This document shows positions 1-64,000 of a stretch of 64,000 nt of DNA, piece by piece. The position numbers and the translations under genes were made by a program. This stretch comes from Macrostomum lignano (lineage: Eukaryota). How positions within the stretch are numbered: position 1 is the stretch's first letter; each line of letters starts with the position of its first letter. The stretch lies in the NCBI GenBank assembly GCA_002269645.1, contig NIVC01000037.1, forward strand, positions 310,001 through 374,000. Direction: 5' to 3'. The notes under the pieces are model-generated. The model did not search any database. It saw only the letters and a list, made by a program, of their open reading frames with translations, and was not told where the DNA came from.

Positions 1-916
1 GCTCTAATTTATAGGTCATAGATGCTCTGACTTGGGGCTCATATATGCTCTAATTTATAGGTCATAGATGCTCTGACTTGGGGCTCATATATGCTCTAAT
101 TTATAGGTCATAGATGCTCTGACTTGGGGCTCATATATGCTCTAATTTATGGGTCATAAATGCTCTGACTTGGGGCTCATATATGCTCTAATTTATGGGT
201 CATAAATGCTCTGACTTGGGGCTCATATATGCTCTAATTTATGGGTCATAAATGCTCTGACTTGGGGCTCATATATGCTCTAATTTATGGGTCATAAATG
301 CTCTGACTTGGGACTCATATATGCTCTAATTTATGGGTCATAAATGCTCTGACTTGGGGCTCATATATGCTCTAATTTATGGGTCATAAATGCTCTGACT
401 TGGGGCTCATATATGCTCTAATTTATGGGTCATAAATGCTCTGACTTGGGGCTCATATATGCTCTAATTTATGGGTCATAAATGCTCTGACTTGGGGCTC
501 ATATATGCTCTAATTTATGGGTCATAAATGCTCTGACTTGGGGCTCATATATGCTCTAATTTATGGGTCATAAATGCTCTGACTTGGGACTCATATATGC
601 TCTAATTTATGGGTCATAAATGCTCTGACTTGGGGCTCATATATGCTCTAATTTATGGGTCATAAATGCTCTGACTTGGGGCTCATATATGCTCTAATTT
701 ATGGGTCATAAATGCTCTGACTTGGGGCTCATATATGCTCTAATTTATGGGTCATAAATGCTCTGACTTGGGGCTCATATATGCTCTAATTTATGGGTCA
801 TAAATGCTCTGACTTGGGGCTCATATATGCTCTAATTTATGGGTCATAAATGCTCTGACTTGGGGCTCATATATGCTCTAATTTATGGGTCATAGATGCT
901 CTGACTTGGGGCTCAT
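1..916. repeat. Tandem repeat (minisatellite/satellite), 46-bp unit, about 20 copies, truncated by the window start
   Basis: Unit GCTCTAATTTATGGGTCATAAATGCTCTGACTTGGGGCTCATATAT is repeated head-to-tail with almost no variation and no spacers. Confidence 0.97.
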
Positions 917-1838
917 ACGGGGCTCTCGATTTTTCAGAAACATAAACCAAGAAAATATGGCGTTTGTACTCGTAAATGCATGATTTAGGCTACTGATGAA
1001 CAAAGCGACTTTAATTATCTGAGCTGTTCCATCTCTGAGCAATAATTGCCCCATTGGTTCCCCAGGGATTGCTAAAAATCATTCAGGAACTCAAGAAATC
1101 GCTGGCTGTTTTCAGCTAAGAGTAAGTTAAAACCGAATGCAGATTCAGTGTTTCCAAAGGGCTGAACTGCCTTTCCAACCAAGTCTTAATGGTCGTTGAT
1201 GGAACTGCCACGCAGCATCAAAGTGAATTGTTGACCAAAGCTGTTGAGAAGCCCTGCTCAGCAGCATCAAGCAATCTCTTTGACGGCAAGAGTCCCTCGG
1301 GGTCGGCCACTGGACAGTGGGCAAATTCTGCATAAAATGGCGAGTGGTTCGACCTCGCCCCCAGAGTTATTGCGTCAACTGCCACAACTCGACAGGACCT
1401 TCTCAATCTAACAGGTGAGAAGAACTGAGCTCTTGTGTCAATCAATTTACTAAGCCATGCAGCATTTTGTAGGCCATGAAACTCAATGGAAGCAGTCGCT
1501 TTTCACCAAACTCAAAACACTGTTATAATTAAATCGGCGCGTTGGTCTCATTCGCGATTCAAAAGCCGTTCTGTATATCAGCAGTCCGAAACCCGCTGCC
1601 GACACTATCGATGCCATCTGAGCCCCGGCTGCTGTCCGTTGGGACCTTGCCGGACTGGGTGGGGCGCTCAATGCTCTTGGAGTCTAGCAGGGGAGAGTTG
1701 CTGAACTGCTCAGGTGGCTCAAGAGCCGATAGCGCCTCAAACTGATGCAATTAATACTAGGGTGCCCCATGCTAGCCCCAAAAATGCCGCAGCTGCAGAC
1801 AAGGGCACTGAATTATTCACAATCACAAGCTGGTAGCT

Positions 1839-1845
1839 TATAAAG
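1839..1845 (+). promoter_or_regulatory. Candidate TATA box of the secreted-peptide gene
   Basis: TATAAAG lies about 215 bp upstream of the ATG at 2055. A possible 5'UTR intron ends at CCCTGCAG (2038). Confidence 0.35.
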
Positions 1846-2054
1846 TCCACAAGGAAAGCGAGTCGGAGAGGCACCGACCGACCGCTCGCAACCAACCGAT
1901 CGACAGAGAAGCCATAGCCAGCCATACCTCAGCTAGTCCATTGTTCGACAAAATTAATCGGGGAAAAAGGTAGAACAAAACCCATCGGCCGAATCTTTTT
2001 ATCGACAATCTTGCATAATAATCACCCAACCCTGCAGGATCCAAGCTTGAAGCC

Positions 2055-2412
2055 ATGCAGCCAGTCAGCGCTATCGCCATCTGCACCTTGTGCTTCCTGG
2101 TGGCCGCCACCTCCGCGGGGCTCGGGGCCGCCCAGGCCGAGGCCGGCAGCAGCGACTGCCGCCTGTCGCCAAGGGAGCTGAGCCGCACCGTGACGTCGCT
2201 CTACCGCAACTTCCTTATCTACCTGGAGGCGCAGGGCGAGACGGCCCTGGAGCTCGGTGGCCCGGTGAAACGCGGCCCAGCCAAGCGCAAAGACAAATAC
2301 GTGTGGAGGTGAGCCAGCCGCGTTGATGAATGCACCAATTTTAAGACAATCCTGAGCACAACTGCTCAAAGCAAACCAACTGCCTACTTTCCTACATAAC
2401 TTCAGGCTTTGA
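2055..2412 (+). CDS. Putative secreted peptide (neuropeptide-like) precursor; exons 2055-2308 and 2406-2412 (or unspliced 2055-2312)
   Basis: GC-rich ORF with a hydrophobic signal peptide (MQPVSAIAICTLCFLVAATSA) and two dibasic sites (VKR-GPA-KR-KDKYVWR). Donor AG|GTGAGC at 2308/2309 and acceptor TTCAG| at 2405 give a C-terminus of ...YVWRL*. AATAAA at 2521. Confidence 0.65.
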
Positions 2413-5379
2413 AACTCCGAGCAGCACACAAGGGAAGCAAGGAACCTCGGACCGGCAGCGAAGTCACTGATATCTATATCTGTGCCGCTTTGACTGACTG
2501 ACAGGACATTTTGCTTTGATAATAAAACAGTTTTCAGGACAAAATATAAAAGCAAATCGCAACAAAGCTGCCCCTTAAAAGCCGATAATTATTGACATTA
2601 AAAGTTGAGAAAAAAAGGTTCGCTCTGAGCCAAACACAATAAGCTGGTAGTAGTTGAAGGCCGGCCCTGTAAATATATTGGTTTTAACGTAACACTTACA
2701 GTACAGTTACAGTAATATTAATAATAGTAGCAACGATATAATGATTATGAAATTTAAAAAAAAAATTTTAAACAGAAAAGTCGATTAGACGCAAAAGTGG
2801 CAAAACTGAACACAGCAAATAAAGGAGGCTTGGAGAAGAGTGGGGGGGTCGCAAAAAACTGGAAGTAGAGAAGCAAATACACAGAAAAAATGTTACACAG
2901 CAAAAAAGGTACCAAAAAGGTCGAATAAAGGTACAAATACAAACAAGCATATTTATGTATATATAGTCTGTCAGAGGCGACAATAATACGACACCTGGGG
3001 GAAACAGGTTGCTAGAAAATTGTTTAACAAACGGAAAGCCACTAAGGAGAGGAGAAAAAACACAATGTGATAGCTAGATTCAGTTAATGGCTAGGATTTC
3101 TGTGTCGATGTAAACTCGGGCCAATTCAATTAATCATTTAATAGTTAAAGCAATAAAAAAACACAGAGAACGCAAAAAGCAAGGATTGCAAGAGAGACTT
3201 AATTTTTATAGATCAAGTTTCAAATACAAGCAAAACTAAATCCAGCGTATGGTCATAGGCGACAGAGATTTCAAATAGACCGGAATGAACTGAAGCCCTC
3301 AGCTCTTTGATATATAGTGTAATAATTAATAAATAATTAACAACAAAAAATAACGCTTCAAATTGCACATTTCTTATCCCGCAAAGCAGACACTAACAGA
3401 ACTGGTTGGCGGAGCCTTTGTAAAAATGAAGACAAATATGAACGGCTTAGCACAGGACTTGTTAGTATTTAGAACATTAATGCAAAAAACTGCACAACTG
3501 AATAGATATGTAGACGTGTGTGTGTGTGTGTGTGTTCATGTGTGTAAACAAATATAATAAATTAATAATAATACATAAAAACAGCTGTACCTACCTACTA
3601 GTGCAAGTAGGAAATGGAGTTTATTGCCGTTATCCTCTAACTATCTATATCCACTGCGAGAGGCAGGAGAGGAGGGGCAGATTGGCGGTTTAGCGGGCTC
3701 CGTACTTTATAAAAGCAGCAACAAAAAGTGTATCAGAGCAAAAAAACACAAGAATAGAAAGCGCGACTGTGTGAACTTATCTTTCTTCAAGTAGGTTTAC
3801 TCACTCAGCGAGTAGATAAACTGAAGGAGGGTACAGTGCTATTGCCTTTGTCCGCTGAGTCAATAATATAATATTCGCAGGAGGGCTGACGGGTGTACAC
3901 AGCGGCCCTAACTTTTATTTCTACACAGATTTTTAATAGAATTATCAACTTGACTATCAGCTGGAGGCAGGCAAATTTCCAGTTTCACGTCAAATGACAA
4001 CAACCGTATTTGCGTACTCAAAGTAGTATATGGATAAGGTAGTATGGATAAAAAATGATTTAGCGGACAAACATAAATTACTATATAATAAAAAGCAAAA
4101 AAACTAGAGACAGAAAGAGGACAAAAAGTAAGAACAAGGCAAGCTAAGAGAGCAATAAGGTCACAATTGCAGATCATGGATTGTTAATATAAGAATATAA
4201 ACAGGTATAGAATATAGAGATATATAGATATAACTTCAGTATAAAAACAATACCAATTATTTTTGTTTGAAACTTTTGTGATAGAAAATACTTGACCTCG
4301 CGCAGTATACACTACTAACGGCAATGCTAATAAGTGAGTAAATGTTTTTTATTTAAATTTTTTTCAATAGAACAGTTTTTAAGTTTGAACAAGATCAACC
4401 AGATTGACTTCGGTGACATGCAAAGAGTGTTGGGTGGCATCGGGGGTACAAGTGCATGTATAGCATATATATAGTTAATGTAAACTATTTGGAGCGGAAT
4501 TAAAGTGCTTGCTAGCTCAAATATCTGTATATATCTTTACTAATATAAGCTAATAATTAGATGAGGAATGTTTATTCTGCAACGGCAATTTAAGGAGGGT
4601 GGGGGCAATTGAAACCCAGACAAAAAAGCAGGCTTGACAGCAATGAAAAAAGAGACTTCCGTATTGAGATTAAAGTGAGCTTATAAAAAAGTTAAAAAAT
4701 TCAAAGTTTTACGGTTTTTTGTTTGTGATTTTTTCTTTTAAATAGAAAGCGGCTTATAATATATACGTAAGTTTAAAATATGAAAGCAAAAAATGAAGCA
4801 AAAACTTGAGAATATTTTGTTACACAAATAGACAGTGGAAGCATTTGCAGTCTCATGGACATTACACGGTGCATTTACACATCAATGATATTTGCTTCTC
4901 GGAACTTGAAGCAAAAACATTAGGTTATGACAAAATGGCAACAAACTGGTCGCTTAACAAATACTACTGCAGCGGCTACTACTATCAGTAATAATAATAA
5001 TAATGAAAAGTATAAGTTCAAAGAGAAGAACAAAAAATTAAAATTAAAATTGCCCAAAGGGGAGGAAAAAGTATTGAGTAAATCATCAATGTTGACACAG
5101 AAGAGCACCCTTGTTTTAGAAGCAAGTGGGGGGGGGGGTAGGAGGTCGTATTGTCAGTGACAGCGGGAAAATTACCGCGGATCAAGTTATGTTAATCCTT
5201 ACAATCCGTTTCATCCAGCGAAAGTCAGGCCTTGTAATGCTCAGTCTGAAAACGGACAGATAGTGAGTTGCTAGGGGAAAGGAGAGGTTATTAATTGAGA
5301 TAAAAATTAAGAATGCCATTCTCAAGACATACACAAAGTGCCACAACTTTAAGAGGGTAAGAGACGACAACTTGAGAAA

Positions 5380-5639
5380 GGGGAGCCGTAGCCTAGTGGT
5401 CTAGCTCGGCGTTCCGATGGGCCAGCGACCCAGGCTCGATTCCAAGTGCAATTAACGCTTTTGAGGGCCAACCCCCAAAGCACAGTGAAGTGTACATGCC
5501 TAACGATAAACAAAGTTAGGGCCGCTGTACACTCCTGTGCCTGCCCAGGGGAGTCGGCAAAATAGTAGCAATGCCTCTCGCCGGTTGTGTGACTTAATGT
5601 CGCTTAAAGTGCAGTGCGCCTAGCCTTTAACTAAAAAAA
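5380..5639 (+). mobile_element. tRNA-derived SINE-like element
   Basis: Pol III A box TAGCCTAGTGG (5389-5399) and B-box-like GGCTCGATTCC (5433-5443) at tRNA spacing, followed by a non-tRNA body and an A-rich tail (TAAAAAAA ~5632). No clean acceptor stem, so not a tRNA gene. Confidence 0.55.
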
Positions 5640-6250
5640 CTCCAACTATGAGACAAGGGGTGCCAACTTTGAGACAAGGAGCGCCAAACTTTGAGACAAG
5701 GGGCGCCGACTTTGAGACAAGGGGCGCCAACTATGAGACAAGGGGCGCCAACTTTGAGACAAGGGGCGCCAACTTTGAGACAAGGGGCGCCAACTATGAG
5801 ACAAGGGGCGCCAACTTTGAGACAAGGGGCGCCAACTTTGAGACAGGGGGCGCCGACTTTGAGACAAGGGGCGCCGAAATTTAAGACAAGAGGCGCCACG
5901 CCCACTTGGAGACAAGGGGCGCCAACTTTGAGACAAGGGGCGCCAACTTTGAGACAGGGGGCGCCAAATATGAGACAAGGGGCGCCAACTATGAGACAAG
6001 GGGCGCCAACTATGAGACAAGGGGCGCCAACTTTGAGACAAGAGGTGCCAACTTTGAGACAGGGGGCGCCGACTTTGAGACAAGGGGCGCCGAAATTTAA
6101 GACAAGAGGCGCCACGCCCACTTGGAGACAAGGGGCGCCAACTATGAGACAAGAGGTGCCAACTTTGAGACAAGGGGCGCCAACTTTAAGACAGGGGGCG
6201 CCAACTTTGAGACAAGGGGTGCCAACTTTGAGACAGGGATCACCAAACTG
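5640..6250. repeat. Minisatellite, 21-bp unit (GAGACAAGGGGCGCCAACTTT), in the predicted 3'UTR intron of brat
   Basis: Direct tandem copies. It accounts for the repetitive ORFs 5627-6286, 5646-6173 and 5691-6251. Confidence 0.95.
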
Positions 6251-6308
6251 AAATCTAAGAAAGAAAAAGCCCCTTAACAAGAGCAATAGAACAAGGCTTA
6301 CCCAGGTC

Positions 6309-9300
6309 TCAACTAATATAGAGAGTATTGAGCACCAGCACGTGGTGATTATTCTTGGCCAGGGTCACCACATAGCCCTCGCTAGTGATCTTCAGGCCGC
6401 AGCAGCGGGACACTTTCACAGCCGGGCACTCGAACTCGGAGGTGAGCTGTCCGGCCGAGTTAAACACGGCCACGTGGAACTTGTTGCCATGGGAATCGCC
6501 GACTAGCACGTCGCCGTGGTCGCTAATGTCGATGCCGTTAGGAAAATTAGTGATAACCTCTGAACCGATGCGTCTAAGGAAGACGCCGTCGTCTTGAAAG
6601 ACGCAGACGCAGTGGCCTTTGAAATCGCAGATGAAGTACTCGCGGCCCTGGATGGCAATGTCGGACGGCTCGCGCATATAGCTGGAGCAGTCGAACCATT
6701 TCACCAGGTCGCCAGTGTCGGCGATGACAAACACTGTTGGCGACACGGAGTCCACAGCCACGATGTGCTGCTGACTGTTGATGGCCAGTCCGGCCACGAT
6801 GTCGATGTATCGGACGGTGATCTTGCGCAGGAATTGGCCGGTCTTGCTGAACAGCTGCATCCGGCTGCGCTCGCTGCCGCGGTCGCAGACAACGAATCTG
6901 GAGGACTGGCGCATCACAGCCACTTTGCGCGGATACCACAGCTGGCCCTCCTCGCGGCCGGCGATGCCGAACTGGGACTTGTGCTCGCCGGACTTGTCGA
7001 ATATCTGCAGTAGTTTAGGGATTCCGGATCGGCACTCAGGGATATGTTAGTTGCTAGGGGGATTTTTTGGATGGTTAGTTGCTTGGGGCGATTGTTGGGG
7101 TGCGTTTTAGTTGCTAGGGCGATTGTTGGGGTGGATTTTAGTTGCTAGGGCGATTGTTGGGGTGGATTTTAGTTGCTAGGGCGATTGTTGGGGTGTACTA
7201 GTTGTTAGGGCGATTGATGGGATGTATTAGTTGCTACGGAACTTTCCTAAAGGATCAGCTTGCTAGGGCGGTTGTTTGCGGTGCACTTGTTGGCGGAAAG
7301 ATATTTTGAGTCGATTAGTTGCTGCAGGGCTGCCTGCAGTATTTAGTTGCTATGATGATTTTAGGATTGGATTAGTAATCATAACTAACGCAGCCCCACC
7401 TGAATGCGATGATTTTGAGTGTCGGCCACAACAATGTCCTCCTCAGGGCCGAGGCAGAAGCCGTGCGGCGAGTTGAACTGGCCAATTGCGGAGCCCAGCG
7501 AGCCCCATCGATGCCGCACAGTCATGGGAATGCACCGGCCAGTCCGGAAGGCCCCGGCAGCCGAGGCCACCGACGACTTCGGATTCTGCTGAGTAGGCGA
7601 CGCGGAGCCCGGCGCCCCGCCGCCAACAATACTGCCAGCGCCGCTACTGCCAGCGCCACCACCGGCGCCGACGCCGACAAGAGAAGCAAAGTCGAACTGT
7701 TGCTGCATGACATCTAGCTGAAGCTTGCCAACTCCGCCCAGTACGGAGCTGAGCAGCGGCTCGGAGCCAATGCTGACACCGCTGTCGGAGCCAGGCGCGC
7801 CCGGGCTGGGCTGGGAGGGCAGGCCGAACAGGGCCGGGTTGTTGCCGGTGGCGTACGTCACTGGCGGACCGGCCGGTGCCGGCTCCGGCTTGATGGCGAA
7901 GGCGGACGCCTGCGGTGCAAACAGAAAGGGATCGATTGGAGCTGGCTGACACACGCCAAAACAGCATCTCTGTGAACTTCCTAATCTAGATGTCCACTGT
8001 GCTGCGGATAGTATCCGGGTATTTTAGACACGGTGGCATTCTGGGTATTTTTGACACGGTAGCATTCTGGGTATTTTTGACACGGTGGCATTCTGGGTAT
8101 TTTAGACACGGTAGCATTCTGGGTATTTTTGACACGGTAGCATTGGGGTATTTCAAACACGGTAGCATTGGGGGTATTTCAGACACGGTAGCATTGGGAG
8201 TATTTCAGACACGGTAGCATTGGTATTTCAGACACGGTAGCATTGGGGTATTTTTGACACGGTAGCATTGGGGTATTTCAGACACGGTAGCATTGGGGTA
8301 TTTCAGACACGGTAGCATTGGGGTATTTCAGACACGGTAGCATTGGGGTATTTCAGACACGGTAGCATTGGGGGTATTTCAGACACGGTAGCATTGGGGG
8401 TATTTCAGACACGGTAGCATTGGGGTATTTCAGACACGGTAGCATTCTGGGTATTTTTGACACGGTGGCATTCTGGGTATTTTAGACACGGTAGCATTGG
8501 GGGTATTTCAGACACGGTAGCATTGGGGGTATTTCAGACACGGTAGCATTTGGGGTATTTTAGACACGGTAGCATTGGGGGTATTTCAGACACGGTAGCA
8601 TTGGGGTATTTCAGACACGGTAGCATTGGAGGTATTTCAGACACGGTAGCATTGGGGGTATTTCAGACACGGTAGCATTTGGGGTATTTTAGACACGGTA
8701 GCATTGGGGGTATTTCAGACACGGTAGCATTGGGGTATTTCAGACACGGTAGCATTGGGGTATTTCAGACACGGTAGCATTGGGGGTATTTCAGACACGG
8801 TAGCATTGGGGTATTTCAGACACGGTAGCATTGGGGTATTTCAGACACGGTAGCATTGGGGTATTTCAGACACGGTAGCATTGGGGGTATTTCAGACACG
8901 GTAGCATTGGGGGTATTTCAGACACGGTAGCATTGGGGTATTTCAGACACGGTAGCATTGGGGGTATTTCAGACACGGTAGCATTGGGGTATTTCAGACA
9001 CGGTAGCATTGGGGTATTTTAGACACGGTAGCATTGGGGGTATTTTAGACACGGTAGCATTGGGGTATTTCAGACACGGTAGCATTGGGGTATTTTAGAC
9101 ACGGTAGCATTGGGGGTATTTCAGACACGGTAGCATTGGGGGTATTTCAGACACGGTAGCATTGGGGGTATTTCAGACACGGTAGCATTGGGGTATTTCA
9201 GACACGGTAGCATTGGGGTATTTCAGACACGGTAGCATTGGGGGTATTTCAGACACGGTACTTCAGTTTTCCACACCTGCTGCAAATCGCCAGAAGCGGC

Positions 9301-11600
9301 TTCGCCAAGCGCGGCGGCAACAGCGGCCGCATTGACCGGCATGCCGGATGCGGCGGCGGCGGCAGCAGCGGCGGCGGCGGCAGACACCGCGGCATTGGCT
9401 GGTACAGCAGTCGTAGTGGGCGTCGGCGGGCCGCCGGGCGTTACAAAGCGACCAAAATTCGATAGCACGAGACTGCGAAACTCGGCGTGATTGGCTTTGA
9501 ACGGCACCGAGGCCGGCAGGTCGGTGTCCCAGTGGCTGCGCATGAGTGTGGCCGCCCAGTCCCTGAGCACCTTGGCTGCGTAGGCGGCGCAAACAGGGCC
9601 GGCGCGATCGCTGTAAGCTCGGACGAAAGCGGCCGCCTCGGACATCTGGTCGGCGCCCTTGGCAACGGCGTCTAGCTGTTCCATGACTCGCATCTCCAGA
9701 TCGCTGTGCAGTTTGCGATTTTCTTCTAACATACGATTTCCAGCCTCTTCGATGAAGGCCTTGTAGGAGGCCAGGGCCTCGCGAATGGCGCCCTCGTTGT
9801 GCTGTCGGCTGTCCTCGATCTCGGTGAGGCGCTCCTGCGAGCGGGGAGAGATAAGTTACTTGGGATTTACTAATCCGATCCAATTAACAGTACGAAACAT
9901 GGAAATTTGCACCTGGGAAGGGGGTAGTCATATGAGGATCTGGATGACAAAGTAACTTCAGGATCTGGGAGTCGGGAGGAGATATTAGATTAACTTAAGA
10001 ATATAAAGATGGCGGATTAACCTGAGGATCTGGGACTGGGAGATGGCGGATTAACCTGAGGATCTGGGACTGGGAGATGGCGGATTAACCTGAGGATCTG
10101 GGACTGGGAGATGGCAGATTATAATAATGATTTGTAGTGAGGTAGGCAGCCGGTTAACCGTGAGAACATGAGAAACAGGTTTTATAATTCAGATACTGTA
10201 TTTAAGTGGTTGGCAACTAGCTCACCTGCATTTTGACGTGCTCAATTTGCCATTTACGCTGGCAATCGCGCAGCTTCTTAGCGTCGTCGGCCAGAGCGGC
10301 AACGAGCCGTCGGCCGGCTGACAGGGCCGGTTCCACCCGGTGCAGCTTGTGGCCGGTAGCCACGCATTCGGCGCAGTGCAGGCCGGCACAGTCGTGACAG
10401 TAGTAGCGAGTCCGTTCGGCCGGATGCTCGGCGCAGCTCAGCTGGGCGCCAACCTGGTCGGCGTCGTCATCATCGTCGGCAGCTCCTTGGTCGTCGTTGT
10501 CACCGTTGCTGGCCTCGGCGTTGCCGTTGCTGCCGCCTGCGGAGGCGAGGTCGCGGACCCGGTGCCTGCTGAACATCTTCATGACGGAGTGCGCCTGCCG
10601 GCAGGCCTGACACAAGTAGTCGGCGCATTCGCGGCATCTGGCAACCGCTTCGGCTCCGGTTGTGCAGCCGCCGCAGCGAGGCTGCTCCGCCTTTGGCGCG
10701 GCTTCCTGTGGTTTTAGGTCCAAAGGGGTGTTTCTTCGAGGGGATATATGGGATCTGGGAGGATATGGGGATGTCGAGGGGATATAGGGGATCCGGGAGG
10801 ATATGGGGATGTCGAGGGGATACAGGGGATCCGGGAAGATATGGGGGATGTCGAGGGGATACAGGGGATCCGGGAAGATATGGGGGATGTCGAGGGGATA
10901 CAGGGGATCCGGGAGGATATGGGAGATGTCGAGGGGATACAGGGGATCCGGGAAGATATGGGGGATGTCGAGGGGATACAGGGGATCCGGGAAGATATGG
11001 GGGATGTCGAGGGGATACAGGGGATCCGGGAGGATATGGGAGATGTCGAGGGGATACAGGGGATCCGGGAGAATATGGGGGGAGGGGTTTGAGCGAATCT
11101 GGGACGATGTGAGCATTTCTTATGGCCAAACTCACCCGCATGTACAGATGGTCGCGAGTCAGGCCAGCCAATCCCAGATTGGCATCCAACACAGTGGGGG
11201 TGTGGCATTTCGGACAGAAAAGTACAAGATCGGCCAGCCCAGTGCGGCTGGCCTGCAGGCAGGGCAGATCAAAGCGGTGCAGGCAGGCCAGGAACACCGG
11301 CTCGGTGAGAGGCCGCTGGCACAGGCTGCAGTCGCCAGCCAGAGAGGCGGCCTTGGCTACCGCAGCCTCTTGCTGGCTAACCGCATCGTCTCCATCAAGA
11401 CAGCAATTGCCGAATGTCTCCAGCAGGCCGGCGGCCTCAGCTGCGTCATCCTCTTCGTCAGATTTATTGTTGCCATTGCCGATATTGAAGTGGCGGCCAG
11501 TCAGCTGATTGTATTCCTCATTGTTACCGAGCAGCAGCTGGGAGCCCGGGCTGCTCTGCTCCAAGATGTCATCGTAGGCGTGGGTCATCTCGTCCGACAT
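6309..11600 (-). CDS. brat: Brain tumor (Brat)/NCL-1-type TRIM-NHL protein, about 902 aa; coding exons 11600-11136, 10705-10226, 9834-9277, 7909-7400, 7004-6309
   Basis: All four introns are GT-AG and phase 0 (exon lengths 465, 480, 558, 510, 696). Domains in order: RING-like CSLC..CLH..D..C..CPKC, B-box [17 protein letters not shown], second B-box CAEH..YYCHDC..HCAEC, coiled coil, and NHL repeats. The NHL region has Brat-type strings [61 protein letters not shown] and HVLVLNTLY. Confidence 0.93.
7040..7275. repeat. Degenerate minisatellite, ~30-bp unit (TTAGTTGCTAGGGCGATTGTTGGGGTGGATT), brat intron
   Basis: Several imperfect tandem copies between coding exons 4 and 5. Confidence 0.8.
7990..9260. 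repeat. Minisatellite, 25-26-bp unit (GACACGGTAGCATTGGGGTATTTCA), brat intron
   Basis: About 50 tandem copies fill nearly the whole intron between coding exons 3 and 4. Confidence 0.97.
10008..10115. repeat. Short tandem repeat, 34-bp unit x3, brat intron
   Basis: GATGGCGGATTAACCTGAGGATCTGGGACTGGGA occurs three times. Confidence 0.85.
10740..11080. repeat. Minisatellite, 39-bp unit, brat intron
   Basis: About 8-9 copies of GGGATACAGGGGATCCGGGAAGATATGGGGGATGTCGAG. This is the source of the repetitive ORFs at 10217-11208. Confidence 0.95.
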
Positions 11601-11602
11601 GC

Positions 11603-13432
11603 CTGCTTCGATGTGATGCTCTTTGGACTAGACTTGAGACTAGATGGTAGCACAGATATAAAATTATATATGTTTATTGTTTTGACTAGAATATAGAAAT
11701 TATTTAGTATAGAGTTGGGCAGGCTGTGTAGGCCAGGAACCAAAAGTGCGCATGAATTAATAAAAATGTGAGAAATCTATATATAGGTCCCTCTCATATG
11801 TAGTAATATTGGCCATTCTATAACTGATGCAAATGAATGTTGCCAGTTCCAAAGCTTTTTTGAGGAGAGCTCTTAACTCCCTGGGGTTGGGGACTCATGC
11901 AATCAGAGATTTTTTATGCCTGATGTCTTTTGAGCTAGTTAAAAAAGCCCAAAGATGACTTGCTCTTATTGGCTGTTGTAGATTCAGCATTGTTTTATCA
12001 ATACCAATTAGTTCTGAGAGTGAACTGGTCAATTTAAGGGGCACTATAAAACCATACTTTTAAATAAATACTTTAAATGCTTTCTATTTAGGGAGAATGC
12101 CTGATATATTTGTGAAGGCTTTATTTTGTTGTCTTTTTGGTACTTTTAAAAAAAAAGAGATTCATAGCAAATATCATTGTCTGTGACAAGTTTACTTAAA
12201 AAGGTGATATATAAAACTGAAGGAATTTATTTGTTTAAAATGTTTGCTTTTTATTATTAGATTTGCATAAAAAATTCTGTTCCTTGCTTATTGGTTGCCA
12301 CAGAGAAGGGTATAACTAGACACCTAAATGAATGAGACATGTTCAACTATCCCTAGAAGTGGTTAGAACCATGTTCAACCATCCTTAGAACCTATTGGCC
12401 TAGTTGATACTAGCCTTGGTGTTGGTGGTACTTGCAATGGAAGAAGTAGCTTTTGTTGATCCCAACATTGACACCAGGCCTTCCAAGCTACAATAGATGG
12501 TCTTATAGGAATTGGCTACAGATATCATAGCAGAAATTCACTAATCCATGGTAGTCTAGATAACAATATTTTTATTGTTGCTAAGGTATCCTCTTGTTTG
12601 GCTTGCACTACTTATTAGTAGATAAATTTGGCATGCATAGACAGCGTAACAATATTAGTCAATAAGCAACTAATTTCTTGTTTCTACAGACATATAGGTA
12701 GCTACCCAGGATAGATAAGAAAACAATATTGATTGGTTAGCAGGTAATATATGGCTGGCTAATGTATCATTGTTTTGTTGGTGGCTATTATTGCACTTAG
12801 CTTAGGCATTGTCCATAATAAGAATTATACTTATTAATACTGCAAGGCATCTAGCTATGATTGCTTAAGAGATAGATCAAGACAAGAAACCAAGGTAATA
12901 AATCTCTCAAAAATCCCTTTTCTACCCTAGTCCCTTTTCAAAAACAAGGTGCAATTGCAGGTTTTGGCCATAGACATAGCCAATAGCCATCTTAAAGTAA
13001 TAGATATAGACATAAAATAGATTTATTGCCATATCTTATTAAACTTAGGATTAATTAAGTTTAAAAATTTATTTGCGATAACTATAAGGAAGTGCTTCTT
13101 TTTATAAAATAATTAAATATGCAAAACTAGAAAATTGTCTAAAATTGTAGTTTAATAAAATTTACTTCTTTAAAATAAAGGTTTTGGCCTTAGGCAAAAG
13201 TAATTCGTATGCAATAATAATAGGCAAAATATATAAAAAAGTTGAAAATTTGAAATTTGAAAAATATTAAATAGCATTTGAGATTTTTGCTTGAATTTAA
13301 TGATAATTAAAATTTGTTGTCCTAGGTTATAATAGGACCTAGCTTATTTACAAAGTAAATTATAAAAACTTATAGGAACCAAGTTATAGCAGGCCTAGTA
13401 TACTTGTTAGGCCTATTTTGACTTAGACTTAC
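11603..13432 (-). other. Predicted brat 5'UTR intron; CpG-void, TpA-rich block
   Basis: On the minus strand there is a donor GGGC|GTAAGT at 13432 and an acceptor AAGCAG|GC-ATG at 11603. Only about 4-5 CG dinucleotides were seen by eye in 1.8 kb. Confidence 0.65.
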
Positions 13433-14529
13433 GCCCCTATCACTAGTTCATACATTGACATTCTATATAATATTTTGTGGCAGACGAACCGGCAGTAGAC
13501 GAAATGACCGTCAACCAAATGAAGTAGATGAAGACACTCAGAGACAACACTCTGAGAGTCTGAGTGTCTTAATGTTAAATATTACATTTTTTATTAATAA
13601 CCTTTTACTTGTTCTGACGGCTCTTTTGTCGGCTTCCAGTTAGTAGTAGTAGTAGTAAGAATTTGGCTCAGACAATTAGCCTGTTTGGCCAATATAATAT
13701 AGGGCAATCAAATAAATGGAGAAATTTTCGAAATAGAAGTTTAATATATAAAGAGTTTAGTATTTGAAAGCGCGCCAGAATTTTTTACGGTATTTTTGGA
13801 CGAAAAGTGACGACTAACAACGAAAATACAAATTTCAAGTATTTAAAAAGAGAATTATAATATGAGTATGAATATGAGTATGGATGAGTATAAATATGCG
13901 TACAAAAATGAGTACGAATTACGAGGTATTGCTTTGATTACGATATTACGAGATAAGGTACGAATGAAGTTCAAACGAAAAATCGAAAAGAAAAAAAATG
14001 ATGTAGACTAGTTTTAAAATGATCGCGAATAAGAATATATAACGATATATAACCGTTAAATATCCAGTTAATTCGGCGACCACCAATTCGGCGACAAGTC
14101 AGTTCGGCGACAGCCAATTCGGTGAATGCTGAAGGTTAAAGAAAGTCTATATACGACACTCGTTGAAATTTAAAATATTGCCATTAAAGTACTTGCCATT
14201 CAAGTAAGGTTTGTTTTAATCATGCCGAATATGCACGTTTTCTAAGAGGTGCGTGTACGTCCCTTTAGAGTCTCGGACTTGGAGTTAGTGAATTTTTAGG
14301 TCCGTACGGCCTATATTTATTTTACGATTATTTGTCATAGCATTTACAATATATTTAAATCGACGATCAAACAATTGACGAGTGAAAAAGTTAATTAAAA
14401 GTTTAAAATTTTAAAAGTTAAAACTAAGTTGGACTAGGCCATACAGTAGGATAAAATAGAAGGTATAAGTATAGTTGAAAAAAATCAACAACTTATAAAA
14501 ATTGTAGTGAGTCGCTAGTTTAGTTAGGC

Positions 14530-16647
14530 GCCGCACTAGTCAGCTGTTTCCCTCGCCCTCGCCCTCGCCCCAGGCTTCTGGCTGCCGCTGGGCAGTTGCC
14601 TGTCCCTTCTCGCCTGTCCTCATGGCTTGTCCTTTGTCCGTTTGCTGGTCTGTCTGTCTGTCCTTGTTTGCCCCTTTCGTCTCGTGCTCCCGTTTTGCAG
14701 TGCCCAGACAGCTACGTCTGGCCTGCCTCTGTTTCATTCTCAGCTGTTTGGCATCTCCAAATTTGGAGTGCCGTCCCTGTTTTCCGGTCCCAAGGTCACG
14801 AGTTGCCTTCACTTGTGGGCCTTTTCCCCTTGTCATGTGAGCCAGTCACGTGACAGGGCCTTCTTTTCCTTCCTTAGTCCAAAGTGAAATGATTTCATCA
14901 TTGTACTCTGGGCTCGTGTTTATGGGGACATCACGTGCGCCAGGACCCCTGCCTCCTCTGAGGCAGAACCCGCTCGCTTGTTGCTAAAAATAGCAACAGA
15001 GTAACTCATGACTCTCAGCGGGGGGCTTTCGTGATGGTGCAATCGATGCGGGTCCACCCCAACTGCCAGCCGGAAAAATGCCAGCCGACAATTGCCAGCC
15101 GAGAAAACTGCCAGTCGGAAAACTGCCAGCCGACAACTGCCAGTCGACAATTGCCAGTCGACAATTGCCAGCCGAGAAAACTGCCAGCGAGAAAAACGCA
15201 AGATGTACGCCAGACAAAGCGTTTGTACGCCGGCATACGTATACTACACCTTCCGCAATATGGCATTCAGGATCTAGCTAGAAAGTGTAGACAGCTTTGT
15301 TTACTATTTATTAAATCAGTTAATTATTCAGCAAAACAGGTTACCATTGCATTGTTACAGAAATCAGTTAGCCTAGCTACAAGTTGTTTTGTTTTATCGC
15401 CAACAAAAGTTTGTAAGCTTGTGTGGCATGTGCGCGAATCAGAGCTGGCAACTTTCGGCTCCTGCACAAACATCTTGGTTCAAATTTCGTATTTTAGGTA
15501 GCCTTTGCTCTTTCTTTGAAAGCTTTATTTAAGTTAAGTAATTTAATAGACTTTTCTAGGATTGCGTCATATAGCAATCGCAATCGCAAATTAAATAATA
15601 AAGTAAATGAACTTTCAATACAAAAATATTTACAATAGGCATTACAGAATGCCTTCTCCATCACATATATACTTCTAATGGAAATCTGCAAAAATTAGGG
15701 AAGGGAAGGGCGACATTTAATGCTACCCCACAAGCCTTTTGCTAGCCAAACAGTTTCGTGCTTTTTACTTAGCTAATAAGTAGGCTACAGTAGATTCAAT
15801 TAGCTAGAACTTGTCGGCTGGCAGTTGTCGGCTGGCAGTTGTCGCGGCTGGCAGTTGTCGGCTGGCAATTGTCGGCTGGCAGTTTTCCGGCTGGCAGTTG
15901 TCGGCTGGCAGTTGTCGGCTGGCAATTGTCGGCTGGCAGTTTTCCGGCTGGCAGTTGTCGGCTGGCAATTGTCGGCTGGCAGTTTTCTCGGCTGGCAATT
16001 GTCGGCTGGCAGTTTTCCGGCTGGCAGTTGTCGGCTGGCAGTTTTCCGGCTGGCAGTTGGGGTGCTCCCAATCGATGCTCCCTATAAATGTGGCCCCTCT
16101 CAGGGCTCGGTTCAGTCAACCCCTGTCGCGTTCCCGTTTTCTGCCTCTCTCAGTCAGAGTCTCTAAGTTTGTGTGCCAAGTTTCCGCTTAAGTTTGAACT
16201 CCTAAGTCTCCCGACTTTGCGCGTGCCGTGCTTCTGATTGCTCCCCTGCTATCAATTTAGCAGGCCAGCTTAGATCGCCCGATGCTAGCACCATCGCTCT
16301 AACCCCGCACTAGTCCGGCAGGGACTGCTGACTGTGGACACCTCTGCTTAAGAACTGCTAAATCTGCACGAAGTGCGAGTCTATCTCTATCGTCTTAGTT
16401 ATTTGCTTCTACGAGCTCGGCATCTCACCGAAGGCTGCGACTCTGCGAAGCTGGTGGCAGCACTACCTACGCTACGAGAACTAGTTTCTAAGAAACCGCA
16501 CGCTAGACGCCTCCGCCAGGAGCTGGAAGATCTGTCAGCCCTTCCGAGACAGCCCAAGGAAGCCGCAGACACGACATTGGCGGCAGCGGTCTAGTCAAGA
16601 ACCACAGGCAAGAAACCGGTACTTCACTGGTGGCAGCGGTGGGATTC
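14530..16647 (+). mobile_element. Truncated LTR-retrotransposon 5' end (LTR plus tRNA-Leu-like PBS), interrupted by a MITE
   Basis: TGGTGGCAGCGGTGGGATTC (16628-16647) is complementary to the 3' end of tRNA-Leu and follows ...TTCA. A TATAAAT is at ~16083. The LTR 5' boundary is uncertain, and no gag or pol follows. Confidence 0.55.
15050..16069. mobile_element. Non-autonomous Mutator-like MITE with repeat-rich long TIRs
   Basis: Termini GGGTCCACCCCAACTGCCAGCCGGAAAA and TTTTCCGGCTGGCAGTTGGGGTGCTCCC, with arrays of GTTGTCGGCTGGCA in inverted orientation. Perfect 9-bp TSD AATCGATGC at 15041-15049 and 16070-16078. Confidence 0.88.
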
Positions 16648-16845
16648 AGAGACCTACCAGGACATCTCCAGACCAACTAAAAACCAGAGAAATACTTTAA
16701 AATCATTTGGGGCCATTCAGCAGGCTGCACGCGTCTAGCAAGCCTTCGGCGGTCCGCGCTCCTGACGTGTATTCGCCCCAGAAGCGCTATGGTACTGCTG
16801 TTCCATTCGAAGGTAATTCGGTCTTCGTTGCCTTCGCTGAGCGCC

Positions 16846-17550
16846 TTAAGCCACAAGTCGCGATTCGATCGCGACTATCTGGGCCTCTTCGTGCAACAGC
16901 CGCACCAGCAGATAAAATTGAAGTCGACCGCGCTGTGCTCTGGCATTCAGCTTCCAGTGCCACCCTTCGGTGTCATTAGTGCGCACGTCCTTGAAAACAC
17001 TGAGTTCCCGGATGCTCCAGATCGTGCTTCGCAGCCATGTAGCCTGCACAAAGTCGCAAAAAAGTTGCAGAGGCTCCAGCTGAACTACAGTTCGTAGTAG
17101 CCGAAAAAACTGCTGACTAATTTCTTCATGTGGAAGAAACGGCAGCGACATTAATTTGCGGCACACGGACTGTACTTCGAAGTCAGATACGTACAAATTT
17201 TGCAGTCCAGAGCTTTGAATGTGGCGATAGATGGCCTGTGAAACGCATGTGTTTGAAGGCACAAGTAAATTTAAGCAAACAAAACTTATAGTACAATATC
17301 TAACCCATTCAAGGTCCAATTTCACCGTCTTACACACCTGCGTAGATGTAATAGTGAAAAACACAGCCTTTAAGTTGAGCATCTGGAAACTGCTGCCTGC
17401 TGACAGCTCGCCAGGCTGCGGCCTCGAAATCCATGACAACAGCTGTAGGTTGTGCATGTGGCAAATGCAAATACTTACCGGAATTACATTCTGTATGTTG
17501 CCAATTGTGGCATACATCACAGTCAATGTAGCGGCAGCGTCATTGGTGAC
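16846..17550 (-). pseudogene. MULE (Mutator-like) transposase remnant with a 102-bp intron (17337-17236)
   Basis: Motifs VVMDFEAAAWRAV..FPDAQLKGCVFHY (17440-17351), then QAIYRHIQ..GL..LY..RKLMSLPFLP..TW..RTND.EGWH.KLN..FYLL. A GT-AG intron separates TQ and AIYRH. Frameshifted, and cut at 17553 by the LINE. Confidence 0.85.
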
Positions 17551-20500
17551 TATTGAGCTGCTGCCCGAGCAGAGCTGGGACGTCAACTTAGCCTTCTGCA
17601 GAGAGGACGAGCGCCCCCGGACCAAGAGGCATCGAATCTGGGTTCCGGCCAGGAGCGTCGTTACCTCTGCTGACGAGCTCCGGAAAGGACTGCTAGCAGT
17701 CAACCGGGAGCTTCCCGCCGCGGGCCTAGTGGTGCATGACACCCTTAAGCGCACCGACAGCACTGGCTTCACAGCCATCCTGGGGCTGTCGGACGCCTGG
17801 ATGAGGCGTTATCCACACGGCAGCTTCATCAACGTCGGCCTTTGGAAGCTGCGCATCCGCTCCTACGAGGCCGACCCTCCCCGTGGCAGTGAGCAGGGCG
17901 GGGGGGATACGGAGGCGACCGGGGCAGGCGCGAGCTTTTGCCCAGGCTGCCAAAGCACGGCCGCGCGGGTAAAGCTGAGCGCGCTGCTGAGGGCGGAGGC
18001 GACCGACGCCCGGCGCGCAGCACCAAGCGGCGCGGCCTGTACCAGCGCGCAGCTGAGGCGGTCCGCACCGCTAAAGTCACCCAGCTGAGGAGAGAGGTCG
18101 CCGGGACGCCTAGGCGCACCAGTTCGTCCAGGGAGGGTGGGGACGTCCCAGCTGGGCCCAACCCATCGGGGCAGGGCCAACTGGCGACGGACCCGCCTGC
18201 CCAGGCGGCTGGCTGCTCCAGGGCATTGGGCCAGTCTGAAGCGGAGGACCCCGTGGCCGGTGGGCGAAGGGCGGCGAACGCTGCCTATTGCCTTCCGACC
18301 AATCGGGGGCCTTTTGCTGAAGAGGAGCCCATGGACACCGGCGACCCCGACCCGAAGCTGGTGAGCGCCGAGGAGGAGGAGGAACTCCTGGCGTCTGCAA
18401 CACCCGATCTGCAATGATGCCAGCGGCTACCTGGTGTCTGCAGATCAACACCCAGCACTGCGTGGCGGTGTCAGTCAACCTGATGCGCACGACAGAGCAA
18501 CAGCTTCCGGGCCTGGTCTTCGTGCAGGAGCCCTGGATGACTAAAGGTAAGCCAAATAATGTGCCATCTGGCTACCACTGTTTTTGCATGGCGGACTCTC
18601 AGCCTCGCCCAAGATCTCTGGTCTTCGCTGCAAAAGCTTTTGAGGCATGGATGAGACCTGATCTCTCGACTGGGGACATCTGTGTTGTTCAAATCAAAAA
18701 CCTCATTCCCAATAAACCTGTGCTGGTAGCATCTGCCTATTTCCCAGGCGATGCCCCAGTAGTCTGCGACGCACTAGTCAACCTCATTGACTACGCCGAG
18801 TCCCGTCGGTTTGAGCTGCTCATTGCAGGGGATGTGAACGCACACCACCTGCATGGGGCAGCAGGAACACCAATAACAGAGGCGAGGAGCTGCTGGCATA
18901 TGTCAGCAGCACTGACCTCAACTTCCGTAACGTGGGCAATGCACCAACGTTCAATAATGGGCGGTGAGCCGAAGTCATCGACACCACCATCGCCTCACCC
19001 GGACTGCTTTCCGCAGTTACGGGCTGGCGAGTGTGGGACGAGGACTCGCTCTCGGACCACCGCTTTATCCGCTTTTGCATTGGGCTGACCAAACAAAAGC
19101 CTAAGGTCACTTGGTGTCGGAACGTCAGAAATTCCGATTGGGCCGCCTTTGGCTCGAAGCTGAGCCGAGGCCTTCGGGATCTTGACCCCCCCCCAGTGAC
19201 CTATCTGACTGCCAGGTGGTGGATGATCTTGCCTCCTCCCTGGGCGGGGCGATCACCACTGACTTTGAAGCAGCATGCCCTCTAGAAGCCTACAAAGGCA
19301 AGAAATCTGCTCCCTGGTGGAACCCAGAGCTCGGGTCCCTTCGGCGCCGAACCAGGACCCTCCAAAGGCGAGCGCTCAAAACCAAAGACCCATCTGATAG
19401 AGAGGCCTATACCCGTGCGATCCACGAGTTTAAGGGCCAAGTTAAAAGGGCCAAGACGGCCAAGTGGCGCCAATATTGCGAAGGGCTGGAGGGCTCCCGC
19501 CCCGTAGCCCGCGTGGTTAAGGCACTCACCAATGACCGTTTTTCTAAACTCTCTGTTGTGAAGAGACCTGATGGCTCGGTCACAGAGAGATCTGAAGAGA
19601 CTCTAGAGCTAATACTCAACAGTTTCTTCCCTAAATCTCCGACTCAGCAGGGCCAAGGCGAAAGCAGGGCCCCCTGCTCTCAGGCGAAAGCAGGGCCCGC
19701 CTGACCAAACCATGGGAGGGCAAGACCTAGCAAAGTCTATGATCACCAAAGACCGCATTATTAGAGCGGCAAGGTCCTTTAACCCGTTCAAGGCCCGATA
19801 GCATCTACCCAGCGTTCTTGCACGAGGCGGTAAAATACCACCGCTTCCTGGACCTCCTCTGTCGTCTCCTCCGAGCTTGTGTGGAGCTGGGCTATGTACC
19901 AGTTGCGTGGAGAGAGGCCTTGGGTGGTCTTTATCCCCAAGCCTGGAAAGAGCGACTACCAATCGGTGAAGGCCTTCAGGCCTATCAGCCTCACCTCCTT
20001 CTGCCTTAAGCTCCTCGAGAGACTGGTGCTTTGGCGCCTACTTTCGGTCGAGCTGAAGCGCTTCCCACTCTCGCAGAACCAGCACGCTTTCCGCGCGGGC
20101 AGGTCTACCGAGAGTGCCCTCCATGTCATTGTTGACTTCCTGGAGAGGGCCGTTCTTGGCAGCGGTTTTGCCCTCTCGCTTTTCCTGGACATTGAGGGGG
20201 CCTTCGACAACGTCATCTTCGAGGCCTTTTGCAGAGCCCTGGAATCCAGGGCCACGCACCCTCGCCTTGTCCGGTGGATCATGTTCATGATCCGGAACCG
20301 CACTGTTGTGGCCCACCTGAACGGCAGCTCTCTTTCGGCGCCTGTCCAGAAAGGGGGCCCCCAGGGCGGAGTTCTCACCCCCGTTCTCTGGAACATGGTC
20401 ATGGATGAGCTGCTTTGCAGTGATCTCCACGACCCCATTCTCAAGGTGGGCTATGGCGACGATGTGACCGCGATATGTGCGGGCCCCTCGGTTGATACCA

Positions 20501-21388
20501 TCAGAGATCTTCTGCAGGGCTTTCTGGGACGAGCGGAGCGTTGGGCAAACCAATGTGGCCTTAGACTCTCAGAGTCGAAAACCACAGCGGTCATGTTTAC
20601 CAACAAACTGCTCTGTACCATTAGGCGCCTCACCCTCTATGGAAAGGATATTTCCATGGAGAAGCAGGTCCGCTGCCTGGGCCTCACTCTGGACCACAGG
20701 CTTAACTGGACTCCGCACATCAAACTAAAGCTAAAAAAGCCCTGGCTGTCCTGGCTCAGATCAGGCGCGCCGTAGGCACCACCTGGGGGCTCACCCCCAG
20801 GAAGCTGTGGTGGATTTACACTGCCATCATCCGCCCCTCGGTCAGTTACGCCAGCCTCGTGTGGGCCAGCGGCCTGAGCGTCAAAAGCAACCTCGACGCT
20901 CTTTTACAAAATCCAGGGCAGAACTTGCCGCATGACTCTGGGCGCTCCACCCTCTACTCCTTTTGAAGGCAAGAATGCCTTCCTCTGTGCCCCTCCTCTG
21001 GATATTTATATCAAAGGAGGTGGCGAAGAGCACCCGGCGTCTTCTAGATGCTGGGGTGGCCTTCAAGAAAGTGCGGGCCTTTAAGAAGCAGTCGCTTTTC
21101 CCGCACTCTGACCTCTGCCTCAAGGCTCTCGAGGAGTGTGGCGGGCTCAACATCCTCACGGACTCGATCCCAGCCACCCTTCTCCTAAGCCAAAGGTATA
21201 AGGTCACTATTCAGCCTCGACACGAGGCGAGTGACAGCTGGAGCGATTCTGAATTCCACTGTTACACTGACGGCTCTATGAGGCATTGTCTTTCAGGCTT
21301 CGGAGCTTGCGTCTTCTTCAAGGGAGAAGTGGTGTGGAGCTACTCCCAGCACACTGGGCTCAACTCAAGTGTTTTTCAGAGCGAGGTG

Positions 21389-24300
21389 TGCTCCCCCAAA
21401 AGTAGAAAAACAAAATACAAAAAAAACCAAAACCAATCCTTAGACCTTATAACAAACAGGTTTACGAGGCCGCAAATCATACGAGCTGTGGGGCTGGAAA
21501 GTCTCATCTCCAGAACTCAGCCGGGAGTCACAGTCAGTCACCTCAGGTTCACGCAGCTCCGAGTCAGAGCCAGCCTTGGCACCCAGATGAATCGATAGCC
21601 CAGCCTGATCCTCGGATCCAGCCGCCTCGGTCAGCCGCCGATCGGCCTCCGCCTCCAGGCGGCAGCTCCATTGGTTTGCGTGCGCCATCCGCAGTCCACC
21701 ATCTGGTAGGTCAGCTGAGGTCACCAGAGCTGTGTTCCGGCCGTGCTGCACGATGAACTTGGCCGGAACCGGAGCCGTGCCAGGCCGAGCCCTCAGCCAG
21801 ATGGAATCACCCACCTGCTCGGTAATCGTCAGCGGATGGCGCAGCCGGCGTCCCCACATGAGAATGTCCGGCGAACTGGAACGATTCCCGCTAGGCCTGC
21901 TGGTGCGAATGGTTAGAAGCAAATTCTGCAGGAACTGGTCAAATGGGACCACTTTCGTCCACGTCTTCAGCCCGCCTTTGAGACTCCTCACCAACCGCTC
22001 AGCCTGCCCGTTCGATGCCGGATGGTACGGTGGGGTGTGCATCTCCTGGTAGCCGACACTGTTCAGCCACTGCGAGACTCTTTCCGACCTGAACTCAGGC
22101 GCATTATCCGACACTAGCGTCCGAAGCACTCCATTTCTGGCGAACACCGCTCTCAGCACTCTCAGCACACTGCCCGCAGACCTGTCTGGGACCTGGACAG
22201 CTTCTGGCCAACCCGAGTATGCATCAGACAGCAACAGTAGCAAGCCCACTCCTGGCACCTCACAGTGGTCCATGTGGACCCAGGACCACGGCTCGCTCTC
22301 GGATGGCCAGATGTCAATTTTCCGCTGAACCACCGGCCGTCTTTCAGCGCACAGCTGACACCGCTCAACAAACTGACGGACATCGCGAACCAGTCCAGGC
22401 CACCAGAACTCCTTAGACACATGGGCCTTCGTATTTTCCGCGCTCGGGTGCACCTCATCATGCGCGGTCTCCAAAATGCGCCGCCGGAGAATGATCGGAG
22501 GCACCACCCTGGTACCGTGGATGACCAGCCCGTTTTCCACAGACAACGCTTCCCGACACGCTTTGTACGGCCGCTCCAGCTGAGAGACCTGACCCCACCG
22601 GCCTGTCCTGATTCTCTGCTGGAGTCTTTAAAGCAGTGAACACCGGGAAGTACTTTCTCTCAGCTCCTCCACGGTAACCAAGCCTCCGTCAGTGATCAAC
22701 TCAGTCTGGTGAACCGACTCCGTCTCAGGATCGAGGTTTTCAAAGCTCAGCCTTGATAGAGCGTCAGCATCCTGCATCTTCTTTCCCGGCACATATTCAA
22801 TCTCGTAATCATAAGCCGATAGCCGCAGAGCCCACCGGGTTAGTCTGGCAGAAACAGTCTTTGGAAGATTCATTGCAAGGATTCAGAATAAACTTCAAAG
22901 GCTCGTGATCGGTCTGCAGAATGAATTTCTTCCATAGCAACATTTTCCGAGCTCGTTCAACCGTCCAAACAATAGCCAGCGCTTCTCTCTCGATGTTTGA
23001 GTAGTTGGTTTCTGCCTGTGTGAGCGCCCTGGACATGAACATGACGGGATGTCCAGACTGGACCAGCACCGCGCCCAAGGACTCTCGCTCGCATCAACTC
23101 GAAGACAGACAGGCGCGGAAACATCCAACGGCTTGATGCACGGGTTTGAGGCCAGACTCCTTTTGACCTCCGAAAATGCCGCCTCAGCCACCGCGTTCCA
23201 TTCAAAGACCCGGTCACCGCGGCGAAGCTCCTGAAGAGGCCGACATTTCTCAGAAAAGTTTGGAACCAGCCGTCCATAAAATTGAGCCAGTCCTAGAAAT
23301 CTCTCCAAATTTTTCTTGGTCTTCGGCACCTTGACATCCATCACACGTTTCACCATGCCCGGATCGGGTTTTATTCCTTCATCATCAATAATGTGACCAA
23401 GAAACTTCAGGCTGTTGGCCTCCATCACGCACTTCGCTTCGTTGATCTTGACATTTGCGGCCTTTAACTTGTTGAGCACCTGCTCCCTAATTTTCTGCAA
23501 CTCTGCCCGGCTCGCAGCACCGATCAGCACATCGTCCTGATATACTATGACACATGGATGGTCTCCCAGGAGCTTTTCCATCACACGTTGAAAAACAGAT
23601 GGCGACACCTTAATGCCATACGGCAACCGGTTAAACCTGTAGCAACCAAACGGAGTGTTTATGGTGGTCACCGCTTTCGATTCCTCATCCAGGGGAACCT
23701 GATAGTACGCATCCGATAGGTCTAACCGACAGAACAGCTTCTTGTTGGCCATTTTCGAAAAGGCTGTCTCAATCGAGGGAGTGAGGTTCGGTCTGGTCTT
23801 GAACCAACCGATTAACAGCCGAATAATCTCCACAAATTCTCACGGATGCCCGATCTGACTTCACCGTCACCACAATTGGACTGCCCCTTTCCGACGACAT
23901 CACCTTCTCAACGATTCCAGCACTTTCCATCAAGTCCAGCTCCTTCTTAACCAAGTGCTTCAGCGCTAAGGGCAGTTCTCTGGCTGCCTGGAAAATTGGC
24001 TTAGCTCCAGCACAAAGACGGATCTCTCCCGTAGCACCAGATATTCCCAACAAGCTCTCATACCTGTTGCTGGCGGCTGACTCATCAGAACTGGCATGGT
24101 GCACCGGTGCGAGGACCAGCAGATTCCGGCCGAGCAGCCTAAACTCCTGTTGGCAATCGATGACGGGCAGCTCTGCCGCCTTGAAGCGGCCGTTGTTGCC
24201 AGTGGTCTCCACCAGGCATTCCAGAACGCCCATCTGTCTCATAACGTGTCCGTCATACGCCAGCATGCGCGACTTCGCCGACTTCAGCGGGGGCCTTCCG

Positions 24301-25599
24301 AGCTCATTCCAGATCCTTCGTGAGATTAACGAGCAGGAGGCACCGCTGTCCTTCTCCATCAGCACTTCTCTGTGATTGATTTTCACAGTGCAGAACTCGG
24401 CAGGCTTTCCTTCTCCACAGTAGAATACGGGCTCATCACAATAGGAGTCTTCTGGACTCAGCTGAGTGCGGACTGCTTCAGCTGGGGCAGCGAAGTGGGT
24501 CCTGGCACCGCGGCACACACGGGCAAAGTGGCCAGGCTTTCCACATTGATTGCAGGTGGCTCTCAGGGCTCGGCAGTCAGCGGGCTTCTGGTGCGATCTC
24601 AACCCGCAACGCTGACAGCGCTGGTGTCCGAAGTTCTGCTTCTGCCTCATAACCGAATTAACGTTGGCAGAGCCGGAGCTATCCGGATGGCAGTGAGCTT
24701 CATTAGCCGTAGTCAGACCCGCGGTTGACAGCGACCTAGCCTGGTGCACCACCGAATCCACGAGAGTCGAGTGAGCAGCAGCCAGGGACCCAGCTGAAAA
24801 GTTGCTGACCATCAGCAGCTGCTGAACATATTCTGTGACCTGATCGACCGTCAGTTCTTGAGTCACTTCACGTTCGAGCACCTTGTTCCTGATGATGTCA
24901 GTTGGCCAGACCGGCAATGAGCCGCATCTTGATGAGCGCTTCGGCGGGGTCCGCTCCTTCCTTTTTCAGGCTCTCGAACTCGCATACGACGGCTTGCTCC
25001 CTGAGACGAGCGGCATAGCTGGTGACGGTTTCGCCTTCGGCCTGGCGCATAGACATGAAGGCTGTCCTCTTAGCGATCTGCAGTTTCTTCTTGGGCTCCA
25101 CAAACGTCAGTAGGCATTGCTTGATTTCAGACCATTTCATCTCAGACGGGGTTTTTGGAGCAACCAGCTGCTTGACTTTTATGAGCTCAGCGACCCCGAG
25201 GCAGCCCATGAAAGCGTCGGTCAACGCTCGTCTCTCGTCGGTATCTTCGACTCCTTTGGATCTGGCCTGGGCGTCAAATACTTCAACCCAGGCGCGAAGC
25301 TCATCTATGTTGCTCAACGGCAGCGTCTCTTTCAATTTGGTGCTCATTATCCTGCTTGCGACGCCAAAATGTTAGTCTAGGAAAACTGAGTCAAGTCATG
25401 TTTGCAAGCGAAGGAGAATACCATTGAAAGATCTCTACCGAAGTGACGAAAGTATTTATTTGACTACATAACACGAATCCACGTACATTAGTAGACAAAC
25501 GCCATCCGATTGGCTGGGGGTTAAAACCATGCACACTGGCAAGCACAAATGTACACAGGTAGGGGTAAAACGATAGCGCGCAAGAATGATCAGTCACGG

Positions 25600-25644
<45 letters not shown>

Positions 25645-25680
25645 TGAAACAACATGAAAAACCAAAGTACAACCCCAACA
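21389..25680 (-). mobile_element. Ty3/Gypsy LTR retrotransposon (Mag-like gag-pol) with a single LTR, inserted in the LINE RNase H
   Basis: gag from 25347 with two CCHC-type knuckles (CQRC..H..C, CNQCGKPGHFARVC), protease DSGASCSLI, RT LDLSDAYYQ..YQDD, RNase H VDAS..YSNIEREALAI..TDH, and integrase H..H..WWPGL..C..C, D..D(NAPEF)..E. 5-bp TSD AGGTG at 21384-21388 and 25681-25685. Frameshifts are present. Confidence 0.95.
25370..25680 (-). repeat. 5' LTR (311 bp) of the Gypsy element; tRNA-Ser-like PBS at 25350-25366
   Basis: On the element strand the LTR reads TGTTGGGG...CTAACA and contains a (CT)n tract. It is followed after TTT by TGGCGTCGCAAGCAGGA, complementary to a tRNA-Ser-like 3' end, just before the gag ATG. 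Confidence 0.85.
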
Positions 25681-26766
25681 AGGTGCTTGCCATCAGCTCC
25701 TGCGCGGCAGAGCTGCGCCGAAGGCAGCTTAGCGGTCGGAAATTTATTTTTCACTCTGACAGCCAAGCAGCCCTTCGGGCCCTCTGCCGCAGCAACACCA
25801 GCTCCAGGTCCGTCCTGGACTGCAACACCCAGCTCAACGGGCTTGCGCTAGGCAACCAGGTGGAGCTCAGATGGATCCCGGGCCACGCGGTTTCCTCGGC
25901 AACGAGCGCGCTGACCTGCTGGCCAAGGCTGGCTCCGCCGGCGCGCTGTTAGGGCCAGGCCCGGGAGCCCCCATCCCCGCCTCGGTGATCAACTCCCGCG
26001 TTAAGCGCTGGACTGACTCCGAGCATCTCCGCAGGTGGCACGACACCCGGAATTGTAGGCAATCCCGTGCGGCCGTCCCCTGCCCCTACCCTCTCCTGCG
26101 TAGAGCCCTCCTCAGGCTCAACCGCAGACACCTCAGAGCAGTTAGCATGGCCCTCTCCGGGTATGGCTGCTTCTCTCGCCACCGGTTCCTTCAGGGCCAA
26201 GTACCCGAGGAGCGGTGCCCCTTCTGCCGCTCAGGCAGTGAAAATGCCGAGCACTTTATCTGCCACTGCCCTGTCTTCACAACAAGGCCAGGTTCACTCA
26301 CCTCGGGCCAAACCCGGTTCTCTCCGACGTTTGCAGGCCCGAGAGCATCCCGCTGCTCGCCCGGTACCTCAGGGACACGGGACGAGCTGATTTCTTCTCC
26401 ACCGTCGGTGAGGAGGACCGCGCTGCAGGCGAGACCGACGGGTCCCCCTGAGCGAAATCACTTCAACGGAAGTCATTGGCCTGGTCGCCAGGGGCTAGCG
26501 GAATGGGTGGTCCCCTCCGCCTCCTCGCTGCATCCGTCGGACGCCCCCTGCAGCTAAGTCAAGTAAGTCAAGTCATTGGTGACTATCTTCTTGCACACAA
26601 ATGCAGTGGTCCATATTGTCACAATTAAAATCGAGCATTGAAAAATTAACTGAATGCAACTTCAATTTCTACTCTACCATTCTGCGGCGCATTGAGTTAA
26701 TATGCATCACAACACAATAGACAAAAAACTCAATCGATTGAATCCAAATGAGATAATGTACATGCT

Positions 26767-26965
26767 CAGGGACGTCGCCATGGATTTTATGGTGGGGGGG
26801 GGACAAATTAAGCCAAGAATTCGACATGGTACATCTACATGACTAAATTGTGGCACTCATTTTGGCGCCGCAGGCACTCATTTTGGCGCCGCAGGAATTC
26901 CTTTTAGCGCCGCATGCACTCATTCTAGCGCCACAGGCACTCATTTTGGCGCCACAGGCGCTATA
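26767..26965. mobile_element. hAT-like MITE end with 5 copies of a 21-bp repeat
   Basis: CAGGGACGTCGCCATGG..poly-G start and (GGCACTCATTTTGGCGCCGCA)x5 at 26853-26960. The partner end was not found. Confidence 0.35.
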
Positions 26966-27908
26966 TTGATATAACTGGCGCGAGCTAACAAAAAACCTTA
27001 AGTAGCATATTACAACTTTTTAGCCGCATTGTGAATGACCATTTGAATGGAACACTCCTTCACTGTTCTTATCATGGTGTCAGAGGGTTTGGCTGCGAAG
27101 AAAATTTCTAGAAGTTCAGCTTGCATAATTAGAGTTTCTTTTGTTCATTGTGCATGTACAAACAATGCATACAGCATATATCCTACACTTTCGCAGCAAA
27201 AAGTGCAGTGTATAAAAGACTCAGTATAAAATACGATTCAACCGAGATTTTTCATGTTTAGTCGCTTTAACAATTGTTCTTATTGTCTCAACATTAAGCA
27301 GGTGAGACTAGTACCGTGAAAAAGCATATATGTATATGTGTGGTGACTGTGAGGCTTACCACTTTGGCTTATTTTGAAATCGGAGTAAACATGCAAACTC
27401 AATGCAATGGATGACAAATTACCGCCCTGTTTCAAACCCTCCCCCCTCATATGTCACCGAACTGACTGTCGCCGAATTGCCTGTCGCCGAGTCAACCAGC
27501 TGTCGCCGAATTAACTGGTTCCCTGATTTGTCTTTTGGTCTAAATCGCCTTATGTCCATCCACTCGATCACTTTGCTAGAAGTTTTATTGAGGTGTCAGG
27601 TGTGAAATACCAAGTACTAGTTTTTTGTCTACAGACTGCTCACCAGACCAGACTGCTCTACAGACTGCTCAGTACAGAGACAGATGTCAGTTTAAAATAA
27701 AAACGGCTTGCCAAGCGGGCTAAAAATTGTCAGTTTAAACAAAATGAATGTGGCTTTATATCTAGTATGACAAGAAACTGTTTAAAAAAGGCTTATATGT
27801 ATTTTTTTTAACAATTAATGTTATATGTATTAATCTATACGTAAATACGAGCTATTACAATCGGCACGCATGGGTTAACCAAAATTAATTTCTGTCCACA
27901 CGTTATGG

Positions 27909-28172
27909 GGCCTTTTCATATTGCTTGCTCTGGTTCCAGAACCAGAACCAATTTGTGAAGTATAACTTTTTGTCTCCATAAGTAGAGGGAGATACGTGCT
28001 ATAAAGTTTATATTATTGAATGACAATCGCCACGAAGAAAGTGGAAAATTGTGCTAAGTGAGGTTGTTAATGTTAAGGCAATCAAATATTCAACAGAATT
28101 AAATAGTAATACTGCTGTTTTTCTTGGAATTCCGAACCGATTCTGGTTCTAGAATCGGTAATATGAAAAGGG
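27909..28172. mobile_element. Small MITE (PIF/Harbinger-like TIR)
   Basis: GGCCTTTTCATATT..GGTTCCAGAACC and GGTTCTAGAATCGGTAATATGAAAAGGGC are imperfect inverted repeats. Confidence 0.45.
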
Positions 28173-28214
28173 CTAATATCCTCCAGGCCTGTGCAAGCTG
28201 CCTCCCTCCGTCTG

Positions 28215-31200
28215 TCTGTAAAGCTATATTCATATTTCCTATGTGCCTACATTAAGGATGTCAATGGAGGTAGAGGTTTAGATTGTGAGCAGATTTTAGC
28301 AATATAAGTGCATAAAACATTTTTAAACATGGTCTACTTTTTCTGATAATTTAAATATACTAAATATATATACTATAGACAGTAGACTATAGCTAAGATT
28401 GCATAACAAGCAGAGTACATACATCCCAGAAGTGATTGTTATATCTAATTTTCACAAAGTTTTATTTTTTTATTTCTCATGAGCCTAAATGCTATCAAAA
28501 TCTAGCATCAAAATATATTATGTACTTTCTACTAGTACTATATAGATGTATAAAGTTGAGTATCTAGATACAGTTTATATCATTGAGTATTAATTATCTA
28601 ATGACTAGGCCCTTCAATATTTGCATTGAACTCTACACTTCACATAATGAATAAAGTTTAGAATTAAAATTGAAACCTTTGTCAATTCTTAGACTCAGTA
28701 CAAAAAGTTTTATATTTTCAAATAATAATTTATTTTTTTAAATAATAGCCAAAACAAGAGCCATTTATAATAAATAATAGTCAAAAGATGCAAGAATTTT
28801 CCTTATAGGGCCTATATATAGTATATATGGCATATAATATGCCTAGCATTCTTGGCAATATTAGGTAATAATCTTGGTAATTATTTTTTATCTGAATTTA
28901 ATAGACATTAGGTCTAAGGCAATTTCATTTATAAAAGGCAATGACTATTTATTCGTTATTGGATGAATAACATAATTATTATTTGTCTGGTACTGGATAA
29001 ATAAAAGTGAAGTTATTTGTCCAGCATAGTATGGATGTGGATATATAATAAAAACTTGTAAAATACAAAAAACTCAAAAAAGTATATATAGTTCACTTTT
29101 AGGCTAGAAACAGAAAATATTTGTTATGATTAGATAGTGTATTTCTTAGAAATTCTAGAACTTTAGGCAAAAAATACTTGGGCATAGTCTTATATGTCAT
29201 TGCCCAATCTAGTAGATTGTAGCTCAGAACTTGAATCAAATTAATTTTTCCTTATGCTAATATTTATGTAGACTTATCTTTACTTATCTTCTTATCTTTT
29301 ACTTATCTTAGACTTATATTCTAACTTCGCTATTGCTGCTAATTAAGATTATATAGTTTTCAGTCTTATTGTTTATTAAAGTTGCATTTGTAATATCATG
29401 TATGTATGTGTGTATGTATACTTATAAATAGTATGGCTACAACTTTCTGAATACTTCTGAATTTTGAAAGTAGGAGTACAGATATGAATGCTAATTTACT
29501 CCATTTTTTGCAGTTTCAATTGCTTTATCTATGACTACTGTTGTTTTTTAAAACTATTGGCTAAAGAAATCATTGCCGCTATTATCTTGGCTATTGAATA
29601 ATCATTCTCTTCCCATACCTATATTTGTGTAAAAACATGCCAAAAGTGTTACATATCTTCAGGTAGTACATTTATACACAAGTAATATGCATATCTTTGC
29701 AATATAGCTAGGACCATAGAGTCTACCCTATTGCAGCCAATGGCCATTGCTATTATTGTAGACAGTGTTTAGTGCAAATTCTCTTGGTAGTATAGCTATA
29801 GGCATAGTCTAGTGTTATTTAGTATAGAAAAAAGGCAAAAGAGGTGTCTGGCATGGTTTAGACCTTAGTTGCTATAGGAGTCTTGTCTTAGACTTTGAAG
29901 CAGCTGTATAACAGATGGTTTGCAAGATCTAGCTATTGGTCACTATAACTGGCTGTAAATTTAAGGTGCATATGCATACTACATATAAAAAGCCCAATGT
30001 ATTCTATATAAAAGCAAGTATACATATAGACCATATTGCAGCCAAGGTCTAAATTTTATTAAACACCCTCTTTCCTATGCCAAACTGCACTAGCATACCA
30101 AACTACACCTATATTACTGAAGGCCAATCTATTCTAAATATTATCCAAGATAATAGCCATTGACTGCAATAGGGTATATAAATGCTATATTTTTCATATG
30201 ACAATACATATACAAATACACAGTGATTAAAATAGTTTAATAGTTTGCAACCAACTAGGCAGTGAAAGACTTTCTAAAGCAGCTAATGTTAATTTGCTGC
30301 CTTTTTTGCCTAGTCATTCACACAGCATTTGGCTACTTGGTGCAGCAAATGTAGGACCAATGGGTGGACCACATATATAAATATATCAAAGCCACTTGGT
30401 TGGACCCCCTGATTTGGAATATTAAAGATGTTAGCATCCATAATAAGCAGAGCATATGGACAAACAACAAGGTCAAAGGCTAGTGCTGTTATTTGAAGAC
30501 ACATGTACAGAGGCCAGCTATAGCTATATATGCTTCTAGAGTTGCTCTATAAAGAGGCTTTGTTGGCAGATGTGCAGGCCTCTTTTTTTATAGACATCTT
30601 TATAGGCAAAGAAGGCATCTCTTATAGATGTCTAAATAAATTATAGCTAAGTAAACTAAAACAATATACAGTCAAATGTCTTGTTTAAAGACATTGTTCC
30701 AATAGGATTGGAAATTTAATCCCTAGTCTTCAAGTTATGAGTTTTATAAAGCATTTGCATAATGATATAATAGTGTAAATAGTAATAGTATAATAACAGT
30801 ATAATAATATATATATGGCTATATGGCTATATATGCCATATATGCCATATATGGCTATCCTGGCATATATGGCTAAGAGACCAAGGGATAAAGAATGCCT
30901 AATGGCTTAATAAACTAAAAGCCAAGGGTTTACATACAAAAAAAATTAATCATGGCATATATACAAATATGTTTTTTATATGCCAATATGCCAGTTCAAG
31001 GGTGCCATAGATCATGTTGCATGCATATATCTATACACAAAAATAACATCTATAATTAAAAGGTATATATGCTTGTATAATATATATTAATCATCTTAAT
31101 CTTTTTCCCAAAATCCAAAAATGATCATATTTGACTTTCATTGCTAGATAGACTCTTAGACCCTAAAAAGCACCTTAATAGAAATATATAGCCAACTAAA

Positions 31201-32345
31201 ATTCCAAGAATTGCCTTTCACCCTAGAATTAGTATAAAAAAGCTTGGAAATAAAATACCCTAAAGGCTAAGGTTTCTAAAAAGACAGCATCCAAAAAGTC
31301 ATCATTACTAAGAACTAAAATAGCAGAATACTAACCTCAAGAGAGATTTTGCATCTCAAAGGGAAAATTGGCAATAGTCAAGATTATAAAAATCTGATAA
31401 ATCTAATATTTGAAATTCTATTAACCAATCTGCAAAGCATAGTAATAAAGGTCATAACTTAGTAACTATTTTGGATTCACTTTTGTAGTAATTCTAGGTC
31501 TTAGATATCAATATATCTTATCTTAGTGACAAAGCTTCTTTAATCAACGAGTCTTTAAAACCTTTAAAAGTGAAATAGCAGGTACCAGGGTAACAGATAA
31601 GTAACAAGTGACAAAAATAAATAGGTTGCTATATCAGATGAACAATTTCTTGTAATCAAGCTTGCTGAGCATTTCTGTGCTAACTTTCTACTAATATACA
31701 CTTATTAACACCTTCAAACCTGCTGGCTACTCTGCAGCCAACTGCCATCTGCTGAATGCCCACAATAGCTGTCTGTGGCCAGCACAAGTGGCACCTTGCC
31801 ACTTACTCTGAGAAAACCCACTGTGGCTACAGAGCAGCCATCAAATAAACAACACTTTTTTATACACAAGCTCATTAGGTTGAATCTATGGATAATACTT
31901 TGCAGCTATTAGGGTTTTCTAAGAGTGAGTGCTGTGACTGCTTGTGGGCAGACGCAGATGTCTGGCTACTGCAGTCAATGGGTTTTCTTAGAATGAGTGC
32001 AGAGGCTTGAGGTACAGAAGTGGTTAAAGGCTTGCAGTCAACTAGGCTTCTTTGCAATTAGTTAAATTTGGTAGGAATTTGAAAATATTACTATAGGTAT
32101 CAGTATATATTACATTGTTGAAACAATTATAAAAATTCAAATGGATTTAATAAAGCTATCCTAGTTTACAATTAAACAAGTCAGTGTATAGTTTCTAGAT
32201 TCATGGCTCTAGGATTCTATAAAGAGACCAGTTGATTGCTGGCAGTAAACATTATTGTAAACCAAATGGAAAATATTTCATCTAGATTCTATATATTCAT
32301 GAACTGAGCCATCAAACCATACTACTTATTAGCATATGAATTGAA
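28215..32345. other. CpG-void, TpA-enriched block
   Basis: About 5 CG seen by eye in ~4.1 kb, including moderately GC-rich stretches (31700-32050). Hand count for 29701-29880: CG 0, TA 25, AT 16. Confidence 0.85.
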
Positions 32346-35300
32346 CTTTCGAACCTAAATTTTGACAAAGCAATTATTTTGTTTTGGTCTTTTATAGTCT
32401 TTGTATCCTGTGAACTAGGTCATATCCAACCAGTTGACTTAGACTTCTGTGTTGTTTTTTGCAGTGGCAGAAAATCGTTTACTGTTCTGTCATAAGTACC
32501 GGTATATACATTGTGTACATAACTGTACCTGTACTCATACATGCGCAACAGTCGGCCGAGTCGGCCGATCCGGCCGACCGATTTGGCGGCCAACCAAGGA
32601 AGTCGCAAAAATGCCCACCCGAAAACGCCCACTACTTAGTATTAGTACTAAGTAGCTGACGAGGCATTTTGACTTAATAAGACAGTCATAGTTACTCTTG
32701 CCGTTTACCCAAAGTTACGTTAATTTTTTTGTTTTTTTTACATGTAAGTCGCATTTTGGCCAAAAACTACGTCGCATTTTTGTTAAAACTAAGTCGCAAG
32801 GCCGACCGAATTTTGGAGGTTGCGCATGTATGCCTGTACTGCTGATTAATTGGCTGGCAGTCACTTTTTTGTCAGCAATTTTGGCATTGCAGACCCTTGT
32901 CATTTTTAGACTTTTTAGTATATGGATAGATATTTAGACTTTGAATGTCAATTTTTTGTATAAACTTCTTAGCACAAGATAAGAACGTGATAAAATTGAT
33001 AAACTGTTTGCTCTAAAAACTTTCCTGGTTCGACGCCTTGTATTTTAATGTACAAAATCTAAGTCGTCTAAAATGAGTAAGTGTTTGCAAACTGTCCATT
33101 TTACGTACCTGGCCTAGACATTCCTATTCTAACGTGTGCATGGGTGCTGCCCCTGCACTGTTTGGGTCGTCAAACGACCGCTAAGGGCACAGGCAGACTG
33201 TCTAGCTTGGTCTGCACTGCACATTAGCAAATGCAATGCAAGCCTCTTGGCCCCTCCCTTTGTCCGTCTGGGTGAGTCACAGCAGCAATGAGTGTTCTTT
33301 TATCGAAAAAGTTGGTATAGCAGTCTAGTCTAGACTATAATATAACAGCAACAAAATACGCAACCCAGATAAGTAAAGCCACGCCATGAGGTCAGGGTGC
33401 GTCAGATGGCGCACCGCAGCGCAAGCAAGCCAACGGCGTCGCTTAGCAGGTTAAACTATATGGACCCTAGGTTAGTGAGCACTGAGCAGCAGTAGAACGT
33501 CCTGTACCCTGTCGAGGCTGGAGGTAGTATATAATAATATAGACTATTAATCAGATAAAGGTCCCTAAACCATTGTCATTTTTTCCCGATGCCGATACTT
33601 ATGTACCCTCAGTTTCATTTTTGTGTTTTCTCAAAGTAAAAAAGCCTGCGTCATCCAGTACTGTCTAATTTTAGCACTTCCCATCTACCACAACACAGCC
33701 CGCTGCTGTTGGAGGAAAGCTAGAAGTAGTTAATCACTGCTAATAATACCTTATAGTCTTGGCCTTGGAGAAGCAGAAGACACGACTAGACTAAGTTGTA
33801 TATGCTATAATACTAAAGTATGTGCAATACGATCCAGGGGCCGTGGGTCTGGATTGGATTTGTGGGCCCTCTCGTACAGACTTTGTTTTGTGGACTAGTC
33901 TCGGCCCTCTGTAGGGTCCCTCTGTCTGTCTGTCGGTTTGTTAATTTAGTCTGCTTAAAATGTTTAACCGGGGGTCTTGTCTGTGGACTGTGACAGATAT
34001 AGCTTGTGCATTGTATTTGTTATTGGCGCTGGCCTGGACGGTTTATAAGAAAAATTGGACGTTTCGCACTGGTTCAGTCTGCCCCGAGGGCCCCGGCGTT
34101 CTCGGCTTCTTGCTTTCTACCTGCCGGCTGTCGTCGCTTCTTTTGCATACGCCTAGGGTTCTGGGCCCCCCAGCCGCCCTCCTCACCCCTCTGGCCCGGC
34201 TTTTCGCTAAGCTGTGAAGGCAAGCGAAGAAAGGGTGCTGGAGTGGTGAGGGCTGTCTGTCTGTCTGGGTCCCCGTTAAGGCCGTACCGTATGCGTCAGC
34301 TCTGGGTGGGGGTGTAGCCCCACCCTCCGCGCTTGTCTGAGAATATAAAACGAGTGCCCCGGACGCGGCTGCTTTTTTACCAATTGGGGACAACACACAG
34401 ACGAGAGATAGAAAGAGAAACAGGAGGACGCTCAAATAAATCCAACGTGTCCTTTCCCTCAGCCTTCAGACATTTTATTAGGTCCTGATTGTAAATGCGC
34501 GGCAGCATTTTTTCAAAGAACAGCCCCGACAGGTGAAGTGAATTCGCAAGGTATTTTTTCAAGTGAGTTTTTTGCCAGCTCGTTTCGGCTTATTACGGTT
34601 GATGTTTTCCGTATTTCATCTAGGTTTATTAATAGAATCTGACGTCAGTGTAGCGGGGGCGGGGGTAAACCCTCCCTTCAAAATCTGTCCCCTTGTCCCG
34701 TTTTCCGAAATTTCCCTTGCCACTTCGTCGTTTCTTGAACTCTCTTCCCAATCCCAATGTTCTGTCTTTCTGTCCCCGTGTTATTCGCGCTGACAGTCGC
34801 CGCCAGTAAACCTCACTCCACACACAATGCAGCCACTGCTAGATTCCCTAGATTATATTAAGACTAGAGAACCGGCAAGTCGCGCTGCCGTGCATAAATT
34901 GCTGGCAATGGGAAGCACTGAGAGGGGGGTTGAAATGAATTTTGATCCGCTCTTAGCCAATGCCATGCCTATTAGGCTTGGGGTAGCTGCTCTGTGGTTC
35001 TATCTATAAATGTACTGCTTTAGCCTCCAAGCAGCCATTTGCTTCGCGGCGTCCATTCAACCTCCTCTCCTTCCCCCCAGATCTCTTTCCTCCCCTCTAA
35101 CTCTTCCTGTCCCTGTCTGCCACATTTCCCCTTTTTCCCTTCCCAGCCCAATGGCAAGTCCCTTCAGCCCCGAGCAGGCCGCTAGGGGACTTTATAAAGC
35201 CCCTAACTTTGGGGCCGTCAGCGCTGTTGGAATTAAGGATTTGCTAGTGGAGAGCGAGAGAGCGGAAAAGCGGTGGCAGGAGGCCCGTCATTCACTGCGA

Positions 35301-36223
35301 GCTAGTTTTAAGCTAAACAAACTCCGGACCTGCGAGTCCTCCTCTCTGATTTTGCCTGATTCCTCCCGCGCCGACCCCGGTGCCGGTTCCTCTCTTCAAA
35401 TTTGATTGCCTTTGCCCTTTTTACTGGTTGAACAGGTCTCGCTCATTAAAGAAAAAGGTTGCGCTTTAAAGCGCGATAATTTTAGTTAAGTTATTATTCT
35501 TAAGCTCACATGCTGCCCAGCCTCTCGTAGGCCTAATTTTGATTTACTCAGCCCTACTTTCCCTTGAAATTCCCTGTACGCCAACGCTGAGTTATATTAT
35601 TGAATCGATCATTGGCTAGTGGTGAGGTAGTGTGTTGTTCAACTGAGAATTACATCTATGGCGTAGCAGCTGGACAACTCACTAGCTTTCCCTGGCGTCG
35701 ATTGTGCAACGACATATAGTCCATGTGGACTGGCTGCCCCGCCCCGTCTTCTGCTTTACAATATTTACGTGCGTGCTCGTTTCCTCATTGCTTGCTGCAT
35801 TAATACCTTCACCTATTGTTGCTATTCATGTTTTAACGTTGCATACAATACTTTATTATCCTTTCATAACAATTGTCATGAGTTTTAGTGGAGCATATTT
35901 GTTTGTTAGATAAAAACTTTGATGGAAAACAATCAGATCCAGGTTGCATGCAAGATATCCATTTGCTGGCTTTGTATTGGAGCTTGGATTTCGGCAAGTA
36001 ATAATCTGTTTTACCTGTACGCAGTCACGAACGGAACAATGAATTTAACGCAAAGTAAGGCTGCCCGCCACCTCAATATAACAGTATCTCCCTCTCTCTC
36101 TTATGGGCAACTACCTTCGCATTTCAGCCTTAGCGGAGGCTGACCCCCTGCTGCTCTCGTGTCAATTCCAATCCCCGTCTTGGTATTTTCCTCTCCTGCT
36201 CCCAGGGGCTCGACCGTTGCCCC

Positions 36224-36227
<4 letters not shown>

Positions 36228-36280
<53 letters not shown>
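36228..36280. repeat. (CT)n microsatellite
   Basis: Pure CT dinucleotide run. Confidence 0.95.
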
Positions 36281-36283
<3 letters not shown>

Positions 36284-36689
36284 CCTGTCAATCACCTGAC
36301 CGGTACGATGATGCAGAAGCAGCAGCAGTAACAGCGTCAGGTTAAAAAACTTCCTTCTTAAGCGCATCTGCAGTTTCCTAATAGAATCCTATGGCCAGTC
36401 ATGAAATGCATATGCATAGGGATATAGAGACTAGAGTGTGTGTACGTACTGCTGTAGGTTTTCAACTCTAGATCCTTTATCCTTTGGCTAGCGCCTGTGA
36501 ACAACGCTAACATCAGCAACGCACTGGCAGTTGATTGTTATTATTGTGCAATTCAAACGTGACTACTTCTTAACTCAATGATCATAATTTCACTTTCCGT
36601 TTAAAAAAAGTGGCATTCCTTGAGAGATCACTGACCAGCCCAGAGGAATAGAAGCTCATACTGAAGAACAAAATGGCCAACTAAAGCTT

Positions 36690-36885
36690 TGGGGTTGTGG
36701 CGCCCAGCAAAAGTTTGGGGGTTGTTTGCGCTCAGCAAAATCTTGACGGTTTTGGCACTCAGCAAAAACTTAGGGGGTTGTGGCGCCCAGCAAAAGTTTG
36801 GGGTTGTGGCGCCCAGCAAAAGTTTGGGGGTTGTGGCGCCCAGCAAAAGTTTTGGGATTGTGGCGCCCAGCAAAAGCTTGGGTTG
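36690..36885. repeat. Minisatellite, 27-bp unit (GGGGTTGTGGCGCCCAGCAAAAGTTTG)
   Basis: About 7 imperfect tandem copies. Confidence 0.85.
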
Positions 36886-37419
36886 CTGGCGACATTGAGT
36901 ACATAATTTTCGTATGAGTACTCTCCATACTCTTGCCAGTACCAGTATCTTTTCCAGCAAGCATCGAACGCTCCTATCTTCTATGTTCTATCCTAATCCT
37001 GGTACAACCCAAACATCGTCTTTCCTGAAGTTGCAGCAGAAGAGTCTCGGGGAAAATTTTCGGGCAAACCTTTTTTCAGGAAAATCTCATAGATATTGTA
37101 GTTTTTCTTCAACTATACCTACCTAGTCCGCGACGCCCTCTTTACATGATATTCCCAAGTGGACTCCCGCCTATAAACTTCCTTTAATTTTTCTTTTGAA
37201 GTTTGCCGCTTTTGCTGCTGATTTTTGTGCTTTCGGTGTTTTTTCACACTTGGGTCTGGGATTAAAGTTGGTTTTACAAAAGCTAACACCTTTTAAAACA
37301 TATTTGCACTTTTACAGGCGTGGCACATCACGGTTTAGTTGAATTTCGGGTATAGAAAAAGAAAAATTGTATCTATTTTAAGTTTTATTGTTAATTCGGG
37401 TCTATGAGAAGTTCCTGCA

Positions 37420-37745
37420 GGAAGTTTTCTCGCCGAGGTTTGCCCGCGCGAGCTTTTCCCGCAGGGAGGTTTTCCTACAGTCAATCGGATCGGATTTTAA
37501 AATCCAATCAGATTTTAAATCTAGTCTAGTCTAGTTCTAACTTAGTCTAGTTTTTAATCTAGTCTAGTTTATGTCTAGTCTAGCCTAGTCTAGTCTACTC
37601 TCGTAGTCTAGACTAGTTCTAATATAGTCCAGCATTGTCTATAGACTGGATTTGACTTAAAATTCCGATTGAAAAAACCCTGTGGGAAATCTCGGCGGGT
37701 AAAACTCTCGCGGGGAAATCTCTCGCGGTAAATTCTCGTGCTCCC
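37420..37745. mobile_element. MITE-like element with inverted subterminal repeats and an (AGTCT)n core
   Basis: GTTTTCTCGC/TTTTCCCGC repeats on the left, GCGGGGAAA/GCGGTAAA repeats on the right, and a TCTAG-repeat spacer. Confidence 0.4.
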
Positions 37746-37932
37746 GTATAATTCTGCGCCTGCATACTCAAAACGCAATCTGAATTAGCATTGTGCATGC
37801 TTACATCCGCACACAGTGGAAACAGCTTCAGGTCATTGTTTAGCAATTTGAAGATCATTATTCACATTTTTAATGCAGAACAATTCATTACTACAAAAAA
37901 TGCATTGTCTGTAGGATCGTCAAACAGAAAAA

Positions 37933-40110
37933 CAATGTAAAGAATCAGCGGTCGCAGCACGGGACAACGATTTGTCTATGGCTCGCGCCTACCGGCGCTC
38001 GCCAGACAATCGTTGCAAGGACAACTTGATAACTCAGGACCGGAAACGAGCCAATTCATGGCGAAAAAAGTATGAGGCTCGTTTAAAAGCATTGTTCTAT
38101 GGCCCATCCGTATGCGCATGCTTTCAGTTGCCAATGTATACTCGTATCATATTTGAATTTTTGATAGGCAGTCAGAAGGCGGCTGCAGGGTCGGTTTTCT
38201 TAAATGTTGAATAGTTTTATTGCATGTTACGCAGCATCCCCAGAGCATTGCTTCAGGGAAGTAAAACTCGCCAACGACAGCAAACAATTTCCGCACTCGC
38301 AAAGCACATGACGGTGATCGCAGCGAAATGAAGCATCCGAAACAGAGGCAAGCAAAATTGAACAGCCACTTACCAAGAAGAAAAATCGGTATCAGCCTTA
38401 GAACAAATGACTTACCGCCGAACAATGGCTTCAACATTATTGCGAGCACTGTTCGAGCAGTTTTGTTATGATTGTCTGACGCTTGGCCGAGCAGATGTTG
38501 GCACCGATAGCGAATCGATGGCTGCACATACATTTCATCGGAAATCAACACACAAGACTTATGCTGCGGTTTCGGTTTGGCAAATGTGACCTTTACGATC
38601 TCGTGTGCATCATTTTCAGTGCCAATCTCTCCTAGACCAGCCAACTGAGTGCGTAATGTGCCTTGATGGGGCAAGGAAGGAGCGTCTGTGCATGCGCGTA
38701 TGCAGAACTGCTAATCAGATAAAGCAAAGCAGATTGGCGCATAGTGGCAATGTCGTATCGTCGATTGTTTGGGTGCGTTGTGGCGAGCTCGAGTAGCTTC
38801 AGGATGAATGTAACCGATGTGTCCGGTACAACTCCATCGTGGTTAAAGGCAATAGAAAGGTTCTTAGATAATGCCCTCAACTCACTTTCGACGTCCACTG
38901 TAGAGTTTTTACAACGATTTATGATAGCTTCAAGTTGCGACCAATACTTTAATGTTGGTTGAAATCCAAGCAGATCTCAAACCGCAACTGGTGAGTGTAA
39001 CCGAAAGCATCGCACGGAATAGTTTGGTGAAACGAAAACTCGCAGAACCATTTCGGCATTGGTGCTTAACGAGAAGATAAACACCTCCTCTTGAACAATG
39101 GTAACGATAAGCTGATGTGCTTTGATGACGTCTAAACAGTGAATGGATGCTCGGAATTCAGTCCACGATGGCAGCGTGTCACGCTCTCGAAATTCTACTA
39201 GTTCATCTTGGAAAAGGCATCGTTCGGACAACAACACGCCCCTTCCCTCAGCCTGTCGACTGGCACGCACTGCAATATCCAAGCACGCATCTTAGTGTTT
39301 CGTTTCGACCCTATTTGATGGAGTGCAAATACGCTCGAATATTTGAATTAAAGCAGTAGAAATTCACAAACTTTGTGTTTGAACGAGGCAGGACTGCGGG
39401 ACTCCGTCGAAAACTGATGGTGGATGTAGCGGCCTTTCATTTCTTCCCTTTTTTATCATTGGTGCATCTTGAGGCCAGTGCTTAGCACACACGCCCATGT
39501 AGTCTGTCACGGTCTAAACAACAACAAAATTGTTAATGAATTCATGTGGCCAGGCTAAATCTGATTCACAAAGCACATTTGAAGAAAGTCTTACCGTCAG
39601 TTGATTAGGCAGTGACAGTCGCCAAGCCTCTCGTTCAGTTGCATCTTTAGGAAACGAAAGTCTTACCGTCAGTTGATTAGGCAGAGACAGTCGCCAAGCC
39701 TCTCGTTCAGTTGCATCTTTAGGAAACGAAAGTCTTACCGTCAGTTGATTAGGCAGAGACAGTCGCCAAGCCTCTCGTTCAGTTGCATCTTTAGGAAACG
39801 AAAATACTGCAACATTCCGATCACGGTTGCTATTTTAGTTTGCACAACAGAAAATGACGCTGAATTTTCTCGGCATGATATTTAGTTTTAGCAAGAATAA
39901 AAGTTCTCTCTCTCAAATGCAAGTGCATGCGAAGAACTCAATTTTCAGCTCAGATTTCTTCGCTTTTGTAGCTTTGGATGGGCCATGGAACAATGCTTTT
40001 AAACGAGCCTCTTACTTTTTTCGCCATGAATTGGCTCGTTTCCGGTCCTGAGATATCAAGTTGTCCTTGATCGTTGTCACGCACTGGGACCGCTGATTAT
40101 TTATCCATTG
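37933..40110 (-). mobile_element. Internally deleted P-superfamily (THAP, Galileo-like) DNA transposon with long TIRs
   Basis: TIRs at 37933-38109 and 39976-40110 (CAATG..AATCAGCGGTC..GACAACTTGATA.CTCAGGACCGGAAACGAGCC..GGCCCATCC). Minus-strand remnants include THAP-like VCAKHWP (~39490), RRYDIATMRQSALLYLISSSAY and CVLISDEMYVQPSIRY..ARTVLAIMLKPLFGGKSFVLRLIP. The catalytic C-terminus is missing, and no TSD was found. Confidence 0.8.
39585..39802. repeat. Tandem repeat, ~72-bp unit x3, inside the THAP element
   Basis: GAAAGTCTTACCGTCAGTTGATTAGGCAG..CATCTTTAGGAAAC occurs three times. Confidence 0.9.
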
Positions 40111-40201
40111 TTCCACAGTTATCGAATATTACCATAGACATCTGGATTCGAAACATTAATCGCAGAGTATATTTGTGAATAGATACAGAACTGCAAGTAT
40201 A

Positions 40202-41196
40202 TCTATTAAACTTCGGATTAGTCAAAAGTGAGTTCAAATTCGTCAGCGTATGCAAAACTATATAGCGCTCAATCAAGGGGAAGAGATTGAGTGTCTATGG
40301 TAATTTTTTAGAGAAAGTGACTTCGAATTCGTCTAAGTAAGTAAAATTCGTCAGTGCAAATACAGCCTAATCAGAAAAAGTGTTTGCTTTGTCCATGGTA
40401 AGAAAAGAAGGTGTCTATGGTAAATTTAAGTAAGAAAGTGAGTGAATTTCGTCTGTGGAAAGTAGCCCAATTTCTTGAAACCTTCATTTCATGCTTTGAT
40501 TGTTGTCAGAGATGCCCTACATGACAACAAACAGTCAATGTAACGCACAAAGTCCCGTCAAGCCGACGACTGATTGCCTGAGTTGTCACAGCAGGAGCAG
40601 CAGGAAAATCTGCAACAAGCTTTTGCTGCATTTCTTTGAGGGTCACAGTCGGCTTCTCTTCCACATACCTGGTCAACGCCCCGAGCATCTCCTCAGAAAA
40701 CTTTAGTCTCACTGCACCTCCATGCGCGTTAAGATCAATCCTACCCTCATCAACATATCTCTTGATGATGTCACTGGCAGTTGTCCTCTTGATATCCAGT
40801 TCAATTGCGAGTTGTCTCCAGTCTCGTCCTTGTTGAAAACATCGCACGAGTCTAGAGCGATCCACAGACGAAATTCTCATGTAGGGCATCTCTGACAACA
40901 ATCAAAGCATGAAATGAAGATTTCAAGAAATTGGGCTACTTTTCCACAGACGAAATTCACTCACTTTCTTACTTAAATTTACCATAGACACCTTCTTTTC
41001 TTACCATGGACAAAGCAAACACTTTTTCTGATCAGGCTGTATTTGCACTGACGAATTTCACTTACTTTGACGAATTCGAAGTCACTTTCTCTAAAAATTT
41101 ACCATAGACACTAATTCTCTTCCCCTTGAGCGCCATATAGTTTTGCATACGCTGACGAATTTGAACTCACTTTTGACGAATACGAAGTTGAAAAGG
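40202..41196 (-). mobile_element. Tc1/mariner(IS630)-like foldback derivative with ~320-bp inverted arms
   Basis: Arms 40202-40522 and 40877-41196 are near-perfect inverted repeats, each flanked by TA. Both include the transposase 5'UTR and ATGCCCTACATG. Confidence 0.85.
40506..40901 (-). CDS. Truncated Tc1-like transposase, DNA-binding (HTH) region only
   Basis: MPYMRISSVDRSRLVRCFQQGRDWRQLAIELDIKRTTASDIIKRY..HGG..KFSEEM..YVEEKPTVTLKEMQQKL..TTQAISRRL is a paired-like/homeodomain-like HTH. There is no DDE domain. Confidence 0.7.
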   Translation of the reverse strand: MLSEMPYMRISSVDRSRLVRCFQQGRDWRQLAIELDIKRTTASDIIKRYVDEGRIDLNAHGGAVRLKFSEEMLGALTRYVEEKPTVTLKEMQQKLVADFPAAPAVTTQAISRRLDGTLCVTLTVCCHVGHL

Positions 41197-42097
41197 TATA
41201 GTAAATGAACAAAAGGGCAAAAATGAATACAACTAAAGAACAATTTACACGAAAGGAGTTCATGATAAATTATGTCACAGTGCACTTCATCAGTTTGTAG
41301 TTGAAATTTGATGATGCGATAATCAATGTCTCACCCAAAGTGAAATATACAGTTCTCAAAAAGGCAGTTCCCAAAGATCCTCGGATACACACGAGATTCG
41401 ATAGCGAATACACCGATTTATCTGCTCAACCGTTGATATCGGCAATGACTGTAACTCAACGCTATCCATTGTCGAACTCAAATCCACATCAGAGACATCC
41501 ATTTTCGGCAGTTCCGACGGGTCTTCATTGCGTCGGTCGTTCTCCAGCCAGTGAATGAATTCAGACAAACGCCTGGTCATCATGATGGTTCGAAAAGGTA
41601 AGCTCAGACAAAAATTACAACTCCCATATTCACACCGTTTAAGGCGTCGACAGCAAGATGTTTTCAATTAAAAAGCGTTTGACGAGACAAATAGCTTTTA
41701 GTTTCTTGTTTTCGTGCTTTATTGCAGGACGCACGCGAAATAAGCATTTATCAGTGTTGTCTATGGTCAAACTAAGACGCACATCACCTAACCTAACGAG
41801 GTGAAGTCACCTCTTCAGTAGATACCTTGGCCTCTTTAGTAGTTACGGATGTTACCCCAAATAGACATCTTGCCCTCTTCAGAAGACATGCACACCTGTA
41901 AACACTCCAATAGTTGCCCACATTTTAGCATGTAAAAACTAAACGCGCATATAATTCACGGGTTAACAGCCTTCATTTTATTCTCTTGGATAAATTGATT
42001 AAAAGTCCATTTGCAAGAAAGCTGCTAGGTCTTCATATAACTGACATGCGCTTTGAGATCCAGGCCCTGTGTCAGAGCAACCCAGCTGCAACCTCTT

Positions 42098-43050
42098 AGA
42101 CCTGACTTAGCTGCAGGGGGCTCCGGGCATCCGGGTGCAGCGGAGAGGCGTTGACGCCCATTCCGCTAACCCATGGCAACTACGGGCAGCTAGTGCTGCG
42201 GTGTCGCGCAGGGAGATCCGGTGGTGCCGGTGTCCGCCGGTGGTGCCGGTGTCCAGGAGGTGGATGGTCGCTCGCCCGGTTGCCCTAAGGTAGCGGACGA
42301 GCTGGCAGAAATTCTCGAGCCTGAAACTGTCAAAACGGTCCGGGTTTGGACCTGTCCTGAGTAAAGGCGGAGCATTTACAAAGTGCTCCGCATTCTGAAC
42401 ACCGGAGAGGCAGAAGAGGCATTCATTAATGCGGATTTTTCCCTGGGTTTTTCCCTGCTTTGCAAAACAGCCATTGCTTGAGAGGGCCATGGTTACCGCC
42501 CTGATGTCCCTGCAGTTGAGTCTAAGCAGGGCCCTGCGGAGGTCGGGTGAGGAACAGGCGACAGTCGCGCGCGATTGCCGGCAGTCGGGGGCGTTATCCC
42601 ACCTTTCTGTGCTTAGATGCCACCCACTGGTTAATACGAGTCGTGACAACGGCTGGTGGGGTGGGGGACATAGGCAAAGGAATCATTAAAAGACCCGATC
42701 GAGCCAGCCTTGGCCAGGCCATCGGCTGACTCGTTGCCGGGGTGGCCCAACTGCCCGGGGATCCATCTTAGAGACACCTAGTTGGAGGCGCCTAAGCGGT
42801 TACGCTACGCGATGCAGTCGAGAACTGTACGTGAGCAGGTGGTGATGCGCTTAAGGGCGTGGATCGTCGCTTGGCTGTCTGAGTGGAGGGTAATCTCCTT
42901 CCCCCAGCCTCATTGATTGTACGAGAATAGCTCCATGGCGAAGGCGCTGACGGCGAGCAGTGCGTGCGCAGCATTCCAGCTTCGGTGGCGACTCTGATTG
43001 CATGTAACTCTTGTAGGTCACGTGATCCGGACCGCGTTATATCCATGCCA
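42098..43050 (-). mobile_element. Degenerate 3' fragment of a related LOA/I-group LINE
   Basis: RNase H remnant ITLHSDSQATIHAL..TVLDC..SLRWIPG and the segment [39 protein letters not shown]. It shares the 3' end CCCCCTGCAGCTAAGTCA with the copy ending at 26571. Confidence 0.88.
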
Positions 43051-43169
43051 TATTTATTTGAAACAGGATATTCTGTGGTACGAGCGTGTTTGAAGACCTA
43101 ACAATAAACGCGTGTACGTGTACTAATGGACTAATTCTACACAGTTTCACACAATTAGGGAACTTTATT

Positions 43170-43997
43170 CTCTGCGGGCTTCAGGTAGATGGGCCAGCGC
43201 CGTTCCTGTTTGTTGTGCCGCTTGGCTAGGGGCTGGGGACTGCTCTTCTTACCAACGACAACGGCTTTCTGCTGCCACGACGCGTGGGTCGACGCTATCT
43301 GGAGAGGAGGCGGCTCAGCGTGTTTGGCTACGTCGACGATTGCGCCCTGTTGTCCTCAACCGTCCTAGTGAAGCTGTACAGTCTGGTTGCTGTTGCAGCG
43401 AGTGTCAGCCTGGTGGTCAACACTCAGAAGACCATTTTGCCGGACGACATGAAGTTGCAGTTCGTCTACCTCGACGGTTTGGTTTCCGACGTCCACGGTA
43501 TTCGTTCTGTAAGGGCTGGCTGTCCTGCAGTCCAAGGCCGTATCTGACCGCCAGATGCTGGCGTTACTCCAGACGGTGGTCGAGACCGTCCTGATTTACA
43601 ACGCCGAGACCTGAACGCTGGCAGAACTCGCTCGAACAGCAAGTTGATGCGGCGCATGCTGAACTGCTGCGCCACGAGTGAGATCGGCGAAGAGTGAGTC
43701 ACCAACGCGGCACGCTGTATCGCCACACTGTCCTGGTCCCGTCCAAGTGACCTGTTGCACCGTCGGAGACTCCAGTTAGAAAGCCACATCAACTGCGCCG
43801 AGTCGCACTGTCCACAGATGGTGCAGGAGATGTGCTGCTGCTGCTGGCGCTTCAGGCAGCCAGCTACGGCGGTGACAAGCATGCACTCGCAGCGCTTCGT
43901 CAACTGCGTCCAGGCAGGCGCTGGCGACCCGGATTTGGTCGGCGGCGTGACCTTCGTTCGCGCCCAGGCCCCAAGCCGCCCTGTGACGCTGCCCTAG
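43170..43997 (+). mobile_element. Degenerate RTE-like LINE 3' fragment
   Basis: RT motif FGYVDDCALLS..SLVVNTQKT (43284-43440) and LLQTVVETVLIYNAET* (~43555-43615), typical of the RTE-clade C-terminal region. Many stops and frameshifts. Confidence 0.7.
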
Positions 43998-44209
43998 TTT
44001 TTCTTGACATCTTGTTGTTTTTAATGATTGCTATAGTGCGTTCTACGACAATTACCTGCGCACAACTACCTGCAAGACAACTGCCTGCACTACTACTGCC
44101 TCCACGATAACTGCCTGCACATCAACCCTAATCCTAACCCCAATCCCCAGGCAGCTGTCTTGCTACAGCTTACTAGTTCTGTAGTTAATGCCAAACTGAT
44201 TGTTTAAAT

Positions 44210-44434
44210 CTGGGGTCGGCAAACCTTTTTACCTTGAGGGCCAGAGAAATAATCCAGCTCATGCCTGCGGGCCAGGTGAGAGAGGAAAGCAGAGGGAATA
44301 GAGGAGAAAGAACAGGAAAGAGGAGATGAGAGAATACGAAGCGTAGAAGAGGATAGATAAGATGAGAGATGAAAGAAGAGAGCTGAGAAGACACAAGCGG
44401 GCCGGATTGCTATTGTGGAGTTTTCCGACCCCTG
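44210..44434. mobile_element. hAT-type MITE
   Basis: Ends CTGGGGTCGGCAAAC and GTTTTCCGACCCCTG, with internal GCGGGCC motifs. Flanks GTTTAAAT/GTCTAGTT are only an imperfect 8-bp TSD. Confidence 0.65.
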
Positions 44435-45212
44435 GTCTAGTTAGTGAAGTTTCTGCTTTTACTTAATTGCCTTGTGGATTGTTAACGCAAATCTTCTAAT
44501 TGTACTACTATTCAGCTACTACTAGTAGTATGCTTAAAGTTTGTCTGTTAAATGAAAAAGCGTCGTGATATGCTTGCGTAAAATCCATTGTACTGGGGGT
44601 CGAAGGAAGTACATATTTTTGATCATTTCGCTAGCGCGTGGGAGGAGCATAGTCCAAAGTTCATCAGGTTCACTTCCAGAACAGAACAGTTAACCAAATG
44701 TAAAGTCGAATAATTGCTAGCACAGTTTAGGCTGGTCAGCTTCCGCGCGGCCTACAGGCTGCACTCTGCACTGTTTTTCTCACGCCACCGAGTTTATAAC
44801 GCTTTTTACAGCAATTTCTGTTAAATCAATCCCATTGGCCAAAGCTTGCCCTAATCGAAATGTGACTGGCCAAACCCTTTGCCAACTGCAGTTCTTATAG
44901 ATTAGCACGAATTGCATTTTGGTGGCGAGCACTACTTATCTTCGGAAATAAGCTGTTTCGGCTTATCTTCATAGCTGGTCCCCCGTTTATTGGCACTGAG
45001 CTGACACTCTCCTCGTGGCTGTTTCAGCCGTTGCTACATGTTAGTTTTTTCTGATATTTTTCTCTACAGTAATGACTTCTTCAGATTTGAGCAAGCTAGC
45101 TTTGGGAATTATCGACTATTAAATATACTCGTAAATATATATTCTACGACATCTCGCTTCGCTGCGTGTTGACGACTGCTGGGTGAGTGCCTGATTTGCT
45201 CAATTTTGTGCT

Positions 45213-45935
45213 GGCGCGCCCCTGGTGCTGGCGCGCCCCTGGTGCTAAAGCCCCTAGTGCTAAAGTCCTGGTGCTAAAGCCCCTAGTGCTAAAGTCCTGG
45301 TGCTAAAGCCCCTAGTGCTAAAGTCCTGGTGCTAAAGCCCCTAGTGCTTAAGTCCTGGTGCTAAAGCCCCTAGTGCTAAAGTCCTGGTGCTAAAGCCCCT
45401 AGTGCTAAAGTCCTGGTGCTAAAGCCCCTAGTGCTAAAGTCCTGGTGCTAAAGCCCCTAGTGCTAAAGTCCTGGTGCTAAAGCCCCTAGTGCTAAAGTCC
45501 TGGTGCTAAAGCCCCTAGTGCTAAAGTCCTGGTGCTAAAGCCCCTAGTGCTAAAGTCCTGGTGCTAAAGCCCCTGGTGCTGGCGCGCCCCTGGTGCTAAA
45601 GCCCCTAGTGCTAAAGTCCTGGTGCTAAAGCCCCTAGTGCTAAAGTCCTGGTGCTAAAGCCCCTAGTGCTAAAGTACTGGTGCTAAAGCCCCTGGTGCTG
45701 TTGCTCCTGGTGCTTGCGTTCCTGGTGCTAAAGCCCCTGGTGCTAAAGCCCCTGGTGCTAAAGCCCCTGGTGCTAAAGTCCTGGTGCTAAAGCCCCTAGT
45801 GCTAAAGTCCTGGTGCTAAAGCCCCTAGTGCTAAAGTACTGGTGCTAAAGCCCCTGGTGCTGTTGCTCCTGGTGCTTGCGTTCCTGGTGCTAAAGCCCCT
45901 GGTGCTAAAGTCCTGGTGCTAAAGCCCCTGGTGCT
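45213..45935. repeat. Minisatellite, 14/15-bp subunits forming a 29-bp higher-order unit
   Basis: TGCTAAAGCCCCTAG and TGCTAAAGTCCTGG alternate. A larger block duplication includes GTTGCTCCTGGTGCTTGCGTTCC. Confidence 0.95.
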
Positions 45936-47790
45936 AAGGCCCTGGTTCTATAAGCATCTGCATTTCTATGAGCATAAAGCAGGTATCAATCCCAGAGTGC
46001 AACTGTACTTTTGCAGCATTAGTGATGGAATTAAGTGCAGCTCAAATTTAGCGGGCTCAATACCCAGGTTTAATTGTTGGCGGGTGGCGTGGGAGTTACA
46101 TGTACATATAAGACTGACTGACTCAGACATCAGTCATGACAATATGAAATTATGGATGAGAGATGACATATTTCAATTAGCAATTAATAATGCAACAGAC
46201 AGACGTGGGCGGCTATGACTACTCAGATTATTACGAGTTTAAGCTGTCTCTGCAGAGCCCACAATGGACTTTTAGCAGCCCCGGACGGAGACTGCAAACG
46301 CACGGAGATTGCAAAGCCTAACACCGGGCAGCCACTCCCTTCATCCAAGGACGAGAGGCTTCTAGTTGGGCTCTGAGGCCGCCACACCCGTCCAAGATGA
46401 TCTGCTGGGCTCCCCCCGTAGAAACACCCGATGCATGGGGAAGCTGAGTGGGCCACTCCCCCCTTCTCAAGCATTGATTTGGCCAATATTGTACAGCTTG
46501 GATTGAATTGGCAATTTTATAAATCCACGGAGCTGTGTAAATAATTTCAGGCCCTCTCTAACAATAGTACATACATGAACGCGCGAGTGTAGAGTCAACA
46601 ATATGTTGACGCATAAAATAAAGTGCACCACGTGAGTTAAGCATCTCAAAAGAGGGCAGGACGGTAACAAGAGTCGCCTGTAAACATTGTGCTATTATGC
46701 TAGCAGAGAGTATTAAATACTCATCGGAACTTCTATTCAGTATTGTTGTTTGGGCTGTGCCGTGAGCTCCCCTTCCTTCCCTGCCTGTCGGTTAGAGTTC
46801 GCGCGGAATCAGATCGGTCCCACATGTGACTCTGCCGGCGTGGGAGTCTGTTTTCATTTGCTTCATCCTGGCGCGTCCGGTGCCCTCCCACGCCTCCCCG
46901 TGAGTTGAGGCCATTGGAGAGCCCCCGCCTACGCAGCTTTCGGCCCTCATCAATGAGAAACTGCTGGGAACGAGAGGCGCTGGGCAGCTCGGCAGCTATG
47001 GGGGAATGAGGGTGGACGCGGTTTGCGGGCTCCGTCAGTGTGTACGCGTCTGGCCTGCTCAAAGTGCGCGGAACCTATCGCTTTCGCTCCCTCGCTCTCT
47101 CGCCTTACGGGGAGGCGGGTTAGGCTGGGTGCGTGGGACGGGACTAAATGAACCGGGGGGGGGGGGGGTGAAGGGTAGAGAGTACCAGAAAAACTGGAGA
47201 GCAAGGCCGGGGGAGCAGGTCGGTTGGTTAATTTTCATTCACAAAAAAACTCCACCCTACAATCTCTTTGTCCGGGGCTGATGAGTGGGTGAGAGCGATC
47301 AGTTCTCCTTCTCCGTCCCCATGCGCGTCCTTGCCCCCCCCTTACCCTTCCTTTCCCTCCGTACGCTGCTAATCTAGGCTTGGGCAAGGCAGGCGAGAGG
47401 AGCTCAATGGAGCTCCACGGCGTGTTGAGGTGAGGAAGAGCGGAGTAAGGGGGGGGGGAGAAGGGAACAGCGTGGAGCGGAAAGTCCTTTTTTTGGATAG
47501 CTTAGAGAAACAGGGAACAGAAACAGCTCTGAGAGTGAGTTGGAGCAGGGGAGACAGACTCGCTCAAGCATTGAAAAGTTTTTACCGCACGGAGTCCCCC
47601 CACAGTTGCATTTCCGCTGGCGCATTCCAAGCCTGCAGCGCATTGATATTGTGTGTGTGTGAAATGTGAAAACACCTGCCTGTTGCTATCCATCAACTCG
47701 CAGAGGCGGCTCAACCCTCAGGACAGTCGGACGCTGCTCGGACGCTGAGTTGAAGTTGTTGGCCAGAGGAGGCAACAGCGAGGCCGGCCG

Positions 47791-50700
47791 ATGCGTGTGC
47801 CGGAGTCTCCTGCCGCCAACTCCGGCGATGTCACCGACGTCCCCGTGGCACCGGGCTGGCTGATCCCGCTGATTGCTGGCCTTGGCGCCGTCCTGCTTCT
47901 GCTGCTGGTTCTGCTGCTGATTGTGAGTTCTTTGTCATTGCGCTTGCAAGGTCACTGTTCCCAGGTGCTGAGGGTCACATAGTCCCACAGTCATTGGGGA
48001 GTCATAGTCCCACAGTCACTGGGGGTCATAGTCCCACAGTCATTGGTGGTCATAGTCCCACAGTCATTGGGGGTCATTGTCCCACAGTCATTGGGGGCCA
48101 TAGTCCCACAGTCATTGGGGGTCATAGTCCCACAGTCATTGGGGGTCATAGTCCCACAGTCATTGGTGGTCATAGTCCCACAGTCATTGGGGGTCATTGT
48201 CCCACAGTCATTGGGGGCCATAGTCCCACAGTCATTGGGGGTCATAGTCCCACAGTCATTGGGGGTCATAGTCCCAGTCATTGGGGAGTCATAGTCCCAC
48301 AGTCATTGGGGGTCATAGTCCCACAGTCATTGGGGGTCATAGTCCCACAGTCATTGGTGGTCATAGTCCCACAGTCATTGGGGGTCATTGTCCCACAGTC
48401 ATTGGGGGCCATAGTCCCACAGTCATTGGGGGTCATAGTCCCACAGTCATTGGGGGTCATAGTCCCAGTCATTGGGGAGTCATAGTCCCACAGTCATTGG
48501 GGAGTCATAGTCCCACAGTCATTGGGGGTCATTGTCCCACAGTCATTGGGGGTCATAGTCCCACAGTCATTGGGGGTCATAGTCCCAGTCATTGGTGGTC
48601 ATAGTCCCACAGTCATTGGGTGGTCATAGTCCCACAGTCAATGGGGGTCATAGTCCCACAGTCATTGGTGGTCATAGTCCCACAGTCATTGGTGGTCATT
48701 GTCCCACAGTCATTGGGGGTCATAGTCCCACAGTCATTGGTGGTCATTGTCCCCCAGTCATTGGGGGTCATAGTCCCAGTCATTGGTGGTCATAGTCCCA
48801 CAGTCATTGGGGGTCATTGTCCCACAGTCATTGGGGGTCATAGTCCCACAGTCATTGGGGAGTCATAGTCCCACAGTCATTGGGGTCATTGTCCCACAGT
48901 CATTGGGGGTCATAGTCGCACAGTCATTGGGGTCATAGTCCCACAGTCATTGGGGGTCATAGTCCCAGTCATTGGTGGTCATAGTCCCACAGTCATTGGG
49001 GGTCATAGTCCCAGTCATTGGGGGTCATAGTCCCACAGTCATTGGGGGTCATTGTCCCACAGTCAATGGGGGTCATTGTCCCACAGTCAATGGGGGTCAT
49101 AGTCCTCACAGTAATAGAAAGTCATAGTCCCACAATCATGTAAAGTCATAGTTCCATACTCATGGGGGTTCATAGTCCCAGGGTCATGGAGGGTAATACT
49201 ACAGCAAGGAGCATCGTTTATAACCTGAAAAAGAACCCTTTGTGTAGGTTCGCTGCGTCTGTGTGAATTTTTACAATACTCTAGTTGCTCGTGAAAATTC
49301 AAACATTTTTAGTTTTGCAGTTCAGTGCAAAGAAAAACACGATACAAAAACTACTATTGCTACTTATGTTAGGTAGTATGATTAGGTACAGGAAGCCCTG
49401 CCGAAAAAATGCAGCCGCAAAGGTGCTCGCTCATCACCCATAGTGATTCATTCAGACCTCCGCTAACGGTTCCCCGAGTCCGGTGTTGTCACAACCAACC
49501 AGCTCGGCTCAAGTTTCAGTCGCTTTTTGTCTGCTGCATGCTTTCTTTCTATGCCAACGGATCGTGTTGAATTGCATTTGGGGTCCTGCACACCACTGCA
49601 ATCGTGCATTAGTTAGTTCCACTGGCTGCTTTCGCTCAGTTTAGTTGTACTGCAGGGCCAGAAGAGAGCCGGACAGGAGGATATTTAGTCATAAATTCTG
49701 AAACTGGGCACTAAATGAGCTGAGTGAGTCAGCACTGACCATGGCAACATTTGGGTCAATCGTAAAAGGTCCGCAATACGCCGCTGAAACTGGTAACTGA
49801 CGGTTAATGAGTGTGAGTCTATCCAAGCAGTCAATTCTTTGTCTAATACAGATTTTGTCGCTCTGCAGATGAAGAACTCTGATCCAGTGTTTACGAGCTA
49901 GCGGATGCAGAGTCTAGGAGACAAACATTGTAAATGACATGTAGATATTCGATTCCAACTATCAATCTGCAGGGATTAGCGAAGCTGGCCACCATGTTTT
50001 CACATCTTACCCTAATCCATCTCGATTGGCTGCTCAGGTTTCCTCTATATAAGTCTCAGGTTGCCCGCCACTTCGCCTGCCTGCTAAAATTCCCCGGGTT
50101 GCTTATGCAGCCGCCCTCTGACAACAAGTCGCCGCCCCGTCTGTCCCGCCCCCAGTGGTGCTGCCATCGCCGACTGCGCGGAGACAAGCCCGAGTGCAGC
50201 GGCACCGATGCCAGAGCTGGCAGCGACGCCAATGTCGGCGCAGTCAGCGCAGTCGGCGGTCTCAGCGCCAGCTTTCCGCCATTGGCGACGCCCAGCTTCG
50301 TTCAGCGGCGGGTGCAGCCGAACTCGGCAGCGGCCTCCTCGTCGGCGTCGATTTCGTCTTACTCAGCGGCCTCGTCGCCGCTGTGCCAGTCGCCTCAGCT
50401 CAGGCAGCAGCAGCCGCAGCAGCTGCAGCAGAAACCATTGGCACAGCAACACCGACCAGCAAGTCGGCAGGGCAGCAACGGTCGTCGCCAGGCCGGCCTC
50501 GGCTTGCTGGGCTCCCGTCGGGGCTCATCAGCCAGTCTGACCATCTCGCTCAGCCCCAGCTGCGAAGCCCTCCGCCAGGAGGCCAACACGCCGGATCAGG
50601 ACAAAGAGCGAAGTCTGCTAGAGTGAGTCGGCTTTCATTTCAGGCTCAGCTTGCGATCTGGCTTTAAAGTTTCATTGCTTGCTAACGGGATAGGAAAACC

Positions 50701-53041
50701 ATACGAGCGTGTAAACTTACATACACACAGTCATAAGGGACAAGCTCGGAGACAGACCACAGACACAGTCAACAAGCACGGATTCAGACCACAGACACAG
50801 TCAACAAGCACGGATTCAGACCACAGACACAGTCAACAAGCACGGATTCAGACCACAGACACAGTCAACAATCACGGATTCAGACCACAGACACAGTCAA
50901 CAATCACGGATTCAGACCACAGACACAGTCAACAAGCACGGATTCAGACCACAGACACAGTCAACAAGCACGGATTCAGACCACAGACACAGTCAACAAG
51001 CACGGATTCAGACCACAGACACAGTCAACAAGCACGGATTCAGATCACAGACACAGTCGCAAGCCAGTAACACGACCAACCCTCACACTACAGATCGCTT
51101 AGTCAGCCACTGAGAACCTCGGATCTGCTGGACCCTGTCGGCAGTCCTCAGGCTCGACTATTCCGCGAATTCTGGTCGGTGCCGATGCACCACGCCGGAC
51201 GCGAGGAGCTGCCGGAGGCGGGCGCGGTAGCGAAGAATCGCTACGCCAGCATCGTGCCGAATGCGGCCACCAGAGTGGCGCTGGACGATGGCGGCTACAT
51301 CAATGCGAATTTTGTGCGCGGAGCCGATCTGGCTGAGCGGCGCTTTATCGCCACTCAGGTAAGGCTGATTGCTTGGGTAATTGACTTGCCTCCGGATTAT
51401 CTTAATCACTTTTGCTTCGGCTTGGTATAACAGGGGGATTTTGAGGCAGTAGTTCAATTACTGGGTTGTAAGCTACTTACCAGGTGTGGTAGGCTATACA
51501 TGACGGAAGGTGAGGTAGGCTATACATGACGGAAGGTGTGGTAGCCTATACATGACGGAAGGTGAGGTAGGCTATACATGACGGAAGGTGTGGTAGGCTA
51601 TACATGACGGAAGGTGAGGTAGGCTATACATGACGGAAGGTGAGGTAGGCTATACATGATGGAAGGTGAGGTAGGCTATACATGATGGAAGGTGAGGTAG
51701 GCTATACATGACGGAAGGTGAGGTAGGCTATACATGACGGAAGGTGAGGTAGGCTATACATGATGGAAGGTGAGGTAGGCTACATGATGGAAGGTGAGGT
51801 AGGCTGGCTACATGATGGAAGGTGAGGTAGGCTACATAATGGAAGATGAGGTAGGCTGGCTACATGATGGAAGGTGAGGTAGGCTACATGACGGAAGGGG
51901 AGGTAGGCTACATGATGGAAGGTGAGGTAGGCTACATGACGGAAGGGGAGGTAGGCTACATGATGGAAGGGGAGGTAGGCTACATGATGGAAGGGGAGGT
52001 AGGCTACATGATGGAAGTTAAGGTAGGCTACATGACGAAAGGTGAGATAGGCTACATGATGGAAGATGAGGAAGACTGCATGATGGATGGTGAGGAAGAC
52101 TGCATGATGGATGGTGAGGAAGACTGCATGATGGATGGTGAGGGAGACTGCATGATGGATGGTGAGGGAGACTGCATGATGGAAGGTGAGGTAGGCTACA
52201 TGATGGATGGTGAGGTAGGCTACATGATGGAAGATGAGGGAGACTGCATGATGGATGGTGAGTGAGACTGCATGATTAATTTACCGCCAACTGCAGGGCC
52301 CACTGGCCGAGACCCTAGCCGACTTCTGGCAGATGATCTGGGAGCAGCGGCCCAGCGCTATCGTCATGCTCACAGACCTGGTAGAGCGGGACAGGCCAAA
52401 GTGCGAGCTGTACTTTCCACTGCACGTTGGCGACCGGATGAGGCACGGCCGGGTGAGCGCCGAGCTGCTTGAATTGGACAACGGCGAGCAGGGATTTCAA
52501 CGGCGACTCTTGCGACTTGATGTGAGACGAAGCGATAGGGAGTACTCTCTGCTAGTTGGATTGTGATGGGTGAAACTTATCCGCTATCAAGATAATCTGC
52601 ATTTACAGTTACTATCAGTAGTTGACAAGCATTTGTATACCCTATTTTAACCGACAATACTGACGGTTCCGCCCACAGCACTCTGAGCAGCCGAGCAGCG
52701 GTGAGCCCCTGCTGGTTGAGCACCTGTGGTTCCGCAGCTGGCCCGATCACACATCGCCCGATTCGGCTGTCTCCCTGCTGCCCCTGGCAGAGCGGTCCGT
52801 GTCGTTGCCCGGCCTGCTGGTGGTTCACTGCAGCGCCGGCCTGGGCCGTACCGGCGCCTTCTGCGCCCTGTGCATCTGCATCCGCCAGCTGCTGGACACA
52901 GGCGCCTGCGACTGCTTGGCAACGCTCTGCCGCCTGCGACTGGACCGCGGCGGGATGGTGCAGTCGCACGAGCAGTACGAGTTTCTGCACACCGCGTTGC
53001 GCCACTTTGCCCTGACTCGGCTGGCCACTGCCGACCGGTGA
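47791..53041 (+). CDS. PTPRR: KIM-containing transmembrane protein tyrosine phosphatase (PTPRR/PTPN5/PTPN7 family), about 498 aa; exons 47791-47922, 50060-50622, ~51145-51358, 52297-52521, 52679-53041
   Basis: TM segment GWLIPLIAGLGAVLLLLLVLLLI|V, KIM-like LLGSRRGSSASLTISL, then KNRYASIVPN, YINANFV, FIATQ|GPL..T..DFWQMIWEQ, KCELYFP, WPDH, VHCSAGLGRTG and MVQSHEQYEF. The GT-AG junctions join in frame (1497 nt). The start codon and the exon-3 acceptor are less certain. Confidence 0.88.
47974..49100. repeat. Minisatellite, 24-bp unit (GGTCATAGTCCCACAGTCATTGGG), PTP intron 1
   Basis: About 45 tandem copies. This is the source of the GHSPTVIG and VIVPQSLG ORFs. Confidence 0.97.
50753..51055. repeat. 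Minisatellite, 32-bp unit, PTP intron 2
   Basis: About 9 copies of AGACCACAGACACAGTCAACAAGCACGGATTC. Confidence 0.95.
51485..52272. repeat. Minisatellite, 24-28-bp units grading in sequence, PTP intron 3
   Basis: Units change from GTAGGCTATACATGACGGAAGGTGAG to GTAGGCTACATGATGGAAGGTGAG to GAAGACTGCATGATGGATGGTGAG. Confidence 0.95.
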
Positions 53042-53069
53042 GGGCGGGCCCGCGGAGACTGCAGTCTGG

Positions 53070-53498
53070 ATGGCAGATTGCACTGTGATAGAGGCAGATC
53101 GCATTGTATGGGATAGAGGCAGATTGCACTGTATGTGATAGAGGCAGATTGCACTGTGTGTGATAGAGGCAGATTGCACTGTATGTGATAGAGGCGGACT
53201 GCACTGTGTGTGATAGAGGCAGATTGCATTGTATGGGATAGAGGCAGATTGCACTGTGTGTGATAGAGGCAGATTGCACTGTGTGTGATAGAGGCAGATT
53301 GCACTGTATGTGATAGAGGCAGACTGCACTGTGTATGATAGAGGCAGATTGCATTGTATGGGATAGAGGCAGATTGCACTGTGTGTGATAGAGGCAGACT
53401 GCATTGTATGGGATAGAGGCAGATTGCACTGTATGTGATAGAGGCAGACTGCACTGTGTGATAGAGGCAGACTGCACTGTATGTGATAGAGGCAGATA
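53070..53498. repeat. Minisatellite, 25-bp unit (GAGGCAGATTGCACTGTGTGTGATA), just 3' of the PTP stop
   Basis: About 17 tandem copies. This is the source of the repetitive ORFs at 52577-53518. Confidence 0.95.
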
Positions 53499-55067
53499 TC
53501 AGTTTGGCTAATGAACAAACGATGGAGGCTACTGATTAAGAAAGGTAGACCACTACGTAGAGGGATCTGTACAAAAGGTCATACAGTACTTAAAAAGGTC
53601 ATACGCGTGTCAGTTGTGTTGTTATAGTAAACTCACTGTACTCACAAATGATCGAATCTGCGACTTACTTTGTGCGTGCAAACCCGATTCAGTTTTGTTT
53701 TGCTTATTAATTATTGCAAGAATGCGTTGATTTTAATTTAGGGAGAACTTTTTTGGCAGCCTTTAAAAATTTTAACAAGATTCTTCTCTTTTCTGTTTTG
53801 GTCTCAAGCAAACTAATTTGATTTGTTTTTGTTTAACTGTCTGTGTTATTTTCTGTCTTTTAGAGTTGCAGTCCAAGACGATTTGTGCATGTTGTGTTGT
53901 CCCTGCCGAAGTAGCAAAATACGAGCAGGCGCTTCCGCACTTCAAAGTTAATTCTCTGTTGGGGTGCGAAATTTTCTGTTCTTTAAACACCAATATGGAC
54001 TGAGTGTACAGCAGCCCCGACTTTTTAATCGTCAAGCATGTGTACAACACACCAGATGAAAAATTCCCAATGCTTTTTTGTTAAACGAAATTAGGACTGC
54101 AAATATTTTATTTTCATAAATTTGAAGACTTTCGTCCGGAGAGACTCAATGTCCTGCAGTGGTCACATGTTGTGCTTTAGCCCTCGCTCCTTGCTTTTAG
54201 TTGCTGTGCCTAGCAGTCCTACTGCAGCTGCTGTCGTGTCCATCTTTGCCCGCCCAAATCCCAGCTGATCCCCGCTGACATGTATTCTTTGACTGACCAA
54301 CTCAATTAATTTTATTGTCCGGTGTGTTGCCATGCGCTGTGCTTATTCGAGTCTTACTAAAGAGCTATAAAAATTATTTTTTTCTAACGAAGGTCGGTCG
54401 AGGTGTCAGAAAAATAATGATTAACAACCATGAAATACAATGGATATCGTGAAAATGTAGAGTTGCACAAATGTTTTTTTGCTCACAGAATCAAACGAAA
54501 AACATGTTGGTAAGATTGTGTTTATTCTTTTTTGTTTAAATTGGTTTCGAGCAGCGCTATAAATAAAATATAGTTATTGAACATAGAAGATACTATAATA
54601 ACAAAAACCCAGCGGCTATCGAATTTGCGTATAATCTACTGTCAGTAGAAAGTCAAATATCGAAGCATTTTAATTAAAGGCCAAGACTCTAAGTCGCTCC
54701 TCATGCCCCCGAGCTTAACCCCCCCACCGCGTCTTTCGGCACAAAATCTCTACCCCCCCCCCCAAATTTTATTGCCTTCCCTGGTGTTCGAGCCTAAAAC
54801 TGCCACGATGTACAGTCACAGTGGGGCTGGCTAAGGTACATTAATTGAGGTTTGCACCAATAAGCCTGTGGTTTTGTATACGCCTGCAAGTCAGGACCCC
54901 AAAACTATCATTCTTTTCTAAAAAAATAGCTCACGAATTCTTTCTTGCTACTGAACCAAATTAAGTAGAGCAACACATACCAAGCTTATATACAGCTACA
55001 AAGCAACTATCCAGTTGTTATAGTCACTGCTAGTTAACGTTAATAAAACTCAGCAGCATTAATAACG

Positions 55068-56359
55068 CTAGTCCTGCAGTTCAGTGGGAAAATACTCGCA
55101 CTGCACCTGGCCAATCTGAGAGCAGGACGCGGACTTTCTTCGCCTGATGATGGCCAGGTTGCGCGGCCGATTCAGCTTGCCAGCTCTGCGACCGTTGTGT
55201 TGGATGCTTTCAACGCGACCAAAATGCGACTGCAGATCCAAGTGACTCTGGCATTTCCTACCGCGGAGCGTAGCGTTGCCAGATTGATCGATTGGCTGCT
55301 GCGATTGGCTGCGCTGCAGTGACGTCATCTTCTCGTCTGGGCTGCTAGGCGACTCCTGATTGGTTGAGAGAGACGCCGGCTTCTCCGGAGTTGGCGGCCG
55401 ACAGGCGTCTTCCGATGCGGTCAGCCGCGGATCGTAGGCAAGCTGGTGAAACCAGGCTCCGCTCTTGGCCGCCAGCAGGCGACTCTCTCGGCACAGTTTG
55501 CACATCCAGGCTGTCTGGCCGGGTTGCTTTGGCCACGTTTTGTCCTGCGACTGTCTGACAGTTTACAGTTTTACATATGAGCGTATTATTTTATTTTTTA
55601 ATTGATTTTACACTCTACTGTAAGTAGCGTAGTCGAAAAAAGTAAATTATTATTTTTTTATAACTTTCAAATACTTCTACTGTTAGTCAGTTTCATTTTT
55701 AGTATATTAGACTAGCAATCAGCGCCCCCGTTGAGGGGGGACAAAGAAAGGAATCTGCAACTACTTATACATGTAGGTTTTGACATTGTACAGTCACTAT
55801 TGTTAGTATCCTATTAAGGGAAATTATTTTTAAGGTAAACAGCATCCGCCCTTAAAGACAGAAATCTAGCCTAAGCTATCAGATCCCATGGAGCAATCCC
55901 CATGAGCCACAGCATTTCAACAATTCCCCCTACAAGCCTTGACCTCAAAGCAATTCCTCCGTGAAGAATTTTACTTAAAAAATTGCTTAACTAAACGGAT
56001 GAAGCTCACCCAGCCTCCGGCAGAGGTCGAGCGCAGGCGTCGCAGTACTTGTATCCGCAGTCCGAGCACCTGCCGGAAGGCCGCCACCACCGGTGCCGAA
56101 GTCGAAGGCCGCACAGGCGGCAGCTGGCCAGACCGTCGCCGCACTGGGCAAGTCGCAGCCGTTCAACCTGATCAGCGACGCGACCGACGCGGCCCCAGTC
56201 GAGCAGCCGGAGCGCTCGGTCGCGCCGGAGGACGTCGCCAATTGCGGCGCACTCGGCCGGCGTCAGGGCGGCGACGGCGGAGCGCGGCGTCGACCAGCCG
56301 CGAGCGATGCAGGCGCGCAAGCGGAGCTGCCGGTCGGACGGGCAGAGCCAGCTTTGCAT
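55068..56359 (-). CDS. RPH3AL: Rabphilin/Noc2 (RPH3AL)-like Rab effector: Slp-homology domain with FYVE-type zinc finger; exons 56359-56010 and 55554-~55107/55068
   Basis: MQSWLCPSDRQLRLRACIARGWS..LTPAECAAIGDVLRRD..CRLCG..CSDCGYKYCDAC..|..WMCKLCRESRLLAAKSGAWFH matches the Noc2/rabphilin pattern WVCPNDRQLALRA..GWS..WLCKIC..SGAWF. The phase-2 intron GG|GTGAGC..TGTCAG|A restores the frame. The 3' end is uncertain, and no C2 exons were seen. Confidence 0.85.
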
Positions 56360-56906
56360 ATCGGCGATGATCGGCTTGGGTGCGTGAGCAGTGCGCGGCT
56401 TGGCTTACAAATAGAATTGGCTTGGCAAACTTGAGCGCTTTGATCTGATTGGCTGGTCAACGTCTGTGGCTACCCACCTCCCCGACCACCACTAACTCAC
56501 ACCCAAGCTTATATAACATTGCGCTTCTATTTTCATGCCTAAATTAAAATAATGTACACGTCATGCTTAACTATACAATATAGGTTTTTTCGGTCAAGTA
56601 GCAAAATAGCAAACTTAAGTGCAAGTAACTCAGTTCAAGTGCGATATTCAAATCAAATAGCAAATTGCAATGAAGGGACCCATATAATAAACTTAATACC
56701 TGAAATTTGGTGGTTTAGGAAATCACAGCTAGTCTTATAAATTCACTCATGAACCATCAATGCACACGTCTTATGTACAAAGGAATGAAAATTGTTGTAG
56801 ATCTTGGTTCTTGTGATAGAGTTCATGCCAAAAAGTAAGCAAGTTAGAAGCTTATAAAGTACATAATGCATGCATCATAAACATGAATTTAGAGTAGTTT
56901 CTGGAA

Positions 56907-57185
56907 TTGGTTCACTGGTTCAGTATTGATTCACTGGTTCACTGGTTCACTGGTTCACTGGTTCACTGGTTCACTGGTTCACTGGTTCATTGTTGGTTCA
57001 CTGGTTCACTGGTTCACTGGTTCACTGGTTCACTGGTTCACTGGTTCACTGGTTCACTGGTTCACTGGTTCACTGGTTCACTGGTTCACTGGTTCACTGG
57101 TTCACTGGTTCACTGGTTCACTGGTTCACTGGTTCATTGTTGGTTCACTGGTTCACTGGTTCACTGGTTGACTAATTCACTGGTT
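56907..57185. repeat. Microsatellite-like array, 8-bp unit ACTGGTTC
   Basis: About 34 tandem copies. Confidence 0.97.
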
Positions 57186-57817
57186 TACTGATTCATTATT
57201 GTGATGAGGACGCACTTTTTCCCAAATCCCGCGCTAGCACATGGGCTCTAAACTTACTTGCCTACTAACAGTGGGCAGTGGGCATTTTTATCCTTTTTCT
57301 GCGAATTTTCATAGAATCTATACTAGATATAATGTCTGGCCATACTAGTAGTCATAATAACATAGGCGCAGCTTTTTGGGTCATAAATCATCGCTTTCGA
57401 AGCTGATCTGACAGCCACCTGCGCCTCACTCAGTGTTGAAGCGGGCGCCAGATGGTCTGAGAGGATGCGGGCGGTAGCTTTTTTCTCATCATTTTGACAG
57501 GCCATCAAGATTTATGAGGTCAGAGCCTATTGTTCGGATTCACTCAAGCGTGTGACAGCTTTGACAGCTATGCGTTTTACCCCTAAAAGTACCTTGGGAT
57601 TGGCGATTAGCGATTTCTCTTCATTATCTTCGCTTTCTATTTAATAAGAGCTTTCTAATGTATATTTTTTCATTAATTTCTGTCAATCCTACGCGAAAAG
57701 TCATAAATCATTTTGTTGCGATTTTGAGTGATTTATTGCCGCACCTGTCATCTTTTTACGACCCTGTGGGAACTGATAGGGTCTCTCGGTCACGTGATTC
57801 TGGGTAGCAACGAGCTT

Positions 57818-57922
57818 AGCCAATCAGAAAATTCGGCGCTCATTTTAACAAAACGGCTCAGCCAATCAGAATCGACGTGTTCCGTTATAACAAACTGCGG
57901 TCCAGTTGGCGGCTATTTAAAC
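57818..57922 (+). promoter_or_regulatory. Pol II promoter-like module (two CCAAT boxes plus TATA-like)
   Basis: AGCCAATCAGAA at ~57818 and ~57859, then GGCTATTTAAAC at ~57912. It may belong to a TE rather than a host gene. Confidence 0.4.
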
Positions 57923-59197
57923 CGGAGTTTTTGGCCCGCTCGGACGCAACTTCTTCTTACTTTGGCTCGGGCCCAGCGCGCAACTTCTGGTTCCCGGAGC
58001 ACGACCGTCGTTTCTTGATCCCCGGATTGCAACTTCCCCCATCATCATCAAGGACGAGTCCCCCGGTCGACAGCAGCGAACATCCAGTTAAGAGCATCAC
58101 CTGCTAGCTAACAGCGAAGATTGTGACAGCATCATCCCGAGTCTACAGCTGCAGAGCATCGAGCCGATTCGGTCACTGTGGAATACCTGGTCTCCGGCTG
58201 TTGAGTTTCTGATTGGTTGGGTGAGAGGCTACCTAGACTTGCTTGATTGGGTGATCCCTTTTCTGTCCCCTGTTGCAGTAGCTGAATTAGGCGCACACTT
58301 TTGCTCATTTTGTTCAGTAGTGCTGTTGCTGAGGCAGGAATCATTCAATAATACTGCTAGTAGTCTAAGACTCCAATTCAATCTGAAGTGTGAAGTGAAC
58401 TAAGGAGAAGGTTAAATCTAACAGTTATCTTTGTCGGCTTTATTTCTTTGTTCGCCGATGGCTCAGATGAGTAGCTAAGCTAGTAGGCGCCGGTCACAGT
58501 GGACCAATGGCAAGGCAGTTCTCAGTCGACCAATCTAACAAATCAGTGAGCAAAACTGCCAAAAGTGCAGAATCGGCGCCAGAGATGTACTTTGTGCACT
58601 CTAGGGTAGCCAAGCGGCTCGGGTAAATGAATCATGCGGTCTCTGAAGTTCGAGTTAGCCTATCATCAGCGCTATGAGAGGCTAGTTGGCGCGTTGAAGG
58701 CCAAAAGTACATATCTTCGTATTTAGCAATGTAATAGTACATGCAGCTACCCCATAGACTCGCCACCGCAAGAATCCCCTGCACAAGTCCCCTCTGTACC
58801 TGCATGGCCAACGCGATCTAGTCCCAGCAGTGTCCCTTATCATCGGCTATGACTTCGAGATTGACAGCAAAAAGACACTAGTTGGCAGGTAAGTGCAAAG
58901 CCCCTTCTAGTCGGAAGCCCGATTTCGAGAGTCCCGGTGTGGTGAGCCAGGGCGCACGGGCTGGTGGCAGCAAGTTAGTTGATCCGCGGATTAGCTAATT
59001 TCTACTTTCAAAATTCTCCCTGCTCGTCTCTCGCTGTCCCTCTCTTAGCTATAGGACCTAGACTGCTCGCCACACGATCAAGCTACCATGGGGCTGACCA
59101 TCTGACAGGAGTGGGGGCCAGGTCTCTAATTGATTTATTTCTGAGCCTGAGGCCCGAAGGCTTCCCTAACAAGGAGCCCGAAGGTCGAAACCCATCA

Positions 59198-59665
59198 ATT
59201 GGTTCACTGGTTCACTGGTTCATTATTGGCTCACTGGTTCACTGTTTCACTATTGGTTCACTGGTTCATTATTGGTTCACTGGTTCACTGGTTCACTGGT
59301 TCATTGGTTCACTGGTTAACTGGTTCACTGGTTCATTATTGGTTCACTGGTTCATTGGTTCACTGGTTCACTGGTTCACTGATTCATTGGCTCACTCATT
59401 CACTGGTTCACTGGTTCATTATTGGTTCACTGGTTCACTGGTTCATTGGTTCACTGGTTCACTGGTTCACTGGTTCATTATTGGTTCACTGGTTCATTGG
59501 TTCACTGATTCACTGGCTCACTCATTCACTGGTTCACTGGCTCACTGGCTCACTAGTTCGCCATTCACTGGCTCACTGGTTCATTGGTTCACTGGTTCAC
59601 TAGTTCACTGGTTGACTCGCTCACTGACTCACTAGTTCACTGTTCACTGGCTCACTGGTTCATTG
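59198..59665. repeat. Second, more degenerate ACTGGTTC array
   Basis: Same 8-bp unit and orientation as 56907-57185. Confidence 0.95.
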
Positions 59666-60235
59666 CGGAAGTAACTAAACGAACGAATGTAGACCTCTTT
59701 ACTTATCAGAAGCAATGTAATATAGGAAAAATTAAAGAAAAAATTAAAAGATGAAATTTGGTAAAATTTTGGTTGTAAAAGGCGTAAATTCGCCAGCACA
59801 ACTGCATGGCACAGCACCCAGGTGGCTTTTAAGCTAATTATTGCATAATTACACTGCTTATGTAGTTTCCCCGCGTATCATTTATGTAGCAAACTTTACC
59901 TGTAGCCCAGTACAGCTCAAACCAGGTATGCAGTTGAGTGCATGATCATCTGTATGAACAAGAAGCTACACGCGATCTTAAACACTCGGCGCTTGTGGTC
60001 GAATAACGACCGGATGGCAGTGCAGGGGCGATCGAACCGAGGAAGACGCAGTTTTTTATTGGTAGCAACTATAAAAGTAGAGAGCGATCTCGCCCATCCA
60101 GAAATGCCTCTCGTAAATTCAGCTGTTTATAAAGAACTTCCTGCTCTTTTGAATATTTTTTTGCAAATTTCACCGCGCAAACCTGGAACTAAGGCAAGCT
60201 ATCTGAATATAGTTGAATTCGTGTTTCTTCATGCT

Positions 60236-60772
60236 ATGCCCGCCTTTGCCAGACCGAAATTTAAGCTGTCGAAAGCTCCGATGCCGCTGCTGCTGCTGCT
60301 GTTTCTGCAGCTCTGCGGCAGGTGCAACGGCGCGTCAAAGTGCTTAGCCTGCGACAACTATTTCGAGTTGAACTTGCGCAACCTGGATACCACTAGCAAG
60401 TCGGAGATTCTGAAGCGCTACTGCGGAATAGAAGCTCGTATCACGGATAGCAACCAGGCCGACTGCGGTGGTGCCGACTATGACGGCTGCGTGAAGATTG
60501 TCACCCGCTCCTACCGGTATCACATCGACCGAGAGGGCGTCGGCATGCGGGCTCCGGAGACTCTCATTTCAACTGTGGTCACTCGCGACTGCGCCGAGAT
60601 TCCCAAAGCAATGGGCGTCGGGTGTCACATGCTGTACGGCGCTGGAAGCACTACAGAGATGTGCTACTGCAAAGGAGACTATTGCAATGCGGCGGGGCGA
60701 CTGCAACTGAGGCATAACGTGTTACTGCCTGGCTTGTTGTTGTTGCTGTATTTAATTGCCAGGGCCGTTTAA
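60236..60772 (+). CDS. Ly6/uPAR three-finger (quiver/sleepless-like) GPI-anchored protein; start at 60236 or 60281
   Basis: Signal peptide MPLLLLLFLQLCGRCNG, ten Cys in an LU pattern (KCLAC..C..C..GC..RDC..GC..MCYCKGDYCN), and a hydrophobic C-terminal GPI signal VLLPGLLLLLYLIARAV. Single coding exon. Confidence 0.85.
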   Translation: MPAFARPKFKLSKAPMPLLLLLFLQLCGRCNGASKCLACDNYFELNLRNLDTTSKSEILKRYCGIEARITDSNQADCGGADYDGCVKIVTRSYRYHIDREGVGMRAPETLISTVVTRDCAEIPKAMGVGCHMLYGAGSTTEMCYCKGDYCNAAGRLQLRHNVLLPGLLLLLYLIARAV

Positions 60773-62762
60773 CTCTTGCCTAAGTTGCCTGTTATGGAGA
60801 AGAGAATTAAAAGTCTGTTGTGTTTTTTGTACTATCAACATATATTTAATATTTACCAACTCACAAGCAGTGCCTGTATCAAGAGGAATCATTAGTACAT
60901 TAGGTAAAAGGATATGTACAGCTCGTTTGCATATAATACATGTACATGTATTTATCTCGCATTGTGTCGTCAGCATTGCAAAAATGATTTAAAATACCAT
61001 CTTGAAGCGGCTTGCGAGTGAAGCTTGAAAAGCAGCAAGCAAGCAAAAGATCTTGTGTATACTTGAGAGAATAGAGAGGTGTGAATCAGAGCGAACTGGC
61101 TGGGCAAAACTCCCCAGCAGCCAGGCGTGCAGGGGCCTGTGCACAGGCGGGCCCCGCTCTCGACCGTGCACCAGTCTGGCCGCCACAATCTACAAGTTAA
61201 ATATCAATAGTTGAATGACTTTAATAGTTAATAAACGACCCTATTAAATATATTATTTTAACCAGATTGTCAACTAAAAATAATTAATTAAAGCGAGGGT
61301 GTGTCCAATGCTAACCTGCAAAATTCAGCATTGTCAAAAGAACAATCAACAAGACGTGTTGAGATCAAAAGCTTTATTACGCGCCATGTGCATTCGTTCG
61401 ATATCTTGAGATTTTTGCGATGCTATTAGTTGTCGCGGAAACAAATTTAAACAAAGTTTTACCAGAGCGTATATTAAGCAGTTTAATAAAGAGATGTTAA
61501 AATAGCCTTTGTACAAATTAGCTCAAATATCTAATTTTATTTATTCTTTAATCAGAACATTGAATCTTAATTGATTCGGTGCGTTTTTTAACTTCAAAAG
61601 AAAAATCCTTTTTTGTATAATTATATCGGATCGTGCACCCCGGAGTTCGTTCATTTTTACCGATTTTGTCATCGTCATCGGAATTTTTTAAATACGAAGC
61701 TGTTACAATAGTATATGGCAATGTTGATATTGAAGAATGTGATGCCAATCAAAAATAAATAAATTATTTCCTAATTTTTACTCAAAGTTATGGAAACTAT
61801 TGTATGACCATTCGTCACATATGACCCTGTCATGGGAAATTGTCTTCGAGGAAATGCCGAGGAGGACGTTGATTTATCACAACGATCCTTACGCTCCACA
61901 AGAGCACAAGGTAATTTTCGCTCCACTATTGGGCTTGGACTTTTTCTACAATTCTAGTGATAAAAATCGGATTTTATTGTTTTTAGCTCCTATTTGAAAT
62001 TACGAGTATATCATAAAATATTTAGAGAATGGCAAAGAAAAAACTTTATGATGAAAATTAAAAGCTGATATAGAAATTGTTCTACAAGCCTATTTAACAT
62101 TTTATAATTTCGCCTTGATTACTTAACAAACTATAGTTACGGATGCTTGTCAATAAAGCAATTAAATTGACTATTTAATGTTACCAGCTCTAAGTATGAG
62201 CTACATAGCATATAGTATGCTATTTTTCATAACGAAAGAACTTTCTTCTTTATATAAGTATCGACCCAAAAACTTAAGGATGAAAAGTCAAAAGTTTCAC
62301 CTCAATAATAAATATTAAATATATACTGAACTTTGAACAAAAATGAGTCTATATAATAGCTTCTGAGAGAAATAGGATACAACCCATTTCTCAAAAATGA
62401 AATTAAATTCCATGAACATCTTTCACATAAATTTGTGATTTTCCAAAATTTTATTGTAAAATTTTGTGAATTTTTATATATATCTTTTATCTTTTTACTG
62501 AAGAACACAATAAGGCATAGGGCCTTTATTTGCATTTATCTTTTGTAAAAACTCTTGGATGAAATGGATGCAAAAAAGATATAATCATCAAAGAATGAGA
62601 AGAAATGTTTTTTTAAAAAGAGATTTTTTATATTTTTTGCTTTAAATATCTTCAGTTTACCTTTTAAGCTGTTTGTAAAATAACTTAAATTGATTATTAA
62701 AATGCCTGACTAGCTATATTTGTCAGCTAGGTTCAAACTGATTCGCAGCCATTCTAATCCTC

Positions 62763-63183
62763 ATGTCAGTCCTTCGCCAGCGGTCTGCAAATTCTCGTCA
62801 TCAGCAGCCGCAGCAGCCTCTGGTTGCTAAAAACTTCCCCCTTCGCCGTGAGCGAATTCGCTGGAACTCTGAGCAGCCGCTCACCGACAGTCAGCTGCGC
62901 TCGAAGCGAGACGAATTCTGGGACACCGCGCCGGCATTCGAAGGCCGCAAGGAGATCTGGGACGCGCTGAAGGCGGCCGCCGCCGCCCTGGAGTCCGGTG
63001 ATCACGAACTGGCTCAGGCGATCGTCAGCGGCGCGGGTGTCACCCTGCCGCACGGACTCCTCACTGACTGCTATGACGAGCTGGGCAGCCGCTACCAGCT
63101 GCCGCTGTACGTGCTGGCAGCTCCTGTCAACCTCATCAGCAGCCCGGCAGCTGCGGGGGCTGCCGCTCTCGACGGATCAGCGG
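62763..63183 (+). CDS. UBTD2: Ubiquitin domain-containing protein UBTD1/2 (DC-UbP) N-terminal ubiquitin-binding exon; partial
   Basis: [87 protein letters not shown] is the UBTD1/2 signature. The likely donor is G|GTAGCC at 63183/63184. The UBL domain is presumably beyond the window, and the 5' boundary is uncertain. Confidence 0.9.
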
Positions 63184-63284
63184 GTAGCCGAGCTCGTTTT
63201 GTTTCACTTTTTTACGAGTAGTAGTTCCGGGTTTCTGTTTCTAAGAAACTTGTTAATCGAATTTTTTAACTGGGTCTCCAACTC

Positions 63285-63945
63285 CGAAGGCGACTCCCCC
63301 AACACCGGAACCGACTTCCCCAACACCGGAACCGACTCCCCCAACACCGAAACCGACTTCCCCAATACCGGAACCGACTTCCCCAACACCAAAACCGACT
63401 CCTTCATTACCGGAACCGACTTCCCCAACACCAAAACCGACTCCTTCATTACCGGAACCAACTTCCTCAACACCGGAACCGGTCGACTCCTCCAACACCG
63501 GAACCGGTCGACTCCTCCAACACCGGAACCAACTTCCCCAACACCGGAACCGGTCGACTCCTCCAACACCGGAACCAACTTCCCCAACACCGGAACCGGT
63601 CGACTCCTCCAACACCGGAACCAACTTCCCCAACACCGGAACCGGTCGACTCCTCCAACACCGGAACCAACTTCCCCAACACCGGAACCGGTCGACTCCT
63701 CCAATACCGGAACCGACTTCCCCAACACCGGAACCGACTCCTTCAATACCGGAACCAACTTCCCCAACACCGGAACCGGTCGACTCCTCCAACACCGGAA
63801 CCAACTTCCCCAACACCAGAACCGACTCCTTCAATACCGGAACCGACTTCCCCAACACCGGAACCGACTCCTTCAATACCGGAACCAACTTCCCCAACAC
63901 CGGAACCGACTCTCCCAATACCAGAACACTTCTCCAACACTGGAA
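63285..63945. repeat. Minisatellite, ~21-23-bp unit (CCCCAACACCGGAACCGACTT), UBTD intron
   Basis: About 30 tandem copies. This is the source of the repetitive ORFs at 63204-63991. Confidence 0.95.
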
Positions 63946-64000
63946 TCGACTTCCTCAATGCTAAAATCTGTTTCCAATGTCGGAATTTCACCCTTCAAAA

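Follow-up and report, generated by a model that had tools for sequence, protein, structure and literature searches.

Recurrent one-LTR insertions of a Ty3/Gypsy family in Macrostomum lignano suggest integration of a 1-LTR circular intermediate

RESULTS

A Ty3/Gypsy element with a single LTR lies within a LINE

The window, which is the whole 64-kb stretch of DNA that was analyzed, carries a Gypsy element with a single 311-bp LTR, nested in a LINE and bounded by perfect 5-bp TSDs (Table 1). Read directly on the minus strand, its parts follow in the order TSD, TG...CA LTR, TTT, PBS, gag-pol, TTTT-GGGGGAG-CA, and TSD, with the stretch TTTT-GGGGGAG-CA spanning 21389-21401. An earlier, sequence-only reading of this DNA had described the same order, with perfect AGGTG TSDs, a 311-bp LTR, and an end at PPT-CA, and direct reading confirmed it. 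The absence of the 3' LTR, also claimed there, held as well: no second LTR copy was present anywhere in the 64-kb window, and no LTR remnant was found in the 888 nt downstream of the element end. The distance from the integrase stop (21440) to that end, previously put at about 50 bp, was 51 bp, which is ordinary for the family, as the internal region can be aligned over its full length with that of two-LTR copies.

Table 1. Features of the one-LTR element and its host LINE in the window
Feature	Coordinates	Strand	Evidence
Host LINE, left part: endonuclease-like, RT, start of presumed RNase H-like region; broken frames	18321..21388 (start approximate)	+	
TSD, left copy AGGTG	21384..21388	+	Sequence; empty site in run contigs
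AGCA at element 3' end, putative stand-in att end	21389..21392	-	Sequence; family copies
PPT GGGGGAG with T run upstream	21391..21401	-	Directly precedes 3' LTR in two-LTR copies
pol end: integrase, zinc-binding domain and core	21440..22627	-	Pfam PF17921 (E 1e-16), PF00665 (E 6e-11)
Reverse transcriptase and RNase H start; frame broken at both ends	22895..23839	-	PF00078 (E 4e-28); ORF list
Gag zinc knuckle, aspartic protease, RT start	23769..24965	-	PF00098, PF13650, PF13975 (weak, below cut-off)
Gag N-terminal part	24898..25347	-	PF03732 (E 0.0013, below cut-off)
PBS matching tRNA-Ser 3' end	25349..25366	-	Sequence match
TTT spacer (3 nt) between LTR and PBS	25367-25369	-	
Sole LTR, 311 bp, TGTT...AACA, with (TC)n run	25370..25680	-	
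TSD, right copy AGGTG	25681..25685	+	Sequence
Host LINE, right part: remainder of presumed RNase H-like region and C-terminal end	25681..26450 (end approximate)	+	Frame continuity; empty site

The pol order PR-RT-RH-IN after gag, deduced from Pfam matches of which those to gag and PR were below the cut-off, is that of Ty3/Gypsy elements, as are a tRNA PBS after the 5' LTR and a PPT before the 3' LTR. Two direct LTRs, a further mark of the group, were present at 11 of 15 family sites, whereas the window copy has one. The family is a member of Ty3/Gypsy, and the window copy is a variant product. The integrase region has K02A2.6-like relatives, and the nearest named proteins were Macrostomum lignano entries and K02A2.6-like proteins, which we take to represent the Mag clade. 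Judged from these matches, the family likely belongs to that clade, with which it shares gag-PR-RT-RH-IN, a TG...CA LTR, a tRNA PBS, a PPT, and 5-bp TSDs, all common to Ty3/Gypsy (Ty3/Mdg4). No RNA record was among the matches listed. Mag has been reported as the largest group in Macrostomum lignano, with 78 of 137 families (PMC12801592); the main text of that study contains no mention of single or one LTR, eccDNA, circular DNA, or TSD.

The left part of the host LINE matched PF00078 (E 3.8e-28), and PF14529 only at E 0.027. Neither of its RNase H pieces had a Pfam match, and the RNase H-like label is a tentative one based on sequence motifs. Continuity of the LINE across the empty site, as claimed previously, was borne out. 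Translated separately, the flanks read ...SVFQSEV and LAISSCAAEL..., and contigs of runs X2, X5, and X6 (contigs with loose ends) contain the empty site, with the same continuation past 21388. The filled joint is present on 4 genome contigs and is bridged by one contig (21342-21466) of run X1, which is possibly the window's own sample, with 0 mismatches; 47 of its letters fall in the LINE and 78 in the element.

Four independent insertions end at the same position after the PPT

Across the genome, 23 family loci reached the PPT, a lower bound given that 40 of 59 candidates were scored. Eight loci, at 4 sites (C37, C522, C1565, and C1306), stopped exactly at AGCA, and the remaining 15, at 11 sites, continued into G-TG-LTR. 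The family thus departs from the Ty3/Gypsy norm in that 4 of 15 independent insertions have the 5' LTR only and end at the PPT. All four share one end point, the identical CA after the PPT, and each consists of a single LTR and a complete internal region, with the break at the PPT/U3 joint. Their TSDs are perfect and 5 bp long, lie in unrelated flanks, and read CACCT, GCTAG, ATTTA, and TCGAC on the element strand. A 5-bp TSD was likewise found at 10/10 two-LTR sites with both ends and at 6/6 solo-LTR sites. The only LTR remnant at the four sites was a 19-nt opposite-strand match at C1306. At another of them, C1565, the contig bridging the joint reached 30 letters past it on one side, one below the bridging threshold. 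The search for further one-LTR copies with intact TSDs, which the sequence-only reading had suggested, thus brought the total to four independent sites with different duplications, and the one-LTR structure is real and recurrent. Copies that had lost the 5' LTR instead were not seen among the family 5' ends listed, where two loci are internal fragments; the resulting ratio of 4:0 is by itself not significant (P = 0.125).

The one-LTR copies did not form one clade (AU test, P = 4.3e-7) and required 4 changes on the tree, and a separate single-LTR lineage, whose members would have descended from each other, was rejected by the same test. The copy at C1565 differed by 0.13% from a two-LTR copy (C1122) and carried the other of the two PBS variants of the family, which match tRNA-Ser(AGA) and tRNA-Ser(CGA). 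LTR pairs were identical (0 substitutions) in 8 of 10 two-LTR loci. By this measure the family is young, leaving little time for later loss of a 3' LTR.

One-LTR copies occur where the PPT/U3 joint reads AGCA-G-TG

A CATG junction, with the PPT-linked CA abutting the LTR directly, had been predicted from the window. In the other copies CA does follow the PPT, but G-TG-LTR comes next rather than TG: the joint in the 15 loci keeping a 3' LTR is AGCA-G-TG, with a 1-nt spacer. A true CATG joint was present in one GGCA family, in which none of 20 loci was one-LTR, so that this part of the prediction failed. Together, the three families with GGCA joints had 0/55 loci without a 3' LTR (0/23, 0/12, and 0/20). 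In a sister AGCA family, 1 of 13 loci ended at AGCA, this being a 238-bp fragment that does not allow a check for a TSD. The contrast between AGCA and GGCA was significant by site (Fisher P = 0.005), as a post hoc comparison that rests mainly on one family. Compared with the true ends, which read AACA, AGCA has 3 of 4 positions in common and GGCA has 2, and this poorer match may explain why the GGCA families are devoid of one-LTR loci.

A second-family candidate (L176, with C309, C884, and C1170) had an apparent TSD beside a purine run. Its true LTR is about 148 bp long, its PPT joint is GA-TG, and the copy breaks off within pol with another repeat behind it; the candidate was dropped. A free scan for a TSD plus a purine run recovered 0 of 4 positive controls. 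A census by PBS comprised 120 sites, of which 100 were listed; the 60 among these that lay outside the three families already assigned were examined. A second LTR lay within 7 kb at 41 sites and was absent at 19. At 9 of the latter the element was truncated internally or ran off the contig, and the other 10, which had no pol match, were not judgeable; an intact PPT end with a TSD was seen at none of the 19.

DISCUSSION

We propose that the one-LTR insertions with TSDs are likely the work of the element's integrase, with a reverse-transcription intermediate, the 1-LTR circle, as its substrate. This origin, read from insertions preserved in the genome, has in our estimate a probability of about 0.6. 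Second-strand transfer yields a nicked one-LTR circle that is then sealed or unwound to linear two-LTR DNA. In such a circle the PPT end would face the true U3 end across one base, forming a near-symmetric CA-N-TG joint in which the AGCA of the PPT could stand in for the missing right end. On the U3 side integrase would cut after CA, as it normally does. The plus-strand CA might derive from the nick at the start of plus-strand synthesis, or integrase might make another cut to obtain it. If synthesis began at CAG, no CA would remain at the nick; such a start would parallel the 3-nt TTT found at the other end. Strand transfer would then generate the 5-bp TSD, and the spacer G would be removed by repair. 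Use of the PPT CA by integrase fits the CA end and the 5-bp TSD, and also the AGCA/GGCA contrast, post hoc as it is. The sequence-only reading had already proposed that integrase inserted one-LTR DNA through this CA. The four independent, polyphyletic insertions favor that proposal, and its detail of the joint needed correction. We infer a circular substrate over partly unwound or finished linear cDNA, although linear routes yield the same product.

One such route, possible but doubtful, is that a linear two-LTR cDNA, already finished, was cut in error by integrase at its internal AGCA-G-TG, lost the 3' LTR, and was inserted without it. The product would be exactly identical, linear DNA is the established substrate of integration (PMC11054761), and release of the 3' LTR through a second integrase site ahead of U3 has been proposed in HIV PPT mutants (PMC11680205). 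However, the true right end of a finished molecule should compete with the internal site. The LTR also contains AACA-TG, which lies 29 bp short of its right end and resembles the true ends more closely than AGCA does; this motif was used at 0/11 two-LTR sites. A circle might also have been excised from a chromosomal copy through recombination between its LTRs, leaving a solo LTR as the partner product, and then integrated anew by integrase with no further round of reverse transcription. The solo LTRs with 5-bp TSDs at 6 sites of the family indicate that such circles arise, and their joint would be the same. Excised circles would nonetheless be rare and would not be delivered with integrase, and C1565 differs from its nearest two-LTR relative at the tRNA-templated PBS base, which fits a round of reverse transcription, although the true parent is possibly missing. 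We regard this origin as quite unlikely.

Later loss of the 3' LTR from normal insertions, by deletion from the CA after the PPT to the CA at the LTR end, would also take out the spacer G and leave the TSD, and members of the family often carry internal deletions (C564, C528, and C1900). Every one of these has different ends, whereas the one-LTR sites would call for four deletions with identical break points at both ends, each on 2 bp of microhomology. Moreover, no two-LTR site showed such a partial loss from the LTR start, the mirror deletion between the two TGs was found at 0/15 sites, and one case is only 0.13% from an intact relative. Such deletions are very unlikely as the cause, and removal of the 3' LTR by assembly error is so unlikely as to be negligible. 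The assembly is redundant, a single site recurring on as many as 4 contigs that differ by small indels, but the joint is identical on 4 contigs, the bridging run contig matches it throughout, the four sites have different TSDs, and a collapse of two LTRs would instead yield a solo LTR. Neither a 311-bp LTR in the reads nor the junction heterogeneity of a later deletion, both named beforehand as evidence against integration of one-LTR DNA, was observed.

Integration of circular retroviral and retrotransposon DNA has been debated since 1984 (PMC11054761). In Drosophila, 1-LTR circles are the main circular product (bioRxiv 10.1101/2022.09.25.509424), and recent fly work describes them as a sink by which the germ line is protected (PMC12951756). 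The 1-LTR eccDNA of HMS-Beagle, mdg4, nomad, and IAP, which is formed out of the nicked circle that second-strand synthesis produces (bioRxiv 10.1101/2022.09.25.509424; PMC12951756), has one LTR and the full internal region. There it is an end product kept from integrating, whereas here the same content is chromosomal and has a TSD. The nearest published cases are the cleavage of the HIV 2-LTR junction and the HIV PPT mutants. HIV-1 integrase cleaves the symmetric CA...TG joint of 2-LTR circles to give integrable CA-3' ends (PMC4372172); two true ends meet in that joint and a normal provirus is restored, in contrast to the PPT on one side and the one-LTR product described here. According to the same source, HIV 1-LTR circles did not appear to supply new integration. 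In HIV-1 3'-PPT mutants selected under integrase inhibitors, the PPT ends in AGCA(GT) right before U3, an integrase cleavage motif, and according to one proposal, excision between the two sites would leave behind a 1-LTR template (PMC11680205; PMC5974467). These drug-selected mutants are tied to replication without integration, and the parts of the reports available to us describe no one-LTR provirus with a TSD. In the present family, the PPT naturally ends in AGCA, and the one-LTR product sits integrated in germ-line DNA. A search of openly accessible literature on the mechanism and the host yielded no account of insertions that have one LTR, end at the PPT, and are flanked by a TSD.

The family provides repeated natural products with the structure predicted if a 1-LTR intermediate integrates, and its joint mirrors the motif gained by the HIV PPT mutants. 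We lean slightly toward the view that 1-LTR circles are not dead ends, in that AGCA one base before U3 would turn the PPT/U3 joint into an att-att site, a second route making about a quarter of germ-line insertions. The sequence rule, AGCA-N-TG yes, GGCA-N-TG and GGCA-TG no, is computable in other genomes. If it is true, one-LTR proviruses may be widespread wherever the joint takes the AGCA form, and annotation that requires two LTRs would miss them or class them as truncated. Lacking a 3' LTR, the product is likely barred from another round of copying along the normal route. One-LTR products are probably sterile by-products, whose effect would be mutational load and not a new life cycle.

Solo LTRs and tandem LTR-int-LTR-int-LTR arrays, both of which occur in the family, also show an unusual LTR number within one TSD pair (PMC11899658; PMC11042837). 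Unlike the one-LTR copies, they have an LTR at each end and result from homologous recombination or annealing, and the PPT never lies against the TSD. Tandem dimers were considered as products of the same circle. C4469 may have either origin, and for C558 the idea found no support: its third LTR differs by 5-6 substitutions and its first two by 1, which fits later unequal recombination.

One-LTR insertions recur in a young Gypsy family

A perfect target-site duplication (TSD) surrounds the window element, as the sequence-only reading had described, and a second LTR was found nowhere in the 64-kb window.

Features of the window element
Feature	Position	Strand	Remarks
One-LTR Gypsy element, 4,292 bp	21389-25680	minus	between two AGGTG copies
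Sole LTR, TG...CA, 311 bp	25370-25680	minus	read from sequence
PBS	25349-25366	minus	TTT between LTR and PBS
gag-PR-RT-RH-IN, several broken frames	after PBS	minus	ORFs and Pfam
TTTT-GGGGGAG-CA, element 3' end	to 21389	minus	51 bp after coding part

The element interrupts a LINE whose frame, SVFQSEV on the left flank and LAISSCAAEL on the right, is restored at the empty site, as had been claimed; the empty site is present in contigs of three sequencing runs. A 140-nt stretch (42465-42604), 71% like the 3' part of this LINE (26033-26172) and on the opposite strand, is a second, related LINE piece. The nearest named proteins to the element are Macrostomum lignano entries, so that this flatworm is the likely host, and K02A2.6-like ones, which make the element likely of Mag type, a clade label that we presume from these matches. 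The element itself belongs to an ordinary Gypsy family; its insertion product is out of the ordinary.

With the element 3' end as query, 40 of 59 candidates in the searched genome (G000) were scored and 30 loci retained, the counts being a lower bound: 23 reach the PPT, 3 are partial and 4 come from sister families. Among the 23, 15 run through AGCA-G-TG into a 3' LTR and 8 end at AGCA. Merging by flank gave at least 15 sites: 11 with two LTRs, a pair of tandem dimers among them, and 4, including the window's, with one. The one-LTR sites, on contigs C37/C3641, C522, C1565 and C1306/C564, were read at both ends. Each carries a single 5' LTR and is flanked by a perfect 5-bp TSD; all four TSDs differ, and the flanks are unrelated. 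Duplications of 5 bp were also found at the 10 two-LTR sites with both ends in hand (the eleventh, on C4967, was seen only in parts) and at all six solo-LTR sites, one of which coincides with that eleventh site. The 5-bp TSD is the integrase footprint of the family. Among the family 5' ends examined, none belonged to a copy without the 5' LTR; two loci are internal fragments. One-LTR insertions are real and recurrent.

Several copies show further rearrangements. The dimers, LTR-int-LTR-int-LTR inside one TSD, lie on C4469 (~24960-33820; L038, L039) and C558 (~44430-53150; L049, L050), and their units differ by 3 substitutions and 1, respectively. One site (L318, L319, L124 and L023, on C4779, C46, C5149 and C4967; TSD GCATC, inside a tandem repeat) has a solo LTR on some contigs and internal sequence on others. 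On C29, gag is interrupted by ~720 bp, with an overlap of 7 bp (L043:1173-1892), likely a nested transposon; the same insertion on C843 is without it.

A tree built from 19 internal regions places the one-LTR copies at four positions. A single clade was rejected (p-AU 4.3e-7; 4 changes on the tree), and the structure is therefore, as judged from these sequences, a recurring outcome and not a lineage. One-LTR C1565 pairs with two-LTR C1122 (support 99/98, distance 0.13%). The PBS has two forms, matching tRNA-Ser(AGA) and tRNA-Ser(CGA), and differs between these two copies, as expected if the tRNA primer rewrote one of them. This PBS (120 sites in G000) is common to many unrelated LTR families with the same two forms, and near-identical copies differ in form. 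The two LTRs of a copy carried no substitutions at 8 of 10 loci, a single one at another locus and 3 at the last, so that the family is young.

Sequence of the PPT/U3 joint

The 15 AGCA-G-TG loci contradict the CATG junction that had been proposed. True element ends are AACA on both sides; the PPT ends in AGCA, one base from the U3 end. Three GGCA families keep the 3' LTR in 23/23, 12/12 and 20/20 loci (~37 sites, after removal of 4, 6 and 0 rows that were partial or foreign), with a changed joint in two of the 12 and a small deletion over the joint in one of the 23. The 20 loci (L276-L295) are those of a young family (C827:94300) with a true CA-TG joint, exactly the CATG that had been proposed. 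Fisher's test of the studied family against the three gave p = 0.005 in a post hoc comparison. Since GGCA families keep the LTR and an internal AACA-TG, 29 bp from the LTR right end, is never used as an element end, neither CA nor a good motif seems sufficient alone; the PPT/U3 joint appears to be special. The contrast yields a sequence rule open to testing.

A sister family with AGCA-G-TG keeps the 3' LTR in 12/13 loci (10 flanks; one weak match dropped). The remaining locus (L122:5500-5737, C942) stops exactly at PPT-AGCA before unrelated DNA; it is a 238-bp 3' fragment without a 5' end, its 5' part replaced by an adjoining 76-bp minisatellite. A wider PBS census (60/120 sites) gave no further one-LTR cases. 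One candidate second family (C309/C884/C1170) was rejected: its PPT joint ends GA-TG and the copy breaks off inside pol.

Origin of the one-LTR insertions

In the retroviral scheme, the plus strand of the one-LTR circle of reverse transcription is interrupted at or near the PPT/U3 meeting point. After second-strand transfer, cDNA is such a circle, non-covalent, which is then either sealed or turned into linear DNA by unwinding (bioRxiv 10.1101/2022.09.25.509424). Its PPT end would abut the true U3 end. Integrase would process the U3 side normally; the other end would be the AGCA of the plus strand, which the nick may have left free or which integrase may have cleaved, as it does HIV circle junctions (PMC4372172). 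The spacer G would be lost during repair. We infer such a circle, whether closed, nicked or partly unwound, as the source with a probability of roughly 0.6.

Integrase-made insertion of a one-LTR DNA is very probable when all routes are taken together. A finished linear cDNA, cut internally by integrase and then inserted, is a less likely source than the reverse-transcription circle, and a circle that left the chromosome by looping out and was reinserted by integrase is improbable. Marginally less probable again is later deletion of the 3' LTR from a normal insertion, which would require an identical pair of break points, with 2 bp of microhomology, on four occasions. Assembly error, raised by the sequence-only reading, is highly improbable: the AGCA/TSD joint of the window element is on four genome contigs, and a 125-nt contig of run X1 spans it with 0 mismatches. 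At the C1565 joint, a contig of run X5 reaches 30 letters into the element side, one short of the bridging threshold.

The insertions bear on the long-standing question of circle integration. Fly studies regard 1-LTR circles as kept from integrating (PMC12951756); HIV 1-LTR circles had no visible part in new integration (PMC4372172) and have long been termed dead ends (PMC11912779). HIV PPT mutants under integrase inhibitors gain AGCA(GT), a cleavage motif, before U3, but are linked to replication without integration, unlike the integrated flatworm copies (PMC11680205; PMC5974467). Neither tandem arrays nor solo LTRs are new as products, and both differ from one-LTR insertions (PMC11899658; PMC11042837). 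The recent, freely accessible literature searched contained no account of a provirus that ends at its PPT and is flanked by a TSD. The insertions are apparently undescribed so far and a variant of a known mechanism. As products they are likely sterile.

Other repeats in the window

The inverted arms of a ~1-kb foldback (40198-41200) are nested; they measure 75, 189 and 69 nt and are 92-97% complementary. Another ~1-kb element (15050-16069) ends in inverted arrays of a 14-15-nt unit, and inverted arms of 94 nt (97%) 1.9 kb apart (38016-40069) mark a possible DNA transposon. Many minisatellite arrays, built of 8-46-nt units, are also present (1-1000, 5600-6300, 8000-9200, 45200-53500, 56800-59500 and 63200-64000).

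Follow-up and report, generated by a model that had tools for sequence, protein, structure and literature searches.

How did a 4-kb block of an animal genome come to lose nearly all of its CpG dinucleotides, and did it lose them by the one-step decay of methylated CpG or by a RIP-like process that would also attack CpA? The question is raised by positions 28215-32345 of the window, i.e. of the whole 64-kb stretch of Macrostomum lignano DNA analysed here (assembly GCA_002269645.1, contig NIVC01000037.1). An initial annotation had put forward localized hypermutation, either methylation-driven or RIP-like, and had supposed that C>T mutation took place at CpG and probably also at CpA.

A CpG-specific void in complex, AT-rich DNA

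Dinucleotide counts gave exactly 5 CG in the 4,131 bp of the block (positions 28954, 29328, 29577, 31548 and 31953), where about 5 in about 4.1 kb had been announced. This corresponds to a CpG o/e of 0.05, and the longest CG-free run, from 29577 to 31548, extends over 1,971 bp. Under a null built on local base composition, with the background o/e set at 0.8, the Poisson probability of finding 5 CG or fewer is ~6e-28. GpC has an o/e of 1.78 in the same DNA, so that GpC is spared and the deficit is specific to CpG: the loss is indeed localized, extreme and CpG-specific, as proposed. By comparison, CpG o/e is 0.94 when the AT-rich, CpG-normal DNA of the window is pooled. The stretch 13741-14100, which had been cited as CG-rich, is CpG-dense, with a count of 22 instead of about 24, and the segment 31700-32050 is, as described, richer in GC and almost CG-free (Table 1).

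The block is complex sequence, with 89% of unique 8-mers, against less than 30% in the CpG-free runs made of tandem repeats at 1-917 and 47978-49198. TRF detected only four arrays within it, of 37-63 bp each, and a CpG-free tandem repeat or low complexity was thus ruled out as the cause of the void. Among its internal structures, the palindrome has terminal arms of 25 nt that are 92% complementary, and the GC-richer segment contains an inverted repeat (31800-31823 / 31976-31999).

No ORF of the block exceeds 64 aa, a six-frame Pfam search (E<=0.1) returned no match, and no terminal repeats or TSD were found that would bound the block as a unit. A decayed TE or coding remnant was rejected on these grounds. 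A mitochondrial insertion (NUMT) was rejected as well, since the longest ORF under genetic code table 9 has 78 aa, no tRNA was detected in a default ARAGORN run, and there was no Rfam match. No second copy of the block turned up within the 64-kb window, nor within four further loci (~70 kb) of M. lignano, whose genome underwent a recent duplication.

Table 1. Positions, strands and supporting evidence for the features of the window.
Feature	Positions	Strand	Evidence
TRIM-NHL-like gene, directly downstream of second block	RING domain 10503-11627, NHL repeats 6312-8023	minus	
Second complex CpG-void block, same compositional class	11750-13431		3 CG vs ~41 expected
Repeat cluster AATTCGGCGAC	14064-14125		inverted relative to cluster 27454-27518
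CpG-normal LINE (endonuclease, RT)	17893-26575	+	Pfam RVT_1, Exo_endo_phos, rve, Integrase_H2C2, RT_RNaseH_2, Asp_protease (LINE and Gypsy-type element together)
Gypsy-type LTR element interrupting LINE	~21443-24965	minus	Pfam matches as listed under LINE
Repeat cluster GTCGCCGAATT	27454-27518		reverse complement of cluster 14064-14125
MITE-like inverted-repeat element adjoining left edge	27904-28178		38-nt arms, 71% complementary; 6 CpG
Core of the CpG void: non-coding, complex sequence, AT-rich (GC 0.31)	28210-32350		5 CG vs ~100 expected
Degenerate 453-bp palindrome inside block	29724-30176		self reverse-complement alignment, E ~1e-12
Palindromic (TATGGC/GCCATA)n microsatellite	30811-30873		TRF period 9, 7 copies; self-complementary
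GC-richer (0.46) near-CpG-free segment with short internal inverted repeats	31700-32050		1 CG, o/e 0.05
CpG-poor extension of block, split by MITE 32536-32832	32351-32985		CG distribution
Young MITE, 297 bp, hAT-like by TSD length	32536-32832		TIRs, TSD, 22 CpG, GC 0.45

Dinucleotide balance and the absence of a RIP signature

A RIP-like process is expected to deplete CpA and TpG, bringing (CA+TG)/(AC+GT) below ~1.03, and to raise TpA/ApT above ~0.89 and above its value in unaffected DNA. Over the whole block the first index is 1.38; per kb it ranges from 1.15 to 1.63, and the core value of 1.63 is the highest among the listed non-tandem AT-rich (GC<0.42) 1-kb windows. The composite RIP index is negative (-0.03 to -0.63). 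The TA/AT ratio, ~1.06 (0.99-1.16 per kb), is similar to that of the CpG-normal AT-rich DNA at 2.5-5 kb and 13-14 kb. Hence neither the depletion of CpA/TpG nor the excess of TpA/ApT is present, and the RIP signature is absent from the block. The hand count reported for 29701-29880 (CG 0, TA 25, AT 16, and 21/19 for the (CA+TG)/(AC+GT) ratio) was reproduced exactly, but the RIP-like step at CpA found no support in these figures for the whole block. The TpA enrichment also claimed proved weak: with an o/e of 1.10, the block exceeds the 0.6-1.0 seen over most of the window, but its TpA o/e drops to 1.03 once (TA)n is masked, and the second CpG-void block described below has a value of 0.96.

The mass balance is compatible with another chemistry. 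About 89 CpG are missing from the block, for an excess of about 84 TpG+CpA; in the second block, the deficit is ~36 and the excess ~33, the background ratio differing by segment (0.83-1.38), which makes this a test of consistency and not a proof. As the TpG+CpA surplus is close to the number of missing CpGs, it fits the prediction of methyl-CpG deamination, and so does a deficit restricted to CpG (o/e 0.05, against 1.78 for GpC), with a gain of TpG/CpA of similar size in both blocks. The other half of the proposal, C>T mutation at CpG, is thus in agreement with the counts.

Borders, neighbours and a second block

The nearest CG on either side of the block lie at 28209 on the left and 32350 on the right. 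These positions agree with the sharp return of CpG noted initially at both edges, but on the right the sharpness is produced by a MITE, with perfect 14-bp TIRs (CATACATGCGCAAC/GTTGCGCATGTATG) and an 8-bp target-site duplication, CCTGTACT, at each end. Outside this element, only 3 CG are encountered up to 32985 (32350, 32476 and 32500), and density is normal from 32986 on. Since the CpG-poor tract reaches ~32985 once the MITE is discounted, the right edge is not truly sharp: it results from the insertion of a young CpG-rich MITE. On the left, the MITE-like element has a possible TA duplication.

Most of the window consists of TEs and tandem repeats. The LINE and the Gypsy element had been described as intact-looking and CpG-rich; with o/e values of 0.65-0.86 they are not CpG-depleted, but they are nested and their frames are split into several ORFs. 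The view that CpG loss is not a general property of TEs here holds, the neighbouring ones being unaffected. We rejected the stretch 13432-28209 as a single transposon: it has no matching termini, TIRs or TSD, just the internal inverted AATTCGGCGAC clusters. A nest of DNA transposons may separate the two CpG-void blocks, with the cluster at 14064-14125 as one of its ends. No match was obtained in a homolog search with the 3' ORF of the LINE, nor in an exact look-up of the ORFs of the window in the annotated GCA_002269645.1 protein set. A concatenated multi-ORF query, dominated by Gypsy, returned mostly Gypsy candidates and no M. lignano protein. As for host genes, the adjacent TRIM-NHL gene body is CpG-normal, and the UBTD intron 61912-62748 is half depleted in CpG, its first half (61912-62262) having a normal CpG density.

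The second block (CpG o/e 0.07, P ~4e-11) occupies a promoter position relative to the TRIM-NHL gene. It has no alignable similarity to the first, but the two have a composition in common, with a non-CpG k-mer signature that is absent from other AT-rich DNA. In both, the enrichment is 2-7x for GCCA, GGCC, AGGC, GCTA and CTAG, and 10x for TAGCCA. Their tetranucleotide o/e values are correlated (0.57), and a Markov model trained on one block, with CG-containing words ignored, ranked the other block top. Simulated CpG decay of reference DNA raised the k-mer correlation from 0.40 to 0.46 only. Decay of CGGC/GCCG as the source of the TGGC/GCCA enrichment was rejected, because sibling decay products are highly unequal (TTGGC 25 vs TCAGC 3).

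Substitutions in other M. lignano DNA were obtained from four paralogous loci around a DUF5746/Ly6-like gene, which have 477 bp in common with the window. In the four-copy alignment, transitions affected 2 of 550 CpG sites vs 13 of 2,488 non-CpG C/G sites. Ordinary M. lignano DNA is therefore devoid of CpG hypermutability, and the process is not genome-wide at present. The equilibrium GC* computed from 46 polarised substitutions among the four copies is ~0.35, so the AT-richness of the block is explained without hypermutation. All CpG-void runs in the four comparison loci are tandem repeats, hence uninformative about voids in complex sequence.

Possible origins of the void

We lean towards a reading in which the block and the second block would be old, resident, non-coding and non-repetitive M. 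lignano DNA, the block having reached the AT-rich mutational equilibrium of the genome. Their CpGs would have been removed through single-step CpG>TpG/CpA transitions, which are the mark of 5-methyl-CpG deamination in the germline, with no further C>T change at CpA and thus no RIP. Younger CpG-rich TEs, inserted beside or into the block and too recent to have decayed, would give its borders their sharp look: the MITE with its intact TSD on the right, and on the left the MITE-like element together with the LINE/Gypsy/DNA-TE nest. From the patterns seen in the sequence we infer methylation as the cause of the loss, and an age of the block greater than that of its neighbours. A domain-restricted mutator system is plausible; old DNA stripped earlier and now ringed by younger insertions fits equally well. 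CpG-void blocks would then be evolutionary footprints of past germline methylation.

M. lignano is among the flatworms that retain DNMT1 and DNMT3, the only methyltransferases named for it in the literature (PMC11292947, PMC9246332); its 5mC level is low, and its genomic 5mC pattern is described as unknown (PMC11292947, PMC9246332, PMC10658182). Going by the literature, the host thus possesses maintenance and de novo CpG methyltransferases. Wasik et al. (2015) are reportedly the source to which reviews refer for the M. lignano DNMTs and the low 5mC level. The block resembles methylation-driven depletion, as it occurs in vertebrate bulk DNA and in mosaic invertebrates, by a CpG deficit that is roughly offset by extra TpG/CpA, by the DNMT1 and DNMT3 of the host, and by CpG-normal neighbours that make the pattern a mosaic. 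It differs in that the loss is far stronger (o/e 0.05). It also differs from methylated compartments elsewhere, in that the depleted DNA is non-genic, non-TE and AT-rich, and the adjoining gene body and TEs are CpG-normal.

Some observations sit less easily with the reading that we favour. CpG o/e is ~0.2 in vertebrate genomes and ~0.4-0.6 in methylated invertebrate genes, and the value of 0.05 lies below both. A CpG-normal gene body and CpG-normal TEs depart from canonical invertebrate gene-body or TE methylation. The half-depleted UBTD intron indicates that a CpG void is not universal in old non-coding DNA of the host. Finally, the non-CpG signature of the two blocks was not reproduced by simulated CpG decay.

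Tentatively, the loss may have been targeted: either dense CpG methylation in the germline or an activity that deaminates CpG specifically would be aimed at non-genic, non-TE, AT-rich domains, intergenic or promoter-proximal and rich in TGGC/GGCC/CTAG, sparing gene bodies and TEs. Such a mosaic would be unlike the canonical patterns of invertebrates (gene bodies) or of vertebrates and plants (TEs), and it would explain the low global 5mC, the CpGs of the targets being already gone. If the blocks form a defined compartment of this kind, they would provide a sequence-only map of methylation targets, and the choice of target, unique AT-rich intergenic DNA and neither genes nor TEs, would be unusual.

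Rather doubtful, in our opinion, is a relic of an untargeted process. With the same chemistry as in the favoured reading, heavy genome-wide CpG methylation in the past would have stripped all old neutral DNA before becoming sparse; the block would be the oldest DNA here, and the CpG-normal TEs, minisatellites and selected exons would be younger or constrained. Such a history accommodates ordinary DNA that shows no CpG hypermutability today, borders that coincide with TE insertions, and a window made mostly of TEs and tandem repeats. By a rough estimate using the W>S transition rate of the four-copy alignment, the 5 CpGs of the block are about what regeneration from its 511 TpG/CpA sites would give at a divergence of the order of 1-2%. 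However, the UBTD intron is CpG-normal in its first half, the LINE and the Gypsy element have broken frames, hence are not brand new, and yet keep their CpG, and the methylation would have to have been switched off very recently. If the blocks are merely the oldest DNA of a TE-flooded genome, they would be an age marker, separating resident DNA from recent insertions.

It is unlikely that both blocks arrived CpG-free, or stay so for reasons other than decay in situ. Candidates would be a non-autonomous element, a segment gained by horizontal transfer from a source that is heavily methylated or avoids CpG, or a regulatory or scaffold functional class with TGGC/GCCAAT-type motifs. The k-mer signature common to the two blocks, their mutual ranking by the Markov model and their tetranucleotide correlation are in line with this, as is the inequality of sibling products, by which the TGGC/GCCA enrichment does not stem from decay, and so is the position of the second block at the TRIM-NHL promoter. 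Against it, the two blocks align neither with each other nor with the other sequences compared, the block as a unit lacks terminal repeats, a TSD and a coding remnant, and its ORFs under flatworm mitochondrial code 9 do not exceed 78 aa. Foreign or contaminant DNA, which the initial annotation had listed as a possible outcome, found no backing when prokaryotic genomes, viral contigs and metagenomes were scanned for exact patterns (0 matches). We know of no donor genome that combines a CpG o/e of 0.05 with a TpA o/e above 1, and this too counts against a foreign origin.

An artefact of assembly or consensus, such as long-read miscalls at modified CpG, or a chimeric contaminant join, seems very improbable: the genes of the window are missing from the annotated protein set, but the loss is complete across 4 kb and recurs in the second block, the flanks on the same contig are CpG-normal, a MITE with an intact TSD inside the CpG-poor tract marks a biological junction rather than an assembly join, and the scans just mentioned were empty. 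We give hardly any credence to a RIP-like, domain-restricted cytosine mutator turning CpG and CpA into TpG and TpA, which would account for the void, the AT and TpA richness, the very extreme loss and the sharp change in composition, since CpA and TpG are undepleted, TA/AT and masked TpA are unremarkable, no second copy of the block, which a RIP target should have, was seen in the window or in ~70 kb of other M. lignano loci, and the GC* accounts for its AT-richness.

RIP in animals would have been the surprising part, and it is unsupported whether the blocks are a defined compartment or simply the oldest DNA. With fungal RIP relics, the block has in common that it is AT-rich, non-coding, almost CpG-free and in sharp contrast to GC-richer neighbours; it is unlike them in its CpA/TpG and TpA/ApT balance, in that no duplication of it was seen, and in that its host is an animal. 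In Pucciniomycotina fungi such as Microbotryum, a CpG-specific (TpCpG) hypermutation is aimed at repeated TEs. The likeness there lies in C>T changes confined to CpG, with no CpA step, but in M. lignano the TEs are spared and it is unique DNA that is hit.

The CpG void and its edges

The block (28215-32345) contains 5 CG in 4,131 bp, at 28954, 29328, 29577, 31548 and 31953, and one CG-free run spans 1,971 bp. About 100 CG are expected because GC is 0.31 (o/e 0.05), and against the window's usual CpG o/e of ~0.8 the probability of 5 CG or fewer is ~6e-28. The void reported in the initial annotation is thus real and highly significant. Its side counts were also accurate: we recounted 29701-29880 identically (CG 0, TA 25, AT 16, (CA+TG)/(AC+GT) 21/19), found 22 CG in AT-rich 13741-14100, and only 1 in the GC-richer stretch 31700-32050 (GC 0.46). 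Tandem repetition was rejected as a cause: 89% of the block's 8-mers are unique, whereas the trivial CpG-free runs 1-917 and 47978-49198 are tandem repeats.

The block has no ORF above 64 aa (78 aa with the mitochondrial code). Searches of the block against Pfam (six frames) and Rfam, and for tRNAs, found nothing; no further copy was found within the 64-kb window, and exact block sequences had no match in prokaryotic, viral or metagenomic collections.

A sharp return of CpG had been described at both edges. CpG does rise right of the block, but this rise is a MITE, apparently a hAT-type element that inserted very recently, and the CpG-poor tract resumes beyond it to ~32985 (9 CG in ~4.5 kb in total, MITE excluded). 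On the left, AT-rich DNA containing CpG and TE-type repeat clusters lies between a LINE/Gypsy nest and a MITE-like inverted repeat. The LINE and the Gypsy element, said to be intact-looking and CpG-rich, have normal CpG but broken frames.

The only other complex CpG-void segment in the window, hereafter the second block, holds 3 CG versus ~41 expected (P ~4e-11) and lies directly upstream of the first exon of the TRIM-NHL-like gene.

Features of the window, with strand where assigned
Feature	Position	Strand	Remarks
TRIM-NHL-like gene	6312-11627	-	RING 10503-11627; NHL repeats 6312-8023
Second block	11750-13431
Inverted AATTCGGCGAC repeat clusters	14064-14125 and 27454-27518		~13.4 kb apart; each ~0.6-0.7 kb inward from nearer CpG-void block
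14-bp unit arrays, inverted to each other	15060-15195 and 15811-16059		CAACTGCCAGCCGA / reverse complement TTGTCGGCTGGCAG; foldback-like structure of ~1 kb
LINE	~17.9-26.6 kb	+	left of block; CpG o/e 0.65-0.86; several ORFs
Gypsy element	nested within LINE	-	CpG o/e 0.65-0.86; several ORFs
MITE-like inverted repeat	27904-28178		ends 31 bp before void
Degenerate palindrome, 453 bp	29724-30176		inside block
Palindromic (TATGGC)n microsatellite	30811-30873		inside block
MITE, 297 bp	32536-32832		perfect 14-bp TIRs (CATACATGCGCAAC); intact 8-bp target-site duplication (CCTGTACT); 22 CpGs; interior rich in GTCGGCCGA palindromic repeats
TE remnant	38150-38976	-	weak THAP9/P-element-like transposase RNase H domain
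TE remnant	40509-40901	-	Tc1/mariner/pogo-type HTH (paired-like) domain
Diverged second copy of LINE C-terminal region (25871-26557)	42110-42682	-
DUF5746/Ly6-like ORF	60236-60772		98% identity to M. lignano BOX15_Mlig027592g3
UBTD-like gene	61834-63218		exon 1 61834-61911, then GT donor; intron 61912-62748; exon 2 with UBD domain (Pfam E 7e-38)
Long minisatellite arrays	1-917, 8017-9260, 45235-45955, 47978-49198, 51482-52276, 63291-63958		units 15-52 bp, 16-51 copies

Routes to CpG loss

RIP turns CpA into TpA, and therefore depletes CpA/TpG and raises TpA/ApT. The RIP-like half of the initial interpretation is contradicted: (CA+TG)/(AC+GT) is 1.38 in the block (1.15-1.63 per kb) versus 1.16 when CpG-normal AT-rich DNA is pooled, the composite RIP index stays below 0 throughout, and TA/AT (0.99-1.16) equals that of the CpG-normal AT-rich stretches 2.5-5 kb and 13-14 kb. 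The proposed TpA enrichment is weak: TpA o/e falls to 1.03 once (TA)n runs are masked, and in the second block it is 0.96.

The methylation-decay half is plausible and compositionally consistent. CpG deficit and TpG+CpA excess are ~89 and ~84 in the block, and ~36 and ~33 in the second block; this mass balance fits one-step decay, as a consistency check rather than proof, because the background ratio ranges from 0.83 to 1.38 among segments. M. lignano keeps DNMT1 and DNMT3, unlike planarians and parasitic flatworms, and its 5mC levels are low (PMC11292947, PMC9246332). In the best-supported reading, the block would be old resident non-coding DNA whose CpGs were lost by methyl-CpG deamination, its edges being set by younger CpG-rich insertions. 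This could have come about in two ways: methylation may target this domain specifically, or may have done so until recently, or else the domain may be a relic of once broader methylation, amid younger or constrained surroundings. The phenomenon is of a known kind, a CpG-depletion footprint, on an unusual target class, and the distribution of such footprints in M. lignano has not been described previously.

Substitutions in ordinary DNA were examined in a four-way alignment (~7.4 kb, positions ~1650-10650) of paralogous loci around the DUF5746/Ly6-like gene (L001-L004), 98-99.5% identical across 10 kb or more. The 46 polarised substitutions have an AT-biased spectrum (equilibrium GC, GC*, ~0.35), so that the block's AT-richness needs no special mutator. 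Transitions affected 2 of 550 CpG sites versus 13 of 2,488 other C/G sites; no CpG hypermutability was seen in these copies, so the agent that stripped the block is not genome-wide now.

Several points sit less easily with methyl-CpG decay. Depletion in the block is extreme, the TRIM-NHL gene body and the TEs next to the blocks are spared, and the UBTD-like intron is just half depleted (3' half, 62264-62743, CpG-free; 5' half CpG-normal).

A composition common to both blocks

The two blocks show no similarity upon alignment, and share a distinctive non-CpG composition. Over-represented words, with o/e in the block and second block respectively, are GCCA/TGGC (4.6, 4.1), GGCC (2.9, 6.9), AGGC (2.6, 3.6), GCTA (2.4, 2.2) and CTAG (2.1, 2.5), and GATC is 2.5- to 4-fold under-represented (0.25, 0.41). 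TAGCCA is enriched 10.6x in the blocks combined; TGGCTA/TAGCCA occurs 19 times in their 5.8 kb versus 20 in the remaining 58 kb, with no extended consensus around it. This signature is absent from the window's other AT-rich segments. Tetranucleotide o/e values correlate at 0.57 between blocks, versus 0.07-0.54 with other AT-rich segments, and a Markov model trained on one block, ignoring CG-containing words, scores the other block top.

Simulated decay fails to yield this TGGC/GGCC/CTAG-rich signature, and sibling decay products are highly unequal (TTGGC 25 versus TCAGC 3). Because of the shared signature, the explanation that both blocks owe their lack of CpG to intrinsic composition or functional class survives beside methyl-CpG decay.

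The blocks are separated by 14.8 kb of TE-rich DNA bearing the inverted AATTCGGCGAC clusters. These clusters may be the subterminal repeats belonging to a single large DNA transposon, which now holds the LINE/Gypsy nest; matching termini were not found. As an idea, both blocks may formerly have been one upstream region that a transposon nest split.

Other genes and minisatellites

The 477-bp DUF5746/Ly6-uPAR (QVR) core (60233-60709) is 99.4-99.6% identical to four GCA_002269645.1 contigs (L001-L004, ~10000-10470). Flanks there are unrelated to the window, whose copy has a different C-terminus; in this the core resembles a gene cassette that is mobile or has spread recently. UBTD-like exon 1 encodes MGNCLRGNAEEDV..., resembling an N-myristoylation start.

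Long minisatellite arrays are unusually many; several have units without CG and therefore mimic CpG-void blocks. In the TRIM-NHL-like gene, minisatellites occupy gaps between ORF segments, putative introns (26-bp x 49 at 8017-9260; 31-bp at 7047-7236), and a 39-bp tandem repeat (10736-11081) forms part of the coding sequence of its first exon.
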